Shown here: positions 1 to 64,000 of the stretch, in pieces
How the letters are laid out: each line of letters begins with the position of its first letter
How positions within the stretch are numbered: the first letter of the stretch is position 1
From: Cyanidioschyzon merolae
Taxonomy: Eukaryota
NCBI GenBank assembly: GCA_000091205.1
Contig: AP006502.2
Length of the DNA stretch: 64,000 bases
Direction: 5' to 3' (one strand)
Notes under the pieces: model-generated
What the model was told of the DNA's origin: nothing
Database searches by the model: none
What the model saw: only the letters and a program-made list of their open reading frames with translations
Translations under genes and position numbers: made by a program

Positions 1-773
1 GATTCGTGCAGGATTGCTGGAGTACCGCCCCAGCCGTGCACTGACGCATCATTCCAGATCACGAGGACTCGAGGCTGCGGCCTGTACGCAGACGCTCCGA
101 GTCGCCGCTGGAAGCGTCGCTTCGCTGGGCGTTGCAGGTGCGTCCACATGCACCCTGGCATGCCGTTTCTCTCTCTGCAACTCGATGGATGCACCGAACA
201 GTACACGCCAAACACCAATTTTTGCCAGTCATTCGCATTCGTGTATGCGTCCGTCTGCGAAATGCTCGAAAACGATGCATCCGTGCATGCATGGAATTCA
301 GCGGTGCCTCTGCTGCACCCCTGAACAAGCAGCGTACTGGACCCCGCTGTCTGCAGTGAACGCATCATCGAGCGTTGTCTACCTACGGTAGATGATGGAT
401 CGATCGAATGAGACGAAATCCAAGTTTTTCATTCGACAGCGAGGTGTAATACACGCATGAAGCGGCAGAAGCAGCTCCACGTTATCGAGCTCTTTCCAGC
501 ACATCCTCCAAACGGATCCAGAGCCCAACCGCTGTGCACTTCGTCCAGACACTTGACGAACTCTCTCTCTTGGTGCTCCAGATAGCCGAAACACAACCGC
601 CAATCCAACGAAAAAGAACACATACACACACACACAAACAGAAAGAAAGAGAGAAATCCCTTTACGCTCCTGAGTGCGCGCTGACTGGCTGTCGCGCTTC
701 AACGGCGCCCGGCGTCAATGCGTCCAGAGTTACGTACGGCGTTGCGTTGTGTGTACGCTCGAAACAGCAACTG

Positions 774-2498
774 ATGGCATCATCTGGTGTTCATATGCAT
801 CAAGTTTGGCGTAAACTGAAGACCCACGCGAGTGATGTCATTTCAAACCTGCACCTCGCTCAGCTTTTACAAGACGAGCAGCGATGCACCGCATTTCGAG
901 CGACCCTGAATGATCTGGTGTACGACTACGCGCGTCAGCGGGCAACCCCTGAGACGCTGTCGCTGCTTATCGAGTTCGCTGACGCGTCAGAACTCGGAGC
1001 GAAAATCGATAGAATGTTTCAGGGTGAGAAGATCAACTTGACAGAAGATCGTGCTGTTCTGCACGTCGCTCTGCGGGCGCCACGCGATCCGACAATCTGG
1101 CCTGCTTCCGTGCGTCTACCTGAGCAGGCGGTTTCAGAGGTCCACGATGTACTCGCGCAGATCGAGCGTTTCAGTGAACGCATTCGAAAGGGCCGCGAAT
1201 GGGTTGGAGCAACCGGCAAGCCGTTGACAGACGTTGTCAGTATCGGTATCGGTGGGAGTTATCTGGGTCCAGAGTTTGTCTACGAAGCGCTGAGGACTGA
1301 CCATAAAGCAGCGGAGGCGGCACGCGGCCGACGACTACGATTTCTGGCGAACGTGGACCCGACGGACGTGCACCGAGCACTTGACGGCCTTAACCCGGAA
1401 ACCACGCTCGTCGTTGTGGTGAGCAAAACCTTCACGACCGCGGAGACGATGTTGAATGCGCGCACCCTGAAACGCTGGCTCATGGATGCATTAGGTGAGT
1501 CCGCGGTGGCGAAGCACATGGTTGCCGTCAGCACCAACACCGAGGCGGTGAAGGCGTTTGGTATCGATCCCCAGGAAGGCATGTTTCGATTCTGGGATTG
1601 GGTCGGGGGTCGCTTTTCGGTCTGCAGCGCGGTCGGCCTGGTACCGCTTTCGCTCCAGTACGGTTTCGGCATCATGCGGGAGTTTCTTGCGGGAGCGCAT
1701 GAAATCGATTGGCACTTTGCAACGGAACGGGACTGGCGCAAGAACATTCCGGTTCTCATGGGGCTATTCGGGGTCTGGAATGCGTCTTTCCTTGGATACA
1801 GCACACGTGCGCTGCTCCCATACGCGCAGGCGCTGTTGCGTTTCGCGCCTCACATCCAGCAGGTCGACATGGAAAGCAACGGCAAGGGCGTCGACATCCA
1901 CGGAGAAGCGCTCATCGATCCAACGGCGACCGGCGTAGTGGATTTCGGTGAACCCGGCACAAACGGCCAACATTCTTTCTATCAACTGATGCACCAGGGG
2001 CGAGTCATACCTGCCGATTTTGTTGGCTTTCGACGATCGCAAACACCCATTGTTCTGGAGGGTGAGCCGGTCTCAAATCATGACGAATTGATGAGTAATT
2101 TCTTCGCCCAGCCGGACGCTCTCGCCATAGGCAAGACGCGCGAGGAGCTCGTCGCCGAGGGCGTACCCGAAGCGCTCCTGAATCACAAGATTTTCCCAGG
2201 GAATCGTCCATCGAGCAGCATGCTCTTTGACTGTCTTGATGCGCGAACTGTGGGTCGACTTTTGGCTCTATATGAGCACCGCGCAGCCGTCGAGGGTTTC
2301 CTTTGGAATCTGAATAGCTTCGATCAGTGGGGTGTGGAACTCGGCAAAGTGCTTGCAAAACGCATCCGCAATGAACTGGCGCGGAGACGTCAGGCCGAAG
2401 GAAAGCCAGCTGCCGGACAGGCTGCAACCGATCATCATTGGAACGCCAGCACCCGCTTCCTTTTAGACGCTTATTTCACGCCAAGTACCGGGCAGTGA
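774..2498 (+). CDS. PGI: Glucose-6-phosphate isomerase (PGI). The ORF opens at 534, but the likely start is the ATG at 774 ('[12 protein letters not shown]'). The upstream in-frame stretch is encoded by a (CA)n tract ('THTHTHK') and is unlikely to be coding.
   Basis: PGI hallmark motifs '[14 protein letters not shown]', '[14 protein letters not shown]', '[17 protein letters not shown]' and '[17 protein letters not shown]' in one full-length ~574 aa frame. Confidence 0.9.
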
Positions 2499-2968
2499 GC
2501 GGCTGTGTGCTCGACGACAGCGCTGAAGGATCGGTTTCGGTTTGAGCTGCCTGCACTCGGCTCCAGCGTTACCACGGCACACGAGCACGTTGATGGTGAC
2601 GAGACTGCGTGTGCGCGTTTACCGAACTGCGACATGCTCTGTGGCGTGTCGCACCAGCCGAGAAAGATCCCCGCTAACCAAAAGGTTGTCGCAGATCGCA
2701 CACACGCTCCGGGACTTGTGCCGTGCGAGCCACATTGAGGCACGACTCTCATCTTCGAGCTGGCATCCAGAGGTGGCAGGCTGCCGGTGGCCGCCCTGAT
2801 GCCGCCGGCATGGCACTCGAGCTGACACCCCTGACCCAGTTCGGTCCAAGGCGGGCATGTCGAGCCTCGCAGTCATCACTGCCCTGATCCACTGCCCCTA
2901 TCGTCCGGTACGAGCTTGTCGACGATGCTACAAACGAGTGCATGTCAACGCTGTGTGCTCTTGTTTGC

Positions 2969-4486
2969 TCACGACTGCGCGTTTTCGGAGGCCGCGATTG
3001 CAATCCGCGAATCGAAATCCATATACTGAATCATTCGCGGCTTCGGCAGCGTGACAATGCGTCGGCAGGGGAAACAGCGCGTCGAGCGGTCTGCTTCCTG
3101 TTCCGTTTCCGAATCCGCCGAAGCGCCCTCGAGTCGGGCTAGGCGCTCGCTGAGAGCCCGTTCTGCCGTTGTATCCTCTGCCAGGTGCGCATGTATCCAG
3201 CGCAACGTCGCCAGCTGGGTATGGCCCTCCGCCCGAACACGACGACAATCTGCGGCAAAGTCCTCCCCAAACCATTCAAATAGCCGAGATAATTGAATTG
3301 ACGATTTGGCCTGTAACGGAATAAAAACCTGGCGGGGATTCAGAAGAAACGACGTCGTCGCTGCATCCAAGTCGCATTCCCAACGCGACAAATGAACGCA
3401 GCGAGGTAACGGACTCGAACGAGCGCCCCAGTGCAAAACGAAATGCACTCGCGGTTCACAGACGGAAACCAGGAGCGGAGCAAAACGTTCCTGGTCCTTG
3501 CCTAGCGATTGCCGGCACCCGAAGCGAATCACCTGGTCCCGCAAATCCTCCAGCGTCATGAGCTCCCCACACAGGACGAAATGCGTACGACGCAGGAGCT
3601 CCATGGCGTCCGGGAAACGAGACGATTTCGCGGTGCCGCGTAGTTTCAGCTCCTGAATGACCGCCTGGATCACCATTCCGTTGAAGATGTTACAGTAAAA
3701 GGCCAGCTTCTGGCCGTCATCGGCGAGCGAGTCATCAGGACGACGGCACCACGCAAGCAGGGAGGCCAATGTGAGCCACTCGGGAAAACATGGGTCCGCG
3801 AACACCGCCTCGTAGCGTAGACCGTAATCCGCGTAGTCTTCGACGGGAAGCGCGACCTGCAGCAGCGCGTCCAGCACACGCTCAGTCTCGAGGGCCAGGG
3901 TGCGTGCGGGATACCGCGCGCTCCGGCGCAGACTCTCCGGAAGTCGCAACAGCGTATTCAACGAACACTCGCTTTCATTCTGCATAAAGTGGACGACGCC
4001 GTAGTCGGGCGCATCTGCAAGGCCTGCCACGCCCGAGGCTGTCGGATGCCCGTTCACACCGGTTTCCGGTGGCGAGCGCAGAGGCGAGGCCACCAGAACC
4101 CCGTACGCCACCAGTCGCTGCAGAACGCGCTCCAGAGCAGCGTTCTTATCTTCAAGCGTGTCAGTTGCCGAAACACTCGCGTCTTTGACAGGTGACGAGA
4201 AAGAAGTTTCTAGCGCGTCTCGGGTCGCACTGTGCTCATCAAGCCAAGTGGTCTCTTCGTGCAACCAGGTCTCGACGTGTGCGCGCGTGATCCAGGTTGG
4301 CCCTTTACGAGACGAAACTGTCACATGACGTGCAAAACTTGGCAACGACTGACGCACCCCACCGATATTCCCGAATAAAAGTCCGAACACGGCAGCGTGT
4401 AGACGAACGAGGCTCTCGGAGAGAATCGAGGCGCTGTTGCTGGTGCTCGGTGGACGCGGCGTTGACACCGGCGGCGTGCGCATCAC
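2969..4486 (-). CDS. DUF547 domain-containing protein (505 aa)
   Basis: 'AFYCNIFNGMVIQAVI...' and 'EPRVHFVLHWGARSSPLPR' match the DUF547 signature (aFWiNiYN ... prihFALncGa.SCP). The N-terminus is Ser/Thr/Pro-rich. Confidence 0.5.
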   Translation of the reverse strand: MMRTPPVSTPRPPSTSNSASILSESLVRLHAAVFGLLFGNIGGVRQSLPSFARHVTVSSRKGPTWITRAHVETWLHEETTWLDEHSATRDALETSFSSPVKDASVSATDTLEDKNAALERVLQRLVAYGVLVASPLRSPPETGVNGHPTASGVAGLADAPDYGVVHFMQNESECSLNTLLRLPESLRRSARYPARTLALETERVLDALLQVALPVEDYADYGLRYEAVFADPCFPEWLTLASLLAWCRRPDDSLADDGQKLAFYCNIFNGMVIQAVIQELKLRGTAKSSRFPDAMELLRRTHFVLCGELMTLEDLRDQVIRFGCRQSLGKDQERFAPLLVSVCEPRVHFVLHWGARSSPLPRCVHLSRWECDLDAATTSFLLNPRQVFIPLQAKSSIQLSRLFEWFGEDFAADCRRVRAEGHTQLATLRWIHAHLAEDTTAERALSERLARLEGASADSETEQEADRSTRCFPCRRIVTLPKPRMIQYMDFDSRIAIAASENAQS

Positions 4487-6121
4487 AAGTCTACAAGCCT
4501 GGTGTACTGTAGCGATTGCTTGACACTACCAACGCCTCTAAACCGACTGAAAATGTTTCGTAACTACAGAATCGTTTGAAGGCCGCACGTATCTAAACTA
4601 GAAGGGAAAATGAATGTTGACATGCGTGTCGCATTTTCCGTTTCGCGCCGCGACACGCATCTGGGGCACCGACGGATGGACACGTGTCCCCGGCCAGGCG
4701 CTGGATCGCTGGCACCAGGCCTCCGCGGTATATGGCATCGTGGGCTGCCACGCTCTCGTTCGCCGTTTGTTTAGGGAAATAATTTCCGGTATCCATGTAG
4801 GTTGGCTGCGTCTGCATAGATGGATTGGTGCACTGCTTCGTTCCGGGTTCTTGCTTCAATGTGTATTCCCTGTCCTGTGTCTTCTGGGCCCTGATTATTT
4901 TTACATCGAAAGTGTTCAGCGATAGATCACAGCTTACGTTCAGCGTACCGTACGATTCCATGGATATTTCGCTGGACACCGAGGCGCTGGTCGCTTCGGA
5001 CGAACCACACATTACCTGTTATTCATTGAAGTGCTCAAGTCGAGGTAGGGAAAGTGCCTGCGTGCATCGTTGCTTTTGGAATCGCGCGATAGCAAGCTTC
5101 TCACCATCGATTGTCTCGCTAGCGGACGCTCGGTTATACAACCGCACACGAATCTCGTGCTGCTCCACCTCTGTTTTAGGCTCGTATCGTTTACCTACTT
5201 CAGCGCGCGCCTGTGCTCGTGATGTGTGGATGTCGTCCTGGACGCATCGATGGGAATTGTGCAGCTTGGACTCCTGCACTCGTTGAGCGCTTTCATAGCG
5301 GCAGCAGGATTGCGGCCCTTGGAAGCCAAACCACGACTAGCGCCGTAGGCGACAACCAGACCACGTGACATATCGGTTGTTTCGCTTTCCAACTTTACGA
5401 GCAAGTTCAGGAATGCACGCTTCGTACTTCAGTGCAGTTGAAATCGTTACCGACCTCAGCATTGCTTCGTGTACTCCTGTGAAAGATCGTCTGCTTGAGG
5501 CATTTGGAAGGTGATCTGCGCTCTGTATGAAGCGCACAAAAACATTCTCCTGTGCGCGATACGGCGTTGAGCGCATCCAGATGCGTCCGAACGCCGTCGT
5601 TCCTCTTGTTGGCCTCGCTCTTGGCCTCCAGTATACCCAAGTTTGGATCATATCAGTTTAGGAAAAAGTTGATTAGCTTCATCAGCTTTCCTTTTCAGCT
5701 CATTGGTTCCGTCGATTTGATTTAATGCTACGGTGACGGTGACGTCGCATCGAATCTGGGAAGCAGCGAACGTACGCTATCGACAAGATAGCGATGCAAC
5801 GAGGAGCGAGCTCCCCCGGCTTATCACGAGTCCAGCGCCTCTTATTCTCTGCCAGTACCTGCGCATGCCCCGAAGCGTGACGGGAAAGTGTTCGCAGCAA
5901 ACGCTGGTCAATACAGGTCACTCGTCTAAGTGCCACAAGTGTCAGCATTGAGCGATCATCGTCATTGGCACGCGTACGGCGTCAACCAAGTGCACTACGC
6001 AAACGGACCGGTTACGCAGTGACCGCCAGCAGCTGAGCAGTCCCTGAGCCACGCCCATACGTTCTTCGACCTGTCTGCGACGTTTGGCAACCAGCGGGTG
6101 ACGCATCCCGTTGTAGCCTGG

Positions 6122-6700
6122 TTAGGGTTCGCGACCGAGCCATTCCTGCTCATAGGTTTGCAGGGCGGCTCGCTCTACTTCTTCTTGGAATAGGCGACCG
6201 GTGCCTTCACAGTGATTGCACGGGACGTATCCACTGCGTCCACAAAGGCGACAAGGCACGGTGCCGTCCGGGCTTTTCCTATTCGGCAAGGTTCCGAGCG
6301 CTAAACACTGACCGCAGACGAGTTTTCCACGTCCTGAGCAGTATGGACACTGCATGCGCTCTCGCGCCCGCGTCTGTGCCAGCTCCAGGGTGAGCAGTGT
6401 GCCCAACACGCCGATGCTTCCACCAGCAAAAGCTGAGGCCAGCTCCTGGATGCCGATCGCCAGCAGGGCCCTACACAGCAACGCTCCCGACGTCCTGCGT
6501 CGAGTAGAACGCACTTTTCGGCACAATACGAAGCGTTTCGCATGCTCTGTACGGCAGAACGTCCCAGATGCTGCAGCAGAACCGCGGCGGTGTCGGTACC
6601 CCAGCAGTGCAGCAGTCGTTGAAGCTGGCCTCAGTGTCGGGAGTGCCTGACACTGGTATAGGAGAAGCTGCGCACTTTTCGAGCCAGGCGAGCAGGCCAT
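6122..6700 (-). CDS. DnaJ-type zinc-finger protein (four CxxCxGxG repeats) with a predicted TM helix and an S/T/R-rich N-terminus; resembles plastid LQY1/BSD2/PSA2-like small zinc-finger proteins
   Basis: 'CPYCSGRG', 'CGQCLALG', 'CRLCGRSG' and 'CNHCEGTG' repeats; hydrophobic stretch 'ALLAIGIQELASAFAGGSIGVLGTLLTL'; the N-terminal region looks like a transit peptide. Confidence 0.55.
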   Translation of the reverse strand: MACSPGSKSAQLLLYQCQALPTLRPASTTAALLGYRHRRGSAAASGTFCRTEHAKRFVLCRKVRSTRRRTSGALLCRALLAIGIQELASAFAGGSIGVLGTLLTLELAQTRARERMQCPYCSGRGKLVCGQCLALGTLPNRKSPDGTVPCRLCGRSGYVPCNHCEGTGRLFQEEVERAALQTYEQEWLGREP

Positions 6701-6950
6701 TCACGCACAAGTCTAGGCAGCTTCAGACACCTTGGCAACGTCTGAGGCAGGTCTGCAAGCGTACACGACCGGCGACGACAACTCGGCACCAGCAGTGAGC
6801 GCAGTTCTTGCGTTGAACGTTCCGCCGCCATTGCCGGTTTTTTTTGACCAGCACTAGCGCTGGACACAAGTTCGTCGACGACCTGGCGCACTGACACCAT
6901 CAGTTACATCGAAGCGATCGATCCCTTTTTCATTATGTTGTAGAAATCTA

Positions 6951-7415
6951 TTGAAAATTGTCGACTTCATGAGTTCTGGCAATACCTTGGCACCGCGTCT
7001 GTCGAGGAGCACCCCGCCTGTCTGCGAGCCAGGCGACGGGAAAGCGCAGCGCAACTGCGGTGTGCGTTTCTTGCGGCAACTCTGGTATTGTTGCTGCCCA
7101 CCGAACGAGTTTGCTATCGGTCGTGATATTCTGGCGCTAGAGCGCACCTTTTTGGCAACGGTTCGAACGAGCGTAACAGCGTCTTCTCTAGGCGTTGCCG
7201 TAGCCGTGCTCTTATCGTCAAGGATGGCGCGGATCATTGGAACACTCATGGTCGCCCTGAGTCAGTTTATGGTAGTGATTGCGTTATGGAGGTTTACTGT
7301 TCAGAGTGCGTCGTTGGGGCAGCGCTCCTTCTCGCCAGACACCGTTCTGCCCTGGTTCATCGTTGTCTTACTGGGCACTGCACTTGTTCTGTCGATCGTG
7401 GTCGTATTCAGATGA
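6951..7415 (+). CDS. Small DUF202 (YidH-like) membrane protein, 154 aa
   Basis: 'GRDILALERTFLATVRT' matches the DUF202 RDxLAxERTxLAWxRT motif, followed by two hydrophobic helices. The ORF is short, so this is tentative. Confidence 0.35.
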   Translation: MKIVDFMSSGNTLAPRLSRSTPPVCEPGDGKAQRNCGVRFLRQLWYCCCPPNEFAIGRDILALERTFLATVRTSVTASSLGVAVAVLLSSRMARIIGTLMVALSQFMVVIALWRFTVQSASLGQRSFSPDTVLPWFIVVLLGTALVLSIVVVFR

Positions 7416-8651
7416 GCGCAGTGGGCCAGCATCCTTTGTCTTTCTTATCCTATTTGGACATGATGGATTGCAGAGATTGCATCGGTGCATTGCGAGCTGC
7501 TTTACATTGGATGTTGAGAAAGTGAAACGGGACGAGGTAGGTCGCGGCATTGCAGGTGTCCAAGCTGCTGCATGTGTATATGTGTTGCCATCTAGCCGCA
7601 GGAAGCTCGTCTTCATGCATCCGTCCACGATTGACTTGTAAACAAGACATTCTAGGATCAGTCAGGAGCGCCTGCGAGACGACAAGGCGAATTAAGGTCA
7701 ACAGGAGCGAACTTCGCACTGCATCACCGAAAGTTGCGGCCTGTAGACGCGAGTATCGGGAAATCACGTTGCCGCTGAGGAGGAGCTGCTGCTCAAGCGC
7801 GGACTCGTCCACCGTTTCCGGGAACACGTCCTCAAGGAAAGCTTTTCCCAACCACAATGAAGCTTGTCGTTTCAAATGGCAGCAGGTTCCTGGTTTGGTG
7901 AAGCACACACACCAACGGCGACACTGAGCGACAAGATCGACTAGCACCTGGCCTGCGTTCGTGCTTGTGCAAAGCAGCTAGCGTTCCCCTGATTTCCCTG
8001 GAAGCTCTGCGCATTCCAGTTCGTTTCTAACCTTTCGCGAAGCGGGTTGAGACCTTGAGTTGGGCGCCTATCACACGCGAATTCGGAGTCCGTTGCGTAA
8101 AACTCGATATGTCCCGCGACACTGAGCCTCATTCACAGCACGTCCCGTCGTTGATACTCGTAGCGACGACACTTGGACTTTTATGTTTAGGCTGCGTACA
8201 ATCACGCCTGGAGCCACCTAAAGGCACTGGGCGGATACGCACTGAAAATCGTCTCAAAGTACGCGCTCCCCTGTACCATGTAGACGCCTCCTGCTGTACG
8301 GAGCTTCACACACAAGCGCACCTTCATCGCAGTCGTGACCGTCCTGCTTCCGGAGTTCTACTTGACATCGCCAGTGATTCTCAGTCGACAACCCAGGTTT
8401 TTTTCGCATTCAGAGTCGTACGAGGTTCGAAAGCACCCTGAAGATCCATCCCCCGTCGATGGTATGCCTCTCGCACTTGTGTCGCAGTGTCGCTCTCCCA
8501 GGTAGTACTCGTTCTCGCCCGCGCGTCCTCGAACCCGATTCCATAACTGCTGTTGCTCTGGCGAGCGGCTTTCGCAGTGCCGCTGCTTTCACTCTTTGCG
8601 GAGGTGCAGTTCGTATGACTCTGATAACCGACAGCCTACGTTCCTTTACTG

Positions 8652-10352
8652 ATGAACGAAAGCAGCACGCACGGGGGTCCAGGCAAAACGCAACAGAGCT
8701 CACGACGTGCGCAGGAACCCCGGCAGACTCGTTCGAGACCCAGTGTGGTAGTCTCGGGAGCCGGTTCGAGGGCGTCACGCCCGCTGCTGCGCGGCACAGA
8801 GGAAGCGGAAAAGGTAGACCATGCGCCTTTGGAATCTAGTAGAAATTCTTTGGCTTCGAAACAACCGAATAATCAGACCGCAACGCTGAGTCAAGCCACC
8901 AAGTCGAACTCGATGACCCGAGGAAGCGGGTCCACCCCGGGGCAACGACCTGCCCCGGTACACCAAAGCGCAGCACCGTCCACAGTGGCCGCAGCGGCGA
9001 GCAGTACCCGGGAGTTGTATGCGCTGCGAGCGGAAGTGGCGAAACTTCGGCTGCGCTGCGAGGAACTGGAAAACGAGCTAGCGCTGCTTCGCAAGCAAGT
9101 GAGCACAGTTGCTCTGCCGCCTGTGGCATCATCCGCGTCGACAAACACCAGTAATGCCAAGGAGTTGGCGCAGGCCTCGCAAGCACCCGCTCCAGAAGCC
9201 AGTCAGGTGGCGGCGACTGGAGCCGCTGGAACACCCGCATCTCAAACGACCGCTAGACTTGCGTCTACGTCGCGCTTGCACAACGACATCACTTGGCATA
9301 GCGAAAGCCAAGTGCTCGACTGGGCCGATGAAATGGAAACCATGGAGCTCGAGCGTCGCGGGCGAAACAGCAGCACCGAAAAGTCGGTTGTGAACGTTCC
9401 TCGCCCGACGCCCGGCACCTGGACGAGGAAGCCAGCATCGGCATCGGGTGCCGGGCCTGAAAGGCCGCCCCAGCCGCCTTTACCATCCACGCGAGATACA
9501 GGACAGCAACAACGACAACTGAGTGAAGCGCAATCATTGGAACACCCACAGAGAATCCGGCAACGTGAGCCTCGTCCGCATGGTACAGAGCAAAACCGCG
9601 AAGCGCGTCAACAGCAGCGGCGGCAGCGTCGAGAGCGTCCTTTCCAAGAGCGAACGCTTACCGCAGATGCCAAGACGCAACCACACGCGAGCAGTGCAGC
9701 GAGCAAGTCTGCGGAAGCGCCACCACCAGTCCAGAGACCGCACCGAGAGACCGTAGAGAGACCGCCAGCGTCTGCCTGGCTGTTCGCCGTTCACGCTCGA
9801 GCACAGCCGGACAAGTTGCGTTTCCTGGTATCGAGTCGCGCAGCGGGACCGGAGTCGGCACCTGATCGATTTATTTCGCTTTCGTTTAGTGTATCGCGTT
9901 GGATCAATGACCAAGCCTTTCACAAGACACTGATGCGCATGCTTCTGCAATTGTGGCGGCGTCTTGCGCCACCAGCACTCGATTCTGGAACAACGCAACA
10001 GCAACAGCAACAAATACCGCCACCCTTAGCGGAGCTGCTTCGCCAACCTGAAACGGAAGAGCAGCGCCCGCTGGATCGCCAACAGGTCTGGGCACTATGT
10101 GAGCCGGTGCTGCTCGAGGCGTGCCGCCACCCGACCCTGCTGGTACTTCTCGATTGCCACGGGCTCAACGACAAGACGAAGCAGGCTGTGCGCTTTAATG
10201 TGGCGTACTTTGTGGAGGCAGCTGCAGCTGCTCGAGAGCGCTTTGAAGCGACGTTCGCAATACCACCGCGCCTGGTGCTGGTGCTCGAAAGCTACCCCGT
10301 TCAACGGCGACCGGTTCTCGGGGGCCATCCAGTGTATCCCGTGCAATGCTAA
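8652..10352 (+). CDS. Hypothetical low-complexity (S/T/Q/R/P-rich) protein with a coiled-coil segment, 566 aa
   Basis: Long ORF in a GC-rich region with a coiled-coil-like 'ELYALRAEVAKLRLRCEELENELALLRKQV'. The C-terminal ~120 aa is non-repetitive. No recognisable domain. Confidence 0.35.
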   Translation: MNESSTHGGPGKTQQSSRRAQEPRQTRSRPSVVVSGAGSRASRPLLRGTEEAEKVDHAPLESSRNSLASKQPNNQTATLSQATKSNSMTRGSGSTPGQRPAPVHQSAAPSTVAAAASSTRELYALRAEVAKLRLRCEELENELALLRKQVSTVALPPVASSASTNTSNAKELAQASQAPAPEASQVAATGAAGTPASQTTARLASTSRLHNDITWHSESQVLDWADEMETMELERRGRNSSTEKSVVNVPRPTPGTWTRKPASASGAGPERPPQPPLPSTRDTGQQQRQLSEAQSLEHPQRIRQREPRPHGTEQNREARQQQRRQRRERPFQERTLTADAKTQPHASSAASKSAEAPPPVQRPHRETVERPPASAWLFAVHARAQPDKLRFLVSSRAAGPESAPDRFISLSFSVSRWINDQAFHKTLMRMLLQLWRRLAPPALDSGTTQQQQQQIPPPLAELLRQPETEEQRPLDRQQVWALCEPVLLEACRHPTLLVLLDCHGLNDKTKQAVRFNVAYFVEAAAAARERFEATFAIPPRLVLVLESYPVQRRPVLGGHPVYPVQC

Positions 10353-10618
10353 CAGGACGCAAAGCCCAGCGCTGTGTGTCTCTGTCTGTTTTCGGGGCCG
10401 GGTTTCACGTAGAGACGCGGGGCGCCCTGCTCCCGAACAGTTTCGATACGAGCTGCGTACCTGTGTGCATCACGTATACGTAGGTACACACGACCGCTAT
10501 TCTGGTGATTGCGTTCATTTCATTTTCCTCTTTTCGCCGTTCGCTTAAACCTCTGTCTATGCGAGCAAGCGGCCATCATCATAGAAAGCGCTCCCGATAT
10601 ATACCAGAGCGAGGCGTA

Positions 10619-10646
10619 CTCACACACACACACACACACACACACT
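10619..10646. repeat. (CA)n microsatellite
   Basis: 'cacacacacacacacacacacacac'. Confidence 0.95.
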
Positions 10647-10943
10647 CGGACGCTACTCGGTGTCATGACAGGAAGCACCGGGACTGGACGAACTGGACCT
10701 ATCCCCGGCAGCTGTTGCGATCACGACGATCGCGTACAGCTCCAGCATCAGCGCGACAAGGCCGAAAACGACAACGTCCGACGAGGACGTATCCTGCCAG
10801 CTACGTCTAGACCAGGACGTGACCTGCATTGCCGCTGGAAACGTGGGACCTATTGGATTCGCATTGACAGGAGCACGCTCAAATCAGCGCATTAGAAGCG
10901 GAAAAGGAACGGCAAAGGAGGCAAAGAGCCTCGAGCAACTTTT

Positions 10944-10972
10944 CAGCACAGCACAGCACAGCACAGCACAGC
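10944..10972. repeat. (ACAGC)n pentanucleotide microsatellite, ~6 units
   Basis: 'agcacagcacagcacagcacagcacagc'. Confidence 0.9.
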
Positions 10973-11153
10973 GTTTGCGCTTTGTGGACCTGCTCTCCGT
11001 ACGCTTCAGGCATCTTCGCTAGGAGCACGTATACTGAAGCGTCGGCTATCGTACGACGATGAAAATACCCAGCGCGCTAGTCCAGGAGCGTTCCCACGGT
11101 GCATGCCTGGAGCCATGGAGGTGATAGACGTCCTGCAGCGATTCGCTCTTCCA

Positions 11154-13538
11154 TTAGCACTTCCATCGATTTCCACAGTGTGTGCACGTCACAAACGTCG
11201 TCATCGGTTCATCTGCGGAGCGTGTTTGCATTTGGAAATAGGTGCAGGAACGTTGACCGCATTTGCCACAGCGGAACTGATCCGTACTTGCTGCTTGTGG
11301 AATACCCCTTTGTTTGTGGAAGAGCATTCGTTCAGCAATTTCCGCTTCCCGCTCCCGCGCCTGCTCTGTTTTCAACGCTTCAGCGCTCATATCCACGAGC
11401 TCCGCTGGCGACAGCTCTTGTCGCAGTAGACGCCACCGCAGGTCCGCGTTTCGCCGTAGGTTTGCTTTCAGTTCCCGATACTTGGCACTATAGTCCGGGC
11501 GGGCAAAGTCGAAAGAGAACTTTGCATTCAGCGCCCGTTCTAGTTCGATACAAAGGGAACGACACAGATTGATTGTAGCTGCGTTCACGTGCTCTGTAGG
11601 TGTTGCCTCTTCAGTTGCTGCTGCGATGAAAACGTCAGTCAGCGCTCGCACGATATCTCCGCGTTTTCCGGGCGGCAGTGGTAACGCTGACACCATTGGC
11701 TCCGTCTGCATACGGTCTGAATGCTGCTGTTGCTGCTGATCACCGTCTACCTCGGTTGCGTTGGCAGTGTTCCACGCACTCTCCAATGTCGACACAGGTC
11801 CAGCGTCGAAGGAGCCGGTCTCTGTAGCGACCTGCTGCACTGCCGCGAACGCGCCTTCACGGCCAGCCGCATCCGCTACCCCGGCAACAGACCCGTGCAC
11901 GTCCATCCTGGCGTCAGCAGTTGTATGCAGGCTAGGCCCGAGGTCGTCGGGTTGTACACGACCAGCACCATTCAACCCCGATCGCGCGTTTGTCGCATCG
12001 TTTGGAGCGGCGAGCAGTTCGGAACCCGAGCTACTCGGATCGCGCGTTTGAAGCCGCTCGGACTCGCCAGTCGGCAACAGGGACGGCTCCTGCGACTCGC
12101 GCTGTGCCTCCGTAACGATGGCTTTCCATTTGCTGATAATCTCCTCGGCAAGCCGCCCGATCACTGCACTCTTCCCGTGAAGGCTCCTGCCGAGCGTCTT
12201 GATGGGCTTCCCAGCTCGACTCGTTCGAAGAACCTCCAGCGTTACCTGATATCGCAGTAATTCCGCAAGCTGAAGGGCGATTCTTCGCTCCTCGAGCTCA
12301 AAGGCCTCGGCGGCTCGCGCAGCGGCCAGACGGAGATCCTCTAACTGCGCAGCACACTCGCGATATTTGCTGCACCGGTCGCTCCAGGCCTGATGCAGCT
12401 CAGAGAGCATCGCCGAACGCTCTTCCAGGCCGTGCACAACGCGTGTGAGGTCCTCAGCACCAATACTTCGTCGACTCGTGAGGCCTGTTGCACTTGCCCG
12501 AATCGCGTCAAGCGTTAACGGGGTGGGTTCCGGCGGTGCGGGCGGATACTTCTCAAGCTTGCGCTCGAGGAGAGCCAAACGCGCTTTCATCTGTGCGTTC
12601 TGCTGGCGCAGTGCAGCCAGCTGACGACTGTGTTCGGTTCGGCTCGCTCCAGTGCCGTGACTGGAGCTTCCGGCTCCACGACTACGTTCCGCCATGCGCA
12701 CTTGCTGAGCATTCCCGGTACCTAGGGAGCCTGGTGAGGCTCCCGCCGGCCCACTGGCAGTCCCAGAAGAGATGCCGTCGGACAGAGGCGTCCACTCGGT
12801 GCCGGTGGACGACTTGCGTTTGTGTGCCCGTCGCTTGTTCGGGTCGTGAGAGCGATCCAGCGCTCTGCGCTCAGCGGTACTCTCGGATGAGGCTTCGTCG
12901 ATTCGTGCGGGGTACGCGTCACGACACTTGGCACTGCCGTCGTCGCCCTCCGAGAGGTCATGCTCTGGCTCGGATACGGCATACTCGCTGGAACTCGCAG
13001 CAGTCTCGGTTCCATCGGAGTCCTCCGCTGGTATCTTGCGTCTCTGCTTTAGGCGCCTCCGCGTAGCCGTGGCCTCGCTTGGGTCCGAGTCCAGAAACCC
13101 AGCACGCTTGTCACTGGTCGCGTGGTCCGCTGCTGCCGCAGACGCTGTCGAAGCGGGAGCCACACGAGCACCACGCAGCGTCGACGCTGCTTCCGTCAGT
13201 GCAGCATCCGTAGCAGCGGCATCCGTTGTAGCAGCTGTCACGGTTTGCATGGCTGCTGTGCTCAACGCGCCCTCTTCAATTGCCTCGGCTATAGCCTTCC
13301 GCACTGCATCGTAGAAGCGGTGCGTTGGTTTCACGCACTTGTCCATGTTCTCCGCGAACGCGACCAGGTTCTCCCGTGTCACCCAGGCATGCTGACTATC
13401 GTTAAAAAAGTTGACATTAAAGCGATTCCCTTTCCGGTGGTTCCCTTTAGCGTCAGGCGCGATGACACCCGGCCACCAGGGGTACGACGGGAGCTTCGCC
13501 CACACGAACGCGCCGAGGTACGGCTCCCAGTCGGACAT
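11154..13538 (-). CDS. PWWP-domain / TFIIS-type transcription elongation factor fusion (794 aa)
   Basis: The N-terminus 'WEPYLGAFVWAKLPSYPWWPGVIAPD' is a PWWP domain. The C-terminus 'CGKCGQRSCTYFQMQTRSADEPMTTFVTCTHCGNRWKC' is a canonical TFIIS domain-III zinc ribbon with the intact acidic hairpin RSADE. The central region (about residues 560-700) is TFIIS-central-like. Confidence 0.75.
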   Translation of the reverse strand: MSDWEPYLGAFVWAKLPSYPWWPGVIAPDAKGNHRKGNRFNVNFFNDSQHAWVTRENLVAFAENMDKCVKPTHRFYDAVRKAIAEAIEEGALSTAAMQTVTAATTDAAATDAALTEAASTLRGARVAPASTASAAAADHATSDKRAGFLDSDPSEATATRRRLKQRRKIPAEDSDGTETAASSSEYAVSEPEHDLSEGDDGSAKCRDAYPARIDEASSESTAERRALDRSHDPNKRRAHKRKSSTGTEWTPLSDGISSGTASGPAGASPGSLGTGNAQQVRMAERSRGAGSSSHGTGASRTEHSRQLAALRQQNAQMKARLALLERKLEKYPPAPPEPTPLTLDAIRASATGLTSRRSIGAEDLTRVVHGLEERSAMLSELHQAWSDRCSKYRECAAQLEDLRLAAARAAEAFELEERRIALQLAELLRYQVTLEVLRTSRAGKPIKTLGRSLHGKSAVIGRLAEEIISKWKAIVTEAQRESQEPSLLPTGESERLQTRDPSSSGSELLAAPNDATNARSGLNGAGRVQPDDLGPSLHTTADARMDVHGSVAGVADAAGREGAFAAVQQVATETGSFDAGPVSTLESAWNTANATEVDGDQQQQQHSDRMQTEPMVSALPLPPGKRGDIVRALTDVFIAAATEEATPTEHVNAATINLCRSLCIELERALNAKFSFDFARPDYSAKYRELKANLRRNADLRWRLLRQELSPAELVDMSAEALKTEQAREREAEIAERMLFHKQRGIPQAASTDQFRCGKCGQRSCTYFQMQTRSADEPMTTFVTCTHCGNRWKC

Positions 13539-14037
13539 AGCTCAGTTTCCAACGAGACCGTTCGTGAACCCTGTTGTTATTGATTGAGGAGCACAAGCAC
13601 CGGATCAAAAGGCACAACGGGAAAACGTGCACTTGAAGCAACGCCAGACCCCGGCGCGTACTCGAAGCACCACAGCGGCAGTACAAGTCGAACGCGTTCG
13701 TGCAGGTCGTCGACACAGCGCGCTGCCGTGCCTGGGCGACGTTGCCCTAGCGGCCGTGCGGTATGCCCAGCGTCGCAGGTAACAGCAAGCAAGCACTTGT
13801 TCTTCGCTCTGGGACTGTTAAGACTGCCCTGCTGATCGGAGAGACGGTGTTCAGGGCGCTGCTGGGCTTCGTTCGTGGCCGCAGTGTGACTTGCGTACCG
13901 CACCCGACCAGTGCGCTAGCGCAGGAGGCTGCATCGTTGTTGACTCGCGTGCAGGGCGCACGCTCGACGACCCAGGAGCTACGAAGCGGGACGCTGCTGT
14001 CTAAGCGAAAACGGTCAACGTTTCCGAACGTTCTGCT

Positions 14038-15618
14038 ATGCATATAGATCAGACGGGATCAGCGTACTGTGCGGCAGTTGCAGCTCTGCGGCGGGAGCGC
14101 TTCCGAAACCTCGGGGCAGCGGTGAGCCTCGTTCATGCTGCAGGGGCGCTTCTGGTGGAGGCCTGCGTCCTGCTGCCCCGCCGGACAGCAGGAACAGCAG
14201 CAGCGACGTTCATAAGACTGTTATTTGTGGCGTGTAGCGTGCCCTTTTTTCTCGTCGGCTCGCTGATCGGCAGTGACTGGTATGCAACGGCACGGCGGCC
14301 GGCTCGACGCCGTGTTGCGTTGTCGCTGTTGGTGGCAGCGGGTGCACTTCACCAGGTCGCCATCCTGGGCTCACTGCAGCCGCTGCTTCCATGCTCGGCA
14401 CGAAGCAAGCGCTTGATACCTCTCTCGGATGGATTGATACTCGGTGCCTTGTGTGGATGGTGGTTTTGGCTCGTGTTTGATCGAGCGGAGCGTTTCGCTT
14501 TCGAGCTACCGCTGCTGGCAACGAAGCGAATGACTCGACTCCTGAGCGCACTGCGTTCTCTAAGACACCCGCGCAGTCCTATTCTGGGGCGTAGCTATAT
14601 GCCGAGGATCGTTGCCGGGTTCGGCCTGTTCGTGATAGCGCTTAGAGTGCACCGCAGGGCGTCATTGTGGGCAAATCTGTTCTTCCTATCGACGCTGATG
14701 CTCTCTGCATGCCTCATGGTACTACTGTGGAGCGCACTGCTCCAGCTCGTGCAGGTATGGATGACGAGTCCAGTCACGCTAGGAGGAAATTCATCGCTTG
14801 GGTCGCATCACAGAGGGAAACGAGCTTCAGTGACTGTCGCGAGGTTTGAGCATGCGCTCCGTAATCGAGTCGCTGCGACGCTGTCTCTGTCACCGCAACG
14901 CCAGTCGACACCGAAGCGGACCGCTATCGCCTCGGGCGCTGGTGAAGAGCTCCTCTGTTTGGTGCTGGAACACAGCGTACATTTTGGTCACGTCGACATG
15001 TTTCTGTACGCACTCTATGATTTGGAACGTGTCGCTCTCTTCGTTCCAGAGCGGAGACGACGATTGTTTGCGGATCCTCATGGCCGAGTTCTGCTCGCAT
15101 TGCTTGACATTTGTTTGGCCATTCTTGAACCGGGGGCGCTCGTGGAACGGTACACCGCTCCCAAGGACCAAAAGCAGCAGCGCCTCAGCCGAACGCGGCA
15201 CGTGTATCGACTTTCAAACGCTGGCTTGTTGCACGCCTATCGCATGACGGCTACCTCGCTGGGCGCCTTGATCTTGCACAGCAGTCATGAAGATCCATTC
15301 GGACTCGTCCAGCGTCGCACTGGGCTGACACAACAGCGCTTGGAACAGCTTGCTGCAGCGCTTACCGCGATTCGATCGCGTTGTGGTACGCTGCGACCTC
15401 GACCTGGTCTAGAGCAAGCAGCGTTCAACGCTTTATGCGATACCCTGCAGCGATGTCGAGCTTGGGCAGCTGTCGAGGCAGCACCGACCTGCACAGGGAC
15501 ATTGACGCATTCCTCAACGATGCCACGGGTTTGGCGCGAGTGGCCAACGTCTATCGAGGAGGCTGCTCGGCACCTGGAGCAGGTGCGAGCTTTTCTGACG
15601 CATCACACGCTCAAGTAA
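14038..15618 (+). CDS. Hypothetical membrane protein (526 aa; several hydrophobic helices in the N-terminal half)
   Basis: Long ORF with multiple TM-like segments ('LLFVACSVPFFLVGSLIGSDWY', 'LSLLVAAGALHQVAILGSL', 'GFGLFVIALRV', 'LFFLSTLMLSACLMVLLWSALLQLV'). No recognisable catalytic motif. Confidence 0.35.
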   Translation: MHIDQTGSAYCAAVAALRRERFRNLGAAVSLVHAAGALLVEACVLLPRRTAGTAAATFIRLLFVACSVPFFLVGSLIGSDWYATARRPARRRVALSLLVAAGALHQVAILGSLQPLLPCSARSKRLIPLSDGLILGALCGWWFWLVFDRAERFAFELPLLATKRMTRLLSALRSLRHPRSPILGRSYMPRIVAGFGLFVIALRVHRRASLWANLFFLSTLMLSACLMVLLWSALLQLVQVWMTSPVTLGGNSSLGSHHRGKRASVTVARFEHALRNRVAATLSLSPQRQSTPKRTAIASGAGEELLCLVLEHSVHFGHVDMFLYALYDLERVALFVPERRRRLFADPHGRVLLALLDICLAILEPGALVERYTAPKDQKQQRLSRTRHVYRLSNAGLLHAYRMTATSLGALILHSSHEDPFGLVQRRTGLTQQRLEQLAAALTAIRSRCGTLRPRPGLEQAAFNALCDTLQRCRAWAAVEAAPTCTGTLTHSSTMPRVWREWPTSIEEAARHLEQVRAFLTHHTLK

Positions 15619-17748
15619 CAAGTGCAACGTTCGGGCGTTTATCGCTGTGAGTCCGCTGCATTCTGCTGGATGTTCAGACGCTTTTATGGTAAAAAAGTGC
15701 AAATACAGCTGATCAGGTGGGTCCAGTACGCGCCCCAAAGCAGCCTGGTGCCAAGCGCTGCGTCGCCGACGAAAGCGACGCCTGGAAGTAAGTGCAGCGT
15801 TGCTCCGGCGGACGCGTCAGTCGCCTGCTCTGGTTCAGTTCCGCGTCTGGTAGACAGTGCCGTACTGGCGCTGTGGACGAGGCGTGCGGCCTCAAGCGCT
15901 TCGAGGTCAGCGTTGGTATCGCGACAGGAGAGTGCGGGCGAAATGCACTTGTGTTCGTGAAGCACAGACTTGATGCCTACACGCCCGTGTCAGCATCGAA
16001 TGGAGCGGATGCTTTTTAACTCGGGCGTGCTCGTTCATGTTTGGATGTCTTCCAATGGTACTCTGTGTAAGTTTGGGGGGCTTTTCGTAGGCTGCTTCCG
16101 CTCCCTCTTTTTCATCAACGATATTCGAGATGCCGTTCGCTCATGGGCCTCTGGCTCTGATGCCTGCAGTGGCGGTCACCTGGTGGTAGCGTGAACGATC
16201 CGATATCGATGGTTTCCGGCCATTGCAGACACGCTGGATGCATAGGCAAAAGTTACGATCTGCACATTTCCTCGCAAGTTCCGTCGCCTTTACATACAGC
16301 CTCGGTGCGCACTTGACAATGGTGACACTCGAATATAAGCTGAGGACTTCCCGTGTGCCTACCAGAACGCATTCTTCACTGAGTTTCATCCCGCGGCAGA
16401 TGACGATCTACTTCATCGCTGGATCCATGCGTTTCATGGGAAACGAGTTTTCCGTCGATGCGCTCCTCGGTTTCAGTGCCCGATGCGGTAGCGTATGATT
16501 ACGCGCTTTTTTTCGGAGGCAATTCGTTCCATGAGTACGCTGTCAGAGGCGCGCGCTGAGGTCCACTGTTCCATTCGATAAAGCAGTCGCGTAACGCGAC
16601 GTTGTCCATACCGAAACAAGCACCGATAGTTGAATCCAGTCTGGAGAAGACCAAAAAATCTGGAGCAGTCTACGCGCCCTTGCTCGAAAGCAGTGGCACA
16701 CGCTGCACTCGAAGCGATCGCTCCAATGACTCAGGTCCGAGTCCAAGATCCTTGTTCATGAAAACCGAAGCAACCGGGAGCCTTTGGATGCATATCTCGT
16801 GAAAGGGACGATGATGTTCTCGAATGCCGTTCCTTGGATGGCCATCAAGAGATATAGAAAATCGCCTTTTGAACGAGATGGATGATTCAACATCATATGC
16901 TCTTTGAATGTTCGGCATGATACCGTGAGCTGGTTGTCAAAGTACGCCGCAGATTGTTTTCCGTCGCTATTCCAGCGACCTCCGTTGCAGCGCCCGCAAC
17001 TTGTCTTGAAGCCGAAAGATAGAAAGACTTTCATGTTCGGTTTGAGCTTGCAGCTTATGAGGAAAGAGGAAGCACGGATGCTTGTATTTATGAATCGAAT
17101 GATGATATCGATTATTTTACGAACGCTTGTTCCGCGGCACTGCGGATCACATCTCGATTCTGGTAACGTAACGAGCTCCAGCAGCAACGTGTTGAACGAG
17201 TATTCCCGAAAAGAAAACGATCGAGCATCGTGAAACTCCACATGCATCCGCACGCCCGTTTCGCTACGCGTCGGATATTCAGGCTGAACATGAAAAATAG
17301 TTGGGGCAAACATCTCAAGGCGGGCACAGCGCGAGCAGTCCAGTACTCCATTTTACATGGACCCCGTGAGCAGACGCTCTCCTCAGTGCGGATATCTATC
17401 GAGTTATCGGGGATTACTGGCCACCATCAACGTCCTGTCGATTACAAGAAAAAGCACAACTACGAGCGCTGTTTTTCCTCTGGCACATTCTATTGGTCTA
17501 TCCGTTTTGAGATAAATTCTATTCGACCCGAATACCGGGATAGCTCGCGTCGCTGCTGTTCGTGAACACAGCTTCCGCAGGTCCCTCTACCCATGTATCG
17601 CTCGGGTTACCAGAGCGTACTGCACGCTCCGTAGTGACAACGAAACATATAGACAGGCTTCTGTTTGTAGTTCATCTGGTCTCCTAATCAACAGTCCAAA
17701 CTCCACGGGAACGAAGCGCTTTATCAAGGATACTCGAGAGAGCTGCTG

Positions 17749-17778
17749 ACCACCACCACCACCACCACCACCACCACT
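17749..17778. repeat. (CAC)n microsatellite, ~9 units
   Basis: 'caccaccaccaccaccaccaccaccac'. Confidence 0.95.
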
Positions 17779-17832
17779 GCCGGGACACGACTGGTGTCCC
17801 GCTGGCCTGCTCCGCTGCCGCCCGCGGTGGTG

Positions 17833-20001
17833 TCATCGTCGTCCCTGTTGCTGCCGCCAGGGTACTGTCCCGGCCGGTAGGGAGCTCTTTGGCGAGAGCC
17901 GGTCTCCTGGAAGCGGGATGGTGTTGGTCGTCGCCGGGCGCCCCAGTCTACGCAGGACGTCGGCTACGGCTGCATCGAGGTCGGTACGTGTGCTGCGAAC
18001 TGTCTCTGGCACGAGGCGCTCGCGTCGCATCTCCGCTGCCAATACGGCAACATACTTGTCCAGTCCAGTATCGATAATATCGGATAGCGAAAACGTTGGT
18101 TTCGATGGTTTCGTCGACGGTTTCCGGGGGCGTTCGCCCGACCACCAGTTCATGGACGAGCGACTATACGTTCGACGGTTCACGCTCTGAGCGGGTTTCG
18201 GCCGGCTGGCACCCACGAGACTTGTCCACTCGGGAAGATGCGGTACTGCACTCTGGGTACGACGGCCTCGCCAGCGGCGGTTCACTGGGTCCGCCGGCGT
18301 CGTCTGCTCCGTACTGGGTACAGTCGACGTAAATGTCTGATCCGACTGCTCCCCCAGCGTCATTCCCAACAGCTGTGCCGCTACACGTGCCTGTCGGTAG
18401 TGACGCTGGATCGGTCCAGTCGGCAGTGATCGTACCGGAGCCGGTGATCGTGCTTGATCGATGACACCGGGTTCCGTTGGTGCCGCCTCAGCATCGTACA
18501 CTTCGGAGGTGCTTGGCAGAGCGTCAGGTGACGTCGCTGTCGTTGTGCGTTCATCCTGGGATGAAAGCGTCGTGTCCGGTGCGGTGGACATGCTCGTGAT
18601 CGAGTTCGTATCGTCATCATCCGCACCAGGAGCAGCACCTGCAGCGTCAGCTCCCGGATCATCTTCTGAAAGCCGATGCTCGTTCGAATCTCGATCCTCG
18701 ATGAAATCATGGTCATCATGAGGCAACGAGTCCAATGGATGGTCACGCTTCCCAGTGCCGTGCGTCGAGGAGGACGGCTTCGACCCGGACGACAGAACCG
18801 AGGCGTCCAACGCTCGCTTCTCACCAAACCATCCGTCATTGGAACCAGTTCGTATCCGAATGCCTGGCAGGGAAGTGTGTCCATGTTGATGCTGGTACCA
18901 ATCAGGTGGCAAGCCCTTGTCCCAGGACGTCGACGGGTGCGGAACGAGCGCTGCCGTCGCCGCATCCGCCGTATTCGTCTCGACGCTGCGTGGCATGGTA
19001 GCCATCGAAGGTGCTCGAAAGGCTACATCACGCTTCGCGGGAGCACCACGCTTATCAGCTGTACTTTCCCGATACATAAACGCTTCAGCGTCGTCATGAA
19101 GAGCAGACTCGGCTGGGGTCGCAAGCGCCAGCGACGTCCGGTAGCCGATGTCGCGGTCTCTCTCGCCGGTGCCGACCGTACCAGCCACCAGACCATCTCC
19201 GAGATATCCATACCTTGGTCCATCTCTAGCGTCTTGGTCGTGTTCTATCATACTTTCGTGATCATCGCCATCCGAGTTGAAATCTGAGAGATCGCTCTCA
19301 TCCGTAAACGCCTCGGGGGCGCTTCCCGTCACTACACGTTCCTGTGCATGGCTCTGCTGATCAGCAGCGCGCTCCTGCTTGTGGCAATTATCTTCATTGC
19401 GGATTAGAGCGAGTGCTCGCGCTCTATTCGCAGAGGCGCCTGTCGCAGGACTGTTGTCAAACGACTCGTCTGTGCTCGTTGAGGGCGCCCGCAGCGGCCG
19501 TCCCAGGCCGCTCTGGAGAATGCTTTGCGCAACCGGTTGTCGCTTGAACGTTCTGGAACCTTCATTCTGGCGAATCGTCAACGTAAAGCGCAGCAGCGCA
19601 GTAGTATAGCTCTTCTCCAGTGGCAAGTGAGTCGTGTGCGTACCCTCGATGCCCGCATACTGAGCGAGGTCGACCTGCAACTCCCCGATGCACACTGTTT
19701 GGGTGCTTCTCCCAAAAGGTATCGTCCTTTTCACCTTCAAGCTCAGGAAAAAGGGAGCGAGTACAGAATCTTCGCTACCACGAGCCATCAGTGTCGCTTG
19801 AAAGCGCAGGGACTCGTTCCAGACGACGCGGTGGTTCTCCACGGGTCGGTCCGAGGTAAAGCCTCGCCACTGCACGTGCTGACGGAAGAGGCCCGCTCTA
19901 AACGCCTTTAGTTTCACATGGAAGACACCAATGCTATCAGGCACGGCCAGGAGCTCACAAATATCGAGGCGGACCAAGAAAACTCGCTTTTGGCGGTCCA
20001 T
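17833..20001 (-). CDS. NT-C2 (EEIG1/EHBP1 N-terminal C2) domain protein with a long low-complexity tail. The ORF extends to 20289, but the probable start is the ATG at 20001 ('MDRQKRVFLVRLD').
   Basis: N-terminal 'VFLVRLDICELLAVPDSIGVFHVKLKAFRAG...VVWNESLRFQATL...FFLSLKVK...CIGELQVDLAQYAG' matches the NT-C2 architecture. The remainder is S/T/D/P-rich. The upstream in-frame stretch encodes poly-Ala from a GCT/GCA repeat. Confidence 0.5.
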   Translation of the reverse strand: MDRQKRVFLVRLDICELLAVPDSIGVFHVKLKAFRAGLFRQHVQWRGFTSDRPVENHRVVWNESLRFQATLMARGSEDSVLAPFFLSLKVKRTIPFGRSTQTVCIGELQVDLAQYAGIEGTHTTHLPLEKSYTTALLRFTLTIRQNEGSRTFKRQPVAQSILQSGLGRPLRAPSTSTDESFDNSPATGASANRARALALIRNEDNCHKQERAADQQSHAQERVVTGSAPEAFTDESDLSDFNSDGDDHESMIEHDQDARDGPRYGYLGDGLVAGTVGTGERDRDIGYRTSLALATPAESALHDDAEAFMYRESTADKRGAPAKRDVAFRAPSMATMPRSVETNTADAATAALVPHPSTSWDKGLPPDWYQHQHGHTSLPGIRIRTGSNDGWFGEKRALDASVLSSGSKPSSSTHGTGKRDHPLDSLPHDDHDFIEDRDSNEHRLSEDDPGADAAGAAPGADDDDTNSITSMSTAPDTTLSSQDERTTTATSPDALPSTSEVYDAEAAPTEPGVIDQARSPAPVRSLPTGPIQRHYRQARVAAQLLGMTLGEQSDQTFTSTVPSTEQTTPADPVNRRWRGRRTQSAVPHLPEWTSLVGASRPKPAQSVNRRTYSRSSMNWWSGERPRKPSTKPSKPTFSLSDIIDTGLDKYVAVLAAEMRRERLVPETVRSTRTDLDAAVADVLRRLGRPATTNTIPLPGDRLSPKSSLPAGTVPWRQQQGRR

Positions 20002-20190
20002 GCGACTCGGAAAGCGAAGCTGTTGCAGCGGCAGAGGCAGTGAGCGCCCACTGGGAGCCGTCCAAACACCCACTGGGAGCTGGCGGATGCTAGGAGCCCA
20101 CGGACTCTCGACTCCTCTCAGAGCGAGTACGCTTTGCAGCAGTTCACAAAGTTGTATGTGTCTGCTACGGCGCTCACAGCCCTCGTTCGT

Positions 20191-20225
<35 letters not shown>
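20191..20225. repeat. (CAG)n / (GCT)n microsatellite, ~11 units. It lies in the upstream in-frame part of the NT-C2 gene ORF, where it would encode poly-Ala.
   Basis: 'agcagcagcagcagcagcagcagcagcagcagc'. Confidence 0.95.
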
Positions 20226-20229
<4 letters not shown>

Positions 20230-20608
20230 AAACGTGAGCTTCGGGTCGACTGCTCCGCGCCGAGCCAGGTGCCAGCTGGTGTAGGGCACTGCACGAGGGT
20301 ACCGTTTCGTAGCGCCGAAGCGTGCCCCAACGCGTTGTCGTTCGTGTCATGGACACTGCTACTGACGAATCAAGCACGGATCGGGCGTCCGTGCGCAAGA
20401 GATAACGATTTCTCATGTGGTATAGCGACTGGCACCGTTTGCTGGCCAGGTGCACCCTGTCGGGGCAACGAGGTGCTTCTGGACCTGGTGTTCGCGGGTT
20501 GCAAGCCCGGTTCACTCGGCGTCACAACGAAGCGAGTTTGTGACTGCACTGCAACACGCAAGTGGTGGGAGTGGAACAGCTTAAAATCAAGCGACGATGT
20601 GCATTCCT

Positions 20609-21955
20609 TTAGTATTCTTCCTCTTCCTCGTTGGTGTCTGCTGCGACTTCGATGTAGTCTTTCTCGAGCGCGGCGAGGTCCTCACGCGCTTCGCTAAACT
20701 CGCCCTCCTCCATTCCTTCACCAACGTACCAGTGCACAAAGGCCCGCTTGGCATACATGAGGTCGAACTTGTGGTCGATGCGCGCGAATACCTCAGCGAT
20801 GGCTGTTGAGTTGCTCACCATGCAAACCGCACGCTGCACCTTGGCGAGGTCACCATTCGGAACGACCGTGGGCGGCTGCGAATTGATACCAACTTTGAAA
20901 CCGGAGGGGCACCAGTCCACAAACTGGATGCTACGCTTGCTCTTGATCGCTTTGACAGCGGAATTAACATCCTTAGGCTGGACATCGCCGCGATACATCA
21001 GACAACAAGCCATGTACTTGCCGTGCCGCGGGTCGCACTTGGCCATCATGTTGGCGGGATCGAAGGCAGCTGAGGTGATTTCGGCGACGCTGCCCTGCTC
21101 GTGGTGAGCTTTTTCGGCGGATATAACTGGCGCATAACTCGACAGCATGAAGTGAATCCGAGGATACGGTACTAAGTTGGTTTGATACTCGGTCAAGTCC
21201 ACGTTGAGCGCGCCGTCGAAACGAAGCGATGCCGTCAGCGAAGAGATAACTTGGGCGATGAGGCGATTCAGATTCCGATACGTTGGCCTCTCGATGTCCA
21301 GGGATCGCCGACAGATATCATAGATAGCCTCGTTATCGAGAAGCACGGCCACATCCGTATGTTCCAGCAGCGCGTGGGTGGACAGCACAGAGTTGTAGGG
21401 CTCCACTACAGCAGTGCTGACTTGTGGCGACGGATACACTGTAAATCCGAGCTTGCTCTTCTTTCCATAGTCCACCGATAAACGCTCCAAAAGGAGCGAG
21501 CCTAGACCGGATCCAGTGCCTCCGCCAACTGAGTTGAAGATCAGAAATCCTTGCAGCGCAGAGCAGTTATCCGCCAGTTTTCGTATGCGATCGAGAGCCG
21601 TGTCTACTATCTCCTTCCCTACAGTGTAGTGGCCCCGAGCGTAGTTATTGGCAGCATCCTCACGCCCGCTCATCAGCTGTTCTGGGTGGTACAGCTGGCG
21701 GTAAGGGCCGGTGCGCACCTCGTCTACAACAGAGGGCTCCAAATCCAGGAACAAGCAACGAGGAACATGTTTTCCAGATGAGGTCTCAGAGAAGAAGGTC
21801 CCGAAGGAAGCGTTATTGGCAGCTGCGATCGCCGAGTCGCGGCTAGCCATCGTGCCGTCGGGAAGGATACCATGCTCTAAACAGAAGAGCTCCCAGCAGG
21901 CGTTCGCCACCTGCACACCAGCTTGTCCTATATGGAGTGATATAACCTCGCGCAT
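20609..21955 (-). CDS. TUBA: Alpha-tubulin (448 aa, divergent)
   Basis: '[30 protein letters not shown]', '[25 protein letters not shown]', '[35 protein letters not shown]'; C-terminal 'EEEEEY'. Single uninterrupted ORF. Confidence 0.95.
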
Positions 21956-22254
21956 GATAGATTGTATTCGTTGTGAAGCTTTTCAGACACTAAACACTCA
22001 CCAGAGGCGACTATTCACCGAACCTCCGTCGAATGGTTAGGCAGCACGAAAACTCCAAACCGGAACGCTGAAAAATGGCGCGGGATATTCGAATAGCAGA
22101 CACCTGACGCGTTTCGCCGTTCAAAAATCGAACGCCGCGGCCCGCGGTGTGCAGGAGTGGCGATCGGCGCGCCCTAGACATAACGCCTCCAACTGATGTG
22201 CAGACGCCTCCCAGCCTTTTGGACCGGCCAGCCACTACTGCTTCCAATCTTGTC

Positions 22255-23729
22255 TCATATAGTTCCACCTTGGGAGATTGTCCAACAAAGTTCCCTCTCA
22301 TATACTCTGGAGGGACTTCTTTCCATTACCGCAGATTTCCGTATCTTGATAGCGGTGTTAAAGTCTCGGTTCACAAACTCCATCCGTTTCTTGCCATCAC
22401 TGGTTGTACATACTAATGCAAGTAGCCCTCGAACTTTCGCCCTCCTTTCCATTGGCTCTTCCTTCAGCGGTCCGTACTTTGTGAAATCCTCAGGGCTCCG
22501 CTTACACTTTTCCATCTCTACGCTCTGAAGTGCGCACCTCAGTTCATGGTGTGTATACGACGCACGGAACTCGTCTATTGGTATCATAACGAAACGCCGT
22601 GCACACTCCTTGTACGTTCTTGTCGACGGAGCTGGCGTAGTTCCTTTTTCGGCGCCCAGCGCCCTGTCCCATAGGCTACAACGAGCGTCTGATTTTCATC
22701 CATCTTCAGGGCGCTCAACTGATGGAAAAAGTTCGCGAATGCACGCTGCTTCCCACAGCATAGATTCATTCGCAAACGAGCCCACCGAGGCTTGGTATAC
22801 TCCTCCTACAGTGCACCCCAATGCGCAATGCGAACTTCCATGAATTTCCGAAAAGCTTCAAAGTCCGCTCCTCGGCTAGTCACCTCGCTCAAAGCTTCCA
22901 GGATCTCTTTCATTCCTGAATTCCAAGTCTCGATTTTCTTCCTTGCATTCATTATACCCGATTCTGGGTAATATCTCGCTCTCCACAACCTCAACAGACG
23001 CATGTCTTTCTGACGTAAATTACCGTCGGTCCCATCTTCCGCACGCTTCGGTGCTGCGATGGTTATGATATTCGTGTTTCCGGGGTCCGCGCCAACGACA
23101 AAGTCGTTCTCATGCACTTTCTGCGCCGCAGGACCCGCCTTCTTGGTTTATTCATGCTTCTCCGCGTCAACGACAAGGTCGTTCTCATGCACTTTCTGCT
23201 CCGCTGGACCCGCCTTCTTGGTTTATTCATGCCCCGCCGCGCCAACGACAAGGTCGTCATCCTGCACCCCCTGCGTCGCAGAATCCTCCTCTTTGTTTTC
23301 TTCATGCTCCGCCGCATCAACGACAAGGCCGTTATCCTCCACCTCCTGCATCGCAGGACCCGCCTCCTTCTCATCTTCATGGTTCGCCGAGGGCGGAACT
23401 GGACGATCTTTCTTCAACCGCCGATAGTGTACACACTTGGCTACTCCATCGGTCTCGATCATCCCAGTGAACAACTTTTGCTTGCTCATTCTCAGACGTT
23501 TGAAATTGAAGATATTCTTCCAGTGCGTCTCCCGGTTTTCGCCGGTGAAGTTCTCCCTGCTAACAGTGAACTTCGGGCTGATCTCCTTCATGATGCCGTA
23601 GAGGACTGTGGAGTCGATAGTCACGATATGTGACTTGATGTTGCACAACGAAATGACGTTGAAGCGCTTCTCCATTAGGAAGGCCTTCCGTCTCTCCCAC
23701 TCTTCATTGTTTTCCTCACTCAGCTTCAT
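22255..23729 (-). pseudogene. TnpB/Fanzor-like RuvC nuclease, copy A, split over four or more frames (23729-23223, 23117-22806, 22775-22584, 22587-22255). It is either a pseudogene or intron-interrupted.
   Basis: RuvC-I-like '[16 protein letters not shown]'. Zinc-finger remnant 'IPIDEFRASYTHHELRCALQSVEMEKCKRS', compare TnpB 'VDPkyTSqtCs.CG'. RuvC-III-like 'VNRDFNTAIKI', compare 'RDvNAAiNI'. Continuity across the B-copy break is visible here ('ARKKIETWNSGMKEILEALSEVTSRGADF'). Confidence 0.5.
23094..23380. repeat. Internal ~72-bp tandem repeat (~4 units) within repeat-family copy A; on the minus strand it encodes repeated acidic 24-aa units ('[25 protein letters not shown]'-like)
   Basis: 'gccaacgacaaggtcgttctcatgcactttctgc.ccgc.ggacccgccttcttggtttattcatgc' recurs at ~23094, ~23166, ~23238 and ~23310. 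Copy C has ~2 units (33930-34080) and copy B ~1. Confidence 0.7.
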
Positions 23730-23942
23730 CTCCGCATTGCATTCGAGCTCTCGATCCTAAAACACGAAATAGCGCAGGACGAGGCGATAGTATCTTCCCT
23801 TATCTTTTTTCAACTCTGATATCTTGTCTGTTGGATTCGCCAACCCCAAGATCGCGCGGTGCTCTTGCATAGCCGCACGGATTACAGAAGATTCATTCGT
23901 GCTCCTGCGTGACTTCTTCTTGTCGACGAATTCGATCTCATG

Positions 23943-24311
23943 TTAATGCTTGCGATCCTTCGAGATGCCATTGATAATCGCCCATATTCCTTTGCGAGAG
24001 ATGCCCGGGCAGAGTGCAAATACGGTGCGTATCATGAAACGTTCGAGGTTCATTGTGAAATGGTTCTTCAGGTTCGTGAGGTACTTCATCACTCCGTATA
24101 TGTAAATATCCCAGTAACCCTTGCATCGAGTACTGTTGAAGCTGTAAAAGGGATGATTTTCGTGGAGGCCATGGACTAGCACATTTTCCCGCCGCGCTTC
24201 CTCTGTACCAAGCATCAGCTGACGAATAAAGGTCTTATCGAAAAACTCGTCCGGAATCTCGACCGTTTCCATGTGCATCACATCGCGATACATCTCCCTC
24301 GCCAAATGCAT
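23943..24311 (-). CDS. Conserved small ORF of the repeat family (copy A, 122 aa), function unknown. The antisense frame 23940-24179 is also open and conserved.
   Basis: 'GVMKYLTNLKNHFTMNLERFMIRTVFALCPGISRKGIWAIINGISKD' is conserved with copy B (30660-30962) and copy C (34612-34914). Confidence 0.4.
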   Translation of the reverse strand: MHLAREMYRDVMHMETVEIPDEFFDKTFIRQLMLGTEEARRENVLVHGLHENHPFYSFNSTRCKGYWDIYIYGVMKYLTNLKNHFTMNLERFMIRTVFALCPGISRKGIWAIINGISKDRKH

Positions 24312-24529
24312 CAGTCCTGACGACGCCTTGACAATACTCTTGGATTACGAGTCGACACGTTTTTCGATAGCGTCTCGCAACTTTTCCTTACACGGATCCT
24401 TGATATGTCCAAGAAGAAAGGTTTTTACCACCTTTTCGTCGTACAGTTGTCGTCCTTGCCGCTTACGACGTAGGGCCTCCCCCTTTGGGTTCTCCTTCTC
24501 TTCCTTTTCTTCTGGACTCAGCACTGTTT

Positions 24530-24620
24530 TTTGTTTTTTTTTCTAGCAGCCGGCGACCCTGGGCCTCCAGGATCGTGGACTTGCTTTTTTCATAACTTTG
24601 TTTTTTTGTTTTTTTTTGAA
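24530..24620. repeat. T-rich low-complexity tract flanking repeat copy A
   Basis: 'ttttttgtttttttttctag...tttttttgtttttttttgaaaaac'. Confidence 0.7.
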
Positions 24621-27600
24621 AAACAACGCTCTTTGAACCCTTCTGTTATATATTTCGAAAAAACACTTGACTAGACTTGTTTGAAGTTCTAAACAAAAAT
24701 CAACTGAAAGACTATACTTGGCTACGACCTGAACGGAAATCTGACGTTTACAGCTGAACAACACGCTGCTGGTCAGGATCGCGTTTAACTTCAACGGCGG
24801 CATCCGCGTCGCGTCTCCTGCCTGGCTGAATCTCCCAGGTGCGCAAATCGACAGCACTATTTAGAACAAAGAAAAGAGATTCACGACCAAAAAGCAAGGA
24901 TATAACGGATTCTTTCGTCCTCTACGATAAACGATAAAACAGGGAAAAGTTTTCCGTACTGTCGCAAGTCCTCCTTCCAGGCGGAAAGTTCCGCGAGCCT
25001 GACGAGTCTCCCAGACTCGTGCTTCGTGCTCCCCCCAATGGCAGGTCTTGAAGCGAGACCTCGGCAACTCGTCTGGAATGCAGTTTATTCCAAGATCGCG
25101 AGTGGCTGGAGTGCGTCTGGTCGTCGCCCTGATCGTCGTTTTCTTCCAGCAAATTGCATGGCTCCGTTGCAGGCAGCAAGTCTGTCTGCGCAGTTGCCAA
25201 ACTCCCAGGAGAATGATGAATCCCAGGCCCCGTGTCGGCTGAACCACACCTCGAGCCGATGCCCCCAGTGATATGACAAAGTTATTCTGTTCCCGTGCTG
25301 AATCCGGACCAGCAGTATAGGCTCTGTTGCTGCAGGCGCTCGGGGCAGGCGCTCGGCACACCATAGAACCTACGAAACGACCATCGCATCCGAGAGAAAG
25401 CATGGATAATGGAGCTTAAAGGTAGGGTGGAACATGATAGACACTCTTTCGATCACCAATATCCATCCCGCAATCTAGGAGCCGTGGTCCATGAAAACAT
25501 TCTGGAAAACACAGCGATCTGTGGATTTGAGATTTGCGCATACACTGCCGCGGATACCTTGACGCGTCGCCACGGCGATCGATCGGAACATAGAAAGCAC
25601 AGGTGCCGAAAAGTATCACAAATTGGAAAGGGAACCATTTTCAATCGTTCAAGATTGACCAAGAGAACGACTTGTTGTCGAGTGTTGTCCTTCTTTTTAG
25701 TGGCTACACAGCTGTCGCGGAACCGATAAATCAAGAGGATGCAGCCAAAACCCTCAACGAACGCAGATGCGGTAGCCCAACTGTCTGAGAGCTCCGAATC
25801 ATCGATAGCCGGGCATGATGGACGGCGTGAGGCGTACGATCGAGTAGGATGGCGAGGTCAGGACCCGTCTCGATGCTTTGGGTTCCTTTCCGATGAATGA
25901 GGACATTTTCTGCGCCTTATTTCGAGCGAATATTAGCGTCCAACTAGCGAAATCGGACAATCTCCGGCTGGAGTGCATGACATCGTGCACGGGACGCCAA
26001 CGGTATCCGCAGTGCAGAGACAACAAGCGTGGATTCAAGTGTCTGCTCAATATGTAGGAAATAGAAATGACGAACATGTCGTGTCGTTTGGTCGAGGCCC
26101 GTGGCTCTGGAGGTGCTGCAACGCGCTGAACCTGCACTTTTGCTCCGTCGACCAGCGCGCACAAAGTGTGCAGGAACTGAATCTTTCCATCTCCCATCGA
26201 TGCAATCCAGACGATTTGAGCGCATCACGAGCACAAGGGCACGTTGAGCGTGCTAGACGACAACAGCAACATCGTGAAGCAATGACGAATGCACCAGATG
26301 ATGGAAAGTTAGTTGACCATCCGTTTATGGCGAGGCAGTCGAGGGCAAGAGACTTGCGATGATATGACTCTCCGCGCAACAGTACGCGCCATGACTCGAT
26401 GCGTCGTGACTGGAAGGCTCCCATCACGAGCGAGGGATGTCTCGTGCTTCCCGGGCGGACGTCCGTCGGCTCGGTATCCAGCGAGCTTTCGCAGGAATCG
26501 TTTCGTACCAAGCGTGTGCGTTGTGCTGCGATGCGGAAGACTTGCGCTCACGAAATCAGTGCCTGGGAGAGGGTCATAGATTCCCGTCTGGCTCAAGGCC
26601 CTGGCATGATACGGGGTCACCAATGCGGCAAGGCTGGTGCGTTCTATGCATACATCGGGAACGGTTTCCCCGGTAATCGGTGACCAAGAATGGTGCCATA
26701 TCATTCAGTAGTACTGAATATTGGTATATATAGGCAGAACGTTTCACCGTAAACCTCTGATGGATTCCTAAAGCAACGTCAGACTGAATCGGATCGGGTC
26801 CGTTCAGATAACCCGAGTGTTTACGCTCAACATGAGGGTCTCTTCTCCTTGTCATCAACATGAGCGTTTTGCGCGCTTCCACTGCGAATGCTTCCTTTTT
26901 CTCTCGCTTATATGCGGTTTTCAGTGTGCCGGTCTCTACGATCCCTCCAGCTCCGATGTCAGCTGTTGGGGAGAGTTCATGAGAGCGTGTGAGTCCCGCT
27001 CTCGTCGCTTCCTGCTGTTGTCGACGCATTGCATGCCGAGGCTCAAGTACGATCTACATATCGATTCCCATTTTCACCGTCTTTGTAGATAGCCTTGATG
27101 CGCTCTTCGCAGCGCTGTTCATTCACTGAGCTCAGGTGCTCCCATCTGTCCACCGAGTTTGCTTCTCAGAGCATTGCCAACCTCTATAGTGTTCGAAAGC
27201 TTCGTTCATCTCGTTCGATGCCGTCCTCCGTTTCCGCGCTCGGTGCCGTACCGTACGATCATGAGCAACTTCTGTATGAAAACTACGGCGACTGCGCTGT
27301 CCTCTGCACGTGGGAGCGCGCGCTGTTCCATGAAAGCCCGTACTTGTGGAACGCAATGTTGTCCTTGATGAAACAAGTACCGAGAAGCAAAATCCAGGAT
27401 ACAGAACATGATAACGAATTTCGATGTTCCGGCGCCCCGTTCGAGCTAAGCGATGCTGCACGCTCCACTGGAAACAATCGCTCCGATGAATCTAGTCCGA
27501 GTCCGAGACGCTCTTTTATGCAAAGAGCAGAAATGCGAGCTTCTCGCAACGTATCATAGGAGAAGTATCATGCCGTTGTCGAATGGCGTCTTATCGATGG

Positions 27601-30600
27601 GAACAAAGATGGAAAAATCTGATTTTTTGAACGGAACAGATGATTCGACTTGACAAGTTCCGTGAAGTTTCGGCTTATACTTGTGACCGAATCGTTCACG
27701 GACGACCTCGAGTATCTTTCCTCGTCAACCTAGCGGTGCAAAGGGCTGCACCCATGATTTGCCTTGAAATAAAGAGATCGAATCCCTGAAGGATTTGTGA
27801 TATGCGCGTGTCTCACATAAAGAAAAGAGATGGGCGGAGGCTTTGCCTCATGAATTCGATGATGATATCGGTAATTTCACGAACCTTCGTTCGGCGGCGT
27901 CGCCAAACATCCTGAATCCGGTGACGTAACAAAAGCCAACGGCAAAGCGTCGTAGCGGGCACTTCACCACTGAGAACGCTGAGCCTACGTATGCATCCGC
28001 AAGCCCTTCGTGCAGCACTCGAAATTACAATTCTATACATGTACATACGGTTCGGAAAAAAATCTCAGGGCATGAACAGTGCGACCAGTTCCATGTTTCA
28101 GTTTACTCTGACACGCGTCCTAGTGCAGGTAGCGGGGTGCGAGCTTCAGCGGCATCGTCCTCGCTTGACCAAGAAGCCTTGTAGTTACAGCGGGCGCGCT
28201 CCGATGCCTGAACGTCATCGCGGGCCCATCGGACAAGTCTCGCACTGAACGCCAATAACGCAACCCTTGTATTCATCTTCTGCGTGTTGTGCAGGGGCCC
28301 GCCCTGGCAGCGGTTTCTGCATAACTCGGCACCGCTCAGAGGACCTGTGGCACATCCACGGGACAAGGACATGATACGCGGGCGGCGGGTACCGGTCCTG
28401 GCCCTGGTTCCGCTGACGACGGCACCTCAGCCATAACTTGCGTACTGCGACGACGAAAGCGACGTGCTTGGTGGCACACGCTGCGCGCCATGGTGTCGCT
28501 CTCGGTTCCAAACAGCTGCCGAGGTATACCATCACGAAGCCATGTTGCAGGACGTTCACAGAATGGGGCAGGTACAGCCTGTGCTTCCCGCTCAGTCCAA
28601 GTCGGGGAACGAGTCAGCACACCAATAGGCCCAGCGAGACGACGTGTCGCAGCCGTCACAGACGCTTGTTCTATATCCTCGACAGGCTCATGCCTGGTGT
28701 TGGTACCGCTCAGCGAACCAACAGTTGACGTACTCGAGGAGCGTGTGCGCACACCAGGTCCGGTGCGCGCATCGCCTCTGTAGTGCCATTTTGTGAGCGC
28801 ATTCTCGTGCATCCTCGAGCGATCTCGGGCCTCGACGTGTACGCCTCTTGGAAGGTGTTTGTGAGTCGATATCGAGAAGCTTTGGGGCGGAACAGTTTGC
28901 GTGAAGCTGAAGGAGCGAGCCCTCTGAAGCTTTGCGCTTTGGGGTTTGACTCTCAAGTCACCCGAGATCGTACGTTCGCGAACGCAGATGCACCAGCACC
29001 GCCTCACGGCTACGTTTTGTATTCCGTTTTCGCTGGGCCGGCACGCAACCTCCTCGCGTCGGTCTGGGACCATTTGCGACGTAGTGGCGTGCGGTATGCG
29101 TGGTATCAGGCAGAGAGCTCCTGTAGAGCGAGCACCGTCAGGTCAACGGTCACCAAAGCACACGTTGTCAGTTCCGGGAAACGCGGCCACATGCGCGGAG
29201 CCAGGGACTCGTACGGAAAATGATGTGCTGCTGACGTTGCGAGGAACCCGAACTAGTATTTTTCTTTCACCCTTTGTCCTAATAGTCTTCCTTTTCTGGC
29301 AAATAGTACGCTTTTTTACGAGGGTATTGCTTTTTCTATTGATCTTCTCGGGTGTGAGCGCCTTCTTATGGGTGCGGCGCAGCAGAATGTGGGTGCTGGA
29401 AGTTCGTGACTGTATCGGGAGAATGGCCACGATGCGTTTCCAGAGGCGTCAAATGAGCGTCGTTCCCGTCAGTATCGTAGTGAAAGCCCGGTGCAGGACG
29501 CAGCAGCACGCGCCACAGCCAGCTACAGCAGCCCAGACGCATGACAGGCGGCGTGCGCAAGGGACACCAGCGCCCGAAGTGCCAGAGTGGAGGGATGATA
29601 TTGATTTTTCTTTGACGCCACAGCCGTCTTGCTGGCTACCGTCGACACTGAGCATCGACTGCTCTTCTCTTTGGGCACTGCTGTGGCGCTTGGGTCCGGG
29701 CGACGATTAGCCCAGTGTACGTTAATCAGCACGAATCGATCCATTCGGTGAGCGTACCGGATCGCCAGCCATTGACATGCTTCGACTTGTGAACAAAAGG
29801 AATTTCGGGGCAGTGTGGATTGGGTGCTTCTCTCTGTGACGGGCGCCAAAGCATCTCATCGTTATGCTGTGAAGAGGGCTGTCTCCGAAGATGACCTTTT
29901 CATCGTGCGCTGTCCAGAGGGTTCTGTAGACAGAGCGAACCATGTCAAAGATGATCTCGCTCGGAAAGCCTGGAGAACATCAAAAAGAATTCATAAAATT
30001 TCGCTGGGAATATTTCAGCCCGTACAGCCGTTCCCAATGCTCTGCAGTAAAAGGTTGCCACTGTTCGAACAAGCGTGCAAGCAACGACCTGGAGCAGCGG
30101 CGAGGCTGCGAGCGTTTCAGAGACCCGGAGGCTTGCAGCGCGGGAGTGTGCCATGCGCTCGCTCTGGCGGCAACGTGAGTACCTGTCGAGGCCGTACCGC
30201 GGTGTCGCTTTCTAATTTGCACCGCGAAACAGGAAACGAATGTCATGGGCTTCACTAGTGCATCTGCAACTGACAGCGATGCCAGGCAGCGAGGCAGCTG
30301 GACGCAATCCGGGGCCTTGTTCGGGCGCTGAATGTTTTGTTCGATGACAAAACGTGTATATGGACCATGGATCCCAGGTTGCGTGATGGATGGGCATTGG
30401 CTTTCTGGAAATCACTCTTTATTTGAAGCTCCAAGTTTTAGTTCGAGTACCCGTACTTCCTCTCGGACTTGGGGGTCGTTCTGTACGTTCCATCGTGCGC
30501 CGAGTGCCTGCAGCGCTGCAGCCCGCAATAGCGCCTAAACCGCTGATGCAGATGCTGCACAGAGAGAGAACGGCTTTGCCATGCCACTGAGGGCGTCATA

Positions 30601-30659
30601 TCGCGGAACGCTTCACCAGATACGGAGTCGGAGTACGTAATCATTCTGGGAGCCTAAAA

Positions 30660-30962
30660 ATGGGCAAGCAGACGTCCTCTATGCGGCGGCGCGAATCGAT
30701 ATACCAGGATTACAACCTGAGCAGGGCGATGCCCAGACACAGCGCGTCCGCTCCTAGTCCCAGAATACACTCTGACGGGGCGATGAAGTACCTCACGAAC
30801 CTGAAGAACCATTCGACAGTGAGCCTCGAAGGTTTTATGATACGCGCCGTGTTTGCAGCTCACCCGGGCATCTCTGGCAGAGGGATATGGGCGATTATCA
30901 ATGGCATCACGAACGATTGCCGACATGAAGGTCAGATCGAATTTGTCGACAAGAAGAAGTGA
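30660..30962 (+). CDS. Conserved small ORF of the repeat family (copy B, 100 aa); the antisense 119 aa frame 30654-31013 is also open
   Basis: 'AMKYLTNLKNHSTVSLEGFMIRAVFAAHPGISGRGIWAIINGITNDCRHEGQIEFVDKKK'. Copy C differs at 2 of 100 residues. Confidence 0.4.
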   Translation: MGKQTSSMRRRESIYQDYNLSRAMPRHSASAPSPRIHSDGAMKYLTNLKNHSTVSLEGFMIRAVFAAHPGISGRGIWAIINGITNDCRHEGQIEFVDKKK

Positions 30963-31212
30963 CACAGGAGCACGAATGAAGCTTTTGTGATCCGTGCGGC
31001 TACACAAGAGCACCGTGCGGTACTGGGGCTGGCGAATCCGGCAGCAAAGATATCAGAGTTGAAGAAAGATAAGGAAAGATACTATCGCCTCGCCCTGCGG
31101 TATTTCGTGTTTCTGGACCAAGAACTCGAACGCAAGGCGGAGATGAAGGTGAGAGGGAAAAAATGAAGAGTGGGAGAGACGGAAGGCTGTCCTAATTGGG
31201 AAGCGCTTCAAC

Positions 31213-32397
31213 GTGGTTCCAATGTGCAACATCAAGTCAGATTTCGTGACTATCGACTCGAGAATCCTTTACGGCATCTTCAAGGAGATCAGTCCGGAGT
31301 TCAATGTACGGAAGACAGAGTTCACCGGCGAAACCCGGGAGGCGTACTGGAGGAATATATTCGATTTCAAACGTCTCAATACGAGCAAGCAGAAGATATT
31401 CACGGGGATGATCGAAACCGGTGTAGTAGGCACGTGTGTCCACTATCGGCGGGTGAAGGCGGATCGCCCTATCGTGCCTTCGGCTTTCCCCGTGACGAAG
31501 CGTGAAGATAAGAAGGAGGTGGGCCCTGGAACGTATAGTCCCCTGGATAACGACTTCGTGGTAAGCATGGACCCAGGGAACACGAATATCATAACCATCG
31601 CAGCACCCAAGCGTGGAAAAAATAGTAACAACGGCAACTTATGCCAGAGAGACATTCGTCTTTTAAAGCTCTCGAGAGCTAGAGACTACCGAGAATCGGG
31701 AATAATGAATGCGAGGAAACAAAGTGAGACCTAGAATTCAGGAGTGAAGGATCACCTGGAAGCTATGAGCGAGGTGACGAGCCGCGGAGCGGACTTTAAA
31801 GCTTTTCGGGAATTCATGAAAATTCGCGTTAGTCATTGGGGGACGCTGTGGAAAGAATATTCAAAGCCCTGGTGGGCTCGTCTGCGTATGAGTCTGTACT
31901 GTGGGAAGCATCGTGCATTCGCGAACTTTTTCAATCAGTTGAGCGCATTGAAGGAGGACGAGAGTCAGAAGCTCGTGGTAGCATACGGAGCAGGGCGCTG
32001 GGCGTCGAAAAAAAGGACTACGCCAGCTCCAACTACAAGAACGTACGAGGAGTGCACAAGGGGTTTCGTTACGATACCTGTAGATGAGTTCCGAATGTCG
32101 TATACACACCATGAGCTGGGGTGTACACTCCAGAGTGTCGACATGGAAAAGTGCCAGCGGAGCCCCGAGGATATACAAAAGTACGCAGCGCTGACGGAAG
32201 AGCAAATGGAGAGGGAAGCGAAAGTTCGAGGATTGCTTGCACTGGTGAGTACAGCTACTAACGGCAAGAAACGTATGGTGTTTGTGAACCGGAACTTTAA
32301 TGCCGTTATCAGTATAAGGAGATGTGCGGTGATGGAGACGAGACCTCCGAAGTTGAGAGAATTTTATGGGGCAACCTCTCAAGGTGGAACTATATGA
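31213..32397 (+). pseudogene. TnpB/Fanzor-like RuvC nuclease, copy B, split in two frames (31213-31734 and 31744-32397) by a stop or frameshift. The RuvC-III Asp is replaced by Asn.
   Basis: '[16 protein letters not shown]' (RuvC-I). 'LVVAYGAGRWASKK' lies where RuvC-II is expected but has no Glu. 'VTIPVDEFRMSYTHHELGCTLQSVDMEKCQRS' is a zinc-finger remnant. 'VNRNFNAVISI' is RuvC-III-like with D->N. Confidence 0.5.
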
Positions 32398-32653
32398 GAA
32401 AAAGTTGAAACCAGTAGTGGGTGGCCATTCCAAAAAAGCTGGGAGGCGTCTGCACTTTAGCTGGAGACGTTCTGTCTAGGGCGCGTCGGTCGCCACTACT
32501 GTACGCCGCTGAAGGCAACGTTTTTCTTTCGAAAGGCGTTCGCTGGAGGTGTCCTGCACTTGAAACTGTGGTTCAAGGACACACGGGTGGCTGGTTCCCG
32601 AAACTCGCGTCCAACACTACCGACGAGCGACGCCGTGCTCCCCGAACGAAGCG

Positions 32654-33073
32654 ATGAAACACCGCATAAACCTGCGTAAGCTCGGTCGAGACTCAGCCCA
32701 CCGCTTAGCTCTCTTAAGAAATCTTGTTTCTAGTCTGATTGAGCACGAGAGCATAGAAACGACCGTGGCGAAAGCGAAGGAGTTGCGTCGCGTTGCGGAT
32801 AAAATGGTAACGCTTGGAAAGCGTGGCGACGGTCTGTCCCGAATCCGAGCTCTTGGTTTCGTTCGTGGACCGCATCTTGTGCAAAAACTGTTTCGTACGC
32901 TTGCGGAGCGATATCGTGAACGTAACGGTGGCTATACTCGAGTGATGCGATCGAGGAACCGACGAGGCGACAACGCCCCAATGGCTATCGTTGAACTCGT
33001 TGACTCGCCGAAGGGAGTAATACGCCGGCCACTGGAACACTACCAACGTTCAGAGCAGCGGCAATCAGTGTAA
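32654..33073 (+). CDS. Ribosomal protein bL17 (bacterial/organellar type), 139 aa
   Basis: 'MKHRINLRKLGRDSAHRLALLRNLVSSLIEHESIETTVAKAKELRRVADKMVTLGKRG...NGGYTRVMRSRNRRGDNAPMAIVELVD' aligns along the full length of bacterial L17. No long presequence, as is typical for mitochondrial bL17 (e.g. yeast MRPL8). Confidence 0.85.
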   Translation: MKHRINLRKLGRDSAHRLALLRNLVSSLIEHESIETTVAKAKELRRVADKMVTLGKRGDGLSRIRALGFVRGPHLVQKLFRTLAERYRERNGGYTRVMRSRNRRGDNAPMAIVELVDSPKGVIRRPLEHYQRSEQRQSV

Positions 33074-33872
33074 CACAAACCATTGATCGGTGCATGAGAC
33101 CATGAAACCGCGGGCATGGGAATCTAAAGCGCGGAAGCAAATGGCCATGCCGGTGGCGGCACCTGTGAAATGAAGTTACAGTGATGAATTGGAACGCTGT
33201 ACCCAGCAGGAGAGGTATTCCTGCCCTGTCATCGCTCAAAATTGAGAGCCTCAAAGCTGGTACTCGATGCTCTAGAGTAGAGGGTGTTTTCACTGCTGGG
33301 ATTAACATGGACAGCTTCATTGCCGGGTCAGTTGGTCCACTCTGTGCACTCTCGGCCTGGGCCGTATAAGGGCTTCGAACCGTTTTATGCTGCGGAAAGG
33401 TTGACGCCATCCATAACGCGGCAGCCGTCCACCGTAAAGGATCGCTTCGCGGTAGCGCCGTGATTATGAGGCCGCCACTCCTAGAACTGAGCTCCAAAGC
33501 GCTCGGCAACGCCACCTGCTTATGCATGTGTACGCGTTGCACGTACCGGATCGCCAGCACGAGCTGCATGCTGTCTGGTGTGCTTTCACGTAATGAGCTT
33601 GGAAGACTAGAATCCTGCGTTATCACGGAGGCATGCGCGGCACGCGGACCTCGACACGCTGCACCTCGAACGCGTTTGCGTCTGACAAGTGTTGGGCCAC
33701 GCTGAGGACTTCCGTTCCAATCTCGTAAATCCGTGTCGAATGTGGTAAAACAGCCAACGGATCGCAGAGAGTCTCAACTAAGTGAGCTGGATATTACAAA
33801 AGAGGCTGCTTCCGGGGACACTATTCGAGAATCTCAAAAGTGGCATGTCTTTCTGACGTAATTTACCGTCAG

Positions 33873-34361
33873 TCACATCCTCCCCACGCTTGGGTACTGC
33901 GATGTTACGATATTCGTGTTCCCAGGGTCCGCGTCAACGATCAAGTCGTTATCTTGCGCCTTCTGCGTCGCAGGATCCGCCTCTTCCTTTTCTTCTTGCG
34001 GCACCGCGCCAACGACAAGGTCGTCATCCCGCACTTTCTGTGTCGCAGGATCCGCTTCCTTCTCATCTTCATGCTTCGTCACGGGGAAAGCCGAAGGCAC
34101 GATAGGGCGATCCGCCTTCACCCGCCGATAGTGGACACACGTGCCTACTACACCGGTTTCGATCATCCCCGTGAATATCTTCTGCTTGCTCGTATTGAGA
34201 CGTTTGAAATCGAATATATTCCTCCAGTACGCCTCCCGGGTTTCGCCGGTGAACTCTGTCTTCCGTACATTGAACTCCGGACTGATCTCCTTGAAGATGC
34301 CGTAAAGGATTCTCGAGTCGATAGTCACGAAATCTGACTTGATGTTGCACATTGGAACCAC
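33873..34361 (-). pseudogene. Truncated TnpB/Fanzor-like N-terminal fragment, copy C
   Basis: The first ~95 aa are identical to copy B 31213-31500. It then has two acidic 24-aa repeats and stops right after 'DPGNTNI'. Confidence 0.45.
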
Positions 34362-34611
34362 GTTGAAGCGCTTCCCAATTAGGACAGCCTTCCGTCTCTC
34401 CCACTCTTCATTTTTTCCCTCTCACCTTCATCTCCGCCTTGCGTTCGAGTTCTTGGTCCAGAAACACGAAATACCGCAGGGCGAGGCGATAGTATCTTTC
34501 CTTATCTTTCTTCAACTCTGATATCTTTGCTGCCGGATTCGCCAGCCCCAGTACCGCACGGTGCTCTTGTGTAGCCGCACGGATCACAAAAGCTTCATTC
34601 GTGCTCCTGTG

Positions 34612-34914
34612 TCACTTCTTCTTGTCGACAAATTCGATCTGACCTTCATGTCGGCAATCGTTCGTGATGCCATTGATAATCGCCCATATCCCTCTACCAG
34701 AGATGCCCGGGTGAGCTGCAAACACGGCGCTTATCATAAAACCTTCGAGGCTCACTGTCGAATGGTTCTTCAGGTTCGTGAGGTACTTCATCGCCCCGTC
34801 AGAGTGTATTCTGGGACTAGGAGCGGGCACGCTGTGTCTGGGCATCGCCCTGCTCAGGTTGTAATCCTGGTATATCGATTCGCGCCGCCGCATAGAGGAC
34901 GTCTGCTTGCCCAT
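34612..34914 (-). CDS. Conserved small ORF of the repeat family (copy C, 100 aa)
   Basis: Differs from copy B 30660-30962 at 2 of 100 residues. Confidence 0.4.
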   Translation of the reverse strand: MGKQTSSMRRRESIYQDYNLSRAMPRHSVPAPSPRIHSDGAMKYLTNLKNHSTVSLEGFMISAVFAAHPGISGRGIWAIINGITNDCRHEGQIEFVDKKK

Positions 34915-35469
34915 TTTTAGGCTCCCAGAATGATTACGTACTCCGACTCCGTATCTGGTGAAGCGTTCTGCGATATGACGCCCTCAGTGGCATGGCAAAG
35001 CCGTTCTCTCTCTGTGCAGCATCTGCATCAGCGGTTTAGGCGCTATTGCGGGTTGCAGCGCTGCAGGCACTCGGCGCACGATGGAACGTACAGAACGACC
35101 CCCAAGTCCGAGAGGAAGTACGGGTACTCGAACTAGAACTTGGAGCTTCAAATAAAGAGTGATTTCCAGAAAGTTACTACCCATCCATCACGCAACCTGG
35201 GATCCATGGTCCATATACACGTTTCGTCATCGAAAAAAGACAGATCATTGTGGGCGCAGACTGCCGTGCGCGCTGCCTCGTAGCGCCGCGCCCGGCGCGA
35301 CGCTACGCCTCCGCCACCGAAGGCCATCGGGGCGCAGGCGCCACCGCAGAAGCAAGCCTCCGCCGATCGACTGCCTCAGGTCAACGCGATGCAGCTTTCG
35401 TAGTGTTTTGAGCGGAGCGCTCGCATCCTGTGTAGGTTTCTTTGGCTTTGCACTCGCCTACATAAGGCT

Positions 35470-38400
35470 ATGCCTGGTCAACCTGCCATAAGAGTTCATG
35501 ACACGCTAGGATTCGCCGTCAATGTACGATTCCAGACGGATGTGCTCGGAACGCAGCTTGCAACGCGTGACACAACGTTCGTGCACGTGGCGCTGCAACA
35601 GCAACGGCGACAACGAGCGTATCCGAACCGGTCTGGACGACGACACGTTCACCAGAGCGAACAGCGACTCGACGTGCTCCATCGCAATTCAGCATGGCGT
35701 CCGCAAGGTACAGTTCAACGGAGTTCGTCTCGCATGGAGTTGTGGCTCTCGACGGACGAGGGTGAGGTCTTCGGGCCGGCGCCGGCGTTCTCTGTGAAAA
35801 CAAAGGCCGCACCCCGTACAGAAGTTCCCGGAAAAACGGCATCCGGGAGCACTGCGATGTTGTCGGCCTCGAGGGAACAGGGCTCTGGAGACGGTCGGAC
35901 ACGCGTCGACCGTCGACGCCTCAAGTTGCTCTTTCAGCTGGCCTGCGATGCGGAGTCGAAAGGCCGTTTCGCCGAGGCAGCAAGCCTTGCTCGCCAGTGT
36001 CTTGAACTGGACGAGTATGATGCTCGCTCCTGGTTGTTGCTGGCACGTCTCGAAGCGAGCCTCGTACATGCGGACGATCGCAGCTGCACAGTCAGTGTCG
36101 TCAACGGCACGGAGGGCATCCATGTCTGCACAAGCCACCAGCGTGCACGTAACACTTACCGTCAGGGCGTACTCATGTGCCCCGATTCAGTGCATCTGTT
36201 ACATGCTTGGGCGATGTTCGAATATCGACTCGGGGAGATCGAAACTGCACGGGAGCTCTTCCGCCGCGGTCTTGCTCTAGATCCGGCGAACGCCTACATT
36301 TACCACTCGTGGGGACTGATGGAGTGCCGACGTGGAGGCGTCGAGAAGGCCCAGCAACTCTATGTTGAAGCATCTGCATGCTGCTTGAATGATGCGATTT
36401 GTAGCGCCTGGGCCGAACTCGAGGCACGTGGCGGCCGAATGCGTCTCGCTCGCTGCATTTTCGAGCTCGGTCTGGTAATGCTGCTTCGTGATTTCGCGGA
36501 CACGCTGCATCTTACGGGTTCGGATACCGAAGAGCACGATCCAAATCGAGAAGCGGTCCGAGATATGCCGTACGGCTCGCTTCGCAGTCTCGTCCGGGTG
36601 CTGGTTGCGGAGCACTTGAGGGAGAAGGAACGCCCCCCAGTTTCTGGCTTGTGTGGGAAAGAGCGTGACATGGCGTGCCTATCACCGAACGCTGATGCCC
36701 GGCCTACGCCCGGAGAACGCAGTGAGCGAGCGCTCCGAGCCTTACTTTTGGATTGGTTATCTTGGTATAGAGACGGGCGCAACCCGAATCTGATCCATAT
36801 TCGTCTCACGGTACGCACGCGATCGCGCAGAGGTGATCGATATCAGCTGGCTGCGGACCATTGTGTGCAGTATGCAGACTCGGAGCTCACCCATGGGTCC
36901 ATCACGCGAACACGGGAAATCCTACAGTGGGCACTGGATCTTGATCCCACCAATGTGAAAGTCCTGCTGGCGTGCGCTCGTCTTGATGCACAACGTGGCG
37001 CCCATGAGCGGGCTCGCTCTCTGTTTCGGGCGGCGGAAAGCGCGCTCCGAAAGCGAGGAACTGCAGTTGAACGCATAGACGATGCGCAGAGTGCGAGTCA
37101 CCGAGTTGGTGTCTCTCTCTATACATCCTGGGCAACGATGGAGATGAATTTGAGCAGGCCGGTCGAAGCAAATGCCGTGCTTGAACGAGGGAATGAACGC
37201 TTCCCCCGGAACCACGCCCTCTACCAAACCTGGGCACTAGTGCAGGAAAAGCGGGGACAGCCGGATGCAGCCCGCCAACTCTTGGAACAATCCGTTCGCT
37301 TGCGACCGAACGCGCCTGCCTATGTCGCATGGGCTCTGCTGGAGGAGCGCGAGGGCCATTTGGACACGGCACGTGAGCTCTTCGAAGCCGCTCTGCAAGT
37401 GGATCCGAGCCACAGCGCCACCTACAATGCTTATGGTCGTCTCGAGGCTCGTGCCGGGGACCTCGAAAAAGCTCGCCGTGTTTTTCTTCGTGGTCTGCAT
37501 GTCCAACAGGCACCCTGCATCTATCATGGATTCGCCCTCGTCGAGCTACGCTACGGGAATGGTATCCGACGAGCAGAGGAGATCCTTTTGGAAGGAATCG
37601 CGCAGAAAAGCGACAGAAGTATGTTTCTATGGCACACACTAGGTGCTCTCGCTTTTCAACAGAAAAAGTATGAAAAAGCGCGAGAGATTTTCGCCCAGGC
37701 GCTTCAGATCTACCCCAGCAATAGTCGATTGCTTCTCGGAGCGGCGCTCTCGTACGCAGCAGAGGCAACGGCTTTAGACGCGGAGAGGCCGCGCCAGTTA
37801 TTTCGGCGCGCGCTACAGGAGGATTCCTTTCACGGACATGCATGGCAATGCTGGGGAGTATTCGAGAGTCGCCTTGGCAACGTGGATGCTGCCCGGTTAC
37901 TCTTTGAACGCGGCGTTGAGCGATGTCCGTTCCACGTACCACTTTGGCAGGCGTACGCGCTGCTGGAGAGCACCGCAGGGAATATCCGCAAAGCTCGCAT
38001 CCTCTTTGAACGCGGCATGCAGCTAGAAAGCGACCACGTTCATCTCTTGAATGCTTACGCATGTATGGAAGCACGAGTCGGCAACTATCAAAAGGCACAG
38101 TGTTTACTGGAACGGGCGCTGCGCATCGATCCTGGGCATGGTGCAACCTGGAACGCGCGTGCCTTGCTGGAGCTGCGCAGAGGGAACCAGCACGGCGCTC
38201 GCGAGGTGCTAGAGGAGGGCCTCGGAAAGGACGCCAACCACGCGCCGCTGTACCGAACCTATGCGCGTCTGGAGTTAGCGCTTGGCAACGTTGAACGAGC
38301 ACGGCTGCTCATTGAACAGGGCCTTGTCAGGGATGCCAGCGATTCCGGCCTGATCCAGCTGCGCACTGATTTGCAGAAGCCGTCAGCAGTTTTCACAGCC

Positions 38401-38583
38401 GGCGCTTTTGAACGGTGGGCAGATCTATCACCGCGAGAAAGCGCCGGAAGCATGTCCGTACTTGCACGTCTTCAAGCAGAACTGTCCGAAGCATCAATCT
38501 CAACGACAGATTTTGATCTTTTCGCCATTCAGTCTGTGGACGATGCGCTGCAAGAGGGCCATTCCTCGATCGATGCACGCTAG
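35470..38583 (+). CDS. HAT/TPR (half-a-TPR) repeat protein, similar to plastid RNA-maturation factors of the Mbb1/HCF107 class. The ORF is 1037 aa, but the true start may be an internal Met (e.g. 'MELWLSTDEG' around 35736).
   Basis: About 15 tandem ~34-aa helical repeats with the HAT pattern (W..WA..E...G....AR..FERAL ...), e.g. 'SWLLLARLEASL', 'LLHAWAMFEYRLGEIETARELFRRGLALDP', 'YIYHSWGLMECRRG', 'ALYQTWALVQEKRGQPDAARQLLEQSVRLRP', 'YVAWALLEEREGHLDTARELFEAALQVDP'. Confidence 0.7.
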   Translation: MPGQPAIRVHDTLGFAVNVRFQTDVLGTQLATRDTTFVHVALQQQRRQRAYPNRSGRRHVHQSEQRLDVLHRNSAWRPQGTVQRSSSRMELWLSTDEGEVFGPAPAFSVKTKAAPRTEVPGKTASGSTAMLSASREQGSGDGRTRVDRRRLKLLFQLACDAESKGRFAEAASLARQCLELDEYDARSWLLLARLEASLVHADDRSCTVSVVNGTEGIHVCTSHQRARNTYRQGVLMCPDSVHLLHAWAMFEYRLGEIETARELFRRGLALDPANAYIYHSWGLMECRRGGVEKAQQLYVEASACCLNDAICSAWAELEARGGRMRLARCIFELGLVMLLRDFADTLHLTGSDTEEHDPNREAVRDMPYGSLRSLVRVLVAEHLREKERPPVSGLCGKERDMACLSPNADARPTPGERSERALRALLLDWLSWYRDGRNPNLIHIRLTVRTRSRRGDRYQLAADHCVQYADSELTHGSITRTREILQWALDLDPTNVKVLLACARLDAQRGAHERARSLFRAAESALRKRGTAVERIDDAQSASHRVGVSLYTSWATMEMNLSRPVEANAVLERGNERFPRNHALYQTWALVQEKRGQPDAARQLLEQSVRLRPNAPAYVAWALLEEREGHLDTARELFEAALQVDPSHSATYNAYGRLEARAGDLEKARRVFLRGLHVQQAPCIYHGFALVELRYGNGIRRAEEILLEGIAQKSDRSMFLWHTLGALAFQQKKYEKAREIFAQALQIYPSNSRLLLGAALSYAAEATALDAERPRQLFRRALQEDSFHGHAWQCWGVFESRLGNVDAARLLFERGVERCPFHVPLWQAYALLESTAGNIRKARILFERGMQLESDHVHLLNAYACMEARVGNYQKAQCLLERALRIDPGHGATWNARALLELRRGNQHGAREVLEEGLGKDANHAPLYRTYARLELALGNVERARLLIEQGLVRDASDSGLIQLRTDLQKPSAVFTAGAFERWADLSPRESAGSMSVLARLQAELSEASISTTDFDLFAIQSVDDALQEGHSSIDAR

Positions 38584-40222
38584 GGCCTCGCGAGCACGCT
38601 CCGCGTATGCATGCAGATTGTGTGAGAATCGACCAGGCGGGCGTCATTCGGCAGCCAGGACGCCATGCGTTTTGGTGAACGTGCCTGCGTGCATGCGATG
38701 CGCCGCCAGTTGCCTGGCGACGGCATTTGTGCTTTTCTTTGGTACGTGTGCGTCATTCGAGCACGGACGTGTCGGACACGTGGCAGACGCGATATGCATG
38801 CCATGCTGCATGCACCGCTGCGATCGTTTCCATAGCGTAAATCGACAAAAACACGAACACACAAATGCATGTTTGCGCATAGAGCCTTTCCGCTGCAAGC
38901 ACACATCGTTGTGCTTTCGGAATGCGCATTCCGCGCAGTTTGCAGTACAGCGGCACCGATCCTGGATGCGCTTCAAGACGACGTCGACGCTCTTGACGAG
39001 GTTTCCCATCATAGAACGTATAACTTGCCCTTGTTTCCGTATAGTCTGTCGCAACCACAGGTTCCTGGATCGAGTTGGATTTGCGACTGGGACGTGTCCC
39101 CCAAGTGAGGATCCTGCTTTCGCTTTACACGTGCTTGAGCAGCATCCATGACAGCAGGCACCATAGCATCCGGAATGCAGGATGGAGACCGACGGGGTCC
39201 CGTGGTTCGATGTGGAACGGCGCTGGCACAGACGTTCATACAGTGATGAGCGTGCACGCTCCAGTGCCACTACTCATAGCTGCCAAATAGGTACGGCAGC
39301 GCAGTTCGATTGTTTTCCGCGGGTTTCAGACCGTTTCTTCCAACCAGGAAATCCCCGATTGACCAGTGCTCAATTGAGGTAACGATCGAGACAGAGGAGG
39401 CGCGCTCAAGGCAGCAGCGGACGCTGTGCATGGAGCAGCCAGCCGCGAACCAGATCATGTGCAGGCGCTTCGTCGCGAAAGTATTCGTAGAGGATGCAAT
39501 GGGGACAAGTGCGAAGAGATGGGATGCCCTGCACGAGCCTATGCCGATGATTGCCAAAAAGGTTTAGCGGTCTGTGAAGACTCCGTATGGAAAGCAGCGA
39601 TATCTCGACAAGTGAACTCCCAGGCGTGTGTGTGGTCCTTCATTGCTCAGGGCACGAAGCCTCCTCCGAACATGCAGTGCAGATACGGATTTCGAAAAAC
39701 CGCATGAATGGAGGACGGGATTCGCGTCCATGCTGCACGCATCACCGCCTAGATTCTACTGGATGCAAAAGAGACCGACGCTGCGAACGCTTTCCAAACC
39801 GTCCGCATTCCGCTAGCTCAGTGGTCGATTCGAGTTCCTCAGCAGCCGCTCGTGGCGATGAGGTTCACCATCGAGTAGGAATGCGTACGATGGGCGATCC
39901 TGAATCCGGCCCTCTTGAGGTTTGCTCTGTGCTCGGATTCGGTCCTGATCGTATGGGCGCTTGTCCACGATCGCCAACCAGAGCATACTCCCTGCAAAGT
40001 ATACCCACCACTGCGAACATGTCCAGTCATAGGCTTCTACCAGCAAAAAATGCACAGAATAAAAGCGCGAATCGCTGGAGCTCCGGCTCGCCAGCGTCAC
40101 CCGGGGCTGGCCTTTATTATCGCACGCTCAAGATCAGAAGAAGGCACTGGCCTTCCGGACGATTTGGTGCCCACACTGGCCATTTCCACACACCAAAACG
40201 ATGTTCATGGGCTACGTAAGCA

Positions 40223-41809
40223 TCAGAGCGCGTCTAGCATGACGGCGCTGTCGCTGTCGGCGCTTCTCGTCGAGTATCGCATCAGCGCTGGGTCGCACTG
40301 TGCAGTCGTGCCGGGAACCTGTACCCGTTGCAGATCCTCAGCGATAAAAATGGAGAACTGTCCATCTTTCGCTCCTTGTCTGGCTTCTGCTAGGAGCTGT
40401 CGGCTACTTCGACCATCCTGATCGTCGTACCGCGCGCTTATATGGGTCAAGGCGAGCGCTCCCGTCAGATTGGCGCGCTTTGCAAAGGCACCAGCCATTC
40501 GTGCTGTGCTATGCTGGACGGATCGAGCACGATGTGCCAGTTCATCACCGAGCGTCGCTTCATGGACAAGTAGCTGGCATTGATGCGCAGCTGGAAGAAT
40601 CAGCGTTGAATCGTATGTATCGCCGAGGATAACGAGCTTGCGCGGACCCGCTGCTGGCTGCAAGACCTCAGACGGTTCAATCCATTTGGACGCGTCGTGC
40701 GGATGAGGCACACTTCGTCCAAGCTTAAGCTCTTTCAAGATGGGGTGCGTCTCCAGTTGGTATTTCTGGCGCAGCGCGACAAGATCGATGCGAGGCAAAC
40801 GCTGTTTTTCGACGATCACGTAGCCGAAACAGGGCACAGAATGTCGCAGCGGGGCCACATACACAGAACCACGTTCATCATCGACGAGCTTCAGTGCGAT
40901 CGAGCCATGGATTCGCGGATCCTCGGGCATACTCTGGACATCAGCGAGCGACGGGAAATGAAAGTCAGTGCCGGCTTGCTCGCAGGGCAACATAGGTAAA
41001 CTGCAATCCATGGTAGGGGCCAGGGTCTCAGCCCAGGTTCGCAGTGCCGCGCGCGAAAGTCGGTTGTCCTCTACATTCATGAACTGCCTGCTCCATTCGT
41101 ACCAATCACGCAGCACGTCAGGCGCTGGGGGGACGATTTCGTGGAGTCGCAGTCGCAGCCGGGGATGCGCTCGGCCGACACCAAGCGCAGACCGGACCAG
41201 GAGTCGCAGCCCCGGCGGCCCGTACACATCGACGAGCGGCAGACGGCCCCGACGGTCTCCGGGGGCATCGCCGCTATCTCCTGCAGTCTCACTTTGATCG
41301 TCTGGAATAGAGTTGGCTCCGAGGCCGCACAGGAGTCCTGCCAATCCGAAACAGTGATCTCCGTGCAGATGGGTCAGGAAAATGCGCTCGATGCGCCCCA
41401 TGTGTAGATGACTCCGCATCAGCTGGTGCTGGGTCGCCTCGCCGACGTCAAATAGCCACAGCGCAGCTGACTTGCGCTGTTCCGCAAGGCCTATTCGCAC
41501 CGCCACAGAGAGGACATTGCGGCGGGGCGACGGTGCAGCTGCACCAGTGCCCAGGAACGTCACCTCGAGTCCCTGGAAGTTCCCCATCAACTCGGACGGG
41601 ACCGGCGTACTGCTCTCGGGGGCAACTCCCGGATGATAGGTAGCACCGATGCTGCTGCCAAAGCAACGCTCGTGTACATGTGTCTGTTTGCACAGTACCT
41701 GCGCCGTGCGAGCACCGAGTCGAAACTGGAGCAATGCGGAGCGTCCGCCAGGCGTACGGCGATGCCTGCGTCCGCATACCGAGAGCAGCACGTGGCTCAT
41801 TTGCTGCAT
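40223..41809 (-). CDS. tRNase Z (RNase Z / ELAC family metallo-beta-lactamase), 528 aa, with an N-terminal extension that may be an organellar presequence
   Basis: 'VTFLGTGAAAPSPRRNVLSVAV...LWLFDVGEATQHQLM...IERIFLTHLHGDHCFGLAGLL' carries the HxHxDH motif, plus later His/Asp motifs typical of RNase Z. Confidence 0.75.
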   Translation of the reverse strand: MQQMSHVLLSVCGRRHRRTPGGRSALLQFRLGARTAQVLCKQTHVHERCFGSSIGATYHPGVAPESSTPVPSELMGNFQGLEVTFLGTGAAAPSPRRNVLSVAVRIGLAEQRKSAALWLFDVGEATQHQLMRSHLHMGRIERIFLTHLHGDHCFGLAGLLCGLGANSIPDDQSETAGDSGDAPGDRRGRLPLVDVYGPPGLRLLVRSALGVGRAHPRLRLRLHEIVPPAPDVLRDWYEWSRQFMNVEDNRLSRAALRTWAETLAPTMDCSLPMLPCEQAGTDFHFPSLADVQSMPEDPRIHGSIALKLVDDERGSVYVAPLRHSVPCFGYVIVEKQRLPRIDLVALRQKYQLETHPILKELKLGRSVPHPHDASKWIEPSEVLQPAAGPRKLVILGDTYDSTLILPAAHQCQLLVHEATLGDELAHRARSVQHSTARMAGAFAKRANLTGALALTHISARYDDQDGRSSRQLLAEARQGAKDGQFSIFIAEDLQRVQVPGTTAQCDPALMRYSTRSADSDSAVMLDAL

Positions 41810-42009
41810 TCAAGACGGCAGAGCGCTCTTGTTAAGCGTCTCTACACTGCGACAATGCAGGTGTCGTTTGAAGCCCTAGACGCAGAATCGCACAGCCTTG
41901 TACCAAAGCACCGCGTCGAGTTCTCGCTCCTGGGGAGCTATGAGCACCCCAAGCGCGCTAGGCTCTCACGACCCAAAGCGCCCTTGAACGGTATTCTGAC
42001 CGAAACGCG

Positions 42010-42180
42010 GTGCCGCTTGCCCGATGCAAACGAGCCCAAGCTTCGTCCCGCTCTCGATCGATACCGTCACCGCAACGCTGTACCGCTCGCCCGATTCAAA
42101 CGAGCCCAAGCTTCGTCCCGCTCTCGATCGATACCGTCACCGCAACGCTGTGCCGCTTGGCAGGCGCGAACGAGCCCAAG
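42010..42180. repeat. Tandem repeat, ~70 bp unit x ~2.4, in the divergent intergenic region between tRNase Z (-) and the glycosyltransferase (+)
   Basis: 'g(t)gccgcttgcccgatgcaaacgagcccaagcttcgtcccgctctcgatcgataccgtcaccgcaacgct' occurs at 42010-42079 and 42080-42149, then partially at 42150-42180. Confidence 0.8.
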
Positions 42181-42415
42181 AATCACACTGAGGCACCAGA
42201 GGCGCTCAGCTCTGTGGTGTTTGCTGCCTGAGCAACGACCACTGCGAAGTGCGTCCCGCGCGGCTACGTCCTCCGCACCACACCGAAAACCGCTTTTTCC
42301 AGGCACCAAAGGCCACACAGAACCTTTCTATCTCCTGCTCCAGTACCCTATTCGTTGGTGCTACGGCCAAAGGTAAACGTTTCCGCTACCCTCAAAGGCG
42401 GTACGACGGCAGACC

Positions 42416-43933
42416 TTGTTGCGCTGCGCAGTTTCGCGCCTGTCCCAGACGCATCCCTGGCGTTGCGCTATCGCAGCGACAATTTTCGCTTCAAAGCGTC
42501 TGGTTTCTGCTCGCCGCTGCTTTCCTCGGCGGCGTTTGATGCAGACAAGGAGTGCTAGGGTGCGAAAGTCGAGGTCACCGCGAGAAATGATCGAAAAGGA
42601 TGACGATTTTCTTGATAGACAAGCGCAACCGCGGACACGGACGCTACCGTTCGCAGCATTGCTGACGCGCTTCAGGAGGCGGCGGCTGGGACACGCGTCC
42701 GCTTTGCGAAGGCTCACGCTGAACCTGCTCGTCCTTTTGGGGCTATGGACGGCTCTGCGGCAGATGGTGTGCCTGGTAACACCTGTTATGAACTGGCTGG
42801 GTCAGCGCTCGGCTTGTTTGTCTGCCCGCGAGCGGCACTGGCTCGGGCTCGACGGCGAGTCGCTAGACCCGCTCAGCCCGTACGTTGTGGCGCCCAGCGC
42901 GCGCTCTCTCTATCACGCTTCCTGTAGCGACGATGTCATTGTAGTCGTGCGCACCTCTAAGAAAACCTATCCGAAACGAGCCCCGACGATTATCCGCACG
43001 TGGTTGCGCGACTTTCCTCGCGAGCGGGTATTCTTCGTCTCTCCCGACGCTCTACCAGACTATGGCGCGCAAGTCCTGGTACTCGATGTCCTGAGAACCG
43101 ATATTTACTATGGGCACACGTATAGTCCGGATGCCGTCGGGACGCCGGTTTTTCTAAGACTGATGAAAAAGTTTGGAGCGAACTACGTATTGATCGTCGA
43201 CGATGATACATATGTTTTTGGGGAGAACTTTTGCAAGACGCTGCATGAGTTGGAGTCGAGTCGGCGTTCTGAATTTTTGTATTCCGGGTTTAGTTTCTGT
43301 ATGGATGCACCATATGGTGCCTATATGAACAAACGCTGCATCACACCGCCCGAGGCGAAGCGACCTCTGCCAACGCATCGACCGTGCACCGTGGGTTTCG
43401 CCTACGGCGGTGGCGGCGTTGTCATGAATGAAGCGCTCGTTCGCGCACTTGCTTCAGTGGCGGACGAGTGCTGGAATGAGACCTACTGCATCCGCGGTGG
43501 ATCGTTGCGGACCTGGTGGTGTATGTATTATCATCCGGAAATTTTCAAGGGCAAGGAGCAGCACATGGATATGCATTGGTCCTTCATGCCGAATCGACCG
43601 TCATACTATTTACAAACCATGGGCGCGCGAGGCCTGGTCCAGGGTGTGCCTTTCAACTCGAGCTTCAGGCCAGCGAGTTTCCATCATGTCGAAGGCGCCG
43701 AGGCGTACTGGTTGTACTCATTGCGACTGGCTCCGGATCCGCGTCAGCTGAATGTGCCGTCAGATTGGCGCGGCCAGGTCACGATGGCGCACATATTTGG
43801 ACATCCGCCTCCATGGGCTGGTGACTGTGAAGGTAGCTTCTTTCGAAAAGCCCAAAAAGAGGCCGAGGAGCGAATGGAACGCTTTCGAGGTAAGCTCAAA
43901 CAAGTTCATCAGGAGGCGCGTCCACACCCCTGA
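42416..43933 (+). CDS. Fringe-like / DUF604 glycosyltransferase (GT31-like), type-II membrane topology
   Basis: N-terminal TM 'LTLNLLVLLGLWTAL'. 'YVLIVDDDTYVFGENF' is a DxD-type motif in Fringe-like context. 'FAYGGGGVVMNEAL' matches the Fringe/B3GALT-like Gly-rich motif. Confidence 0.6.
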   Translation: MLRCAVSRLSQTHPWRCAIAATIFASKRLVSARRCFPRRRLMQTRSARVRKSRSPREMIEKDDDFLDRQAQPRTRTLPFAALLTRFRRRRLGHASALRRLTLNLLVLLGLWTALRQMVCLVTPVMNWLGQRSACLSARERHWLGLDGESLDPLSPYVVAPSARSLYHASCSDDVIVVVRTSKKTYPKRAPTIIRTWLRDFPRERVFFVSPDALPDYGAQVLVLDVLRTDIYYGHTYSPDAVGTPVFLRLMKKFGANYVLIVDDDTYVFGENFCKTLHELESSRRSEFLYSGFSFCMDAPYGAYMNKRCITPPEAKRPLPTHRPCTVGFAYGGGGVVMNEALVRALASVADECWNETYCIRGGSLRTWWCMYYHPEIFKGKEQHMDMHWSFMPNRPSYYLQTMGARGLVQGVPFNSSFRPASFHHVEGAEAYWLYSLRLAPDPRQLNVPSDWRGQVTMAHIFGHPPPWAGDCEGSFFRKAQKEAEERMERFRGKLKQVHQEARPHP

Positions 43934-44300
43934 GGTGAATCTGTGGGGTTCGCTGCGATTTACCCGCATGCGAGCGAACAACGTTGACTGGACTCATTCC
44001 TGATGCGGATTGCTTCTCTATAAGCCTGTTAAGGCGCGCACTCTCGCATTCAAGGATACGTTGCATGTTCTAAAATATGCCAAGGGAAAACAACTTGTGC
44101 CGAACGACCGAGTACGGAGGGGACAGCGCCGAATGTGCGCCGAAGCCCTCGCCTCAGCAAGTGTCTCGCTCCATCAGTTGATACGGTGAACGCACCGATA
44201 GCGTCGTCTGCACAGAATGCCACAGTTCCACAGAGGGTGAGCGCGCGCGCGTGCATCACAAGCACGCTACTGGCCAGTGTGCGGATGATTGCGTTGCGCC

Positions 44301-46631
44301 CTACCGGCCCGCTGCACTCGACACTGCACCATGATTCGAAGACGCATCCTTCTCCCTTGCAACGCTTGAGGTCGGAGCGCCCTCACGCTCCATGAATCGA
44401 ACGAGGGACTCTTGCACCCGATTTCGGGCGACTTGATGTCGTATCAGCTTCGCCCAAGCTAAGACAAGCCACGGACCAGCACAAGAGAGTGCTGTCCAAG
44501 TGCGGCGCAGATGCGTGTATACCTCGCGAAGCGTTGGCGCCAACGCATCCGTGACACGACATGCATCGACGCCTTCGATGCAATCGATGGGATCGCGCCT
44601 CACCTCGGGCTGGGAAACGTTGCGCATGAGCGCGATCAGCAGCAGGAAGCGTGTCTCCAGCGTCATCGAGTTGCTGAGTGCGTGCACGCTCCGCCAACAA
44701 CCGGTCTCAAGTGCTTTTCGGTGCATTTGGCATCGTGCTAGTGCTCGCTCTAACCGCACTGGGACACTACCGGCAGAAAGCACAAGCAAACGTTCCAAAA
44801 GCGCCTCTAGTTGTTGCCGAAGAACAGGTGCGAGCTCGGTAAGCACGAGCACGTTGCGGCTTGGTACGGCGATGAATGGCGCTAGAGCAGTCATCAGGGA
44901 TTTGCAGTGATCGTGCGAAATCATGAGCGTATTTTGCTTACAGAGGACTAGCCGGACCTGGCGGAGGCACTCGGCAGCAAGGCGCTGCTCTCGCTTGCCG
45001 TTGTCCGCTGCGTGAGCGCCTAAGATACACCGGTAGGCGAACTTGATGGTCGCTAGAAGGCATTCGTAGTCAGCAAAGCGCTCAAAAATGGACCAGTCCG
45101 AAGAGGCAGGTACCCAGGAGCCATTCGTGAGCGATTCCATGGCACTCCCGCACCGTTGCCGCCAATGCGTACGCCATGCCGTTTCTGTCAGTGTCGGGTG
45201 ACACGACATGTGCAGCAGGTGCGAGGCCGCCCCGGCTTCCACAGCAGCTGAAACCAATTCTGGCAATATCATTGCAGGGCAACAGAGCACATCTGCCAGG
45301 ATGACGGAGAGCCGTGCGAACGCACGATCGGCCTGCGAGTCGCGAGGTTTGCTCCTCCAGTGCGGTTCCAGATGGTGTTTCCATATGTTGTGTGCCCAGT
45401 GCGAAAAACGCGATGGACCTGGATTCGCAGCATCATACGCTGACGGTGCGTGCTGTCTCAGACGCTGGGAACCGTCCACACACCGGCAAAGTAGATCATA
45501 GAGCCGCCCATCGCATGTGCGATCCTCAAGCACAAAGCTCACGAGAATCCGAAACGCTTCCGAGTAAAAGTTTTGCAATAACTGAGCGGTGGAAGCAGCT
45601 TGCACTGTAGAGGAGTTCATGGACTCTTGATCTACGAAGAGTAGAACAAGCGGGGCGACCGGCGACAGCTGCTCAAGTCGCAAGGCGCACGTCCGAAACG
45701 GCTTCGTCTCGATGACGTCTCTATCAGGATCCTCGTCCATGCTCGCGTCACCCTTCGCTACCAAATAGCCCGAAGACTCGTGTCTCTGTTCCATGTATGC
45801 GAACTCGTCCAGGAGCACCGGCAACTCCGGTGTTGTTTCGATACGGCAACCTGTGTACCGCTCGCCGAAACGGTGCGCAAGTGATATCAAAAGTTCCAGC
45901 GCGTCCAGCGACGACTCCAGACTCTCCGCTTGTTGCAGATGTGACCGATGTTGCATAGCAACGCAAGTCCTCGTCGTTGCTTCTTCGTCTTGGACAAAAT
46001 CTGGGCTGCCGCCATTCAAATGGATCCATGCTTGAACCAAGGCCACGAACGTGGTCTGTTCACATAAAAGTTCGACCAGTGTCGGTCGCAAGCGTGATGG
46101 AGCCGTGTTCAGGATTCGGCACAGGAGCTGAAAACTTTCCAAACGACAGCACAGGTCAGGAAGGGCAGCAGCGCTTGCAAGGCGCAGTACGACATTTGGC
46201 AACACAGGTGAGAGGTCAAGGTCGCTACCACTACATTGTAGCATGTTTAGCACGAGCTCTCCGGCCTGCTTGCGTAGGTGCGTTCTTGTGGGCTCGGTTG
46301 CTAGAATAGTGAGCCTTTCGAAAAGTCTCAGCCAGCTGTACGGAACCGAACCGATCCGCGTGCCGCGTCTCGCGAGCGAACGGAACAACACACTCAGCTT
46401 GTCAACGGCTTCTGCTCGCAGGGTCACATAGTGACTGCTCAGTTGTTCTTCGTAGCGTTGGAGTGCTGCGAGTACGGAACCAGTGTCTTCAACTGACTTT
46501 TGGACCGGTCGACGAAGGCGCTTGCTGACCGGGTTCACTTCCGTCCACGTTGCGGGTCGTCGGGGCGGTCCTAAACCGTGTTCGTGTCTCGCAGTAGTCA
46601 TGTTGAAAGCAGCTAGCTCTGAATCAGGCAC
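44301..46631 (-). CDS. Hypothetical large Leu-rich protein (776 aa), possibly HEAT/ARM-like helical repeats
   Basis: Long uninterrupted ORF with Leu-rich alpha-helical character. No recognisable motif. Confidence 0.4.
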   Translation of the reverse strand: MPDSELAAFNMTTARHEHGLGPPRRPATWTEVNPVSKRLRRPVQKSVEDTGSVLAALQRYEEQLSSHYVTLRAEAVDKLSVLFRSLARRGTRIGSVPYSWLRLFERLTILATEPTRTHLRKQAGELVLNMLQCSGSDLDLSPVLPNVVLRLASAAALPDLCCRLESFQLLCRILNTAPSRLRPTLVELLCEQTTFVALVQAWIHLNGGSPDFVQDEEATTRTCVAMQHRSHLQQAESLESSLDALELLISLAHRFGERYTGCRIETTPELPVLLDEFAYMEQRHESSGYLVAKGDASMDEDPDRDVIETKPFRTCALRLEQLSPVAPLVLLFVDQESMNSSTVQAASTAQLLQNFYSEAFRILVSFVLEDRTCDGRLYDLLCRCVDGSQRLRQHAPSAYDAANPGPSRFSHWAHNIWKHHLEPHWRSKPRDSQADRAFARLSVILADVLCCPAMILPELVSAAVEAGAASHLLHMSCHPTLTETAWRTHWRQRCGSAMESLTNGSWVPASSDWSIFERFADYECLLATIKFAYRCILGAHAADNGKREQRLAAECLRQVRLVLCKQNTLMISHDHCKSLMTALAPFIAVPSRNVLVLTELAPVLRQQLEALLERLLVLSAGSVPVRLERALARCQMHRKALETGCWRSVHALSNSMTLETRFLLLIALMRNVSQPEVRRDPIDCIEGVDACRVTDALAPTLREVYTHLRRTWTALSCAGPWLVLAWAKLIRHQVARNRVQESLVRFMEREGAPTSSVAREKDASSNHGAVSSAAGR

Positions 46632-49600
46632 TAGAGCTCTTTATAACAACAGAAAAGACATATATGCGCGAGCATAATACCAGTTTCAGAGGGCAGAGCG
46701 CTGGATATGCTGCTGTGTTGAACGTCGCAGCGGCGGCACCGCGTCGTCGAGCATCCAGTAGCAATGATCCTGTAGAAGATTCAGGGATTCGGGCGTAGAA
46801 GCACGAAGGCCGAGGTTTCCTCAGAATCATGGCAGTCCCTTTCGGGCAATTTGAAGGCGTATTTATCTTCTGTAAGTGTTTCTCATAAGCTGCAGCATTT
46901 ACGCGAGGCTGTGCTGGAAACCTTAGTAAGAAAACGTTGTTCCGCATAGCGTCGGAAAGGCGGCTTCGTCACTGTCGCTTCCGCTTCGAGTACTTGCACT
47001 GGTAAATGGTTAAGGAGCTCCACTGCACGTGATGTAAGAATTCGATAGCATCCAGAAGGACACCCCAAAGGTGAGCAGTCAATGCACGTCACAGGGGCGG
47101 TCGCTTCGTACCTGCTTCACTATGAGCCGTATAGGAAGCGCTGCATCCCCGTGTGTATCCAACGGCGCTCGTTCGCGTTTCAGCTCGTGAGACAGTGTTC
47201 AAAGTGAGATCATAGTGCCAGCTGCATCGGTTGCTGGTTCGCCCCGGACAGTATTTTCCCGGCCAAGGTTTCCTGGTTGTTGTTTGCTAATGGTGACGCT
47301 TTTCGTAGCCAATCCCTCCCCGTGCCCTGTATGAACAAGGTACACGATACTGGCTGCCTGGTTCGCTGGAGAAAACCTGCTCAGGCTTGTGCAAGACAAG
47401 GGGCAAGAATAGAAATAAATGAACATCTTGCGATCAAAGAAGCTTTTCTAGGTGTGCATGGTTCCTCTCCGATACCGATCGTCAGAAAACCCGAAAAAGA
47501 AGAATACCATAATCGTTTACCAGACGCCCAAGGTATATATATATATACGCGACGCTCCGGCCTTTCGGAATTGCGGAACGCTACCACGCCAGGGCTATTC
47601 AGAGGACGGGAATCCTATTCCATTTTTCCTGACCACTGTTCTCCTTCCTTCGGAACGCTTCCGCATTTCGGCGCAATGTCCTCATTGAATTCTACTACGA
47701 TGGCCCCGAAAGTTTGCTCGACACAATGCCGCTGGACGTTCTGCAGGTAAGTGAAATTTCTGAATGCTCACCGAGGCGCTCAAGTCTCGGTGCGGAACGT
47801 GCTTGCGCACACTGTCGCTGGTGTGATTTCACCACAGCAGGCGTCGCGTCTTCGACTGCATCGCCATCTGGCGTTGGGTCAACGTAGCGTCAACCATCCT
47901 CTTGCATACGACTCTGTTTCATGCTCTACATCTGTATTTGTTTCAGCGTGCTCCCGTGCTCCCGATACGTTTTTGTGGTCCCGGAAGCATCGACGGGGAT
48001 CGCACGGCATCGATGCTTGCCCACGATGGACGCTCTTGTCGATAGAGCAGGCGTGCAGCCATTGCGCGCTGCAGCATCTCCACCGTCATAGTTTACCACC
48101 GAATGACGCGTCTTGACTGTTATTTGCTTTCTCAACACGTTGAAGAACACAGCGACTGCATGCTTCTTGCGTTTGCACAACCGATACCGTTTGCGACCCC
48201 AGCGCTATCTAACGTTCTGCTGCCGAGGCTTGTCCGTGTACGAAACTTGGGCGCCCATGAACTCTCTCAAGCGCAGAATCCCTTCAATCAGTTGCCGTTT
48301 TTCTGCACCAGTGAGGTGAAGGTGCAACGCCTATGGGATGCGCCACGTGAAGCGCTCGAGAATGACCCAAATACGTTTTTGATTGTTGAAGTTAGTCTGA
48401 TTACTTTTGGCACCTGCGGTGCAGATGTTCCGTTCGCAGTCGTTCCGCGGCGCCGCGTTATGGTATTCTAGAAAGCGTGTGTACAAATCTAGGATCCTAA
48501 AATCGGACCGCGGTTTGTCTTGTATCCCAAGCATTCGTTGTGTTGGCCCACGAAGATATGATCAAAGCATTCCTGTGCATCGATGGCGACTAACAGCTCT
48601 CTGTCCGGAACTCATTCGAATTGTTTTTTGGCGAGGCGCATCAAGGCCAGGGAAGCTAGTCGGACTTCCTCGGAGTAATACGCTACGCGATCCGGTATGG
48701 TGTCCAGCATCTCTGTCCCTTTGGTGGAGCCTCCCCGTTGATGAATCCCTGTTCGGAGGCCCTGACACGGGTTGCAGACGGGTCGCTACAGTCAGACAGG
48801 TTCTTCTTCCTATCCCGCGTCGTCTTAGTTTTTCAAGGATCTTTATGTTCTTTCTCCGGTGGTTTCTTCGCGCTCTTCCCAACATGGTAGAGTCTCATTG
48901 GATATGGTCGCTATCCTCCATACCCGTTTTCCTACGGATGCAGATGCGCTGGTTAGATTATTGCACTGAAACTCGTTTTGGGTATGCAAGCATCTACAAG
49001 TGCTCCAGTGCCTTTTCGTCACTCTCTCTGTCGCGAACACGCGCGTGGACAGAAACGCCTTTGCGCTCTGTTACGTGCACAAGCAGAAAAGTTAGAGACA
49101 AGTTCAGGGCTGGTGAAGGCAGAGAACGGCAAGTCGAAGAACGGCACCACGGACACGATCGATTTGTCCATTCGCCCGTGTGCTTGAGACGAGGTTTCTA
49201 AAGCAGAGAAGACGCCTGCGTATCTGTTAGACCCTAAAGAATAGGTTTGGACAAAGATCACCGCATTACCAATTTCAGATGCGTATTCCCTGATGAATTT
49301 TAAGTGCCAGAGAATGACAATTCCCATGCGCAGGACAAAAGCACGGAGCTAGGAGGAGCGAAGCATAAGATGTTTAACGATCTCGCCCGTTTGGCGATTT
49401 ACACAGCGAACACATCATTGAATCGCCGCTCATGCTGATATTGCCGTCCTTCGCGTTTGTCTCCTCTTTATGAACAGCGGCATATGGGTACTCTTTGAGC
49501 ATGCATGTACAGGGGGTCTACGATTCCTCCCGAATGGCGTTTCACCCAGTGAGAGGAACACTCGTGTCTCCCCGTGGCGAGCATTCGCGTTTCAGTACCA

Positions 49601-50367
49601 CGTCGATCGCGTGTTACTCAACACGCGCGACGGTTTCCCATGGATTGCTTCTTTTCCCTTGTTCATACGAGTCACTTCGTTGCGGTTCGCAGCAGCGGTA
49701 CGGAAATTTCACATCGAGTGACGTATTGTGTAGTATTGCTTACAGAGCGAATCGAGTGAATGAATCGACAAAGAGGCAGTCGTTTAGACAAATTTTTTAC
49801 GAGTTTCGTTTCGGAAGCAATACATTACGAATTCAGTCTGTGAGAACGGTTGTTTCCCTATCTGCTAACCGTTGAATGGCTGACTCGTACGAGTACAGCT
49901 CTTTCCCGTGAGCTAGCAACGAAATCATTTAGACTTGACACTATGCATCACGAATCTGCGTATTGCAATCCTTTTGTTGAATACTCGCGAAAAAAACAAA
50001 CAACAATGAAAACGGCGCGTTCGAACAGGTGTTCCATCATTCACAGTTTTGAGTACGCTACTGCAGCAAAGGCGCATGTTCGAACGTCTAGTCCCGAGGT
50101 GCACGTTCGGTGCTGTTCGCACGAATTCCAGCGCAACCGAAGAGCCACACGAAAGAAGCAACGCATGCTCCATGAGCCGCCTTGGTATGCAGGCTCTCGC
50201 CAACTGATGCACCGTCAGACTATGGCCGGCATTGACGCTGCCATGAGTCGTAGCTGTTCAAGGCGCTTGGCGGGAACGAGGCTGCGATGCGTGCGCATCA
50301 AGTCCGTGCATTCACGCGCAACGTCGCATGTATTCGTTGACCTGCGTGCTGCTGCGAACTTTCCCAG

Positions 50368-51816
50368 ATGGAGCAAGAAAACGCGGAAGAGCGCTTGATT
50401 AACGAAGAATACAAAATATGGAAAAAGAACACTCCGTTTCTCTATGATCTGGTGCTGACAAAGGCACTAGAATGGCCTTCTTTGACAGTGGAATGGCTTC
50501 CAGAGCGTCGGCTCGCTGAAGGGCACTCCAGCGTCCTCGCGAACCTGTTGCTTGGCACCCACACCTCCGATGCTGAGCAGAACTATCTCATGGTAGCAGA
50601 AGTCAGGCTTCCGTACTATGAGGGTGCGTCCGAGAACGCGCCGGCTCCGGGTGCTCCTGGAGCAGGAGCCGGAAAGGAGGCAGAGGCTAGCGGCTGCGAA
50701 GACACCCTGCTCAGCCGAATCGAAATTCGACAGAAGATCAACCACGATGGAGAAGTCAATCGCGCTCGCTACTGGCCGAAGAATCCCTTCATAGTGGCGA
50801 CCAAGTCACCATCGAGCGCCGTGTACTTGTATGACCTTTCAAAGCATCCGAGTAAGCCGCCTACCGACAGCCGCATTGAAGCGCAGGCGATTCTAACTGG
50901 TCATCAGCGGGAGGGTTTCGGCCTTGCTTGGTCGCCCGACGATCGAGGGAACCTCTTGTCATGCGCCGATGATATGCTCATTTGCCAGTATGACGTTCGG
51001 GCCGTCCTGGCTGGTGAGGTCGCCTCCGGCAATGGCACCGCTCCGACGCGATCGTCATCCGAACGTGTGTCAAACTGGGGTGGTCCGCCTCAGTACGGCC
51101 CGCTGAGAGTCTACACTGGCCACAAGGCCGTTGTGGAAGATGTAGCCTGGTGCATGCACAACGCCCATATGTTCGTGTCTGCCGGTGACGACCGCCAGAT
51201 CATGCTCTGGGATACGCGAGAGACGAGTTCGAGTCGAGCAGCTGCGACCTTTGAGGCCCACAAGGCTGAAGTCAATTGTGTCGCTTTCAGTCCTTTCAAC
51301 GCAAATTTGCTCGCTTCGGGATCCAGCGACTCTACGGTAGCTTTATGGGACATTCGATATCTGAAAATGAAAATACACTCATTTGAAGCGCATTCAGATG
51401 CTGTTCAACAGCTTGTGTGGTCACCGACTGAGGAAACGATTCTAGCCTCTGCAGCTGCGGACCGTAGGCTCATGATATGGGATCTTAGTCGAATCGGACA
51501 GGAGCAGTCCCCTGAAGACGCCGAAGATGGACCACCCGAGCTTTTATTTGTCCATGGTGGACATACTGCAAAGATAAGCGATTTCGGTTGGAGCCAGAAT
51601 GATCCGTGGCTCATCGCATCTGTTGCAGAAGATAACATATTGCAAGTTTGGCAAGTTGGTGAACATATCTACGCAGACGAGGACGAGGAGGACGAAGACG
51701 GCGCTGAAATCGAGTCTGAAAGCGATCCGGTGGGTGCACGTGACACTCCTGCTCATGGAGCCGAACGCTCGGATCTTGCTCCTGACGATGACGTGGACGC
51801 TGCGTTGTTGGAATGA
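50368..51816 (+). CDS. WD40 histone-binding protein RbAp48/RBBP4/MSI1 family (CAF-1 subunit C-like)
   Basis: 'EEYKIWKKNTPFLYDLVLTKALEWPSLTVEWLP', 'KINHDGEVNRARYWPKNPFIVATK', 'GHQREGFGLAWSP', 'VEDVAWCMHNAHMFVSAGDDRQIMLWDTR', 'VALWDIRYLKMKIHSFEAHSDAVQQLVWSP', 'HGGHTAKISDFGWSQNDPWLIASVAEDNILQVWQ'; acidic C-terminal tail. Confidence 0.9.
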   Translation: MEQENAEERLINEEYKIWKKNTPFLYDLVLTKALEWPSLTVEWLPERRLAEGHSSVLANLLLGTHTSDAEQNYLMVAEVRLPYYEGASENAPAPGAPGAGAGKEAEASGCEDTLLSRIEIRQKINHDGEVNRARYWPKNPFIVATKSPSSAVYLYDLSKHPSKPPTDSRIEAQAILTGHQREGFGLAWSPDDRGNLLSCADDMLICQYDVRAVLAGEVASGNGTAPTRSSSERVSNWGGPPQYGPLRVYTGHKAVVEDVAWCMHNAHMFVSAGDDRQIMLWDTRETSSSRAAATFEAHKAEVNCVAFSPFNANLLASGSSDSTVALWDIRYLKMKIHSFEAHSDAVQQLVWSPTEETILASAAADRRLMIWDLSRIGQEQSPEDAEDGPPELLFVHGGHTAKISDFGWSQNDPWLIASVAEDNILQVWQVGEHIYADEDEEDEDGAEIESESDPVGARDTPAHGAERSDLAPDDDVDAALLE

Positions 51817-53913
51817 GCCAAGCGCTGCTTGCGAGCCCACAGAGCATGACGCAGGCGAGCATGCAAAGCGTAATGTTGACGGCGCGCTTGCGGATCACGC
51901 ACTAGGTCCGTATTAGATTCAAGTGGAGCATTGCACTGCTCGCTCTGGTCCTGCCTTGCGACTTTTCTCGAACATTTCTGTATACGCACCGCCTCGATAT
52001 TCGTATTCTAAACATAGGGGCGTAGGGATTCATACATCGTTTTAGGATTCTCGGTCGTCTATTCGGGGTTACGCTTTCGACGTTCGGTCGCTGAAATGCG
52101 GTGCATTACCAGAATCAGGATAGTTCGCGAAGCGCTCCAGCAAGGTTTCCCAGAATCACCTCCATCATCAGCTATTGCATACGCGCAAGCTTCCACGCAT
52201 CTCCTTTGCAAGCGTATCGCGTGCTCCAATCCTGCATTCTCCAACGTTTCGATCTTTCTGCTTCAAGGTAATTCGTGGATGCAGCAGTTCACGTCAATAG
52301 ATCGGCGAGGAAAACCACTGGACGTCGTCCCATGACGACTTGCTCACTAGCTCATGCCAAACGTTCACTGGACTGCTCACGTCCATTCCTCGGCCCGTTC
52401 CAAAGACAAGTCCTGTTCTCATTGTGGAGAACGACGAGACGAGATTCGGCAATAGCAGCACACGGCTCATAGCGTACGCTCCCAGAAGCTCTCGTCTCTG
52501 CTGTTCACATCGCGAAGCGTCCTGGACTCGCACTTGAGTCGAGACAGGGACCGCCTCTCACAGAGCAAGCGTCAACAATCTGCGTGAACGGAGCATAGGC
52601 GAAACGGAGTTTATCAACTTGGTCTCCAATCCGGAGTGTCTCTCCGACACCTGCTTCATCACGGACGTCGTGGCGTTCCACGTGTCCTGCATCGAACGGA
52701 GCAACGTGCGCTTCCAAGCGCAGCGTACAGGGTACTCGCGCATGGAATCGTTCAGAAGAACCCCGTCATCGCGTGGCACCGCACAGGGCGCAGGAACCGT
52801 GCAGACCGTTGGGCCAATGCTTCTATACCCGTCAAGGGCGTGTACCGTGCTAAGAGGGCAGCGTGCACGCGCCACAGGGTCTGTCTCGAAGGCGCGTTGA
52901 TTATCGACACCGAGAAATATCTGACTCTAGTGGCTGCATCACCGCTGCGAAGGACGCACCGAGGCCATATTCGCAAGCGTGACAATGGCACCCGCTGCGT
53001 AGATTGCAACTACGACCGCCTGCGCATGCCTTGCACGAACAATAGCCGAAAGCAGCGAAATCCTGACTTTCATGCTGCCGCCGACACCCTTTGACTACGC
53101 ACAACGCAGTGTGAGGAAAAGGAAAGATCGGCGTGTGTAAAACCGGAGCTCGAAAGAGAGCAAAGAGAAGCGGGTGCTGGGGAAAGCGCGCAAAGACTGT
53201 TCTTGATGGCAGAGGCACGAGTTCCAGATTTCCACGTGAACTCCGAGTCAGCGATGAAGGACTCCTTTCCATTGTACGCTGATAGGCGTTGAAAGACGTG
53301 TCTGGGTTACGTTCTCGTGGCGTTGGTTTCGGGGAATGCACAACAAATTATTCGCTGTCATTGGTTATCGATTTCGTTCAATTTACAGATCTCGTCCGAT
53401 TTTCACGTAATTCGGAAACAAAACCCTTGGCTTGCATGGGAAACACTTGCGCGTTTACGTCCGAGGTGCCTCATCGGAAGCAGAGTCCTGCAACCAGCTC
53501 GAGCTGGTTGAAAAACATATCATTTTCGTTCCTCGCATGTTCGTTGCGCTCTTACCATGCATAAACCGAGGCGCAAATCTGGAGGCTCTACTAGAATCAC
53601 AACCTCCACTGACAAACGTTTGAGGGCGAATGCATCACGCGATGCAGCACTTGGCGAGGCGTTGCACTAGTCCAAGCAAGTTTGGTCCAACACGGAAAAA
53701 CAAAGTCCGAGCCTATTCCCATGTTCACATTCCGTGTCGCAGCTTACAAATGGCATCCATTCCATTACTTGCCTGTTGATCTGTTCCGGTCGCAAGTCCA
53801 CTGGCGATGCGAACGCGAGCCATGCGAATACTGCCCCCGGTGTGCGTCTCGCAGCAGATGGTGCTCGCGTACGAAAACGCGACCCGACAGCGATGTGTTT
53901 GGGACACGCTCCA

Positions 53914-55470
53914 TCACGAGGAATCTTCTTTTCCGGGAGAGCGATGCTTGGATATGCAGTTCCCGAATTGCTCTTGAATCTGTAATACTAGTGCATATGC
54001 CTGTTTGCGTTGAATGTTTGGGATGGAACGTGCTACGCAGCGAGCCACTGCCGATGCCGGAAGACCCTCTTGCAATAATGCCGTTATGAAGGTAACCACG
54101 TGAACCCGCTCCATACGAGCGTCGATGGAATGCGGAGCCGCTGCGGACGCTTCGACAACGGGCACCACATCCTGGTCTTCTGTGCAAAAGTGCAGAGCAT
54201 GGGGCGGGTCCTCCGGCCTTGAAGGCGGTCCGAGCACCAGACAGTATTCGCCTCGCGGCTCTCGCTGTTCCAGGTACGCGGCAGCTTCACGAAGTAAGCC
54301 CCGATAAACCTCCTCGTGCACTTTGGTCAACTCTCTTGCGATGCAGATCTGCAGTGATGCGTCCGGAGGTTGCACCGTTGTTGCTTCCGCTGCTGTTACA
54401 TGGACGCTTCGGGCTGCCAACGCAAGATCATGAACGGTTTCGCGTAACCGATGCGGTGCTTCATAGAGAATGACCGGGCGATACCACGCTTCGCGAATGA
54501 TGGTCTCCATCAGCTGCGTTCGCTTTTGACGCCAGCGGCTATGACCAGAGGAGCGATGCGGTAAAAACCCGTAGAAAGAAAAACTGTTGCCGAGCAGCGC
54601 CGCCCAGTCTTCAGCGCTCACTGGACCGCTGTTCGGCGTGCTGAGAAAGCCACTGATCGTCAGTGCCGCCAGAGCTGCGCAAGGACCCGGAACACTCACT
54701 ACCGGTATATTGCGCTGGATTGCCTCGCGAACCAGCTGGGTCCCAGGGTCAGCAACCAGGGGCGTGCCTGCATCGCACACCAAAGCAACGGCAGCGCGAC
54801 GCTCTTGCAGTTCGCTGAGCAGAAACGGAACTTGCTCTCGCCAGTTATGCTCATGGTGCGCCACCTGCTTCCGCATCGAGATACCATAGTGGCTCAGGAG
54901 CTTGCCGGTATGCCGGGTGTCCTCCGCCGCTATCCAGTCCGCCTGACGAAGTATCGCGAGCGCCCGAAAGCTCAGGTCGCCGAGGTTGCCAATTGGCGTT
55001 GCAACAACGTAGAGACGACCTCGCTCAACTGCCGGCAGCTGCAGAAACTTGTCTACCTGGTTGGAGCCGGGCACCGACTCCGCAGAGCCAGAAGTCCCGT
55101 TCACTTCCAGATCAGCAGCGCACGTTGTTAAACAGCGTTTGACACGCCATGTTCCCGGTTCCACAGCAGGACCTCGTGCTGTTGCTCGGTTAAGAGACGG
55201 CAGCGTTCGCAGGAAAAGCGCCAATGATCCAGAAACGCCTCGAATGAAGAGGCAACCAGCGCGCCAGGAAGCTTGCCGTGAACGTCTCTCCCCGAAATAG
55301 TCCGCGCTTCCGGGAAGAACACAGCCACGTGCCGGTCGAGGCGGTGACAGTACCCGCATACACGCTGCGGGGCTCGCAACCGTAGACTGCAGGAACCGGA
55401 TACAAGATTGCGATACTGTGATGTTGTCGAAACGATAGATTGGAGTGTAGAGTCGCCCGTTATTCGCCAC
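53914..55470 (-). CDS. RsmI-like tetrapyrrole (corrin/porphyrin)-family methyltransferase (16S rRNA C1402 2'-O-methyltransferase homologue) with ~150 aa N-terminal and ~90 aa C-terminal extensions
   Basis: 'GRLYVVATPIGNLGDLSFRALAILRQADWIAAEDTRHTGKLLSHYGI' and 'LVCDAGTPLVADPG...AALAALTISGF' match the RsmI N-terminal and central motifs. The N-terminus is S/R-rich, presequence-like. Confidence 0.75.
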   Translation of the reverse strand: MANNGRLYTPIYRFDNITVSQSCIRFLQSTVASPAACMRVLSPPRPARGCVLPGSADYFGERRSRQASWRAGCLFIRGVSGSLALFLRTLPSLNRATARGPAVEPGTWRVKRCLTTCAADLEVNGTSGSAESVPGSNQVDKFLQLPAVERGRLYVVATPIGNLGDLSFRALAILRQADWIAAEDTRHTGKLLSHYGISMRKQVAHHEHNWREQVPFLLSELQERRAAVALVCDAGTPLVADPGTQLVREAIQRNIPVVSVPGPCAALAALTISGFLSTPNSGPVSAEDWAALLGNSFSFYGFLPHRSSGHSRWRQKRTQLMETIIREAWYRPVILYEAPHRLRETVHDLALAARSVHVTAAEATTVQPPDASLQICIARELTKVHEEVYRGLLREAAAYLEQREPRGEYCLVLGPPSRPEDPPHALHFCTEDQDVVPVVEASAAAPHSIDARMERVHVVTFITALLQEGLPASAVARCVARSIPNIQRKQAYALVLQIQEQFGNCISKHRSPGKEDSS

Positions 55471-56887
55471 GTCCCGTACAAGTAGAGGAGCGTAAATGTT
55501 TTACGACAATGTAGGGTAAAATCCGTATCCACACGCAGACGCCTCTCAGCCGTTTGGACTGGCGGCTTACTGGGGGCTTCAGCTTCTATTCCTGGAACTC
55601 GTGCACTCAGTTCCGTATGGTGCTGTGGCAGCTCTCCATACCTTTCAATTGTCGGTGGGCTCCGCTTCCTCCTCTCCATCAAGGCCTTCTGAACTATACA
55701 CCACAGCTCAGCTCTTGGATGTTCAGTTCTTTAAAATGAACGCACTTGTTTATGGCCCTACTAGAAGACCTTTCGGGAGGGAAAGGACCTGCGGAAGAAA
55801 GAGGAAACGCTCCTTTGTGTGCTACCGTGAGCAGAAAGCTTCAGCGACTGTCCCAGTGGAGCGATGATTATGTTTCACAACTGAAAACGCTGTTTTGATC
55901 GGGTTGAACTGCGGAGTCTACGGCGGACTGAAAATCAGATTTACCCGATAGAATCAGCAAAATCTCAAACGCAACGGGAATCCTGAAATGCCACATTATC
56001 GAATAGAAGGACGTCACCAGATGTCAGGCGAAAAGTCTTTCATGATTCGGCAAAGTGTTTGGAGCTGTTGTATGAACCTTCTCTACGCGCGAATCAGCGG
56101 CTGCCACTTGAATTCCCAGCAGCCAGAACAGATGATGATGTCGTTGCTCTCTTCGGGCTCGTTTGCACATGAAACGAGCTCCCTCTTCACGAATACCCAT
56201 CAACGCTCCGATCGTCTCGTCCGAAGGACGTCCCATCGACTGAAAAACGAACCTAGGTTCCTGTGCCTCACACCGATCGCGACGTTTCGGGAAAGCTGTT
56301 GTTGCGACTTCTATGGAAGATGGTGGTGCGTGGAGCTGCACATTTTCTGGCGACTGGATCCCAGCGTTTTCAGGACAATGCGAACAAGCTGTTGAGATGC
56401 AGTCACGCCCGTGGTGGCTGTTATCGTTACTTTTGCTCTCCGTCAGGTGATCAACGAGTCGTCTTATAGCATTGACCGCTAGCAGTCTATGACAATACCA
56501 GGATTTTGACACGGAGCACATCTACTTGTTTCCTTCTTTCAGTATTCCTCAATCATCAGAGTCGTGTGGTATGACTTACCTGAAGGAGGCATGCAGCGCT
56601 CCTTGCACTGTTCGATAAAGCATCTATCCTACACGTAATTGCTCTACGATCTATTCGGTGCGTTGCACAGCGATTCTGATCGATTATGATGCACTGCAGC
56701 GTACGTGAAACATAATTGAGTTGAGCGTCCCTACTATAACTTTTGTCAATATTGTTCTCATTGCCATCTAGTGTAGGATTGCTGTCGGCAATCAGGTATG
56801 AGCGCTACAGCGAGATGCCGCGGTGCGACCTCGGACGAGTCGCGATGTCCGCGGCGACGACTTTGATCTAGATTGCCCTTCTAATCT

Positions 56888-58762
56888 TTGGATGGTATCT
56901 TGCCAACACCGCTCATGGTGAATGCCCCTTTCTGCTTCGTAACACTGCCATACAGCGTAGACAGGCGTCTACAGGGATCAACGTGGAAGCAACAGCAGGA
57001 CAGGATCAGCAGCAAAACGAAGAGCGCAAGGAAACGGCAGCTAGCAGAGACGCCGCAAACGCTGAAAGCTCAGCAACGGACGGAGGATAAGCGCTCGGGT
57101 TCTATGCGTCCTTGGCCAGTTCTTCGCTTCATCAAAGACGCTACCTTCTTCTTTAACCCTTTTCGGGATCCAAACGCTCGGCCAAACCCGACGGAAAGAC
57201 TTGTTCAGCAGCAGGCGATGCCGCGTGCGGACCCAGAACGAGCGCCGGGCGGACTTGTACTGGTCGCTGGGGCCACTGGCCTGCTCGGGAGACGCGTCGT
57301 AGCGCAACTGCTTGCTGCTGGGTACTCGGTGAGGGCTCTAGTTCGTTCAGAGAAACGGGCGGAGCAAGCACTTGGCAACTTGAAGTATCCAAAGTCGAAG
57401 CTCGGGGAACGCGCTGCACCAGGGACTCTGCAGCTGCTCTTTGGCGACCTGTATAACGTTCCACCCGAAGGTGTTCAGGATGTGACTGCCGTAATCTGCT
57501 GCACTGGTGTGAAGATCGGTCCTCAGGACGATACTCCTGATCGTGACAAATACGGCCAAGGAATCAAGTTTTACGAGCCAGTAGTGCTCGAGGACACCCC
57601 CGAGAACGTGGAATACCGGGGCGTGCAGAACCTCGTGAGCTGCGCACGGGACGTGCTCGTTAGCGGCCAAAAGATCGTACTGATGGACTTTGAGGATGCG
57701 GAGACAGCCGCGCGGCAATGGGGTCCGGTCGACGACGTCGTCATGGGCGGAGTGTCAGCGTCGAAACTGAGCTTCCCCGAACGAGGCATTGGTCGCTTTT
57801 CAGGCCTTGTCCGCACGGATAATTTCGGGGGCTTCGCTTCCGTGCGAACGCTGCCTTTCCAGATGCCACTCAACCTACAAGGCTATGACGGAATTGAACT
57901 CTTGGTCCGCGGCGACGGCAAGCGCTACAAGTTCATCATACGCTGCGATGATCGCTGGGACGGCATTGCCTACTCATGCTCATTTGATACCGAGGATCAT
58001 CGCTCGACAAAAGCATGCCAACGAATTCGTCTGCCGTTTGAGCGCTTTGTGGCGGTATTTCGGGGATCCACCAGGCCGAATGAGCGTCCACTGGATCGGA
58101 GCAACATCCAGGCGTTCCAGATCATGCTGTCGAAGTTTGAATATGACGGGGCGTTGAACCCTGGCTTCAAGGCCGGGGATTTCTGCCTCGAGTTCCGCTA
58201 CATCGGTGCATATCGGGATGTGCTCGGAGCAGAAGCAGACAGAGTGCGTGGTCATGGGGCACAGGTGGTGGCTGGCGGCACCGCAACTCAACGTCCTCGG
58301 TTCATCCATATCTCATCGGCCGGAGTGACTCGGGTGCTGCGTCCGGACGAGTTTCCGGATCTGAGCAAGGAACCTCCCGCTGTACGGATGAACGCACAAC
58401 TCGGCCGTGTACTCGAATGGAAGCTCGCTGGTGAGGATCTCGTTCGCAGTAGTGGGATTCCGTATACCATCATTCGCCCGTGTGCGCTCACGCTGGAGGA
58501 GGCGAGCGGGCTTTCCGCTTTGCGCCTGGAGCAGGGTGATTGGCTTCGTGGCCAGGTCTCTCGTGACGACGTTGCAGCGCTGGCGGTGGCCTGCCTCGAT
58601 GAACCCGCCATGGAGGGCAAGACGGTCGAGGTGGCAACGAGTGCGGCAACTGAGCGTCCGACGATGCATTCGCTTCGTGAACGAGCACTGCAGCTGGAAC
58701 GTGATCAGGATGCAATCCAGCGCAAGTTTGCTCCGTTCCCTTACGTTCCGCAAGGCTCATAA
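56888..58762 (+). CDS. NmrA-like/atypical SDR NAD(P)-binding protein with an inserted CIA30 (complex I intermediate-associated protein 30-like) domain. The start is probably an internal Met downstream of 56888.
   Basis: Rossmann motif 'LVLVAGATGLLGRRVVAQLLAAGYSVRALVRS'. Central 'VDDVVMGGVSASKLSF...GRFSGLVRTDNFGGFASVRT...IELLVRGDGKRYKFIIRCDDRWDGIAYSCSFDT' is CIA30-like. The C-terminal 'YTIIRPCALT...GDWLRGQVSRDDVAALAVACL' completes the NmrA-like fold. Confidence 0.7.
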   Translation: MDGILPTPLMVNAPFCFVTLPYSVDRRLQGSTWKQQQDRISSKTKSARKRQLAETPQTLKAQQRTEDKRSGSMRPWPVLRFIKDATFFFNPFRDPNARPNPTERLVQQQAMPRADPERAPGGLVLVAGATGLLGRRVVAQLLAAGYSVRALVRSEKRAEQALGNLKYPKSKLGERAAPGTLQLLFGDLYNVPPEGVQDVTAVICCTGVKIGPQDDTPDRDKYGQGIKFYEPVVLEDTPENVEYRGVQNLVSCARDVLVSGQKIVLMDFEDAETAARQWGPVDDVVMGGVSASKLSFPERGIGRFSGLVRTDNFGGFASVRTLPFQMPLNLQGYDGIELLVRGDGKRYKFIIRCDDRWDGIAYSCSFDTEDHRSTKACQRIRLPFERFVAVFRGSTRPNERPLDRSNIQAFQIMLSKFEYDGALNPGFKAGDFCLEFRYIGAYRDVLGAEADRVRGHGAQVVAGGTATQRPRFIHISSAGVTRVLRPDEFPDLSKEPPAVRMNAQLGRVLEWKLAGEDLVRSSGIPYTIIRPCALTLEEASGLSALRLEQGDWLRGQVSRDDVAALAVACLDEPAMEGKTVEVATSAATERPTMHSLRERALQLERDQDAIQRKFAPFPYVPQGS

Positions 58763-60649
58763 GCGGGCATGGGTGGATCCGAGGGGGTTCTATCCGGCCC
58801 CAGTGCGGCTTGCAGCGGCTCTCTGGGGCGCAAGGCCAGATCAGCTGTTGCTGCGGTGCGCTTTCTGTTGACGCTGGACGGCGATGAAACCTGTGAACAC
58901 GGGTGCACTGAGGCGCTTCACAGCAGCACACATAGCATGCGACGGCGACGACGACGAGACTCGTGGGAGCGGTTTACGCGCGAGAGGGCCCTTGAGATGC
59001 ACCGGCTGCCAAGCACGACACAGATATACTTTTGATCGAGCGAATGCTTTGCGAGACCAGTGGCACGTTGCATCGGGGGATACCGAACGGATGGATTCCT
59101 CGAGTCGCCTGCGGTTCCAAGAAACATGCCCAGGACTTGGTGCATGTTGACTGGCCGGAAGCAAGTCACACTGGAGGTCAGCGCTCGATGGTGGTGCGTT
59201 TCGTTGAGCCATGTCACCATCTTGGGATTCAATGGAGATTCGGCGAAGAAACCATTCTGGTGGTATTTGCTGCATTCGGGCAGCATGGTATCCGACGTGC
59301 GTCTTGGCAGCCTGGTCGAGCAGCATCACCAGTGCAGTTGCGGGAGCGCGAGTGCATCAGAAGCGATGATGCACAAGTGCCGGTAACGCGTGAATGTTGT
59401 AGCGTTCCGTTTCGTGAATACGGCACGCTTGCGAGGGCGAACTCTCTGAATGCACATCTTGCATAGTGGGAAACATAAACGATTCAAATACGGGGCTAGT
59501 CTCGTCGAGGTTTTCTCACGAGTGTCTCGTTTCGGACAGGCGTCCAGCAACCGTCACCAGCCACCGCGTGTGCTGCATAGGCCACACGGACTAGAACAAC
59601 GCTTTCGTATGTCGGTGTCGGAGTCTGTTCACAGGAAAATCGGCGGTACGCTTCGACAAAACCTAAATATTCCGCGGGATTCGTGGACCGTTCCCTCTGC
59701 ATAAGAGCCGAGGCCTCCAGCGTCTCGAAACGCAGTGAACAGGTGCAGCGCTTCAGCTCGCAGAGAACCGTTTTGAGCAGAGCAGCAAGCATAAAAAACG
59801 ATTTGCATGCGTTCATCAACGCTTCCTAGAGGAAATCGAGCTGTTCGCGTGTTGTCGCTTCTTGTGAGACAGTCCACAAAAGTCTGTGAGCACCAAGTTG
59901 CCGCTACTTGAGACGCCGATCACCGGGAACGACACTACGTTACCGCTTGTACGTGACGAGCTGCAGTTGACGTGCTTCGTCCGAGTCCATTGATTCACTA
60001 GTTTACGGAGCGGCGTTGTTCGAAGACGGTTGGCTTCGGGCGTCGTGGTTTATGCCTGCAGCTGATGATTGACCGACGTTACCAAGAAAATGGTGTCTCG
60101 GACGAAGACGTTATGCGGGAAAGACAGGCATTGGATTTCAAATCGAACCATGGTATATTCTTATCAAGCACATGATCCCAAACGAATCATTTCTGATGCA
60201 ATCAGTAGGCATTTGCACGCTGTATTCTGGCACAGGGTCCAAAAGAATGCATTCTATCGCAAGTAGTTGCATTCCAGTGAGCAATCACGACACGGGGCTT
60301 TCGAATGAGGCCCGGGCTATTCCGACACATCGCGCTGGTGCTGGAATCAGCAGACCGACCGCTCTTTCTTCAGGAGACAGTTGCAACCGTATCTAGCCTG
60401 TGCTCTAGATCAGGATACCAGAAGAAACGCTCTGTGGGAGCGTCGCCGACCCAGGAACCTCAGACGAACCTCGCTGCTCTGTCCAGCATGCAGTACGCCG
60501 TTTTCCGGAGGCAGCCGTAATCGGTACGCTTCAGAGATGCTCAGAATTTAAACTCAAGATCAATGCATAAGCGATGCAAGCGAGCTCCGCGGGCGAGCGT
60601 CAGCAAGGCGGCTCGGGTGGACACAGCTTCCGGTCTTGGCGTGCAGCAC

Positions 60650-62851
60650 TCAAGGTCCGAAAAGCGTTCGCCATAAGCCTGGGGCGGAGCGTGATACCCA
60701 CCGTGCTGCGTCCTGAAAAACGTCTGGACCAGACGGCGCTTCGAAACCCTCAGCGTAAAATGCATTGCTGCCTTCAGCGGGTACATCGCCACCACCACCA
60801 CTCGCGACAGCACCCGAGGATGCAGTCCTCCGGGGTTGTGGTTGTGAAGGTTGTGAAATCGTGCTCGTCGTTCCATACTTCGTCTGAAGATCGCGATACA
60901 CCATGCGGCTTATTTGCCATAAAGGCAGAAAAACGGATCGCAAAAGAGTTTGGCGTCCACGGGCACTGGTGCTGGAACGCTGGGCTCTATTCATGAAGTA
61001 GACATCCTCCGCGGCAACGGTTGATTCACTCTGGACGGAGTTGGGATCCCAAGTAGCGGCTCTTCGGGACGTGGCTCGAGCCGTTCGAGCACCAGCGGAG
61101 AAGCGTACCTCATCTTTGGTGGAGGCATCGAAATCGAACCGGTTTTCAGGGAAGCCACCGCCACCGCCAACGCGAACAACGCCCTCAACACCAAGACGAC
61201 GCCTTGCAGGTCGCCGCCGCTTGGAACGCTCGTAGCGGACACGCTCCATGATGTCGTCATCATCGTCATCATCATCATCATCATCATCAGGGCTCAGCAC
61301 TTCTACTGGAACGATGGCTATCGAGGAGGAAGAATCGGCCACTGCAGCAGTAACTGACTCGGGCGCCGCCCGCCCGACGTGAACGATGTTGCTTTGCAGC
61401 ACTCCAGTCCCGCCCTGTGCATCAAGTGTAAAGTCTCTTTCGGTTTGTTCCGTCGCATCATGACGTGAAAATATTGCCGGTGATCTTGCTGGCCTTAGAT
61501 CCTCTCCCAGATCCGGCTCGTTTCCGTCCATACCGTCCAGAATCGTCCACGCGCCCAGACCAAAAGTATCATCCTCGCCGTGCGACGCCGTTCCAGCCGC
61601 TGTTCCCCCTTGAACGTACCCATCAACATCTTCTTCCAGAGTGCTATCCGCCTGCCACTCCCTTCGATGATTCTTAAAGAGCGAGCTATACGAATCACTC
61701 TCTGGAAACGGAAGCACTTGCTCTTCCGATCCAGACTGCAGCCTCCGAAGCGGTCGTCGAGCAGCATCCGAACGAGGTCTGCTCGAAGCTTGTGCGATAT
61801 CAGTGGAGTCAGTGTCGGAGAACCAGCCGGCACCGGCATAGGCGTCACGAGCGGAAGCCTGTGCACCACGGCGTCTGCTGCGCTGCCGCAGACGATCCGC
61901 AGGCGGCAGCCCGCGAAGCACAAGGTCAGAACCTCCACTCCAACCGAGCACGAGCGCCAAATCTTCAAGGTTCAGACGACGAAGACGGTGGTGATGATGC
62001 CTTGAGCGTAGTGTCGCCTTGATTCGCTTTGATGCGTCATCGACGTCGTCCTCGTCGCTCGCGAGGTCATCAGGAGACGCGGTGCTCAGCCGTCGACTGC
62101 TGGACAGCAGCAGCACGAGCACACAAGCGATGCACGCGAGGATGCCCATCATAGAGAAGCGTCTATTCGGCGCCCAGCTTGACAGCGTGAATAAGCCGAA
62201 GACGCACAACACGATAAAGAGGGCTTGCAGGTGAATACCGTCGGGAATACCGCGAAAAGATGGACGTCCACGCTGTATGCTCATTCGACTCGTCAAAGGT
62301 TCTGTTCTGTACCGCGGAGACGCTTCTGTAGTGCGCGCGGCCTGATAGAAAGCGTTTCCCACTGGCTTTTGCCGCGAGTCGCCTGATGTACGCCGCCTAT
62401 TCGAGTTTGGTATGGAACCAGGGTGCTCTTGGCAATGCGGCTGCGTCGGAAACGAAACAAGCTGCCGCTCGCGAACAACGTATCCCCTGTATGGACGTTT
62501 TGTTGCAACCTGCTTTCCATAAAAGCGGCGGTTTTGAACAGTTAACGAGCTGCAGCGGTACGCGGGTATGGAACCCACGAAAGCAGCCATAACCTGCTGC
62601 GGCCTGCCGCGACCCATACCTGGCGCAGCGTACTCGACAGGCTCGCTCAAGTCGCCACAACCAAGCCAGCCCTTGTTTACTCGTGTTGATCGCATCTTGT
62701 TGGACGCAGTCTGCGGCCCGAACGGTCGCAGAGTGCTTCGGTGCCTCCTTGCTGTCTGTGGGGCCGTTTTCGCCGACTCCGCCGAGCGTGCACCGCTCCG
62801 TTCAACGAAAGACTCGCGTAACGCCCAAGGAGCCCAGACAGTCACCAGCAC
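60650..62851 (-). CDS. Hypothetical low-complexity protein (733 aa) with one TM helix and a poly-Asp tract
   Basis: Long ORF with a hydrophobic segment 'LQALFIVLCVFGLFTLSSW', a D11 run from (GAT/GAC)n at 61252-61288, and S/R/A-rich composition. Confidence 0.35.
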   Translation of the reverse strand: MLVTVWAPWALRESFVERSGARSAESAKTAPQTARRHRSTLRPFGPQTASNKMRSTRVNKGWLGCGDLSEPVEYAAPGMGRGRPQQVMAAFVGSIPAYRCSSLTVQNRRFYGKQVATKRPYRGYVVRERQLVSFPTQPHCQEHPGSIPNSNRRRTSGDSRQKPVGNAFYQAARTTEASPRYRTEPLTSRMSIQRGRPSFRGIPDGIHLQALFIVLCVFGLFTLSSWAPNRRFSMMGILACIACVLVLLLSSSRRLSTASPDDLASDEDDVDDASKRIKATLRSRHHHHRLRRLNLEDLALVLGWSGGSDLVLRGLPPADRLRQRSRRRGAQASARDAYAGAGWFSDTDSTDIAQASSRPRSDAARRPLRRLQSGSEEQVLPFPESDSYSSLFKNHRREWQADSTLEEDVDGYVQGGTAAGTASHGEDDTFGLGAWTILDGMDGNEPDLGEDLRPARSPAIFSRHDATEQTERDFTLDAQGGTGVLQSNIVHVGRAAPESVTAAVADSSSSIAIVPVEVLSPDDDDDDDDDDDDIMERVRYERSKRRRPARRRLGVEGVVRVGGGGGFPENRFDFDASTKDEVRFSAGARTARATSRRAATWDPNSVQSESTVAAEDVYFMNRAQRSSTSARGRQTLLRSVFLPLWQISRMVYRDLQTKYGTTSTISQPSQPQPRRTASSGAVASGGGGDVPAEGSNAFYAEGFEAPSGPDVFQDAARWVSRSAPGLWRTLFGP
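61252..61288. repeat. (TCA)n microsatellite, encoding poly-Asp on the minus strand
   Basis: 'tcatcatcgtcatcatcatcatcatcatcatca'. Confidence 0.9.
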
Positions 62852-64000
62852 GAGACGTACAGAAGTACGCTATCCAGCAGTTTCAAAAAGCACCCTTGTC
62901 CTCCACCGACCAGACTCGCAAAGGTTTGCGCCGCCGGCACTCCGAGTCCAGCAGAGTCGGTGACTCGGAATAAGCCCCACCTTGTCGTGCGTTCCCCTGG
63001 GGTTCACACCTCGGAAACACGATAGTAAACGATTTGAACAAAGGAAGGAACACGTTCAGTGCACCTCCAACGCTTATTGGACAAGAAAAGACGCGTCCAC
63101 TCACTTAGAAGCGGTCGCTGCGAAAGGCGAGACAAGCTCGTCGGACGGAGCGCCTTGCCATGACTGCGTGGTGCCGCATCCAAGAAACAGCGTTTCCCCT
63201 CGAACGTGTGCAAAGACGAAGGAGACCCTGAAGCGACCACAGCGCGCCCCAATGGACTTGAGACGAGGTCTCTGTGCAGCGAAGCAGGGTTTAGGGGCAC
63301 GAGTAATCGAAACGGGTGCAGAAGATGTGCTGGTTTTCGCCTATGGAACGACACCACGGGAGCCAGCAGCCGACTCGGTGGCAGCGAGAGCGGCCCCTGG
63401 AACCCTCAGTGGACGCTGGGGCACTCTGGACGATGCCTCGCCCTCGGAGACTGACTCGGAGAGTCTAAGTACATCCTCAGGTTCTATGAGCAGCTCCTCA
63501 TCCGCGTACACTTCCGAAAGCGACTGGGACGGGCTCGGCACCAACGGCGAGGCCGCAGCGCCGTGCGCTGGCGTCTTGTCAACGCGTACCTCTCCGCCGG
63601 TATCGGAGCCAGTACAGCGACGGATGAACAGACAGAAAACACGGCTAGCAAGCTTTCTCGAACCTGCCGTTGGTCATGCGGGAGAGGTGGTGCGTCGGCT
63701 GTCTCCGTCGTCGGCACGCCAGCACAGCACCCTGGGCCTCTTCTGGCAGGGCGCGAGTCCGCGAACTTACCGAGGACCCAGCCAGCACGTACCAGCAGTA
63801 TCCTCGACACCGCGGTCTGGAAAGGCGTTCGAGGATGTCTATCGAACGGAGACTCGGACGAGGACAAGCCCCGATACGGAAGCATCGCCCGACGCTCTAG
63901 GGAGTAGCGCACAGGAAGCACTGCACACGAACCGGCAACTTGTGCCAGCAGCACGTCGAGAACGCGTTCGTCCTCCGCCGATCGATACAGCGTTCGCTCT

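What the first reader, a model, noticed from the sequence alone, without database searches (positions are those of the whole stretch)
11154..13538. PWWP-TFIIS fusion: elongation-factor zinc ribbon with intact catalytic acidic hairpin coupled to a chromatin-reader domain
The C-terminal 40 aa are an almost textbook TFIIS domain III, including the 'QTRSADEP' acidic hairpin that stimulates Pol II transcript cleavage. The N-terminus is a PWWP domain ('AFVWAKLPSYPWWPGVI'), whereas canonical TFIIS has the LW/domain-I there. Known TFIIS-central-domain relatives with reader domains (PHF3, Bye1, Dido) lack domain III. A PWWP reader plus a catalytically competent TFIIS ribbon is an unusual architecture. 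It could couple H3K36me or DNA binding to backtracked-Pol II rescue.
Basis: partly seen in the sequence, partly recalled or inferred. Interest (0 to 1): 0.5.

Follow-up and report, generated by a model that had tools for sequence, protein, structure and literature searches.

The report
Red-alga TFIIS with PWWP domain

Summary
Window 11154-13538 (-) is an uninterrupted 794-aa ORF. Pfam matches above threshold are PWWP (aa 9-89), TFIIS domain I/Med26 (424-475), TFIIS_M (627-741) and the TFIIS zinc ribbon (755-793). The four Cys and the QTRSADEP acidic hairpin are intact.

Domain I is not replaced by the PWWP. It sits in the middle of the protein, so this is a complete three-domain TFIIS with a PWWP added at the N-terminus.

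The protein is 794/794 identical to XP_005539464.1/BAM83428.1, "probable transcription elongation factor S-II" of Cyanidioschyzon merolae 10D. Uzureau et al. 2008 (PMC2610381) described PWWP-TFIIS proteins in trypanosomes. They also named C. merolae CMT501C as a TFIIS with an N-terminal PWWP.

Points added here:
- The same colinear architecture is found in Cyanidiococcus, two metagenomic Cyanidiales lineages and two Porphyridium species.
- The PWWP aromatic cage (Y19/W22/F44) is conserved.
- A conserved leucine-zipper-like helix (298-331) precedes domain I.
- Porphyridium also has a short TFIIS paralogue.

Verdict: already known, low interest. The function of the PWWP is still untested.

The parts
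11154..13538 (-). Complete single-exon CDS (794 aa plus stop) of the PWWP-TFIIS protein. It equals C. merolae 10D XP_005539464.1/BAM83428.1, almost certainly locus CMT501C.
   Evidence: ORF. 794/794 identity to P0010. Orthologues of 782, 793 and 703 aa are colinear.
13272..13514 (-). PWWP domain (Pfam aa 9-89; the confident AF2 block is aa 1-93). The aromatic cage is Y19 (13482-13484), W22 (13473-13475) and F44 (13407-13409).
   Evidence: Pfam PF00855, E 7.1e-16. The PDB alignment to NSD2 PWWP1 puts Y19/W22/F44 on Y233/W236/F266. pLDDT is 78-93. Foldseek hits are NSD2, NSD3, DNMT3B and HRP-2 PWWP. W22 and F44 are invariant and position 19 is Y or F in 6 red-algal proteins.
12975..13061 (-). 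Conserved short motif inside the disordered linker 1 (aa 160-188): a basic NLS-like stretch RRRLKQRRKIP followed by an acidic Ser/Thr cluster EDSDGTETAASSSEY.
   Evidence: It is an island of invariant columns in otherwise variable sequence among the Cyanidiales and lies in a region with pLDDT below 50. The NLS and phospho-site reading is inference.
12546..12647 (-). Leucine-zipper-like helix (aa 298-331). The heptad a/d positions are L307, L310, N314, M317, L321, L324, L328 and Y331.
   Evidence: AF2 predicts a single long helix 298-329 with pLDDT 85-92. Heptad register. It is nearly invariant in the Cyanidiales and the heptad pattern is kept in Porphyridium. Dimerisation is inference.
12090..12458 (-). 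TFIIS domain I / TND-type helical bundle (AF2 helices at aa 361-483; Pfam Med26 424-475), with W471 of the LW motif.
   Evidence: Pfam PF08711, 31.1 bits against a cut-off of 20.6. A weak alignment to yeast TFIIS domain I places W471 on the yeast Trp. pLDDT is about 83-93. W471 is invariant.
11316..11660 (-). TFIIS central domain II (Pfam TFIIS_M aa 627-741; AF2 block 618-745), the Pol II-binding domain.
   Evidence: Pfam PF07500, E 9.4e-15. Alignment to yeast Dst1 and human TCEA1 chains from Pol II complexes. Foldseek hits 3po3_S and 1pqv_S.
11160..11276 (-). TFIIS domain III zinc ribbon (aa 755-793). The Cys ligands are C757, C760, C785 and C788. The acidic hairpin is QTRSADEP, with D776-E777 at 11208-11213.
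   Evidence: Pfam PF01096, E 8.6e-19. Residue positions. All are invariant in 6 red-algal orthologues. The hairpin and flanks are identical to yeast.

Best explanation

Shown here: the protein has every part of a canonical TFIIS. Domain I is a TND helical bundle. Domain II binds Pol II. Domain III is a zinc ribbon whose D776-E777 hairpin would reach the Pol II active site through the secondary channel and stimulate cleavage of backtracked RNA. The protein also has an N-terminal PWWP domain with an intact three-residue aromatic cage, two long disordered linkers, and a conserved leucine-zipper-like helix in front of domain I. The same colinear layout occurs in other Cyanidiales and in Porphyridium, so it is an old red-algal form of TFIIS and not a chance fusion.

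Inferred:
- The C-terminal half works like yeast or human TFIIS on arrested Pol II.
- The PWWP, through its cage and a basic surface, holds the factor on methyl-lysine-marked nucleosomes or DNA in transcribed chromatin. This would raise its local concentration where Pol II meets nucleosome barriers.
- The zipper may make the protein dimeric or bind a partner.
- The gene is probably the only TFIIS in this small genome.
For: - Identity: 794/794 match to XP_005539464.1/BAM83428.1 of C. merolae 10D, on a contig of 1,621,617 bp.
- Gene order: PGI, DUF547, x, TFIIS, x, NT-C2, tubulin, the same as in Cyanidiococcus yangmingshanensis and a third Cyanidiales genome.
- Domains: four Pfam matches above the gathering cut-offs.
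- Similarity to solved TFIIS: E 2e-25 to yeast TFIIS over domains II-III, with QTRSADEP and the four Cys identical.
- PWWP: NSD2 PWWP1 cage residues align with Y19/W22/F44.
- Structure: the AF2 model has confident blocks at 1-93, 298-485 and 618-794. Foldseek matches TFIIS in Pol II complexes and PWWP crystal structures.
- Conservation: domains, cage, zipper heptads, W471 and the DE hairpin are conserved across 6 red-algal proteins.
- Same architecture in P. aerugineum and P. purpureum.
- Literature: Uzureau et al. 2008 named CMT501C as a TFIIS with an N-terminal PWWP. Their survey, which included C. merolae, found multiple TFIIS genes only in four other lineages.
Against: - No experiment exists for this protein. 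A full-text search for CMT501C found only the 2008 paper.
- In the trypanosome analogue, deleting the PWWP did not change subnuclear localisation. [quoted passage not shown] A PWWP on a TFIIS is therefore not necessarily a working histone reader.
- Which mark is read, if any, is unknown. I found no H3K36me3 data for C. merolae.
- That this is the sole TFIIS was not verified on the genome. The search with the Porphyridium short TFIIS was uninformative.
- The identification XP_005539464.1 = CMT501C is inferred from species, annotation and architecture. It was not read from a locus tag.
Confidence: 0.8

Rival explanations
1. The PWWP is not a methyl-histone reader here. It serves as a protein-protein or DNA-binding module, or is functionally dispensable, as reported for T. 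brucei TFIIS2-1. The protein then behaves as an ordinary TFIIS.
For: The ΔPWWP TbTFIIS2-1 localises normally. [quoted passage not shown]
Against: In the red-algal proteins the cage (Y/F19, W22, F44) is fully conserved from the Cyanidiales to Porphyridium and aligns with the NSD2 cage. The PWWP block is one of the most conserved parts of the protein, which argues for a selected ligand-binding function. The related TbTFIIS2-2 PWWP does bind H4K17me3 and H3K32me3.
Confidence: 0.25
2. It is a specialised, chromatin-targeted TFIIS paralogue that works beside a separate canonical (short) TFIIS in the same genome. This is the situation in trypanosomes and is what the first reader implied.
For: Porphyridium aerugineum has both a PWWP-TFIIS (P0021) and a 250-aa TFIIS with only domains II and III (P0065). 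They are only 38% identical over domains II-III. The short red-algal TFIIS proteins group with canonical TFIIS in a rough NJ tree.
Against: There is no second TFIIS in the 64-kb window. No Cyanidiales short TFIIS appeared among the listed hits of three database searches, although only the top 120-150 hits are shown. The 2008 survey of the C. merolae proteome did not list it among lineages with several TFIIS genes. C. merolae has a reduced genome.
Confidence: 0.12
3. The architecture is an artefact: two neighbouring genes (a PWWP protein and a TFIIS) read as one ORF, or an assembly chimera.
For: There are long low-complexity linkers (aa 94-297 and 486-617, pLDDT below 50). One Cyanidiococcus annotation splits the gene into models of 237 aa and 538 aa (P0020, P0014).
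Against: The frame is open and continuous over 2,382 nt. The same colinear ORF is found in four Cyanidiales lineages and two Porphyridium species, including transcriptome-derived sequences. The identical protein occurs on many independent metagenome contigs.
Confidence: 0.02

Closest known systems
Cyanidioschyzon merolae CMT501C (XP_005539464.1 / BAM83428.1, 'probable transcription elongation factor S-II')
   Same: The sequence is identical, 794/794. It is the same organism and it is the protein for which Uzureau et al. 2008 noted an N-terminal PWWP on a TFIIS.
   Different: Nothing differs. The window is this locus. The link from the accession to the CMT501C name is inferred and was not read from a record.
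Trypanosomatid TFIIS2-1 (Tb927.2.3580; Uzureau et al. 2008)
   Same: The domain order is the same: N-terminal PWWP, then domain I with the LW motif, then domains II and III with intact Cys4 and the Asp-Glu pair.
   Different: The authors judged it an independent (convergent) acquisition. Trypanosomes also have TFIIS1 and a degenerate TFIIS2-2. The TbTFIIS2-1 PWWP reportedly binds neither DNA nor methyl-histones. I did not compare the sequences here. Whether the trypanosome proteins have the zipper helix is unknown.
Canonical TFIIS (yeast Dst1, human TCEA1-3)
   Same: Domains I, II and III are present, with 32-50% identity over II-III. The QTRSADEP hairpin and the zinc ligands are identical.
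   Different: Canonical TFIIS is about 300 aa and starts with domain I. This protein has about 360 extra N-terminal residues (PWWP, disordered linker, zipper helix) and a 130-aa linker between domains I and II.
PHF3 / DIDO / yeast Bye1 (TFIIS-like proteins carrying reader domains)
   Same: A chromatin reader domain is combined with a TFIIS-type Pol II-binding domain II.
   Different: According to established knowledge of these families, those proteins have a PHD finger and a SPOC domain and lack domain III, so they cannot stimulate cleavage. This protein has a PWWP instead and keeps a complete domain III.
LEDGF/p75 and HRP-2 (PWWP plus a TND-type helical bundle, the IBD)
   Same: An N-terminal PWWP that reads H3K36me-marked nucleosomes is joined by a disordered linker to a TFIIS-N-terminal-domain-like bundle acting in Pol II elongation. 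The PWWP model matches HRP-2 and LEDGF structures.
   Different: LEDGF and HRP-2 have no TFIIS domains II and III and act as tethers or chaperones. The resemblance is functional and modular only. No orthology is claimed.

Membership tests
TFIIS / TCEA / Dst1 transcript-cleavage factors | C-terminal domain III zinc ribbon with four Cys ligands | tested here: met
   PF01096, E 8.6e-19, 67.5 bits against a cut-off of 21. C757, C760, C785 and C788, invariant in the orthologues.
TFIIS / TCEA / Dst1 transcript-cleavage factors | Acidic hairpin (invariant Asp-Glu in QTRSADEP) needed for cleavage stimulation | tested here: met
   QTRSADEP at aa 771-778 with D776-E777. It is identical to yeast in the alignment and invariant in 6 red-algal proteins.
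TFIIS / TCEA / Dst1 transcript-cleavage factors | Central domain II (TFIIS_M), the Pol II-binding helical domain | tested here: met
   PF07500, E 9.4e-15, 55.5 bits against a cut-off of 29.2. Foldseek matches TFIIS chains in Pol II complexes.
TFIIS / TCEA / Dst1 transcript-cleavage factors | Domain I (TFIIS N-terminal domain, LW motif) | tested here: met
   PF08711, 31.1 bits against a cut-off of 20.6, at aa 424-475. W471 is invariant. The helical bundle is confident in the AF2 model. Its position is internal, not N-terminal.
TFIIS / TCEA / Dst1 transcript-cleavage factors | Stimulates Pol II transcript cleavage and read-through of arrest sites | not testable with these tools
   This needs a biochemical assay. 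No published data exist for this protein.
PWWP domain (Royal superfamily methyl-lysine/DNA readers) | Sequence profile match and the β-barrel plus helix fold | tested here: met
   PF00855, E 7.1e-16, 58.9 bits against a cut-off of 25.6. AF2 predicts five strands and a C-terminal helix with pLDDT 78-93. Foldseek matches NSD2, NSD3, DNMT3B and HRP-2 PWWP structures.
PWWP domain (Royal superfamily methyl-lysine/DNA readers) | Three-residue aromatic cage | tested here: met
   Y19/W22/F44 align with NSD2 Y233/W236/F266 (the identity of the NSD2 cage residues is from my own knowledge of the literature). They are conserved in the red-algal orthologues.
PWWP domain (Royal superfamily methyl-lysine/DNA readers) | Binding of a methylated histone lysine and/or DNA | not testable with these tools
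   The trypanosome precedents are mixed. TFIIS2-1 does not bind. TFIIS2-2 binds H4K17me3 and H3K32me3.
PHF3 / DIDO / Bye1 TFIIS-like readers | TFIIS_M with PHD and SPOC domains and no domain III | tested here: not met
   Domain III is present and intact. There is no PHD or SPOC match at E ≤ 1.
Trypanosomatid TFIIS2-1 lineage (orthology) | Common descent of the PWWP-TFIIS fusion | not tested
Uzureau et al. 2008 concluded that the origins were independent.

The most novel reading that the evidence does not exclude
The PWWP-zipper-TFIIS layout may be the ancestral red-algal form of TFIIS, shared by Cyanidiophyceae and Porphyridiophyceae. In Cyanidioschyzon it may be the only TFIIS. All rescue of backtracked Pol II in this minimal eukaryote would then be carried out by a factor tethered to chromatin marks and possibly dimeric through its leucine zipper. 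A dimeric, nucleosome-anchored TFIIS has not been described in any organism.
Probability: 0.25. Interest if true: 0.4.

Novelty: already known. Interest (0 to 1): 0.15.

Why it matters
The finding changes little. The gene is annotated as TFIIS in a model red alga and its PWWP was pointed out in 2008.

The open question is what a methyl-lysine/DNA reader does on a catalytically competent TFIIS. No PWWP-TFIIS has a demonstrated chromatin-dependent function, and the trypanosome data are negative or mixed. C. merolae could answer this cleanly. It has a tiny genome, probably a single TFIIS, and (from my own knowledge) efficient gene targeting by homologous recombination. The conserved zipper helix and the presence of the layout in two deep red-algal classes are small additions to the record.

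Tried and rejected
1. My first guess was a trypanosomatid, because of about 57% GC, intronless long ORFs and a (CA)n repeat. The homologue search showed Cyanidiales instead, and the protein is identical to the C. merolae 10D protein.
2. The full-length word-indexed search returned only 3 hits. I suspect that low-complexity words filled the candidate list. The exhaustive representative search and a search with domains II-III alone were needed.
3. I looked for a second TFIIS in three ways. A tblastn of each domain against the window found nothing. The domain II-III search showed no other C. merolae or Cyanidiococcus entry. The search with the Porphyridium short TFIIS P0065 showed none either. 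The available genome collection holds only bacteria and archaea, so the C. merolae genome could not be scanned.
4. The NJ tree of domains II-III (175 columns, 26 sequences) did not resolve whether the Cyanidiales and Porphyridium PWWP-TFIIS proteins are sisters. It only separated them from a well-supported canonical group. I rely on the colinear architecture instead.
5. Literature searches for H3K36me3 in C. merolae gave nothing usable.
6. I considered the gene-fusion artefact and rejected it (see rivals).
Full report
**1. The observation**

Window 11154-13538 on the minus strand is a continuous ORF of 794 codons that starts with ATG.

A Pfam scan gives four matches, all above the curated cut-offs:

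| Pfam family | Residues | E-value |
|---|---|---|
| PWWP | 9-89 | 7.1e-16 |
| Med26 / TFIIS helical bundle (TFIIS domain I) | 424-475 | 2.1e-07 |
| TFIIS_M (domain II) | 627-741 | 9.4e-15 |
| Zn_ribbon_TFIIS (domain III) | 755-793 | 8.6e-19 |

Against the sequences of solved structures, aa 596-793 align with yeast TFIIS (E 1.9e-25). The stretch C-x2-C ... QTRSADEP ... C-x2-C is essentially identical. Residues 8-92 align with the PWWP domains of DNMT3B, MSH6 and NSD2.

**2.

The PWWP does not replace domain I. Domain I is present in the middle of the protein. Pfam finds it at 424-475. A weak HMMER alignment to yeast TFIIS domain I places W471 on the Trp of the yeast 'LW' motif.

The AlphaFold2 model was built on a six-sequence alignment (mean pLDDT 60.5). 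It shows a confident helical block from 298 to 485. In all, the model has three ordered blocks:
- aa 1-93, a PWWP β-barrel plus helix;
- aa 298-485, a long helix 298-329 followed by a helical bundle;
- aa 618-794, domains II and III.

Two disordered linkers, 94-297 and 486-617, rich in Ala, Ser and Thr, separate the blocks. Foldseek against the PDB returns TFIIS chains from Pol II complexes for the C-terminus (3po3_S, 1pqv_S, 7unc_O). It returns NSD2, NSD3, DNMT3B and HRP-2 PWWP crystal structures for the N-terminus. The protein is therefore a complete three-domain TFIIS with an added N-terminal PWWP module.

**3. Whose gene it is**

The homologue search found an identical protein and two relatives at 56-58% identity. 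One relative is from Cyanidiococcus yangmingshanensis. The 90% cluster of the identical protein contains BAM83428.1 / XP_005539464.1, 'probable transcription elongation factor S-II [Cyanidioschyzon merolae strain 10D]', on a contig of 1,621,617 bp. BLASTP against it gives 794/794 identities.

The neighbouring genes in the window are PGI, DUF547, an unknown ORF, TFIIS, an unknown ORF, NT-C2 and tubulin. The same order is seen in Cyanidiococcus and in a third Cyanidiales genome. The window is thus a piece of the C. merolae nuclear genome, or of a virtually identical strain. Identical contigs occur in JGI metagenome 3300009503.

**4. What is already published**

Uzureau et al. 2008 (Mol Microbiol 69:1121, PMC2610381) described T. 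brucei TFIIS2-1 as a TFIIS with an N-terminal PWWP, a domain I and functional domains II and III. [quoted passage not shown] They interpreted this as convergent with trypanosomes.

C. merolae's annotated TFIIS is the protein in this window and it has that architecture. The finding is therefore, almost certainly, CMT501C itself. A full-text search for CMT501C returns only that paper, so nobody seems to have studied the protein since.

The trypanosome data are sobering:
- Deleting the PWWP of TbTFIIS2-1 did not change its nuclear pattern.
- Its PWWP was reported to bind neither DNA nor methylated histones.
- The PWWP of the degenerate paralogue TFIIS2-2 binds H4K17me3 and H3K32me3 (review PMC8638923).
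- TFIIS2-2 associates with PAF1C and Pol II (PMC8559703).

**5. What I can add**

(a) Distribution. The exhaustive HMMER search of 1.84 billion representatives, Pfam scans and a local PWWP HMM show the same architecture in the following:
- four Cyanidiales lineages (C. merolae, Cyanidiococcus P0002, P0003 and P0018);
- Porphyridium aerugineum (P0021);
- P. purpureum (P0094, KAA8492982.1);
- two proteins of unknown origin, P0148 (which also has a Tudor-like match) and P0072.

The six red-algal proteins align colinearly: PWWP, acidic/basic linker, heptad helix, domain I, linker, domain II, domain III. This points to one old red-algal origin.

(b) The PWWP cage. In the HMMER alignment to NSD2 PWWP1, Y19, W22 and F44 fall on Y233, W236 and F266. 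These are the NSD2 aromatic-cage residues according to my own knowledge of the literature. W22 and F44 are invariant and position 19 is Y or F in all six red-algal proteins.

(c) A zipper-like helix. Residues 298-331 form one long predicted helix (pLDDT 85-92). Its a/d register is clean: L307, L310, N314, M317, L321, L324, L328, Y331. It is almost invariant in the Cyanidiales and the heptads are kept in Porphyridium. A coiled-coil dimerisation or partner-binding element is the obvious reading, but it is only an inference.

(d) Paralogues. P. aerugineum also encodes a 250-aa TFIIS with only domains II and III (P0065). It is 38% identical to that alga's own PWWP-TFIIS over domains II-III. At least that red alga therefore has two TFIIS types. 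A rough NJ tree puts the short red-algal proteins with canonical TFIIS and resolves nothing deeper.

**6. Is it the only TFIIS in C. merolae?**

There is no second copy in the window. No other Cyanidiales TFIIS appeared in the listed hits of three searches. Those lists are truncated and mostly unnamed, so this is weak evidence.

The 2008 survey built its TFIIS data set by iterative HMM searches of proteomes that included C. merolae. It reported multiple TFIIS genes only in trypanosomes, Paramecium, Drosophila and vertebrates. I take this as indirect evidence that the gene is the alga's single TFIIS. It needs a direct genome scan.

**7. Mechanism**

Shown by sequence and structure comparison: domain II and the linker into the zinc ribbon are TFIIS-like, and the ribbon has intact zinc ligands and the Asp-Glu hairpin.

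Inferred from the established TFIIS mechanism (Kettenberger et al. 2003, PDB 1pqv, among the hits): domain II docks on the Pol II jaw and funnel. Domain III enters the secondary channel and positions D776/E777 at the active site, which stimulates cleavage of backtracked RNA.

Inferred from PWWP biology: the cage and the surrounding basic residues bind a methylated histone tail together with nucleosomal DNA. This would concentrate the factor on transcribed chromatin. The 200-aa and 130-aa flexible linkers would let a nucleosome-bound PWWP and a Pol II-bound C-terminal half act at the same time. The mark that is read is unknown. Domain I probably binds other elongation or initiation factors, as TND domains do elsewhere. 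The zipper may dimerise the protein.

**8. Rivals**

- The PWWP may be a non-reader, as in TbTFIIS2-1 (confidence 0.25).
- The protein may be a specialised paralogue working beside an undetected short TFIIS (0.12).
- The gene model may be an artefact (0.02). Against this stand the continuous frame and the conservation in six species, although one Cyanidiococcus annotation does split the gene in two.

**9. Verdict**

The object is an annotated gene, and its unusual domain combination was already reported for this very species, so the novelty is 'already known' and the interest is low. What remains of value is that the function of a PWWP on an active TFIIS has never been demonstrated, and that C. 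merolae is a tractable system in which to test it.

Noticed in passing
window 22115-35238: A repeated element of about 2 kb is present in three copies: 22115-24097 (+), 30336-32538 (inverted) and 33825-35238 (+). Two arms of 1227 nt are 97% complementary, and the third copy is 80-85% similar. Copies A and C carry internal 75-bp tandem repeats (23087-23369 and 33929-34074). The surrounding 13 kb has no ORF of 255 aa or more, lower GC (0.49-0.53) and a strong negative GC skew at 22-24 kb, which is unusual for this gene-dense genome.
   Followed up: partly
P0065 (Porphyridium aerugineum, MMETSP0313) versus P0021: Porphyridium has two TFIIS types: a PWWP-TFIIS of 786 aa and a short 250-aa protein with only domains II and III. 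They are only 38% identical over the shared part. The short one is closer (48-57%) to the Cyanidiales PWWP-TFIIS than to its own genome's PWWP-TFIIS.
   Followed up: partly
L004 134-2611 (P0148, JGI 3300031465) and L005 68-1795 (P0072, Logan SRR25296943): Two further PWWP-TFIIS proteins come from unidentified organisms. P0148 also has a PTM/DIR17-like Tudor match between the PWWP and TFIIS_M, and its first cage position is Ser. P0072 has a degenerate 'REWP' motif.
   Followed up: partly
P0020 and P0014 (Cyanidiococcus yangmingshanensis KAF6005430.1 and KAF6005429.1): An older Cyanidiococcus annotation splits the orthologous gene into a 237-aa PWWP protein and a 538-aa 'RNA polymerase II elongation factor'. 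The newer assembly has one 782-aa model (P0002). The split is probably an annotation error.
   Followed up: no
window 12975-13061 (-), aa 160-188: An island of strong conservation lies inside the disordered linker: a basic stretch RRRLKQRRKIP followed by the acidic Ser/Thr cluster EDSDGTETAASSSEY. It looks like an NLS plus a casein-kinase-type phospho-patch or a short interaction motif.
   Followed up: no
window 8652-10352 (+) and 14038-15618 (+): The two genes flanking TFIIS (566 aa and 526 aa) have no Pfam match. They are nevertheless kept in the same positions in Cyanidiococcus and in a third Cyanidiales genome, so they are lineage-specific conserved proteins of unknown function.
   Followed up: no
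window 62554-62622 (-), 41999-42180 and 20191-20225: ARAGORN calls a tRNA-Ile(TAT) inside the long ORF 60650-62851 (-), which may be a false positive. There is a 70-bp tandem repeat (2.6 copies) in the intergenic region at 41999-42180. An (AGC)n run of about 12 copies lies inside the NT-C2 gene.
   Followed up: no

Follow-up and report, generated by a model that had tools for sequence, protein, structure and literature searches.

Fanzor1 elements in the window

The window, a 64,000-nt stretch of DNA, derives from a Cyanidioschyzon merolae-like red alga. Between an alpha-tubulin gene and a gene for ribosomal protein bL17 it carries two copies (A and B) of the transposon CMe-1A, and a third copy (C) lies beyond bL17. 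The genes and elements are as follows.

20609-21955, minus strand: alpha-tubulin (Pfam Tubulin), co-oriented with copy A, its ATG 159 nt past the right end of the element
about 22115-25512 (left end also given as 25504), minus strand: copy A, a full-length degenerate CMe-1A, consensus positions 7-3169
22174-24605 (start approximate), minus strand: Fanzor1 ORF remnant of copy A with stops and frameshifts, placed by three-frame translation, the consensus ATG at position 906 and the published protein
30342-32538, plus strand: copy B, a CMe-1A internally deleted for consensus 423-1398 (86.7% identity)
32654-33073, plus strand: bL17 (Pfam Ribosomal_L17), co-oriented with copy B, its ATG 115 nt past the right end
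33825-35232, minus strand: copy C, the same deletion derivative as copy B, 3'-truncated at consensus position 2301 and without a right end

CMe-1A and its CMe-1 Fanzor1 protein were published from C. merolae by Bao & Jurka 2013 (PMC3627910), with about 150 copies at about 80% identity and a separate 5' module of 635 bp; the same pattern of copy number and identity, and the separate module, were seen in the current analysis. The termini and the 5' TE-N2 module agree with that publication, as does the lack of TIRs. In the complete 10D genome, TE-N2 accounts for about 70 copies beside the roughly 150 of CMe-1A. Bao & Jurka left the TSDs, targets and class of the element undefined, wrote before omega-RNAs were described, and reported no placement or orientation bias, flank motifs or right-end hairpins (PMC3627910).

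Copy A is 82-86.5% identical to the published 3169-bp CMe-1A consensus (BLAST), matches P0004 over aa 1-742 (tblastn), and contains a 5' TE-N2-like module and a 3x tandem duplication of about 75 bp; its left junction was read directly from the sequence. Copy B maps to consensus 1-422 plus 1399-3169 at 77-87% identity (BLAST against CMe-1A), and copy C is 98.4% identical to copy B over 1193 nt, in inverted orientation. The published terminus falls at 22115 in copy A and at 32538 in copy B. These matches identify 22115-22255 as the right end of a decayed copy of CMe-1A, and the 3' ends of copies A and B resemble each other because both descend from this one family. Both copies, judged by their reading frames, are frameshifted, dead pseudogenes, and any Fanzor system at these loci is a relic.

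Apart from a short fragment at 55535-55563, searches of the window with the core motif and an nhmmer profile detected the 3' block in copies A and B only; the same searches revealed no recognisable 3' block in the distant Fanzor remnants. Across the family the 3' end is fixed and the 5' modules vary. Two other classes of element were considered. A retroposon with the T-run at its left end as antisense poly(A) was rejected, since the truncations lie at the wrong end for 5'-truncated retrocopies, and an intron in host 5' UTRs was rejected because the element ends are not GT...AG.

The ancestral reading frame and its protein

An earlier note on this DNA, made from the sequence alone, had placed the end of the copy A ORF at 22255 and described a non-coding block of about 145 bp beyond it. 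The ORF end was misplaced. In a 35-copy consensus the ancestral frame runs on as ...NFVGQPLKVELYEKKLEAVVGGRSKKTGRRLHVSWRRFV to a TAG stop at 22174-22176 in copy A and 32477-32479 in copy B. The translated consensus ends in ...GRRLHVSWRRFV, identical to the C-terminus of the published CMe-1 protein, and a TAG or TAA stop is kept in about 24 of 38 copies. The block is indeed conserved between A and B, as had been stated, but its first 82 nt are coding and only 59 nt are non-coding. The A/B peptides quoted in the note as similar are real translations of the block. The 3' parts are thus divided as follows.

22174-22255, minus strand: ORF tail of copy A, the last 82 nt of the ORF, from the consensus frame and the published CMe-1 C-terminus
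22115-22173, minus strand: non-coding right end of copy A, 59 nt, a candidate for the 3' part of an omega-RNA scaffold and/or a cis-acting transposon end
32398-32479, plus strand: ORF tail of copy B, with its stop at 32477-32479
32480-32538, plus strand: non-coding right end of copy B

The protein had been called TnpB/Fanzor-like, and this was borne out. The copy A remnant retains the RuvC motifs DPGNTN, IDEFRA and NRDFNTA, and in the family alignment DPG, DEFR and NRD.NA (RuvC-I D, RuvC-II E, RuvC-III D) are invariant; in copy B the RuvC-III residue is changed from D to N. A profile built from 17 homologs matched the solved Fanzor1 structures of PpFz1 (9cf0, 1.9e-15), SpuFz1 (8gkh, 2.8e-12) and GtFz1 (9cer, 8e-5). 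The profile was required, as a phmmer search of the PDB with a single sequence gave no match. Together with the published consensus, these matches identify the ORF as that of the CMe-1 Fanzor1, a member of the TnpB-like RuvC nucleases.

Neither the reconstructed window proteins nor their homologs were assigned to a family by a local Pfam scan. The sole Pfam-type signals were a precomputed DUF8286 tag and a weak Cas12f1-like TNB match in one distant homolog.

Conservation and structure of the right end

The block at 22255-22110 in copy A and its counterpart at 32398-32540 in copy B share 109 of 142 aligned bases (BLAST E about 0). The published CMe-1A consensus ends ...GAAAGGCG, and over 38 independent loci the 59-62 nt past the stop are conserved up to a sharp boundary, with conservation collapsing at about 22110 in copy A coordinates, in coincidence with the published terminus. 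In divergent subfamilies the non-coding right end has an identity of 0.74-0.82, against 0.53-0.69 upstream. When ghost copies are considered together with the divergent ones, the last 62-125 nt have an identity of 0.65-0.82, against the same 0.53-0.69. The terminal ~60-125 nt are therefore the best-kept part of the element between divergent subfamilies, and this preferential retention marks them as a cis-acting module of CMe-1A. Among close copies the non-coding block is conserved at 0.69-0.88, about equal to third codon positions (0.81), and among strains it varies as much as the dead ORF does (3.2-3.6 variable sites per 100 nt).

Two hairpins were found in the block.

22182-22208, minus strand: 7-bp hairpin GGCGUCU...AGGCGUU, from MFE folds, a candidate counterpart of SL1 of Fanzor1 omega-RNAs
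22118-22134, minus strand: terminal hairpin CGTTC-loop-GAACG abutting the element end, from the alignment and folds

The 7-bp hairpin sits inside the ORF tail and overlies the most conserved nucleotides, AGGCGTCTGCAC (0.94 identity), and in ghost copies homology starts at its 5' strand. The terminal hairpin occurs in two family variants with different registers, CGTTTTTC-TTTT-GAAAGGCG or CGTTCGA-CTT-TCGAACG. Folds of the CMe-1A block recover both hairpins, in fit with the published anatomy of Fz1 omega-RNAs.

The earlier note had proposed a structure check on aligned 3' blocks of the genomic copies, and no covariation emerged from it. RNAalifold returned only 3 pairs (-0.9 kcal/mol) with no compensatory change, explicitly named helices showed pairing and covariation no higher than shuffles, and fold z-scores of -2.1 to +1.2 indicated no unusual stability; these covariation tests have low power, the copies being decaying members of a single family. 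In the 7-bp hairpin 83.7% of the cells were paired, again with no covariation. Rfam, searched at E<=1 over 20000-36000, contained no match.

Flanking sequence and insertion context

The note had also stated that homology stops after the block and that unique sequence follows. The boundary does coincide with the published element end. The claim of a unique flank held less well, as copies A and B still agree at 19 of 28 positions within the first ~30 nt beyond the end. Two flanking segments are of interest.

22085-22114, minus strand: first 30 nt of the copy A right flank, a candidate guide or target segment, with GGTGTC at 22099-22104
30328-30341, plus strand: T-rich run 5' of the copy B left end, GAATGTTTTGTT followed by CGATGAC at the element end, a candidate TAM or target half-site

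In the family as a whole, a semi-conserved motif, TTNG...GGTG(T/C), is enriched after the right end (37 loci). The first 7-20 nt of the right flanks are semi-conserved, and divergence is full only after about 20 nt. On the other side, a T-rich run precedes 10 of 10 independent long-form left ends, although it is not separable from element sequence without empty sites. Contigs from other samples that cover the tubulin or bL17 locus all carry the insertions, with no empty site among them. Inspection by eye of loci with both ends revealed no convincing TSD. Flank similarity did not track element relatedness, in that loci sharing a flank were not closest relatives (parent-daughter test negative).

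Placement relative to host genes

The note had reported that the elements end upstream of co-oriented housekeeping genes, and had listed a promoter-proximal insertion preference among the explanations. Co-orientation at 159 nt (tubulin) and 115 nt (bL17) was confirmed and proved general in the family, as at 32 independent loci the closest ORF beyond the right end has the orientation of the element, and at 2 the opposite one (p~7e-8). With different ORF thresholds the counts become 32:2, 29:3 or 24:2 (p 7e-8 to 1e-5), and against a null of 0.75 the bias still has p=0.004. The distance from right end to ATG has a median of about 120 nt and a minimum of 4-21 nt. On the left side of the element no orientation bias was observed (7:7). 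Among the distant Fanzor remnants in the window, all three informative ones likewise point their right end into a co-oriented gene. The downstream ORFs are mutually unrelated, real host genes, and housekeeping function is not a general property of them across the family loci.

S. pombe Tf1, the Drosophila P element and the tRNA-gene-targeted elements of Dictyostelium also insert mostly in the few hundred bp before genes; these are retrotransposons or classical DNA transposons whose integrases are known. A Fanzor1-only element strictly co-oriented with Pol II genes has, as far as we know, not been reported before.

Most likely, the directional placement arises because insertion favours a strand-specific target in promoter-proximal DNA. 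Such a target, with a T-run on the left and TTNG..GGTG on the right, could by itself produce the co-orientation if it lay on the sense strand upstream of genes, with RNA and promoter of the element uninvolved. This stricter account is a serious possibility, albeit one that we hold to be somewhat less than probable. Conserved motifs flank independent insertions on both sides, and the independence of flank similarity from element relatedness favours a target preference over inherited ends, but oriented T-runs and composite sites in element-free DNA showed no clear link to gene orientation in tiny samples (6 vs 4, 6 vs 3, 5 sites).

Selection for outward, gene-ward transcription may reinforce the placement. 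That it produced the co-orientation on its own, because the right end drives or passes on transcription that gives the gene its promoter or 5' UTR and only gene-ward insertions survive in a compact genome, appears rather unlikely. At several loci the host ATG does lie 4-21 nt past the right end, and in a DEAD-box helicase gene the position of the Q-motif excludes an alternative start, which places the 5' UTR inside the element. A G3P dehydrogenase gene likewise has its ATG no more than 25 nt from a right end. The confinement of the bias to the right-end side points the same way, and an omega-RNA would itself require outward transcription. At the tubulin locus, however, the block evolves like the dead ORF, and the spacer of about 160 nt (21956-22114, the tubulin 5' region) varies less among strains than any other non-coding part (1.2 variable sites per 100 nt), suggesting that the host promoter lies in the spacer there. 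Many of the distances (100-440 nt) also leave room for a host promoter.

Comparison with known systems

By profile homology CMe-1A and SpuFz1 (Saito et al. 2023, PMC10432273; Xu et al. 2024, PMC11423790) are both Fanzor1. The SpuFz1 omega-RNA has a 75-nt conserved region followed by a variable guide of 14-15 nt, and ghost loci exist (PMC10432273; PMC11423790); in Fanzor1 omega-RNAs SL1 has 7 bp and the remainder is variable (PMC11423790). The two systems share a 7-bp first hairpin, another hairpin ahead of the flank, and ghost copies reduced to the ends. SpuFz1 has inverted repeats, a CATA TAM, variable guides and an experimentally shown RNA (PMC10432273; PMC11423790), whereas CMe-1A has no IRs, a T-rich left flank, a semi-conserved right flank and its candidate SL1 in the ORF tail.

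The Chlamydomonas elements CRe-1/2/3 (CrFNuc-1; PMC3627910; Jiang et al. 2023, PMC10530073) are, like CMe-1A, algal Fanzor1-only elements without a transposase, with a T-rich insertion context and a 3' hairpin. Their guide RNA comes from the 3' UTR, and additional RNA-only copies exist. As non-autonomous Helitron2 elements they have ATIRs, short TSDs and Helitron-like termini (PMC3627910; PMC10530073), none of which could be demonstrated in CMe-1A. Of the Helitron2 features, the 3' subterminal hairpin is present in CMe-1A. A T-run abuts its left end, at an approximate boundary, and may correspond to the T-rich target of Helitron2 elements, whose 5' end starts with T. Inspection for an ATIR and a 5' hairpin revealed only a 6-7-nt complementarity (CAAAACG / CGTTTT), located inside the hairpin rather than upstream of it.

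In IS200/IS605 TnpB systems the scaffold is encoded across the 3' end of the nuclease ORF and the right end of the element, flanking DNA supplies the guide, and the TAM precedes the left end; subterminal hairpins at both ends and the lack of TIRs and TSDs are shared with CMe-1A. Those elements are bacterial, encode the Y1 transposase TnpA and have an orientation tied to replication, whereas CMe-1A resides in a eukaryotic host and its orientation is linked to the neighbouring gene. CMe-1A is a single ORF, and no TnpA (Y1 HUH) was found in the element or around the window copies.

These parallels bear on whether the block could be a DNA-level transposition end only, its hairpin and the left palindrome being read as single-stranded DNA by an unlinked HUH or rolling-circle enzyme (Helitron2-like or IS200/IS605-like), with no guide RNA. 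We consider this unlikely. It would suit the right-end hairpin and the palindrome at the short-form left end, the absence of TIRs, TSDs and RNA covariation, the fixed 3' end with variable 5' modules, and a T-rich target like that of the Chlamydomonas Fanzor1/Helitron2 elements. On the other hand, every Fanzor1 tested so far has its omega-RNA encoded at this position, no clear ATIR was found, and inspection of the window and the loci revealed no RepHel or TnpA; DNA-end and RNA roles moreover overlap in OMEGA systems.

Proposed role of the right end

The note's suggestion of a candidate omega-RNA scaffold spanning the end of the ORF and the right end is reasonable by homology, and the block may be the tail that once templated the guide RNA of the nuclease. 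Our overall reading, which we hold with somewhat more confidence than doubt, combines a decayed CMe-1A right end, an omega-RNA template in master copies and strand-specific, promoter-proximal targeting. In active master copies the right-end module would be the template of a Fanzor1 omega-RNA, transcribed through the ORF tail and right end and onward into the flank. The scaffold would consist of the 7-bp SL1-like hairpin and the terminal hairpin, the first ~15-20 flank nucleotides would serve as guide, and the T-run on the left side would act as the TAM. Fanzor1 acting in trans would cut element-free alleles, with the result that the copy is retained or copied. The expected omega-RNA would be discrete, of ~80-130 nt, and would extend from near GGGAGGCGUCUGCAC to 15-20 nt inside the flank. 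Unlike the variable guides of S. punctatus, the first ~20 flank nt are semi-conserved, and the true element end or guide may therefore lie further out.

The element CMe-1A and the general layout of Fanzor1 omega-RNAs were already known, and the block is no discovery in itself. Literature searches found no report of the directional placement or the flank motifs of CMe-1A. As far as these searches reach, the right end of a transposase-less Fanzor1 lying immediately upstream of a co-oriented gene may be new, as may the defined sequence contexts on both CMe-1A flanks. Should the complete C. merolae genome confirm both, the alga, which is compact, transformable and very poor in introns, would offer a tractable system for asking what use a Fanzor is to a eukaryotic transposon, by what route Fanzor-only elements move, and whether guide-RNA transcription is coupled to host gene expression.

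A bolder extension, which we regard as improbable, is that CMe-1A spreads by 'ectopic homing', i.e. omega-RNA-guided cleavage of sites resembling TAM plus guide (T-run on the left, TTNG..GGTG on the right) and copying by repair, with outward transcription of the guide feeding the host gene. If true, it would account for the absence of TIRs, TSDs and a transposase, for semi-conserved flanks whose similarity is independent of element phylogeny, and for the long-kept Fanzor ORF that puzzled Bao & Jurka. Guide transcription that feeds the downstream gene would also explain why nearly all surviving copies point into gene starts.

The least probable account by far is that the pair in the window is a coincidence and the 3' likeness functionless shared ancestry: two co-oriented copies out of two give only p=0.25 and block conservation in close copies equals that of synonymous sites, but for placement this is already refuted by the family-wide 32:2, and the terminus is preferentially kept in divergent and ghost copies.

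Identity of the element

The window represents a compact eukaryotic genome, and many JGI and ENA metagenome contigs carry tubulin and bL17 proteins identical to those encoded in it. Self-BLAST and tblastn detected three related element copies (A, B and C) and four far more distant relatives. The published CMe-1A consensus (3169 bp) was mapped onto the three copies, with the following result.

Element copies, distant relatives and flanking host genes in the window
20609-21955, minus: alpha-tubulin gene, intronless
about 22115-25500, minus: copy A, consensus 7-3169, 82-86.5% identity, with a ~75-bp segment triplicated
30342-32538, plus: copy B, consensus 1-422 plus 1399-3169
32654-33073, plus: bL17 gene
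33825-35232, minus: copy C, 3'-truncated, consensus 1-422, 1399-2196 and 2126-2301
4946-5533 (minus), 25632-26402 (plus), 47697-48540 (minus), 55581-55730 (minus): distant Fanzor1 remnants, 24-51% amino acid identity to family members

CMe-1A was published in 2013 as a Fanzor1 element, ~3.2 kb long, from Cyanidioschyzon merolae (Bao & Jurka 2013, PMC3627910). It occurs in about 150 copies that each match the consensus at about 80% identity, lacks TIRs, and was left by its authors with TSDs undetermined and class unknown; its first 635 bp (5') correspond to a separate element, TE-N2_CMe (PMC3627910). The published CMe-1 protein has 734 aa and the C-terminus ...NFVGQPLKVELYEKKLEAVVGGRSKKTGRRLHVSWRRFV (PMC3627910 supplement), which was recovered as an uninterrupted frame in the consensus of 35 independent copies. 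In metagenome-derived data the reconstructed protein had 89 relatives, at 28-74% identity. A profile built from 17 diverse homologs matched three solved structures of Fanzor1 proteins, 9cf0 from Parasitella (1.9e-15), 8gkh from Spizellomyces (2.8e-12) and 9cer from Guillardia (8e-5), and these matches spanned the DEFR and NRD.NA motifs. Because the published protein and consensus match, and the profile matches solved Fanzor1 structures, the element is a Fanzor1, namely CMe-1A. Copies A, B and C all contain stops and frameshifts and are pseudogenes.

Anatomy of the 3' block

An earlier note had described a conserved, non-coding 3' block in copies A and B. The similarity was confirmed (109 identities in 142 aligned bases, 22110-22255 versus 32398-32540), and its outer boundary was correctly placed. 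Flank clustering of 75 related loci gave 38 independent insertions, in which column conservation ranged from 0.7 to 0.94 as far as about 22110 in A and fell to 0.2-0.45 beyond it; the published consensus terminates at the same boundary (22115 in A, 32538 in B). The ORF stop that the note had set at 22255 was wrong. The ancestral frame continues to a TAG, located at 22174-22176 in A and at 32477-32479 in B, and the block therefore consists of an 82 nt coding tail and a 59 nt non-coding terminus. The flank beyond this right end, 159 nt to the tubulin ATG in A and 115 nt to the bL17 ATG in B, had been taken as unique, which does not hold for its first 30 nt, where 19 of 28 positions are identical between A and B.

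At one related locus (L053, 4137-6546; also L054) the Fanzor stop is mutated to TAT, leaving an open frame of 803 codons that joins the Fanzor C-terminal region, across the right end, to a host glycerol-3-phosphate dehydrogenase ORF, whose ATG lies 4 nt beyond the right end.

Directional placement upstream of host genes

Scoring used the long ORF closest to every independent right end on its downstream side, up to a distance of 1 kb. The promoter-proximal, co-oriented placement noticed earlier at tubulin and bL17 proved general across independent loci and stronger than expected. The ratio of co-oriented to opposed ORFs was 32:2 (ORFs of >=120 or >=150 aa), 29:3 (>=200 aa) and 24:2 (>=300 aa), with binomial p values of 7e-8 to 1e-5. 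A preference for promoter-containing intergenic regions without any orientation preference would give an expected fraction of 0.75, which fits poorly with the 32/34 observed (p=0.004). The left side was unbiased (7:7; right versus left, Fisher p=0.005). JGI gene calls were concordant with the placement at two loci, and all three informative distant remnants in the window point towards the start of a co-oriented gene (4483, 46601 and 55359).

The downstream proteins are mutually unrelated and come from ordinary genes of the host, among them tubulin, G3P dehydrogenase, a DEAD-box helicase, a bicarbonate transporter, an eIF5B-like GTPase, UFD1, RF-1 and a RACK1-like WD40 protein. The distance from right end to first ATG was 4-440 nt (median about 120 nt), and only 4-21 nt at several loci. 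For the DEAD-box helicase the position of the Q-motif leaves no other start possible, and therefore its 5' UTR must derive at least partly from the element. At the tubulin locus the spacer had 1.2 variable sites per 100 nt, against 3.2-3.6 in the block (Poisson p~0.08). Constraint there looks to lie in the spacer and not in the block, which points to a host promoter within the spacer.

Flank and left-end signatures

A T-rich run of 8-12 nt preceded the left end in 10 of 10 independent long-form copies. Past the right end, T was found at +1 in 23, T at +2 in 26, G at +4 in 22 and T at +5 in 19 of 35 loci. The motif GGTG[TC] occurred within 25 nt of the right end at 17/37 loci (about 1.7/37 in control windows), and GGTGTC at 7/37 (control about 0.07). 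Small groups of otherwise unrelated loci also had 9-14 nt of right flank in common; since these loci are not each other's nearest relatives within the element, a target-site preference is favoured over inherited element sequence. No TSD was evident, and no empty sites were found for the tubulin and bL17 loci in contigs of other samples.

The directional placement may stem from a target preference that is strand-specific and acts in promoter-proximal DNA, from selection favouring outward transcription towards the gene, or from both. Fanzor-guided ectopic homing to sites with a TAM and a guide-like sequence would explain the semi-conserved flanks as well as the missing transposase, TIRs and TSDs, and is considered improbable. 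Our literature search found no paper describing a placement bias of CMe-1A or tying it to omega-RNA. For follow-up in the complete genome and the transcriptome of C. merolae, the directional placement and the motifs in the flanks are of most value.

Many copies lack the TE-N2 module (the 5' part resembling TE-N2_CMe); they begin at a small palindrome (GCGCTC-GGT-GAGCGC) located at consensus ~640-690. This start is preceded by at least three different upstream modules, each itself repeated (junctions examined: L009, L017, L053, L037; L067, L022, L073, L041; L010, L015), giving a fixed 3' end and variable 5' modules.

A possible omega-RNA template

The Fanzor1 omega-RNA layout was described in 2023-24. 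In Spizellomyces the final 14-15 nt of the RNA are variable flank, and 'ghost' loci retain the ends and RNA region only (PMC10432273). The Chlamydomonas RNA was mapped to the 3' UTR of Fanzor, and additional RNA-only copies exist (PMC10530073). Fz1 omega-RNAs have a 7-bp first stem-loop in common, and are variable beyond it, with at minimum one small stem ahead of the guide (PMC11423790).

Such a layout is compatible with the end of CMe-1A. The best-conserved nucleotides of this end, AGGCGTCTGCAC (0.94 identity), make up the 5' strand of a hairpin of 7 bp (GGCGUCU/AGACGUU), and a second hairpin adjoins the flank; this terminal hairpin has two family variants, with pairing kept in different registers. 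Among divergent subfamilies and two segments consisting of the right end only, identity was 0.65-0.82 over the last 62-125 nt versus 0.53-0.69 upstream, and homology of the two segments begins at the 7-bp hairpin. 'Ghost'-like segments at L073 (~1110-1227) and L041 (~1115-1233) comprise the last ~120 nt alone, from GGAAGCGTCTGCAC to the end, with unrelated sequence joined upstream and the left end of another copy ~780 nt downstream.

The structural check proposed in the earlier note gave no support. RNAalifold on the aligned blocks returned three pairs only and no compensatory change, explicit helices paired no better than shuffles, fold z-scores were weak, and Rfam gave no match. Among close copies the non-coding block was no better conserved than third codon positions, and in nine haplotypes of the tubulin locus its polymorphism equalled that of the dead ORF. 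A recognisable CMe-1A-type right-end block was absent from the distant Fanzor1 remnants, the one exception being a short stretch, AGGCGTCTGC, at about 55540.

By homology and anatomy an omega-RNA role of the block is plausible, making it a candidate further case of the known layout. The block may also be read as a DNA-level transposon end, which is computationally inseparable from an omega-RNA role. The nucleases of copies A and B are dead, and the most intact sampled copy (L006, 3800-6259; also L009), one of few followed by a convergent gene, has an open frame of 819 codons that includes all three RuvC motifs and ends at a TAA in place of Gln in ...NF.GQ, 36 codons ahead of the canonical stop. 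In active copies, the right-end module would be the omega-RNA template, with the adjacent flank as guide and the T-run left of the element as TAM.

Other features of the window copies

Over 1193 nt (30336-31528 versus 34046-35238) copies B and C share 98.4% identity, and they are inverted on either side of bL17. Among metagenome contigs (loci L082-L091) their outer flanks occur in both arrangements, X-B...C-Y and Y'-B...C-X', reflecting either an inversion polymorphism via the inverted repeat or assembly ambiguity. The ~75-bp tandem duplication in copy A (23086-23389, three units, consensus 2117-2197) encodes acidic 'KEAGPA.QEV.DNDLVV' repeats directly ahead of the RuvC-I motif, and similar repeats are found in the homologous family protein P0004 and other such relatives. 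A 180-aa ATG ORF (24861-25403, minus), which lies wholly within the TE-N2-like 5' module of copy A and has no family match, is probably spurious.

Follow-up and report, generated by a model that had tools for sequence, protein, structure and literature searches.

Three disrupted repeats in a nuclear region of Cyanidioschyzon merolae match the published Fanzor1-bearing transposon CMe-1A

INTRODUCTION

The biochemistry of Fanzor proteins was established in 2023-2024. SpuFz, the Fanzor1 of Spizellomyces punctatus (PDB 8GKH, 9CEU-9CEZ), has been shown experimentally to be an omega-RNA-guided DNA endonuclease, and its element has 33-bp terminal inverted repeats and TA target duplications, in contrast to the element treated here, which lacks inverted repeats. 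The prokaryotic ancestor type is represented by ISDra2 TnpB (PDB 8H1J, 8EXA), which differs in its length of ~400 aa, its canonical RuvC-II Glu and its zinc ribbon and moves with Y1 TnpA in IS200/IS605 elements. In Chlamydomonas, the Helitron2-type non-autonomous elements CRe-1/2/3 contain a Fanzor1 gene but no transposase, as does CMe-1A of C. merolae; they have terminal hairpins without terminal inverted repeats and insert after TTTT (Bao & Jurka 2013).

[quoted passage not shown] Here, we compare with these systems three related repeats in a 64,000-nucleotide stretch of C. merolae contig AP006502.2 (the window), which an earlier note, made from the letters alone, had described as a three-copy TnpB/Fanzor family.

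RESULTS AND DISCUSSION

Identity and extents of the three copies

Self-BLASTN of the window gives three related segments (copies A, B and C), in agreement with the three-copy repeat that the earlier note placed in a nuclear region. The proteins encoded beside the element are exact C. merolae 10D matches (alpha-tubulin BAM83431.1, mitochondrial L17 BAM83433.1 and BAM83434.1). The segment of copy A at 22144-24097 (-) is ~80-82% identical to B and C, and B (30336-31528) and C (35238-34046), which are inverted relative to each other, share 98.4% identity along 1193 nt. The published consensus and protein were taken from supplementary files 2 and 3 of PMC3627910. In BLASTN, the consensus matches A, B and C at 77-87% nucleotide identity along its length, which fits the published ~150 copies at ~80%. 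The window copies share both family and genome with the published element, and their translated motifs match the 734-aa CMe-1. We consider it nearly certain that all three repeats derive from CMe-1A, the Fanzor1-bearing transposon of C. merolae, and represent copies killed by mutation, and we hold with the same high confidence that CMe-1A is an unclassified DNA transposon without terminal inverted repeats whose sole gene is that for the Fanzor1 protein CMe-1. Family, host, copy number and TnpB homology had all been published in 2013, which the earlier note did not recognise. Since the repeats match an element described then, the finding is correct but ordinary.

The window copies show no difference in kind from the published element; they are single decayed insertions, of which B and C differ from it by a private internal deletion and A by an enlarged 75-bp repeat. 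Mapping to the consensus extends copy A, formerly placed at 22.1-24.2 kb, to a complete element (Table 1) that is 84% identical to the consensus overall (82-87% in the BLASTN segments). Copy B as a whole (30342-32538) is 77-87% identical to it in BLASTN. Consensus positions 423-1398 (976 bp, including the first 161 codons) are missing from B and C. Copy C stops at consensus position 2301, shortly past RuvC-I, where it reads DPGNTNIVT and then ends, so that its truncation had been seen correctly. The separate small ORF of the earlier note (30660-30962, 34612-34914 and 23943-24311), on the contrary, is the N-terminal part (aa ~95-294) of the 734-aa Fanzor ORF. The 75-bp repeat of copy A encodes a 25-aa acidic linker immediately upstream of RuvC-I and recurs in copy C in 1.9 copies (33929-34074, Tandem Repeats Finder).

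The B/C deletion junction is private to these two copies among all 81 sources searched. A propagating non-autonomous subfamily defined by this deletion was considered and rejected because the junction is confined to B and C. Local gene conversion or duplication probably made the 5' 1.2 kb of the two copies 98.4% identical.

Table 1. Positions in the window of the CMe-1A copies, their motifs and the older relics
Feature	Position	Strand	Basis or description
Ancient related Fanzor1 relic	4982..5530	-	34% aa identity to CMe-1 aa 508-689, several stops; TBLASTN
Copy A, complete 3.4-kb CMe-1A	22115..25504	-	Consensus 7-3169; BLASTN and TBLASTN of published consensus
Copy A Fanzor1 ORF remnant	about 22177-24539	-	Consensus mapping
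Copy A RuvC-III Asp, D of VNRDFNTAIKI	22363..22365	-	Translation of ORF 22255-22587; aligned to algal Fanzor1 RD
Copy A alternative RuvC-II Glu, E of IDEFRAS	22570..22572	-	Translation of ORF 22255-22587
Copy A RuvC-I DPGNTN (catalytic Asp and Fanzor-type DPG)	23070..23087	-	Translation of ORF 22806-23117
Copy A 75-bp in-frame tandem repeat, 3.8 copies	23087..23369	-	Tandem Repeats Finder, self-BLASTN
Weak ancient relic adjoining copy A	25737..26264	+	27% aa identity, stops; TBLASTN E 1e-7, HMM marginal
Copy B 5' segment	30342..30771	+	Consensus 1-422, non-coding 5' region; BLASTN
Copy B 3' segment	30775..32538	+	Consensus 1399-3169; encodes Fanzor aa 162-734
Copy C	33825..35232	-	Consensus 1-422 and 1399-2301; BLASTN, self-BLASTN, Tandem Repeats Finder
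Ancient, heavily deleted related Fanzor1 relic	47667..48728	-	Fragments of HMM positions 42-613
Short possible relic	55581..55730	-	42% identity over 50 aa past VDEFRTS; TBLASTN E 6e-6

Decay of the copies

None of the three copies holds an uninterrupted ORF of ~734 codons. All are disrupted by stops, frameshifts, deletion or truncation, and the view that they are pseudogenised stands. Global alignment to the consensus reveals in copy A five in-frame stops and five frameshifting indels (consensus 915, 955, 2631, 2968 and 3063), plus a 213-bp in-frame insertion, and in copy B two in-frame stops (one a TAG at 31732-31734), one 2-bp deletion and one 5-bp deletion. Copy A is a full-length pseudogene, and B and C have in common the private 976-bp deletion, with B additionally deprived of the RuvC-III Asp and C cut after RuvC-I. 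Metagenomes yielded 343 matches to the family, and an intact full-length ORF was found in none of the 80 metagenomic loci examined, the longest (L015) having 772 open codons that cover aa 133-731.

The dN/dS ratio is 0.3-0.45 between old copies and 0.73 for the recent B/C pair. The lower values are expected from selection that acted on the active master lineage prior to insertion. Given this explanation, the value of the B/C pair and the breakage of every copy, the recent or ongoing constraint suggested earlier is not demonstrated.

If the copies were instead functional genes, their stops and frameshifts would be spliced out as small introns or bypassed to give an active Fanzor nuclease, which we judge very improbable. 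One frame of copy B does run for 393 codons, interrupted by just one TAG, and dN/dS between copies is below 1. However, the ORF of the consensus has only one exon, and each break relative to it is a single-base substitution to a stop or a 1-5-bp indel, which excludes the small introns that the earlier note had considered. Moreover, B lacks the first 161 codons as well as the RuvC-III Asp, and the five stops and five frameshifts of A lie at positions other than those of B.

Catalytic motifs and the zinc ribbon

The motifs quoted in the earlier note were all found in the ORF translations, except that LVVAYGAGRW, reported for both long copies, is correct for B but not for A, which reads LVVAYGTGRW. 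All three copies have the RuvC-I motif DPGNTN, the DPG of copy B starting at 31570 (+). A DPG at RuvC-I is a Fanzor signature, whereas TnpB has D-hydrophobic-G (PMC10711439); in our alignment of 83 relatives the D is invariant and the P-G invariant or nearly so.

All Fanzors have Gly or Pro at the canonical RuvC-II Glu and an alternative Glu downstream, near a TS motif (PMC10530073). The present family has VVAYG with an invariant Gly and, 33 residues on, VDEFRTS with an invariant Glu (E490 column, 83 relatives), and both motifs are present in A and B (alternative Glu of B at 32086-32088, +). The earlier reading of LVVAYGAGRW as catalytic degeneration has to be abandoned, as the substitution is normal for Fanzors and the alternative Glu is kept in both copies. 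This corrects a common error, in which the Fanzor RuvC-II substitution is read as inactivation. At RuvC-III, the consensus and copy A have NRDFN(A/T)AI, and the D of RD is nearly invariant in the 83 relatives. Copy B reads VNRNFNAVISI, which confirms the D-to-N change noticed earlier (codon 32293-32295); this Asn is a mutation specific to that copy.

The putative RuvC triad of an intact protein would comprise the D of DPGNTN, the alternative E of VDEFRTS and the D of NRDFNAA. By homology, the 734-aa CMe-1 would bind an omega/fRNA encoded at the element's 3' end and, guided by this RNA, would cut double-stranded DNA at a single RuvC site.

The C4 zinc ribbon was a defining Fanzor motif in the 2013 paper, which also accepted VCa-1 of Volvox as a Fanzor1 (PMC3627910). 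Between RuvC-II and RuvC-III, all four zinc-ribbon cysteines are missing from CMe-1, and the same is true of the 83-member consensus and of VCa-1 in the alignment. The CMe-1 stretch TSYTHHELGC...LLALVSTT aligns where algal Fanzor1 has TCxxCG...VCxxC, and PF07282 gave sub-threshold hits only, in relatives. The strings of this region (IDEFRASYTHHELRC in A; VDEFRMSYTHHELGC...KCQRS in B) had been taken for a zinc-finger remnant, but the ribbon is missing from the whole family and is not a remnant of these copies. We keep CMe-1 in Fanzor1 since it agrees with that group in its remaining features and in the fold of the whole protein, and since VCa-1 is likewise without the cysteines.

Equally hard to credit is a domesticated, catalytically inactive host gene, derived from a Fanzor and maintained under selection after loss of RuvC-II and the zinc finger. 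The absence of a Glu at the canonical RuvC-II position, the absence of the zinc-ribbon cysteines and the dN/dS of 0.3-0.45 would all suit it. Nevertheless, loss of the canonical Glu together with an alternative Glu is universal in active Fanzors (PMC10530073), and that Glu is invariant here. Furthermore, the family is multi-copy (~150 published, 343 metagenome matches), its insertion sites are dispersed and its ends defined, and all three local copies are disrupted.

Placement in Fanzor1

The earlier note had proposed checking a frame-corrected protein by HMM search and by structure prediction. Frame-corrected copy B and the N-terminal ORFs had no significant hit in Pfam or NCBIfam scans, which we attribute to the divergence of the family and the loss of the zinc ribbon and not to an absence of homology. 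The family profile, on the other hand, matches Chlamydomonas/Chlorella/Volvox Fanzor1 with 98.5% probability (hhalign, E 3.6e-15), pairing VVAYG, VDEFRTS and NRDFNAAIN with their algal counterparts. In the PDB, hmmsearch with a mixed profile, made of family relatives and published algal Fanzor1 sequences, recovered SpuFz 8GKH (E 3.5e-13) and also PpFz, GtFz, mimivirus L79 and ISDra2 TnpB; the PDB search with close relatives alone (profile A1) returned noise only.

Structure prediction was run on the homologue P0002. Its AF2 model, built on the alignment of 83 diverse relatives, has a pLDDT of 84.5 and a pTM of 0.79, a shallow 20-sequence alignment having given an unusable AlphaFold model (pLDDT 35). 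The best fold matches are Fanzors: Foldseek ranks SpuFz, PpFz and GtFz first (E 3e-13 to 2e-9), then TnpB and Cas12, and aligns the model to SpuFz 9CEY/8GKH over ~610 columns (E 2.8e-13, TM 0.64/0.62). SpuFz and the CMe-1 family have in common the overall fold over ~600 residues (TM 0.62-0.64, E 3e-13), the RuvC-I DPG, the alternative Glu in (I/V)DE(F/Y)xTS and the RuvC-III RD, at a sequence identity of only ~15%; they differ in the zinc-ribbon cysteines, of which CMe-1 has 0/4. ISDra2 TnpB has the RuvC fold and the C-terminal RDxNAA in common with the family. The closest intact relatives found are volvocine Fanzor1 proteins (VCa-1; Tetrabaena socialis PNH08370.1; Haematococcus KAJ9522957.1), which are 33-45% identical over 600-700 aa and come from a different phylum than C. 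merolae, many of their ORFs being intact. Profile and fold bear out the earlier assignment of this eukaryotic nuclear family to TnpB/Fanzor and narrow it to Fanzor1. Least credible of all is a Fanzor2/IS607-type or prokaryotic TnpB insertion, acquired by contamination or recent horizontal transfer: although the weak PDB profile hits include mimivirus L79 (Fanzor2) and bacterial TnpB, the three Fanzor1 structures match best in both sequence and fold, along the entire protein with its N-terminal half, the 3.2-kb element has neither a serine recombinase nor TnpA, exact C. merolae nuclear genes flank it, and relatives were found in green algae.

Element ends

Nearly all CMe-1A 5' ends are preceded by a T-run, and the sequence after the 3' ends is TT(T/C)G. 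The 5' end reads CGTTTTC-CGATG-ACAAAACG and the 3' end CGTTTTTC-TTTT-GAAAGGCG. CMe-1A resembles CRe-1/2/3 in the T-run before its copies and in an apparent hairpin at the end, its hairpin statistics being suggestive only. Paired cells make up 63% of the 5' hairpin (49-57% in slid controls), and some compensatory changes occur there. For the 3'-terminal hairpin the paired fraction is 84% and double changes are absent, whilst a GC<->CG swap (13:12 sequences) was seen in one short 3' hairpin. For the 3'-terminal 150 nt of 35 copies, the RNAalifold consensus is weak (-3.5 kcal/mol) and contains a single short hairpin. A long consensus hairpin, GCCGCCA...TGGCGGC, was set aside as being without covariation support. 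By eye, paired flanks contain no convincing target-site duplication. The Rfam scan of the window gave no hit, the 3' UTR is no more conserved than synonymous sites, and codon-position conservation in the ORF tail gives no sign of constraint by an overlapping RNA.

A joint reading of these features, which we regard as possible but rather unlikely, would place CMe-1 in a zinc-ribbon-less Fanzor1 clade of the red alga and volvocine green algae. CMe-1A would be a hairpin-ended element inserting at T-runs and moved in trans by an HUH-type enzyme (Helitron2-like or IS200/605-like), with its true 5' end ~7 bp upstream of the published consensus.

Older relics and implications

Four further segments of the window resemble the family (Table 1). 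The relic at 4982-5530 matches the family HMM with E 2e-22 in six-frame translation; the one at 55581-55730 was not recovered by this HMM. Such older relics indicate a long history of insertion and decay of the family in this genome.

As a discovery, a Fanzor family published in 2013 counts for little. The value of the present check is that the motif reading of the earlier note proved sound and that these particular copies are documented as dead. The absence of the zinc ribbon across the family, the T-rich, hairpin-like termini and the many intact green-algal relatives may interest a Fanzor specialist. If the joint reading were true and an intact copy exists, CMe-1A would provide a zinc-finger-free RNA-guided nuclease of an acidophile living at 42-45 C.

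Identity of the repeats

Copies A, B and C descend from CMe-1A, a transposon of C. merolae described by Bao & Jurka in 2013 (PMC3627910) as having about 150 copies, each ~80% identical to a 3169-bp consensus, without terminal inverted repeats and with the target-site duplication listed as undetermined. Its single-exon gene encodes CMe-1, a Fanzor1 protein of 734 aa. The earlier note, working from sequence alone, was essentially right to propose a TnpB/Fanzor-like family, and that family had already been published. When we mapped the published consensus DNA and protein (supplementary files of PMC3627910) onto the window, copy A proved ~1.3 kb longer than had been proposed. Furthermore, a "small conserved ORF" thought to be separate is residues ~95-294 of CMe-1 and no gene of its own. 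In precomputed Pfam annotation this stretch is labelled DUF8286, which is also recorded at 365-733 of metagenomic locus L001; this domain of unknown function is thus the N-terminal, REC-side part of a Fanzor1 family.

Features of the window
Feature	Position	Strand	Remark
Copy A, complete element	25504-22115	minus	consensus 7-3169
Copy B	30342-30771 joined directly to 30775-32538		consensus 1-422 and 1399-3169
Copy C	35232-34803 joined to 34799-33825		same junction as B; truncated at consensus 2301
DUF8286 (PF26935), N-terminal part	23943-24311	minus	
75-bp in-frame tandem repeat	23087-23369; 33929-34074		25-aa acidic linker just before RuvC-I
Zinc-ribbon region	22380-22560 (A); 32095-32290 (B)		CMe-1 aa 606-670
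Alpha-tubulin, intronless	20609-21955		BAM83431.1, exact match
Mitochondrial L17, between B and C	32654-33073		BAM83433.1, exact match
TPR protein	35470-38583		BAM83434.1, exact match
Older CMe-1-like Fanzor ORF relic	4982-5530	minus	
Older CMe-1-like Fanzor ORF relic	47667-48728	minus	
Weaker CMe-1-like Fanzor relic	25737-26264	plus	
Weaker CMe-1-like Fanzor relic	55581-55730	minus	

Self-comparison of the region, together with the ORF list and translations, confirmed the three-copy repeat and its motifs. Copy A (22144-24097, minus) is ~80-82% identical to B and C; B (30336-31528) and C (35238-34046), which are mutually inverted, share 98.4% identity over their 5' 1.2 kb (1193 nt). The 11-residue RuvC-I motif quoted earlier is found in A and B; copy C reads DPGNTNIVT there and then ends. 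IDEFRASYTHHELRC is found in copy A and VDEFRMSYTHHELGC...KCQRS in copy B, with RuvC-III reading VNRDFNTAIKI and VNRNFNAVISI, respectively. LVVAYGAGRW, reported at the RuvC-II site of both long copies, stands in B; copy A has LVVAYGTGRW.

Fanzor1 assignment and catalytic site

Direct Pfam and NCBIfam scans were negative. The zinc ribbon (TNB domain) is missing from the family, which accounts for the absent Pfam matches: all four cysteines are lacking in CMe-1, the 83-member consensus and the Volvox Fanzor1 VCa-1. Tests with family and mixed profiles were positive. A close-relative profile aligned with published Fanzor1 proteins of Chlamydomonas, Chlorella and Volvox (98.5% probability, E 3.6e-15), matching VVAYG, VDEFRTS and NRDFNAAIN of the CMe-1 family to their counterparts. 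A mixed profile matched the PDB structures of the Fanzor1 proteins SpuFz (8GKH, E 3.5e-13), PpFz and GtFz, as well as mimivirus L79, ISDra2 TnpB and Cas12f. Structure prediction agreed: the AlphaFold model of the homologue P0002, made from an alignment of 83 relatives, was confident (pLDDT 84.5, pTM 0.79), and Foldseek against the PDB placed SpuFz first (E 2.8e-13, TM 0.64/0.62, ~610 columns), then PpFz and GtFz, then TnpB and Cas12 enzymes.

The RuvC-II site had been read as lost. Every Fanzor has Gly or Pro in place of the canonical Glu and relies on an alternative Glu ~45 residues downstream (Jiang et al. 2023, PMC10530073), which, with DPG, forms the Fanzor signature (Yoon et al. 2023, PMC10711439). 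In the 83 relatives, the Gly of AYG, the VDEF Glu (33 residues later in CMe-1) and the DPG Asp are invariant, and the RD Asp is nearly so. Consequently, the family consensus has a complete Fanzor-type triad, and the sequence at RuvC-II is no sign of loss.

Exhaustive searching yielded 1200 relatives. Many are intact (600-700 aa, 33-45% identity), and the green algae Tetrabaena socialis and Haematococcus lacustris are among the sources. Intact relatives (P0140-P0285) include "hypothetical proteins" annotated in these two species. The red-alga/green-alga distribution may reflect horizontal spread.

Decay of the copies

Disruptions were counted against the consensus reading frame. Copy A carries five stops in frame and five frameshifting indels of 1-2 bp; a 75-bp repeat within it has expanded by 213 bp, keeping the frame. 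Copy B lacks codons 1-161, has two stops, one 2-bp and one 5-bp deletion, and its RuvC-III Asp is replaced by Asn; copy C has one stop and a 2-bp deletion in common with B and ends after RuvC-I. The three copies are pseudogenes, as suspected, from which no active protein can be encoded. Small introns, the alternative offered, are ruled out because every break is a substitution or tiny indel. Nor is recent or ongoing constraint needed: dN/dS is 0.40-0.45 against the consensus, 0.35 for A versus B and 0.73 for the recent B/C pair, and the low values of the old copies are what one would expect if the active lineage had been under selection before each insertion. A complete ORF is missing from all 80 of the best metagenomic loci, where the longest open frame spans aa 133-731.

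The 75-bp repeat occurs once in the consensus and B, 1.9 times in C, 3.8 times in A and more often in the metagenomic homologue P0006; its linker is the sole low-confidence stretch of the AF2 model (residues 258-303).

The B/C similarity stops inside this repeat (72% identity beyond), and their deletion junction is absent from all 80 related metagenomic loci searched, which points to local gene conversion or duplication. The arrangement suggests that two old insertions on either side of a host gene underwent ectopic gene conversion. A spreading deletion subfamily was rejected, the junction occurring nowhere else among those loci. The outer flanks of B and C differ, and the inverted pair brackets the mitochondrial L17 gene.

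The four relics are highly degraded (27-42% aa identity, many stops); counting the copies, insertions of the CMe-1 lineage in the window number at least five to seven and differ in age.

Termini and predicted mechanism

The 3' end is sharp across independent insertions (...GAAAGGCG, usually followed by TT(T/C)G). In nearly every copy (A, B, C and loci L005-L084), a T-run (TTTTY) precedes the published 5' end (CGATGAC...). Base pairing between this T-run and ACAAAAC (element positions 6-12) is possible, and some compensatory variants occur, so the published consensus may be ~7 bp short at this end; the pairing (63% versus 49-57% in shifted controls) is suggestive only. The ends of CMe-1A may be hairpins like those of Helitron2 or IS200/605 elements; the picture is similar to that of the Chlamydomonas Fanzor carriers of Helitron2 type, whose insertions follow TTTT.

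Homology predicts that an intact CMe-1 would cut double-stranded DNA as an RNA-guided endonuclease, with its guide RNA coming from the 3' end of the element. Rfam found nothing in the window, and 3' UTR conservation is no higher than at synonymous sites; a compensatory GC<->CG swap (13 versus 12 sequences) is seen in just one short hairpin, located 3' of the stop codon.

Implications

Regular-expression screens for CxxC...CxxC (as in PMC10711439) would miss the zinc-ribbon-less CMe-1 clade. The three flanking proteins match Cyanidioschyzon merolae 10D entries exactly. Environmental metagenome contigs (L001-L004 and L005-L084; JGI metagenomes including Ga0078972, Ga0080006 and Ga0207433) show tubulin beside copy A as in the window, the tubulin protein being identical, and also contain hundreds more CMe-1A copies. 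Close relatives of strain 10D are thus well sampled in public metagenomes, which could support filled-site versus empty-site comparisons of CMe-1A.

Follow-up and report, generated by a model that had tools for sequence, protein, structure and literature searches.

Probable gene conversion between two dead, inverted Fanzor1 element copies flanking the bL17 gene of Cyanidioschyzon merolae

Introduction

The red alga Cyanidioschyzon merolae harbours a Fanzor1 element described as CMe-1A (Bao & Jurka 2013, Mob DNA 4:12, PMC3627910). The family consists of about 150 old copies that are roughly 80% identical to their consensus, and it has neither terminal inverted repeats nor a defined target-site duplication nor a transposase (PMC3627910). 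Two described processes are closest to what we report here. Human polymorphic inversions arise through inverted repeats whose arms undergo gene conversion (PMC3961182), and in OMEGA restorative homing the empty site left by an excised element is cut under RNA guidance and the element is copied back from the sister chromatid (PMC13565253).

Here we analyse a 64,000-nt stretch of DNA (the window) in which CMe-1A copies in opposite orientation stand on either side of the gene for ribosomal protein bL17. Neither the near-identity of these two copies nor their arrangement around bL17 is described in PMC3627910.

Results and discussion

The locus and its element copies

The window can be assigned to the nuclear DNA of C. 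merolae 10D or a near-identical strain, as its bL17 and alpha-tubulin proteins are identical to their 10D counterparts. bL17 is a nuclear gene whose product is an organellar large-subunit ribosomal protein; it lies within the 2517-nt spacer that separates two repeat arms, and the sequence-only reading was right to call it complete (Table 1). Nothing in 21500-36000 matched an Rfam family.

Table 1. Coordinates of the element copies, repeat arms and bL17 in the window
Feature	Position	Strand	Basis
CMe-1A copy A, full-length (consensus 7-3169), pseudogenised	22115..25504	-	repeat search, self-BLAST, consensus mapping
CMe-1A copy B, Fanzor1 pseudogene	30342..32538	+	consensus mapping, translation
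Left arm, 5' part of copy B (consensus 1-422 + 1399-about 2125)	30336..31528	+	98.4% to right arm; consensus mapping
624-nt core, 100% identical to 34695-34073	30879..31501	+	mismatch-free between 30878 and 31502
Copy B, in-register continuation, 72-77% identical to copy C 34045-33825; inner end of homogenised tract	31529..31665	+	alignment
Unique DNA, copy B 3' end to copy C truncated end	32539..33824	.	no repeat/consensus match
bL17	32654..33073	+	Pfam Ribosomal_L17, E = 2.4e-37; product identical to BAM83433.1 (C. merolae 10D)
CMe-1A copy C	33825..35232	-	consensus mapping, termini
Copy C, inner, non-homogenised part (consensus 2126-2301)	33825..34045	-	repeat search, consensus mapping
Right arm, 5' part of copy C, same 422/1399 deletion junction	34046..35238	-	98.4% to left arm; consensus mapping

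Judged by alignment to the published 3169-bp consensus (PMC3627910 supplement), both arms are identifiable as relics of CMe-1A, a published Fanzor1 (eukaryotic TnpB) element, which gives a name to the TnpB-like open reading frame and the transposon-derived repeats previously noticed. Copies A, B and C all align to this consensus, with 77-87% identity and matching element termini, and they cover positions 7-3169 (A), 1-422 and 1399-3169 (B), and 1-422, 1399-2196 and 2126-2301 (C). The translation of copy B is 77% identical to residues 166-734 of the published CMe-1 Fanzor1 protein. A profile built from the CMe-1A family and distant relatives matched the Fanzor1 structures of Parasitella (9cf0, 9e-21), Spizellomyces (8gkh, 2e-11) and Guillardia (9cer, 6e-6), while a PDB search with a narrower 16-member family profile or a single sequence gave no match. 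Pfam scans of the element translation and five family members returned nothing significant (TNB was marginal, E = 0.51), and an AlphaFold2 model of one family member was unusable (pLDDT 36).

Compared with the published element, copies B and C are defective. Both lack the same 976 bp, consensus 423-1398, with the junction at 30771/30775 in copy B and at 34803/34799 in copy C. Copy C is also truncated at consensus 2301 and is missing the 3' 868 bp, and therefore has neither RuvC-II/III nor the 3' end of the element. Copy B additionally carries two in-frame stops and two frameshifts. We compared the copies with the Fanzor1 motif D-X(125,275)-[TS][TS]-X-X-[zinc finger]-X(5,50)-RD, which is intact in neither B nor C. 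In copy B the D (31570-31590) and the E/TS element VDEFRMS (32080-) are present and the zinc-finger positions read HH..C..C, but the RD of RuvC-III has become RN (32287-32304), a change of the catalytic D to N; copy C ends before the TS motif. RD is kept in copy A and in the consensus. Since the motif is broken or missing, we regard the window copies as family members by descent that are predicted not to be functional nucleases.

A resemblance to a composite transposon had been suggested earlier. In such a structure the two elements would mobilise bL17 as cargo, and inverted copies of a mobile element do bracket a cellular gene here, as in the bacterial transposons Tn5 and Tn10. We find this scarcely credible. 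Unlike Tn5 and Tn10, the bL17 pair lacks a transposase, intact ends and a target-site duplication spanning the unit, and shows no sign of having moved as a unit: both copies are dead, copy B being a deleted pseudogene and copy C lacking its 3' end; no transposase open reading frame was found in either; the outer flanks have no direct repeat in common; and bL17 with its flanks occurs once in the window (self-BLAST). Five element ends were compared and have neither a flanking motif nor a target-site duplication in common, and the family itself is without transposase, terminal inverted repeats and a defined target-site duplication (PMC3627910).

A sharp-ended tract of near-identity within older homology

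The two arms are reverse complements with 98.4% identity (repeat search and self-BLAST), aligning over 1193 nt with 19 mismatches and no gaps, which is far above chance. An inverted repeat of about 1.4 kb had been proposed from the letters; the repeat is real, and its near-identical part measures 1.19 kb. The mismatches are unevenly spread, with 12 in the outer 540 nt and 6 in the last 27 nt. Beyond the arms, in-register homology extends no further than about 31665 in copy B and 33825 in copy C, at 72-77% identity, and 31666-31740 has no counterpart in copy C. A 75-nt repeat is present as one unit in copy B and two in copy C (33929-34078). The earlier statements on open reading frames are correct, in that the 111-aa frames are identical and the 119-aa frames differ at two residues, although neither is the reading frame of the element, one being an alternative frame and the other antisense. 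Likewise, the block described as conserved 3' non-coding sequence does lie at about 32398-32538, but it consists of the frameshifted C-terminal tail of the Fanzor1 open reading frame followed by a 60-nt 3' UTR.

The similarity of copies B and C is far higher than the norm of the family. Copy A, which provides a yardstick for normal within-family divergence, is about 80% identical to both (52-88% across bins), whereas B and C are 98-100% identical in each 100-nt bin of consensus 1-2100. The next two bins, 2101-2300, are still aligned in register but show a sudden fall to 77% and 75%. At the other end, the outer repeat boundary coincides with consensus position 1, beyond which the flanks are unrelated. 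Within consensus 1-2100 each of the two copies is just 72-91% identical to the consensus, and they therefore share private substitutions, stops and the 422/1399 deletion. A sharp-ended tract of near-identity is thus enclosed in longer, diverged homology, and the private changes are shared across it, a mosaic that points to two old inverted copies having undergone gene conversion or homologous recombination with each other. What is observed directly is the identity of the element, this mosaic, the shared deletion and the recurrence of the junctions in other assemblies (see below); conversion as the mechanism we infer, and we consider it probable that two old, dead, inverted CMe-1A copies have been homogenised by non-allelic homologous recombination.

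The same data bear on two other histories. If a young CMe-1A subfamily with the internal deletion had been mobilised in trans and had recently inserted twice, independently, this would explain why each arm stops at the genuine 5' end of the element, next to unrelated flanks. Such a history is very unlikely, as the shared sequence contains stops and frameshifts and is as far from the consensus (72-91%) as that of old copies, and the inner part of copy C is contiguous and in register yet only 75-77% identical to copy B. Moreover, the family is old and has no known transposase (PMC3627910), and the 422/1399 junction is absent from copy A and from the copies on environmental contigs L017 and L005, while the fragment on contig L001 ends short of the junction. 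Somewhat less improbable, but still unlikely, is a recent inverted duplication, in which the 5' 1.2 kb of one element would have been copied to the far side of bL17 in one event, for instance by a fold-back, a template switch or a staggered-break inversion. The very high identity with its 624-nt perfect core fits such an event, as do the deletion and pseudogene lesions common to both arms. The start of the copied stretch would need to coincide exactly with the 5' terminus of the element, and its end would need to join, exactly in register, a diverged fragment that was already there and that extends the element by a further ~200 nt. The simple recent segmental duplication suggested by the sequence-only reading is not supported, since identity ends precisely at the 5' terminus of the element without running on into unique flanking DNA, and on the inner side it falls abruptly to about 75% while homology stays in register.

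Contig L001 bears directly on the inner boundary. From 31504 onward it is about 99% identical to copy B; just upstream of this position it is about 82% identical to copy B and nearer the consensus, the switch falling exactly at the inner repeat boundary. We interpret L001 as a putative unconverted haplotype of copy B. Its B-type sequence reaches upstream past the boundary to consensus 1945, and copy B was therefore not originally truncated at the boundary, which speaks against an inverted duplication. The staggered-break form of duplication was rejected on these grounds, the junction being in register and L001 carrying B-type sequence upstream of it. Further upstream, L001 is joined head to head with another CMe-1A fragment, an unusual arrangement, and may be chimeric in part.

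Under gene conversion, the starting point would be two old, transposase-less and dead CMe-1A copies in opposite orientation flanking bL17. Conversion would then have replaced about 1.19 kb of one copy by the corresponding sequence of its partner, from the 5' terminus of the element inward to about consensus 2100, with the 976-bp internal deletion included. The 624-nt core, probably the most recent conversion tract, may owe its perfect identity to a later event or to conversion that is still going on. Crossing-over on the same homology could flip the 2.5-kb segment comprising the 3' half of copy B and bL17, and the unique DNA at 32539-33824 would turn with it. It should be noted that a first conversion between copies merely about 75-80% identical would be inefficient. 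As to direction, transfer from C to B is favoured; the donor is not certain. Contig L005 matches the window at 99-100% identity as far as about 34390 and thereafter follows a different copy: beyond about 34400 its copy C has an undeleted 5' part and another flank. Either L005 conflicts with copy C as the original carrier of the shared sequence or it is an assembly chimera. That L005 represents a divergent strain was considered and rejected, given its near-perfect match to the window before the switch.

Both orientations of the bL17 segment in environmental contigs

All four junctions of the locus (left flank to arm, right flank to arm, arm to the 3' part of copy B and arm to the inner part of copy C) recur in independent metagenome assemblies, and the duplication is therefore not an artefact of this one assembly. 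An artefact in which a single repeat was placed twice, or the reference orientation is wrong, could draw on the fact that the perfect core is longer than a short read. We consider this highly improbable, as both flank/arm and both arm/inner junctions recur in independent JGI and ENA assemblies and the arms of the window differ at 12 outer sites. The 10D genome was moreover finished by clone-based Sanger sequencing, which also counts against an artefact.

The middle segment is found in the orientation of the window in contigs L008 and L014, and inverted in contigs L002/L015 (right flank, arm, copy B 3' part, bL17) and in L003, L004, L006, L007, L009 and L010 (bL17, copy C inner part, arm, left flank). 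L008 and L014 share four private left-flank SNPs that are absent from the latter six, and L002 (inverted) and L008 (not inverted) have the same middle-segment haplotype, so that haplotype and orientation are associated only in part. The presence of both orientations suggests an inversion polymorphism of the 2.5-kb bL17 segment, as read from short-read contigs; these cross about 1.16 kb of nearly perfect inverted repeat, which short-read assemblers cannot phase, and contig orientation may therefore be arbitrary. Bubble-popping during assembly may likewise mask arm-arm differences in the metagenome contigs. A metagenome scan with a 24-mer from the repeat core yielded three contigs; exact look-up of a 66-aa open reading frame within the arm added one, which was uninformative, and exact-protein look-ups of the TPR gene and of two open reading frames spanning the inner boundaries gave no match.

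The locus had been called potentially recombinogenic, an expectation supported by the conversion mosaic and by the apparent presence of both segment orientations in these short-read contigs. Cruciform formation, also envisaged, is unlikely to matter given the length of the spacer. An inversion would carry bL17 together with more than 2 kb of upstream sequence and should therefore be neutral for its expression.

Comparison with known systems and implications

The bL17 locus resembles the inversions mediated by inverted repeats in human genomes (PMC3961182) and the flip-flop of the plastid inverted repeat, in that highly identical inverted copies flank a segment that short-read contigs show in two apparent orientations, with breakpoints that would fall within the repeat and arms that probably evolve in concert. 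Unlike these cases, it is small (1.2-kb arms and a 2.5-kb spacer), it resides in a very compact algal nuclear genome, and its second orientation is known from short-read metagenomes alone. As in the restorative homing of TnpB and Fanzor elements (PMC13565253), gene conversion would involve a Fanzor-family element, but here between two paralogous dead copies with no sign that a nuclease took part.

The arrangement is of an ordinary kind, a rearrangement driven by transposons, and does not represent a new type of system. Both the element family and the recombination mechanism are already known; no new molecular system is revealed, and nothing suggests that the repeat regulates bL17. Its value is as a concrete, datable case of concerted evolution, and probably also of inversion, between dispersed Fanzor1 relics, in a nuclear genome that ranks among the smallest and most repeat-poor of photosynthetic eukaryotes. 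It also marks a place at which conflicting gene orders are to be expected among short-read assemblies of C. merolae-like algae.

We also entertain, with very little confidence, the speculation that conversion among CMe-1A copies is triggered by RNA-guided cleavage from a few intact Fanzor1 copies elsewhere, the B/C pair being a recent product. If true, homing-like copying between paralogous sites would explain the persistence of a transposase-less family of ~150 copies. In a weaker version, the bL17 cassette might flip recurrently in wild populations, which, if true, would show directly that mitotic or meiotic recombination is active in an alga that has long been considered asexual.

Two minor observations concern the 3' end of the element. 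As to a guide (omega) RNA that might be encoded there, a conserved 10-bp long-range stem (32411-32420/32493-32502) is present in five copies with almost no covariation, and a single-sequence fold has z = -1.45. Two of the copies end shortly upstream of a gene, copy B 115 nt from the bL17 ATG and copy A 159 nt from the alpha-tubulin ATG.

Two Fanzor1 relics in inverted orientation flank bL17

The structure around the bL17 gene consists of two relics from a transposon family already in the literature, probably made near-identical by ordinary ectopic recombination and possibly accompanied by a small inversion polymorphism; the locus is a fresh instance of a known phenomenon, not a new system. The window is nuclear DNA with few introns and ~56% G+C, in which the alpha-tubulin protein (20609-21955, minus strand) and the bL17 protein are identical to BAM83431.1 and BAM83433.1 of Cyanidioschyzon merolae 10D, respectively. 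The position assigned to bL17 (32654-33073) was borne out by Pfam (Ribosomal_L17, E = 2.4e-37).

A repeat finder and self-BLAST of the window agree on a single long inverted repeat, whose arms align over 1193 nt with 98.4% identity (19 mismatches, no gaps) around a 2517-nt spacer. The sequence-only reading had correctly recognized two near-identical inverted copies, as well as their ORFs (one of 111 aa that is identical, one of 119 aa with 2 differing residues), but had put their near-identical length at ~1.4 kb; it is 1.19 kb, because inward of the arms homology runs on to ~31665 and 33825 at only 72-77% identity. A 75-nt unit in this inner stretch occurs once in the left copy (B) and twice in the right copy (C). 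The arm mismatches are unevenly distributed, with 12 in the outer 540 nt, 6 in the innermost 27 nt and none in a 624-nt perfect core (30879-31501).

Three-frame translation revealed that both arms and a third copy (A) encode fragments of one protein with the ordered motifs DPGNTNI, AYGAGRW, VDEFRxSYTHHELGC and NR(D/N)FNA. One Fanzor1 family described in C. merolae, CMe-1A, has ~150 copies of ~3 kb with ~80% identity to the consensus, and lacks terminal inverted repeats, a determinable target-site duplication and a transposase (Bao & Jurka 2013, PMC3627910). We mapped the 3169-bp consensus and 734-aa protein from the supplement of that paper onto the window. The conceptual translation of copy B is 77% identical to residues 166-734 of the CMe-1 protein and contains 2 stops, 2 frameshifts and a catalytic RD to RN change; the 3' block read earlier as conserved and non-coding corresponds to the element's frameshifted C-terminal tail followed by a 60-nt UTR. 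Direct sequence searches of Pfam and PDB gave no family link to TnpB or Fanzor, and the predicted structure of a family member was too poor for use (pLDDT 36). Exhaustive searching with a profile brought up 1489 relatives, and a profile that included distant ones matched solved Fanzor1 structures (9cf0, 9e-21; 8gkh, 2e-11; 9cer, 6e-6). Computation thus confirms what the literature states, that the family belongs to Fanzor1, and the earlier TnpB-like call was right.

Coordinates of the inverted repeat, CMe-1A copies and associated repeats
Feature	Strand	Consensus	Position	Remark
Left arm	+		30336-31528	repeat finder, self-BLAST
Right arm	-		35238-34046	repeat finder, self-BLAST
Copy A	-	7-3169	25504-22115	
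Copy B	+	1-422	30342-30771	
Copy B	+	1399-3169	30775-32538	
Copy C	-	1-422	35232-34803	
Copy C	-	1399-2196	34799-34004	
Copy C	-	2126-2301	33999-33825	
75-nt tandem repeat, A			23087-23391	4 units
75-nt tandem repeat, C			33929-34078	2 units
75-nt tandem repeat, B			~31504-31570	1 unit
10-bp stem, B			32411-32420 with 32493-32502	
10-bp stem, A			22232-22241 with 22151-22160	
Second dispersed repeat family			~27170-28120; ~51900-52860 (inverted); ~16450-17310; contig L005 4766-5730	translated comparison

Probable gene conversion between pre-existing copies

The consensus and copies A, B and C were aligned and identity was scored per 100-nt bin. Across consensus 1-2100, B and C are 94-100% identical to each other in all bins, while each matches the consensus at only 72-91% and A at 52-88%; private substitutions, stops and the loss of consensus 423-1398 (976 bp) are therefore common to both. 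Over 2101-2300, the next pair of bins, B and C match at only 77% and 75% while keeping register. The outer limit of arm identity is consensus position 1, beyond which the flanks are unrelated. All three features are explained if two inverted copies that already existed underwent gene conversion or homologous recombination with each other, and the perfect core, set in a tract that otherwise diverges by 2.2%, suggests that this happened more than once. Neither plain duplication nor a new insertion would produce an end precisely in register with an older and diverged piece of that element. The recent inverted segmental duplication proposed earlier conflicts with an inner end in register with diverged homology and an outer end at the element terminus, and the proposed composite transposon failed in every defining feature upon consensus mapping and flank comparison.

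The exact bL17 protein is present on many metagenome contigs ~99% identical to the window. One contig, L001, is ~99% identical to copy B from 31504 onward and, just upstream (consensus 1945-2115), ~82% identical to B and nearer the consensus, switching at the exact inner boundary of the inverted repeat. This is the appearance expected of an unconverted copy B and favours C as the donor. Within 1-8671, L001 also has Asp-protease and MutS genes, which the window lacks, and a CMe-1A 3' fragment in reverse (consensus 3145 to 2262) that directly abuts, head-to-head, B-type sequence from consensus 1945; this upstream join is either a wild-strain chromosomal arrangement or an assembly chimera. Contig L005 is 99-100% identical to the window as far as ~34390, beyond which it diverges: its 5' part lacks the deletion and its flank differs, representing either another haplotype or a chimera. 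In L003, ~25 clustered SNPs relative to every other haplotype (projected 31852-32022, 170 nt of copy B) look like a patch converted ectopically from a different copy of the family, or like a local chimera.

Orientation of the middle segment

The order seen in the window (left flank, arm, 3' part of B) recurs in contigs L008 and L014. L002/L015 (right flank, arm, 3' part of B, bL17) and L003, L004, L006, L007, L009 and L010 (bL17, inner part of C, arm, left flank) are inverted, and together show both junctions expected upon flipping of the inter-arm segment. Four private left-flank SNPs are common to L008 and L014 and absent from all six inverted contigs (~1 chance in 28). The arms of these contigs are almost identical over ~1.16 kb, beyond the span of short reads, so that assemblers may take either path through the repeat and may merge arm differences; moreover, the middle-segment haplotype of the inverted L002 is that of the collinear L008. 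For these reasons, an inversion polymorphism is plausible, not proven. Flipping would leave unchanged the 2.2 kb upstream of bL17 (arm and 3' part of B) and its downstream sequence, and the genes on either side would face the 5' terminus of an arm as before; for this reason the inversion is expected to be neutral.

Additional sequence features

The 75-nt (25-aa) tandem repeat lies within the Fanzor1 ORF, immediately upstream of the RuvC-I motif, and varies in copy number, the consensus having 1 unit and a metagenome protein (P0005) at least 5. At the CMe-1A 3' end, 5 copies retain a 10-bp long-range stem (CCAGTAGTGG / CCACTACTGT) that straddles the stop codon, with covariation near nil and a single-sequence fold z of -1.45; it could be part of a Fanzor guide-RNA scaffold. 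Known Rfam families had no match in the region (21500-36000). Copy A has its 3' end (22115) 159 nt upstream of the alpha-tubulin start codon (21955) and copy B (32538) 115 nt upstream of that of bL17 (32654), both genes running in the same direction as the element; a third copy, on contig L017, stops ~530 nt upstream of a helicase gene in the same orientation. Such proximity may be no more than a consequence of how short intergenic regions are in this genome.

A tRNA-Ile (anticodon TAT) called by ARAGORN at 62554-62622 (minus strand) lies inside a 733-aa ORF (60650-62851, minus strand) and may be a false positive. A short direct repeat with a ~70-nt period (88% identity over 112 nt) occupies 41999-42180. 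A second, old dispersed repeat family was detected mainly by translated comparison (33-45% identity), one copy of which lies left of the inverted repeat, in gene-poor flanking sequence.
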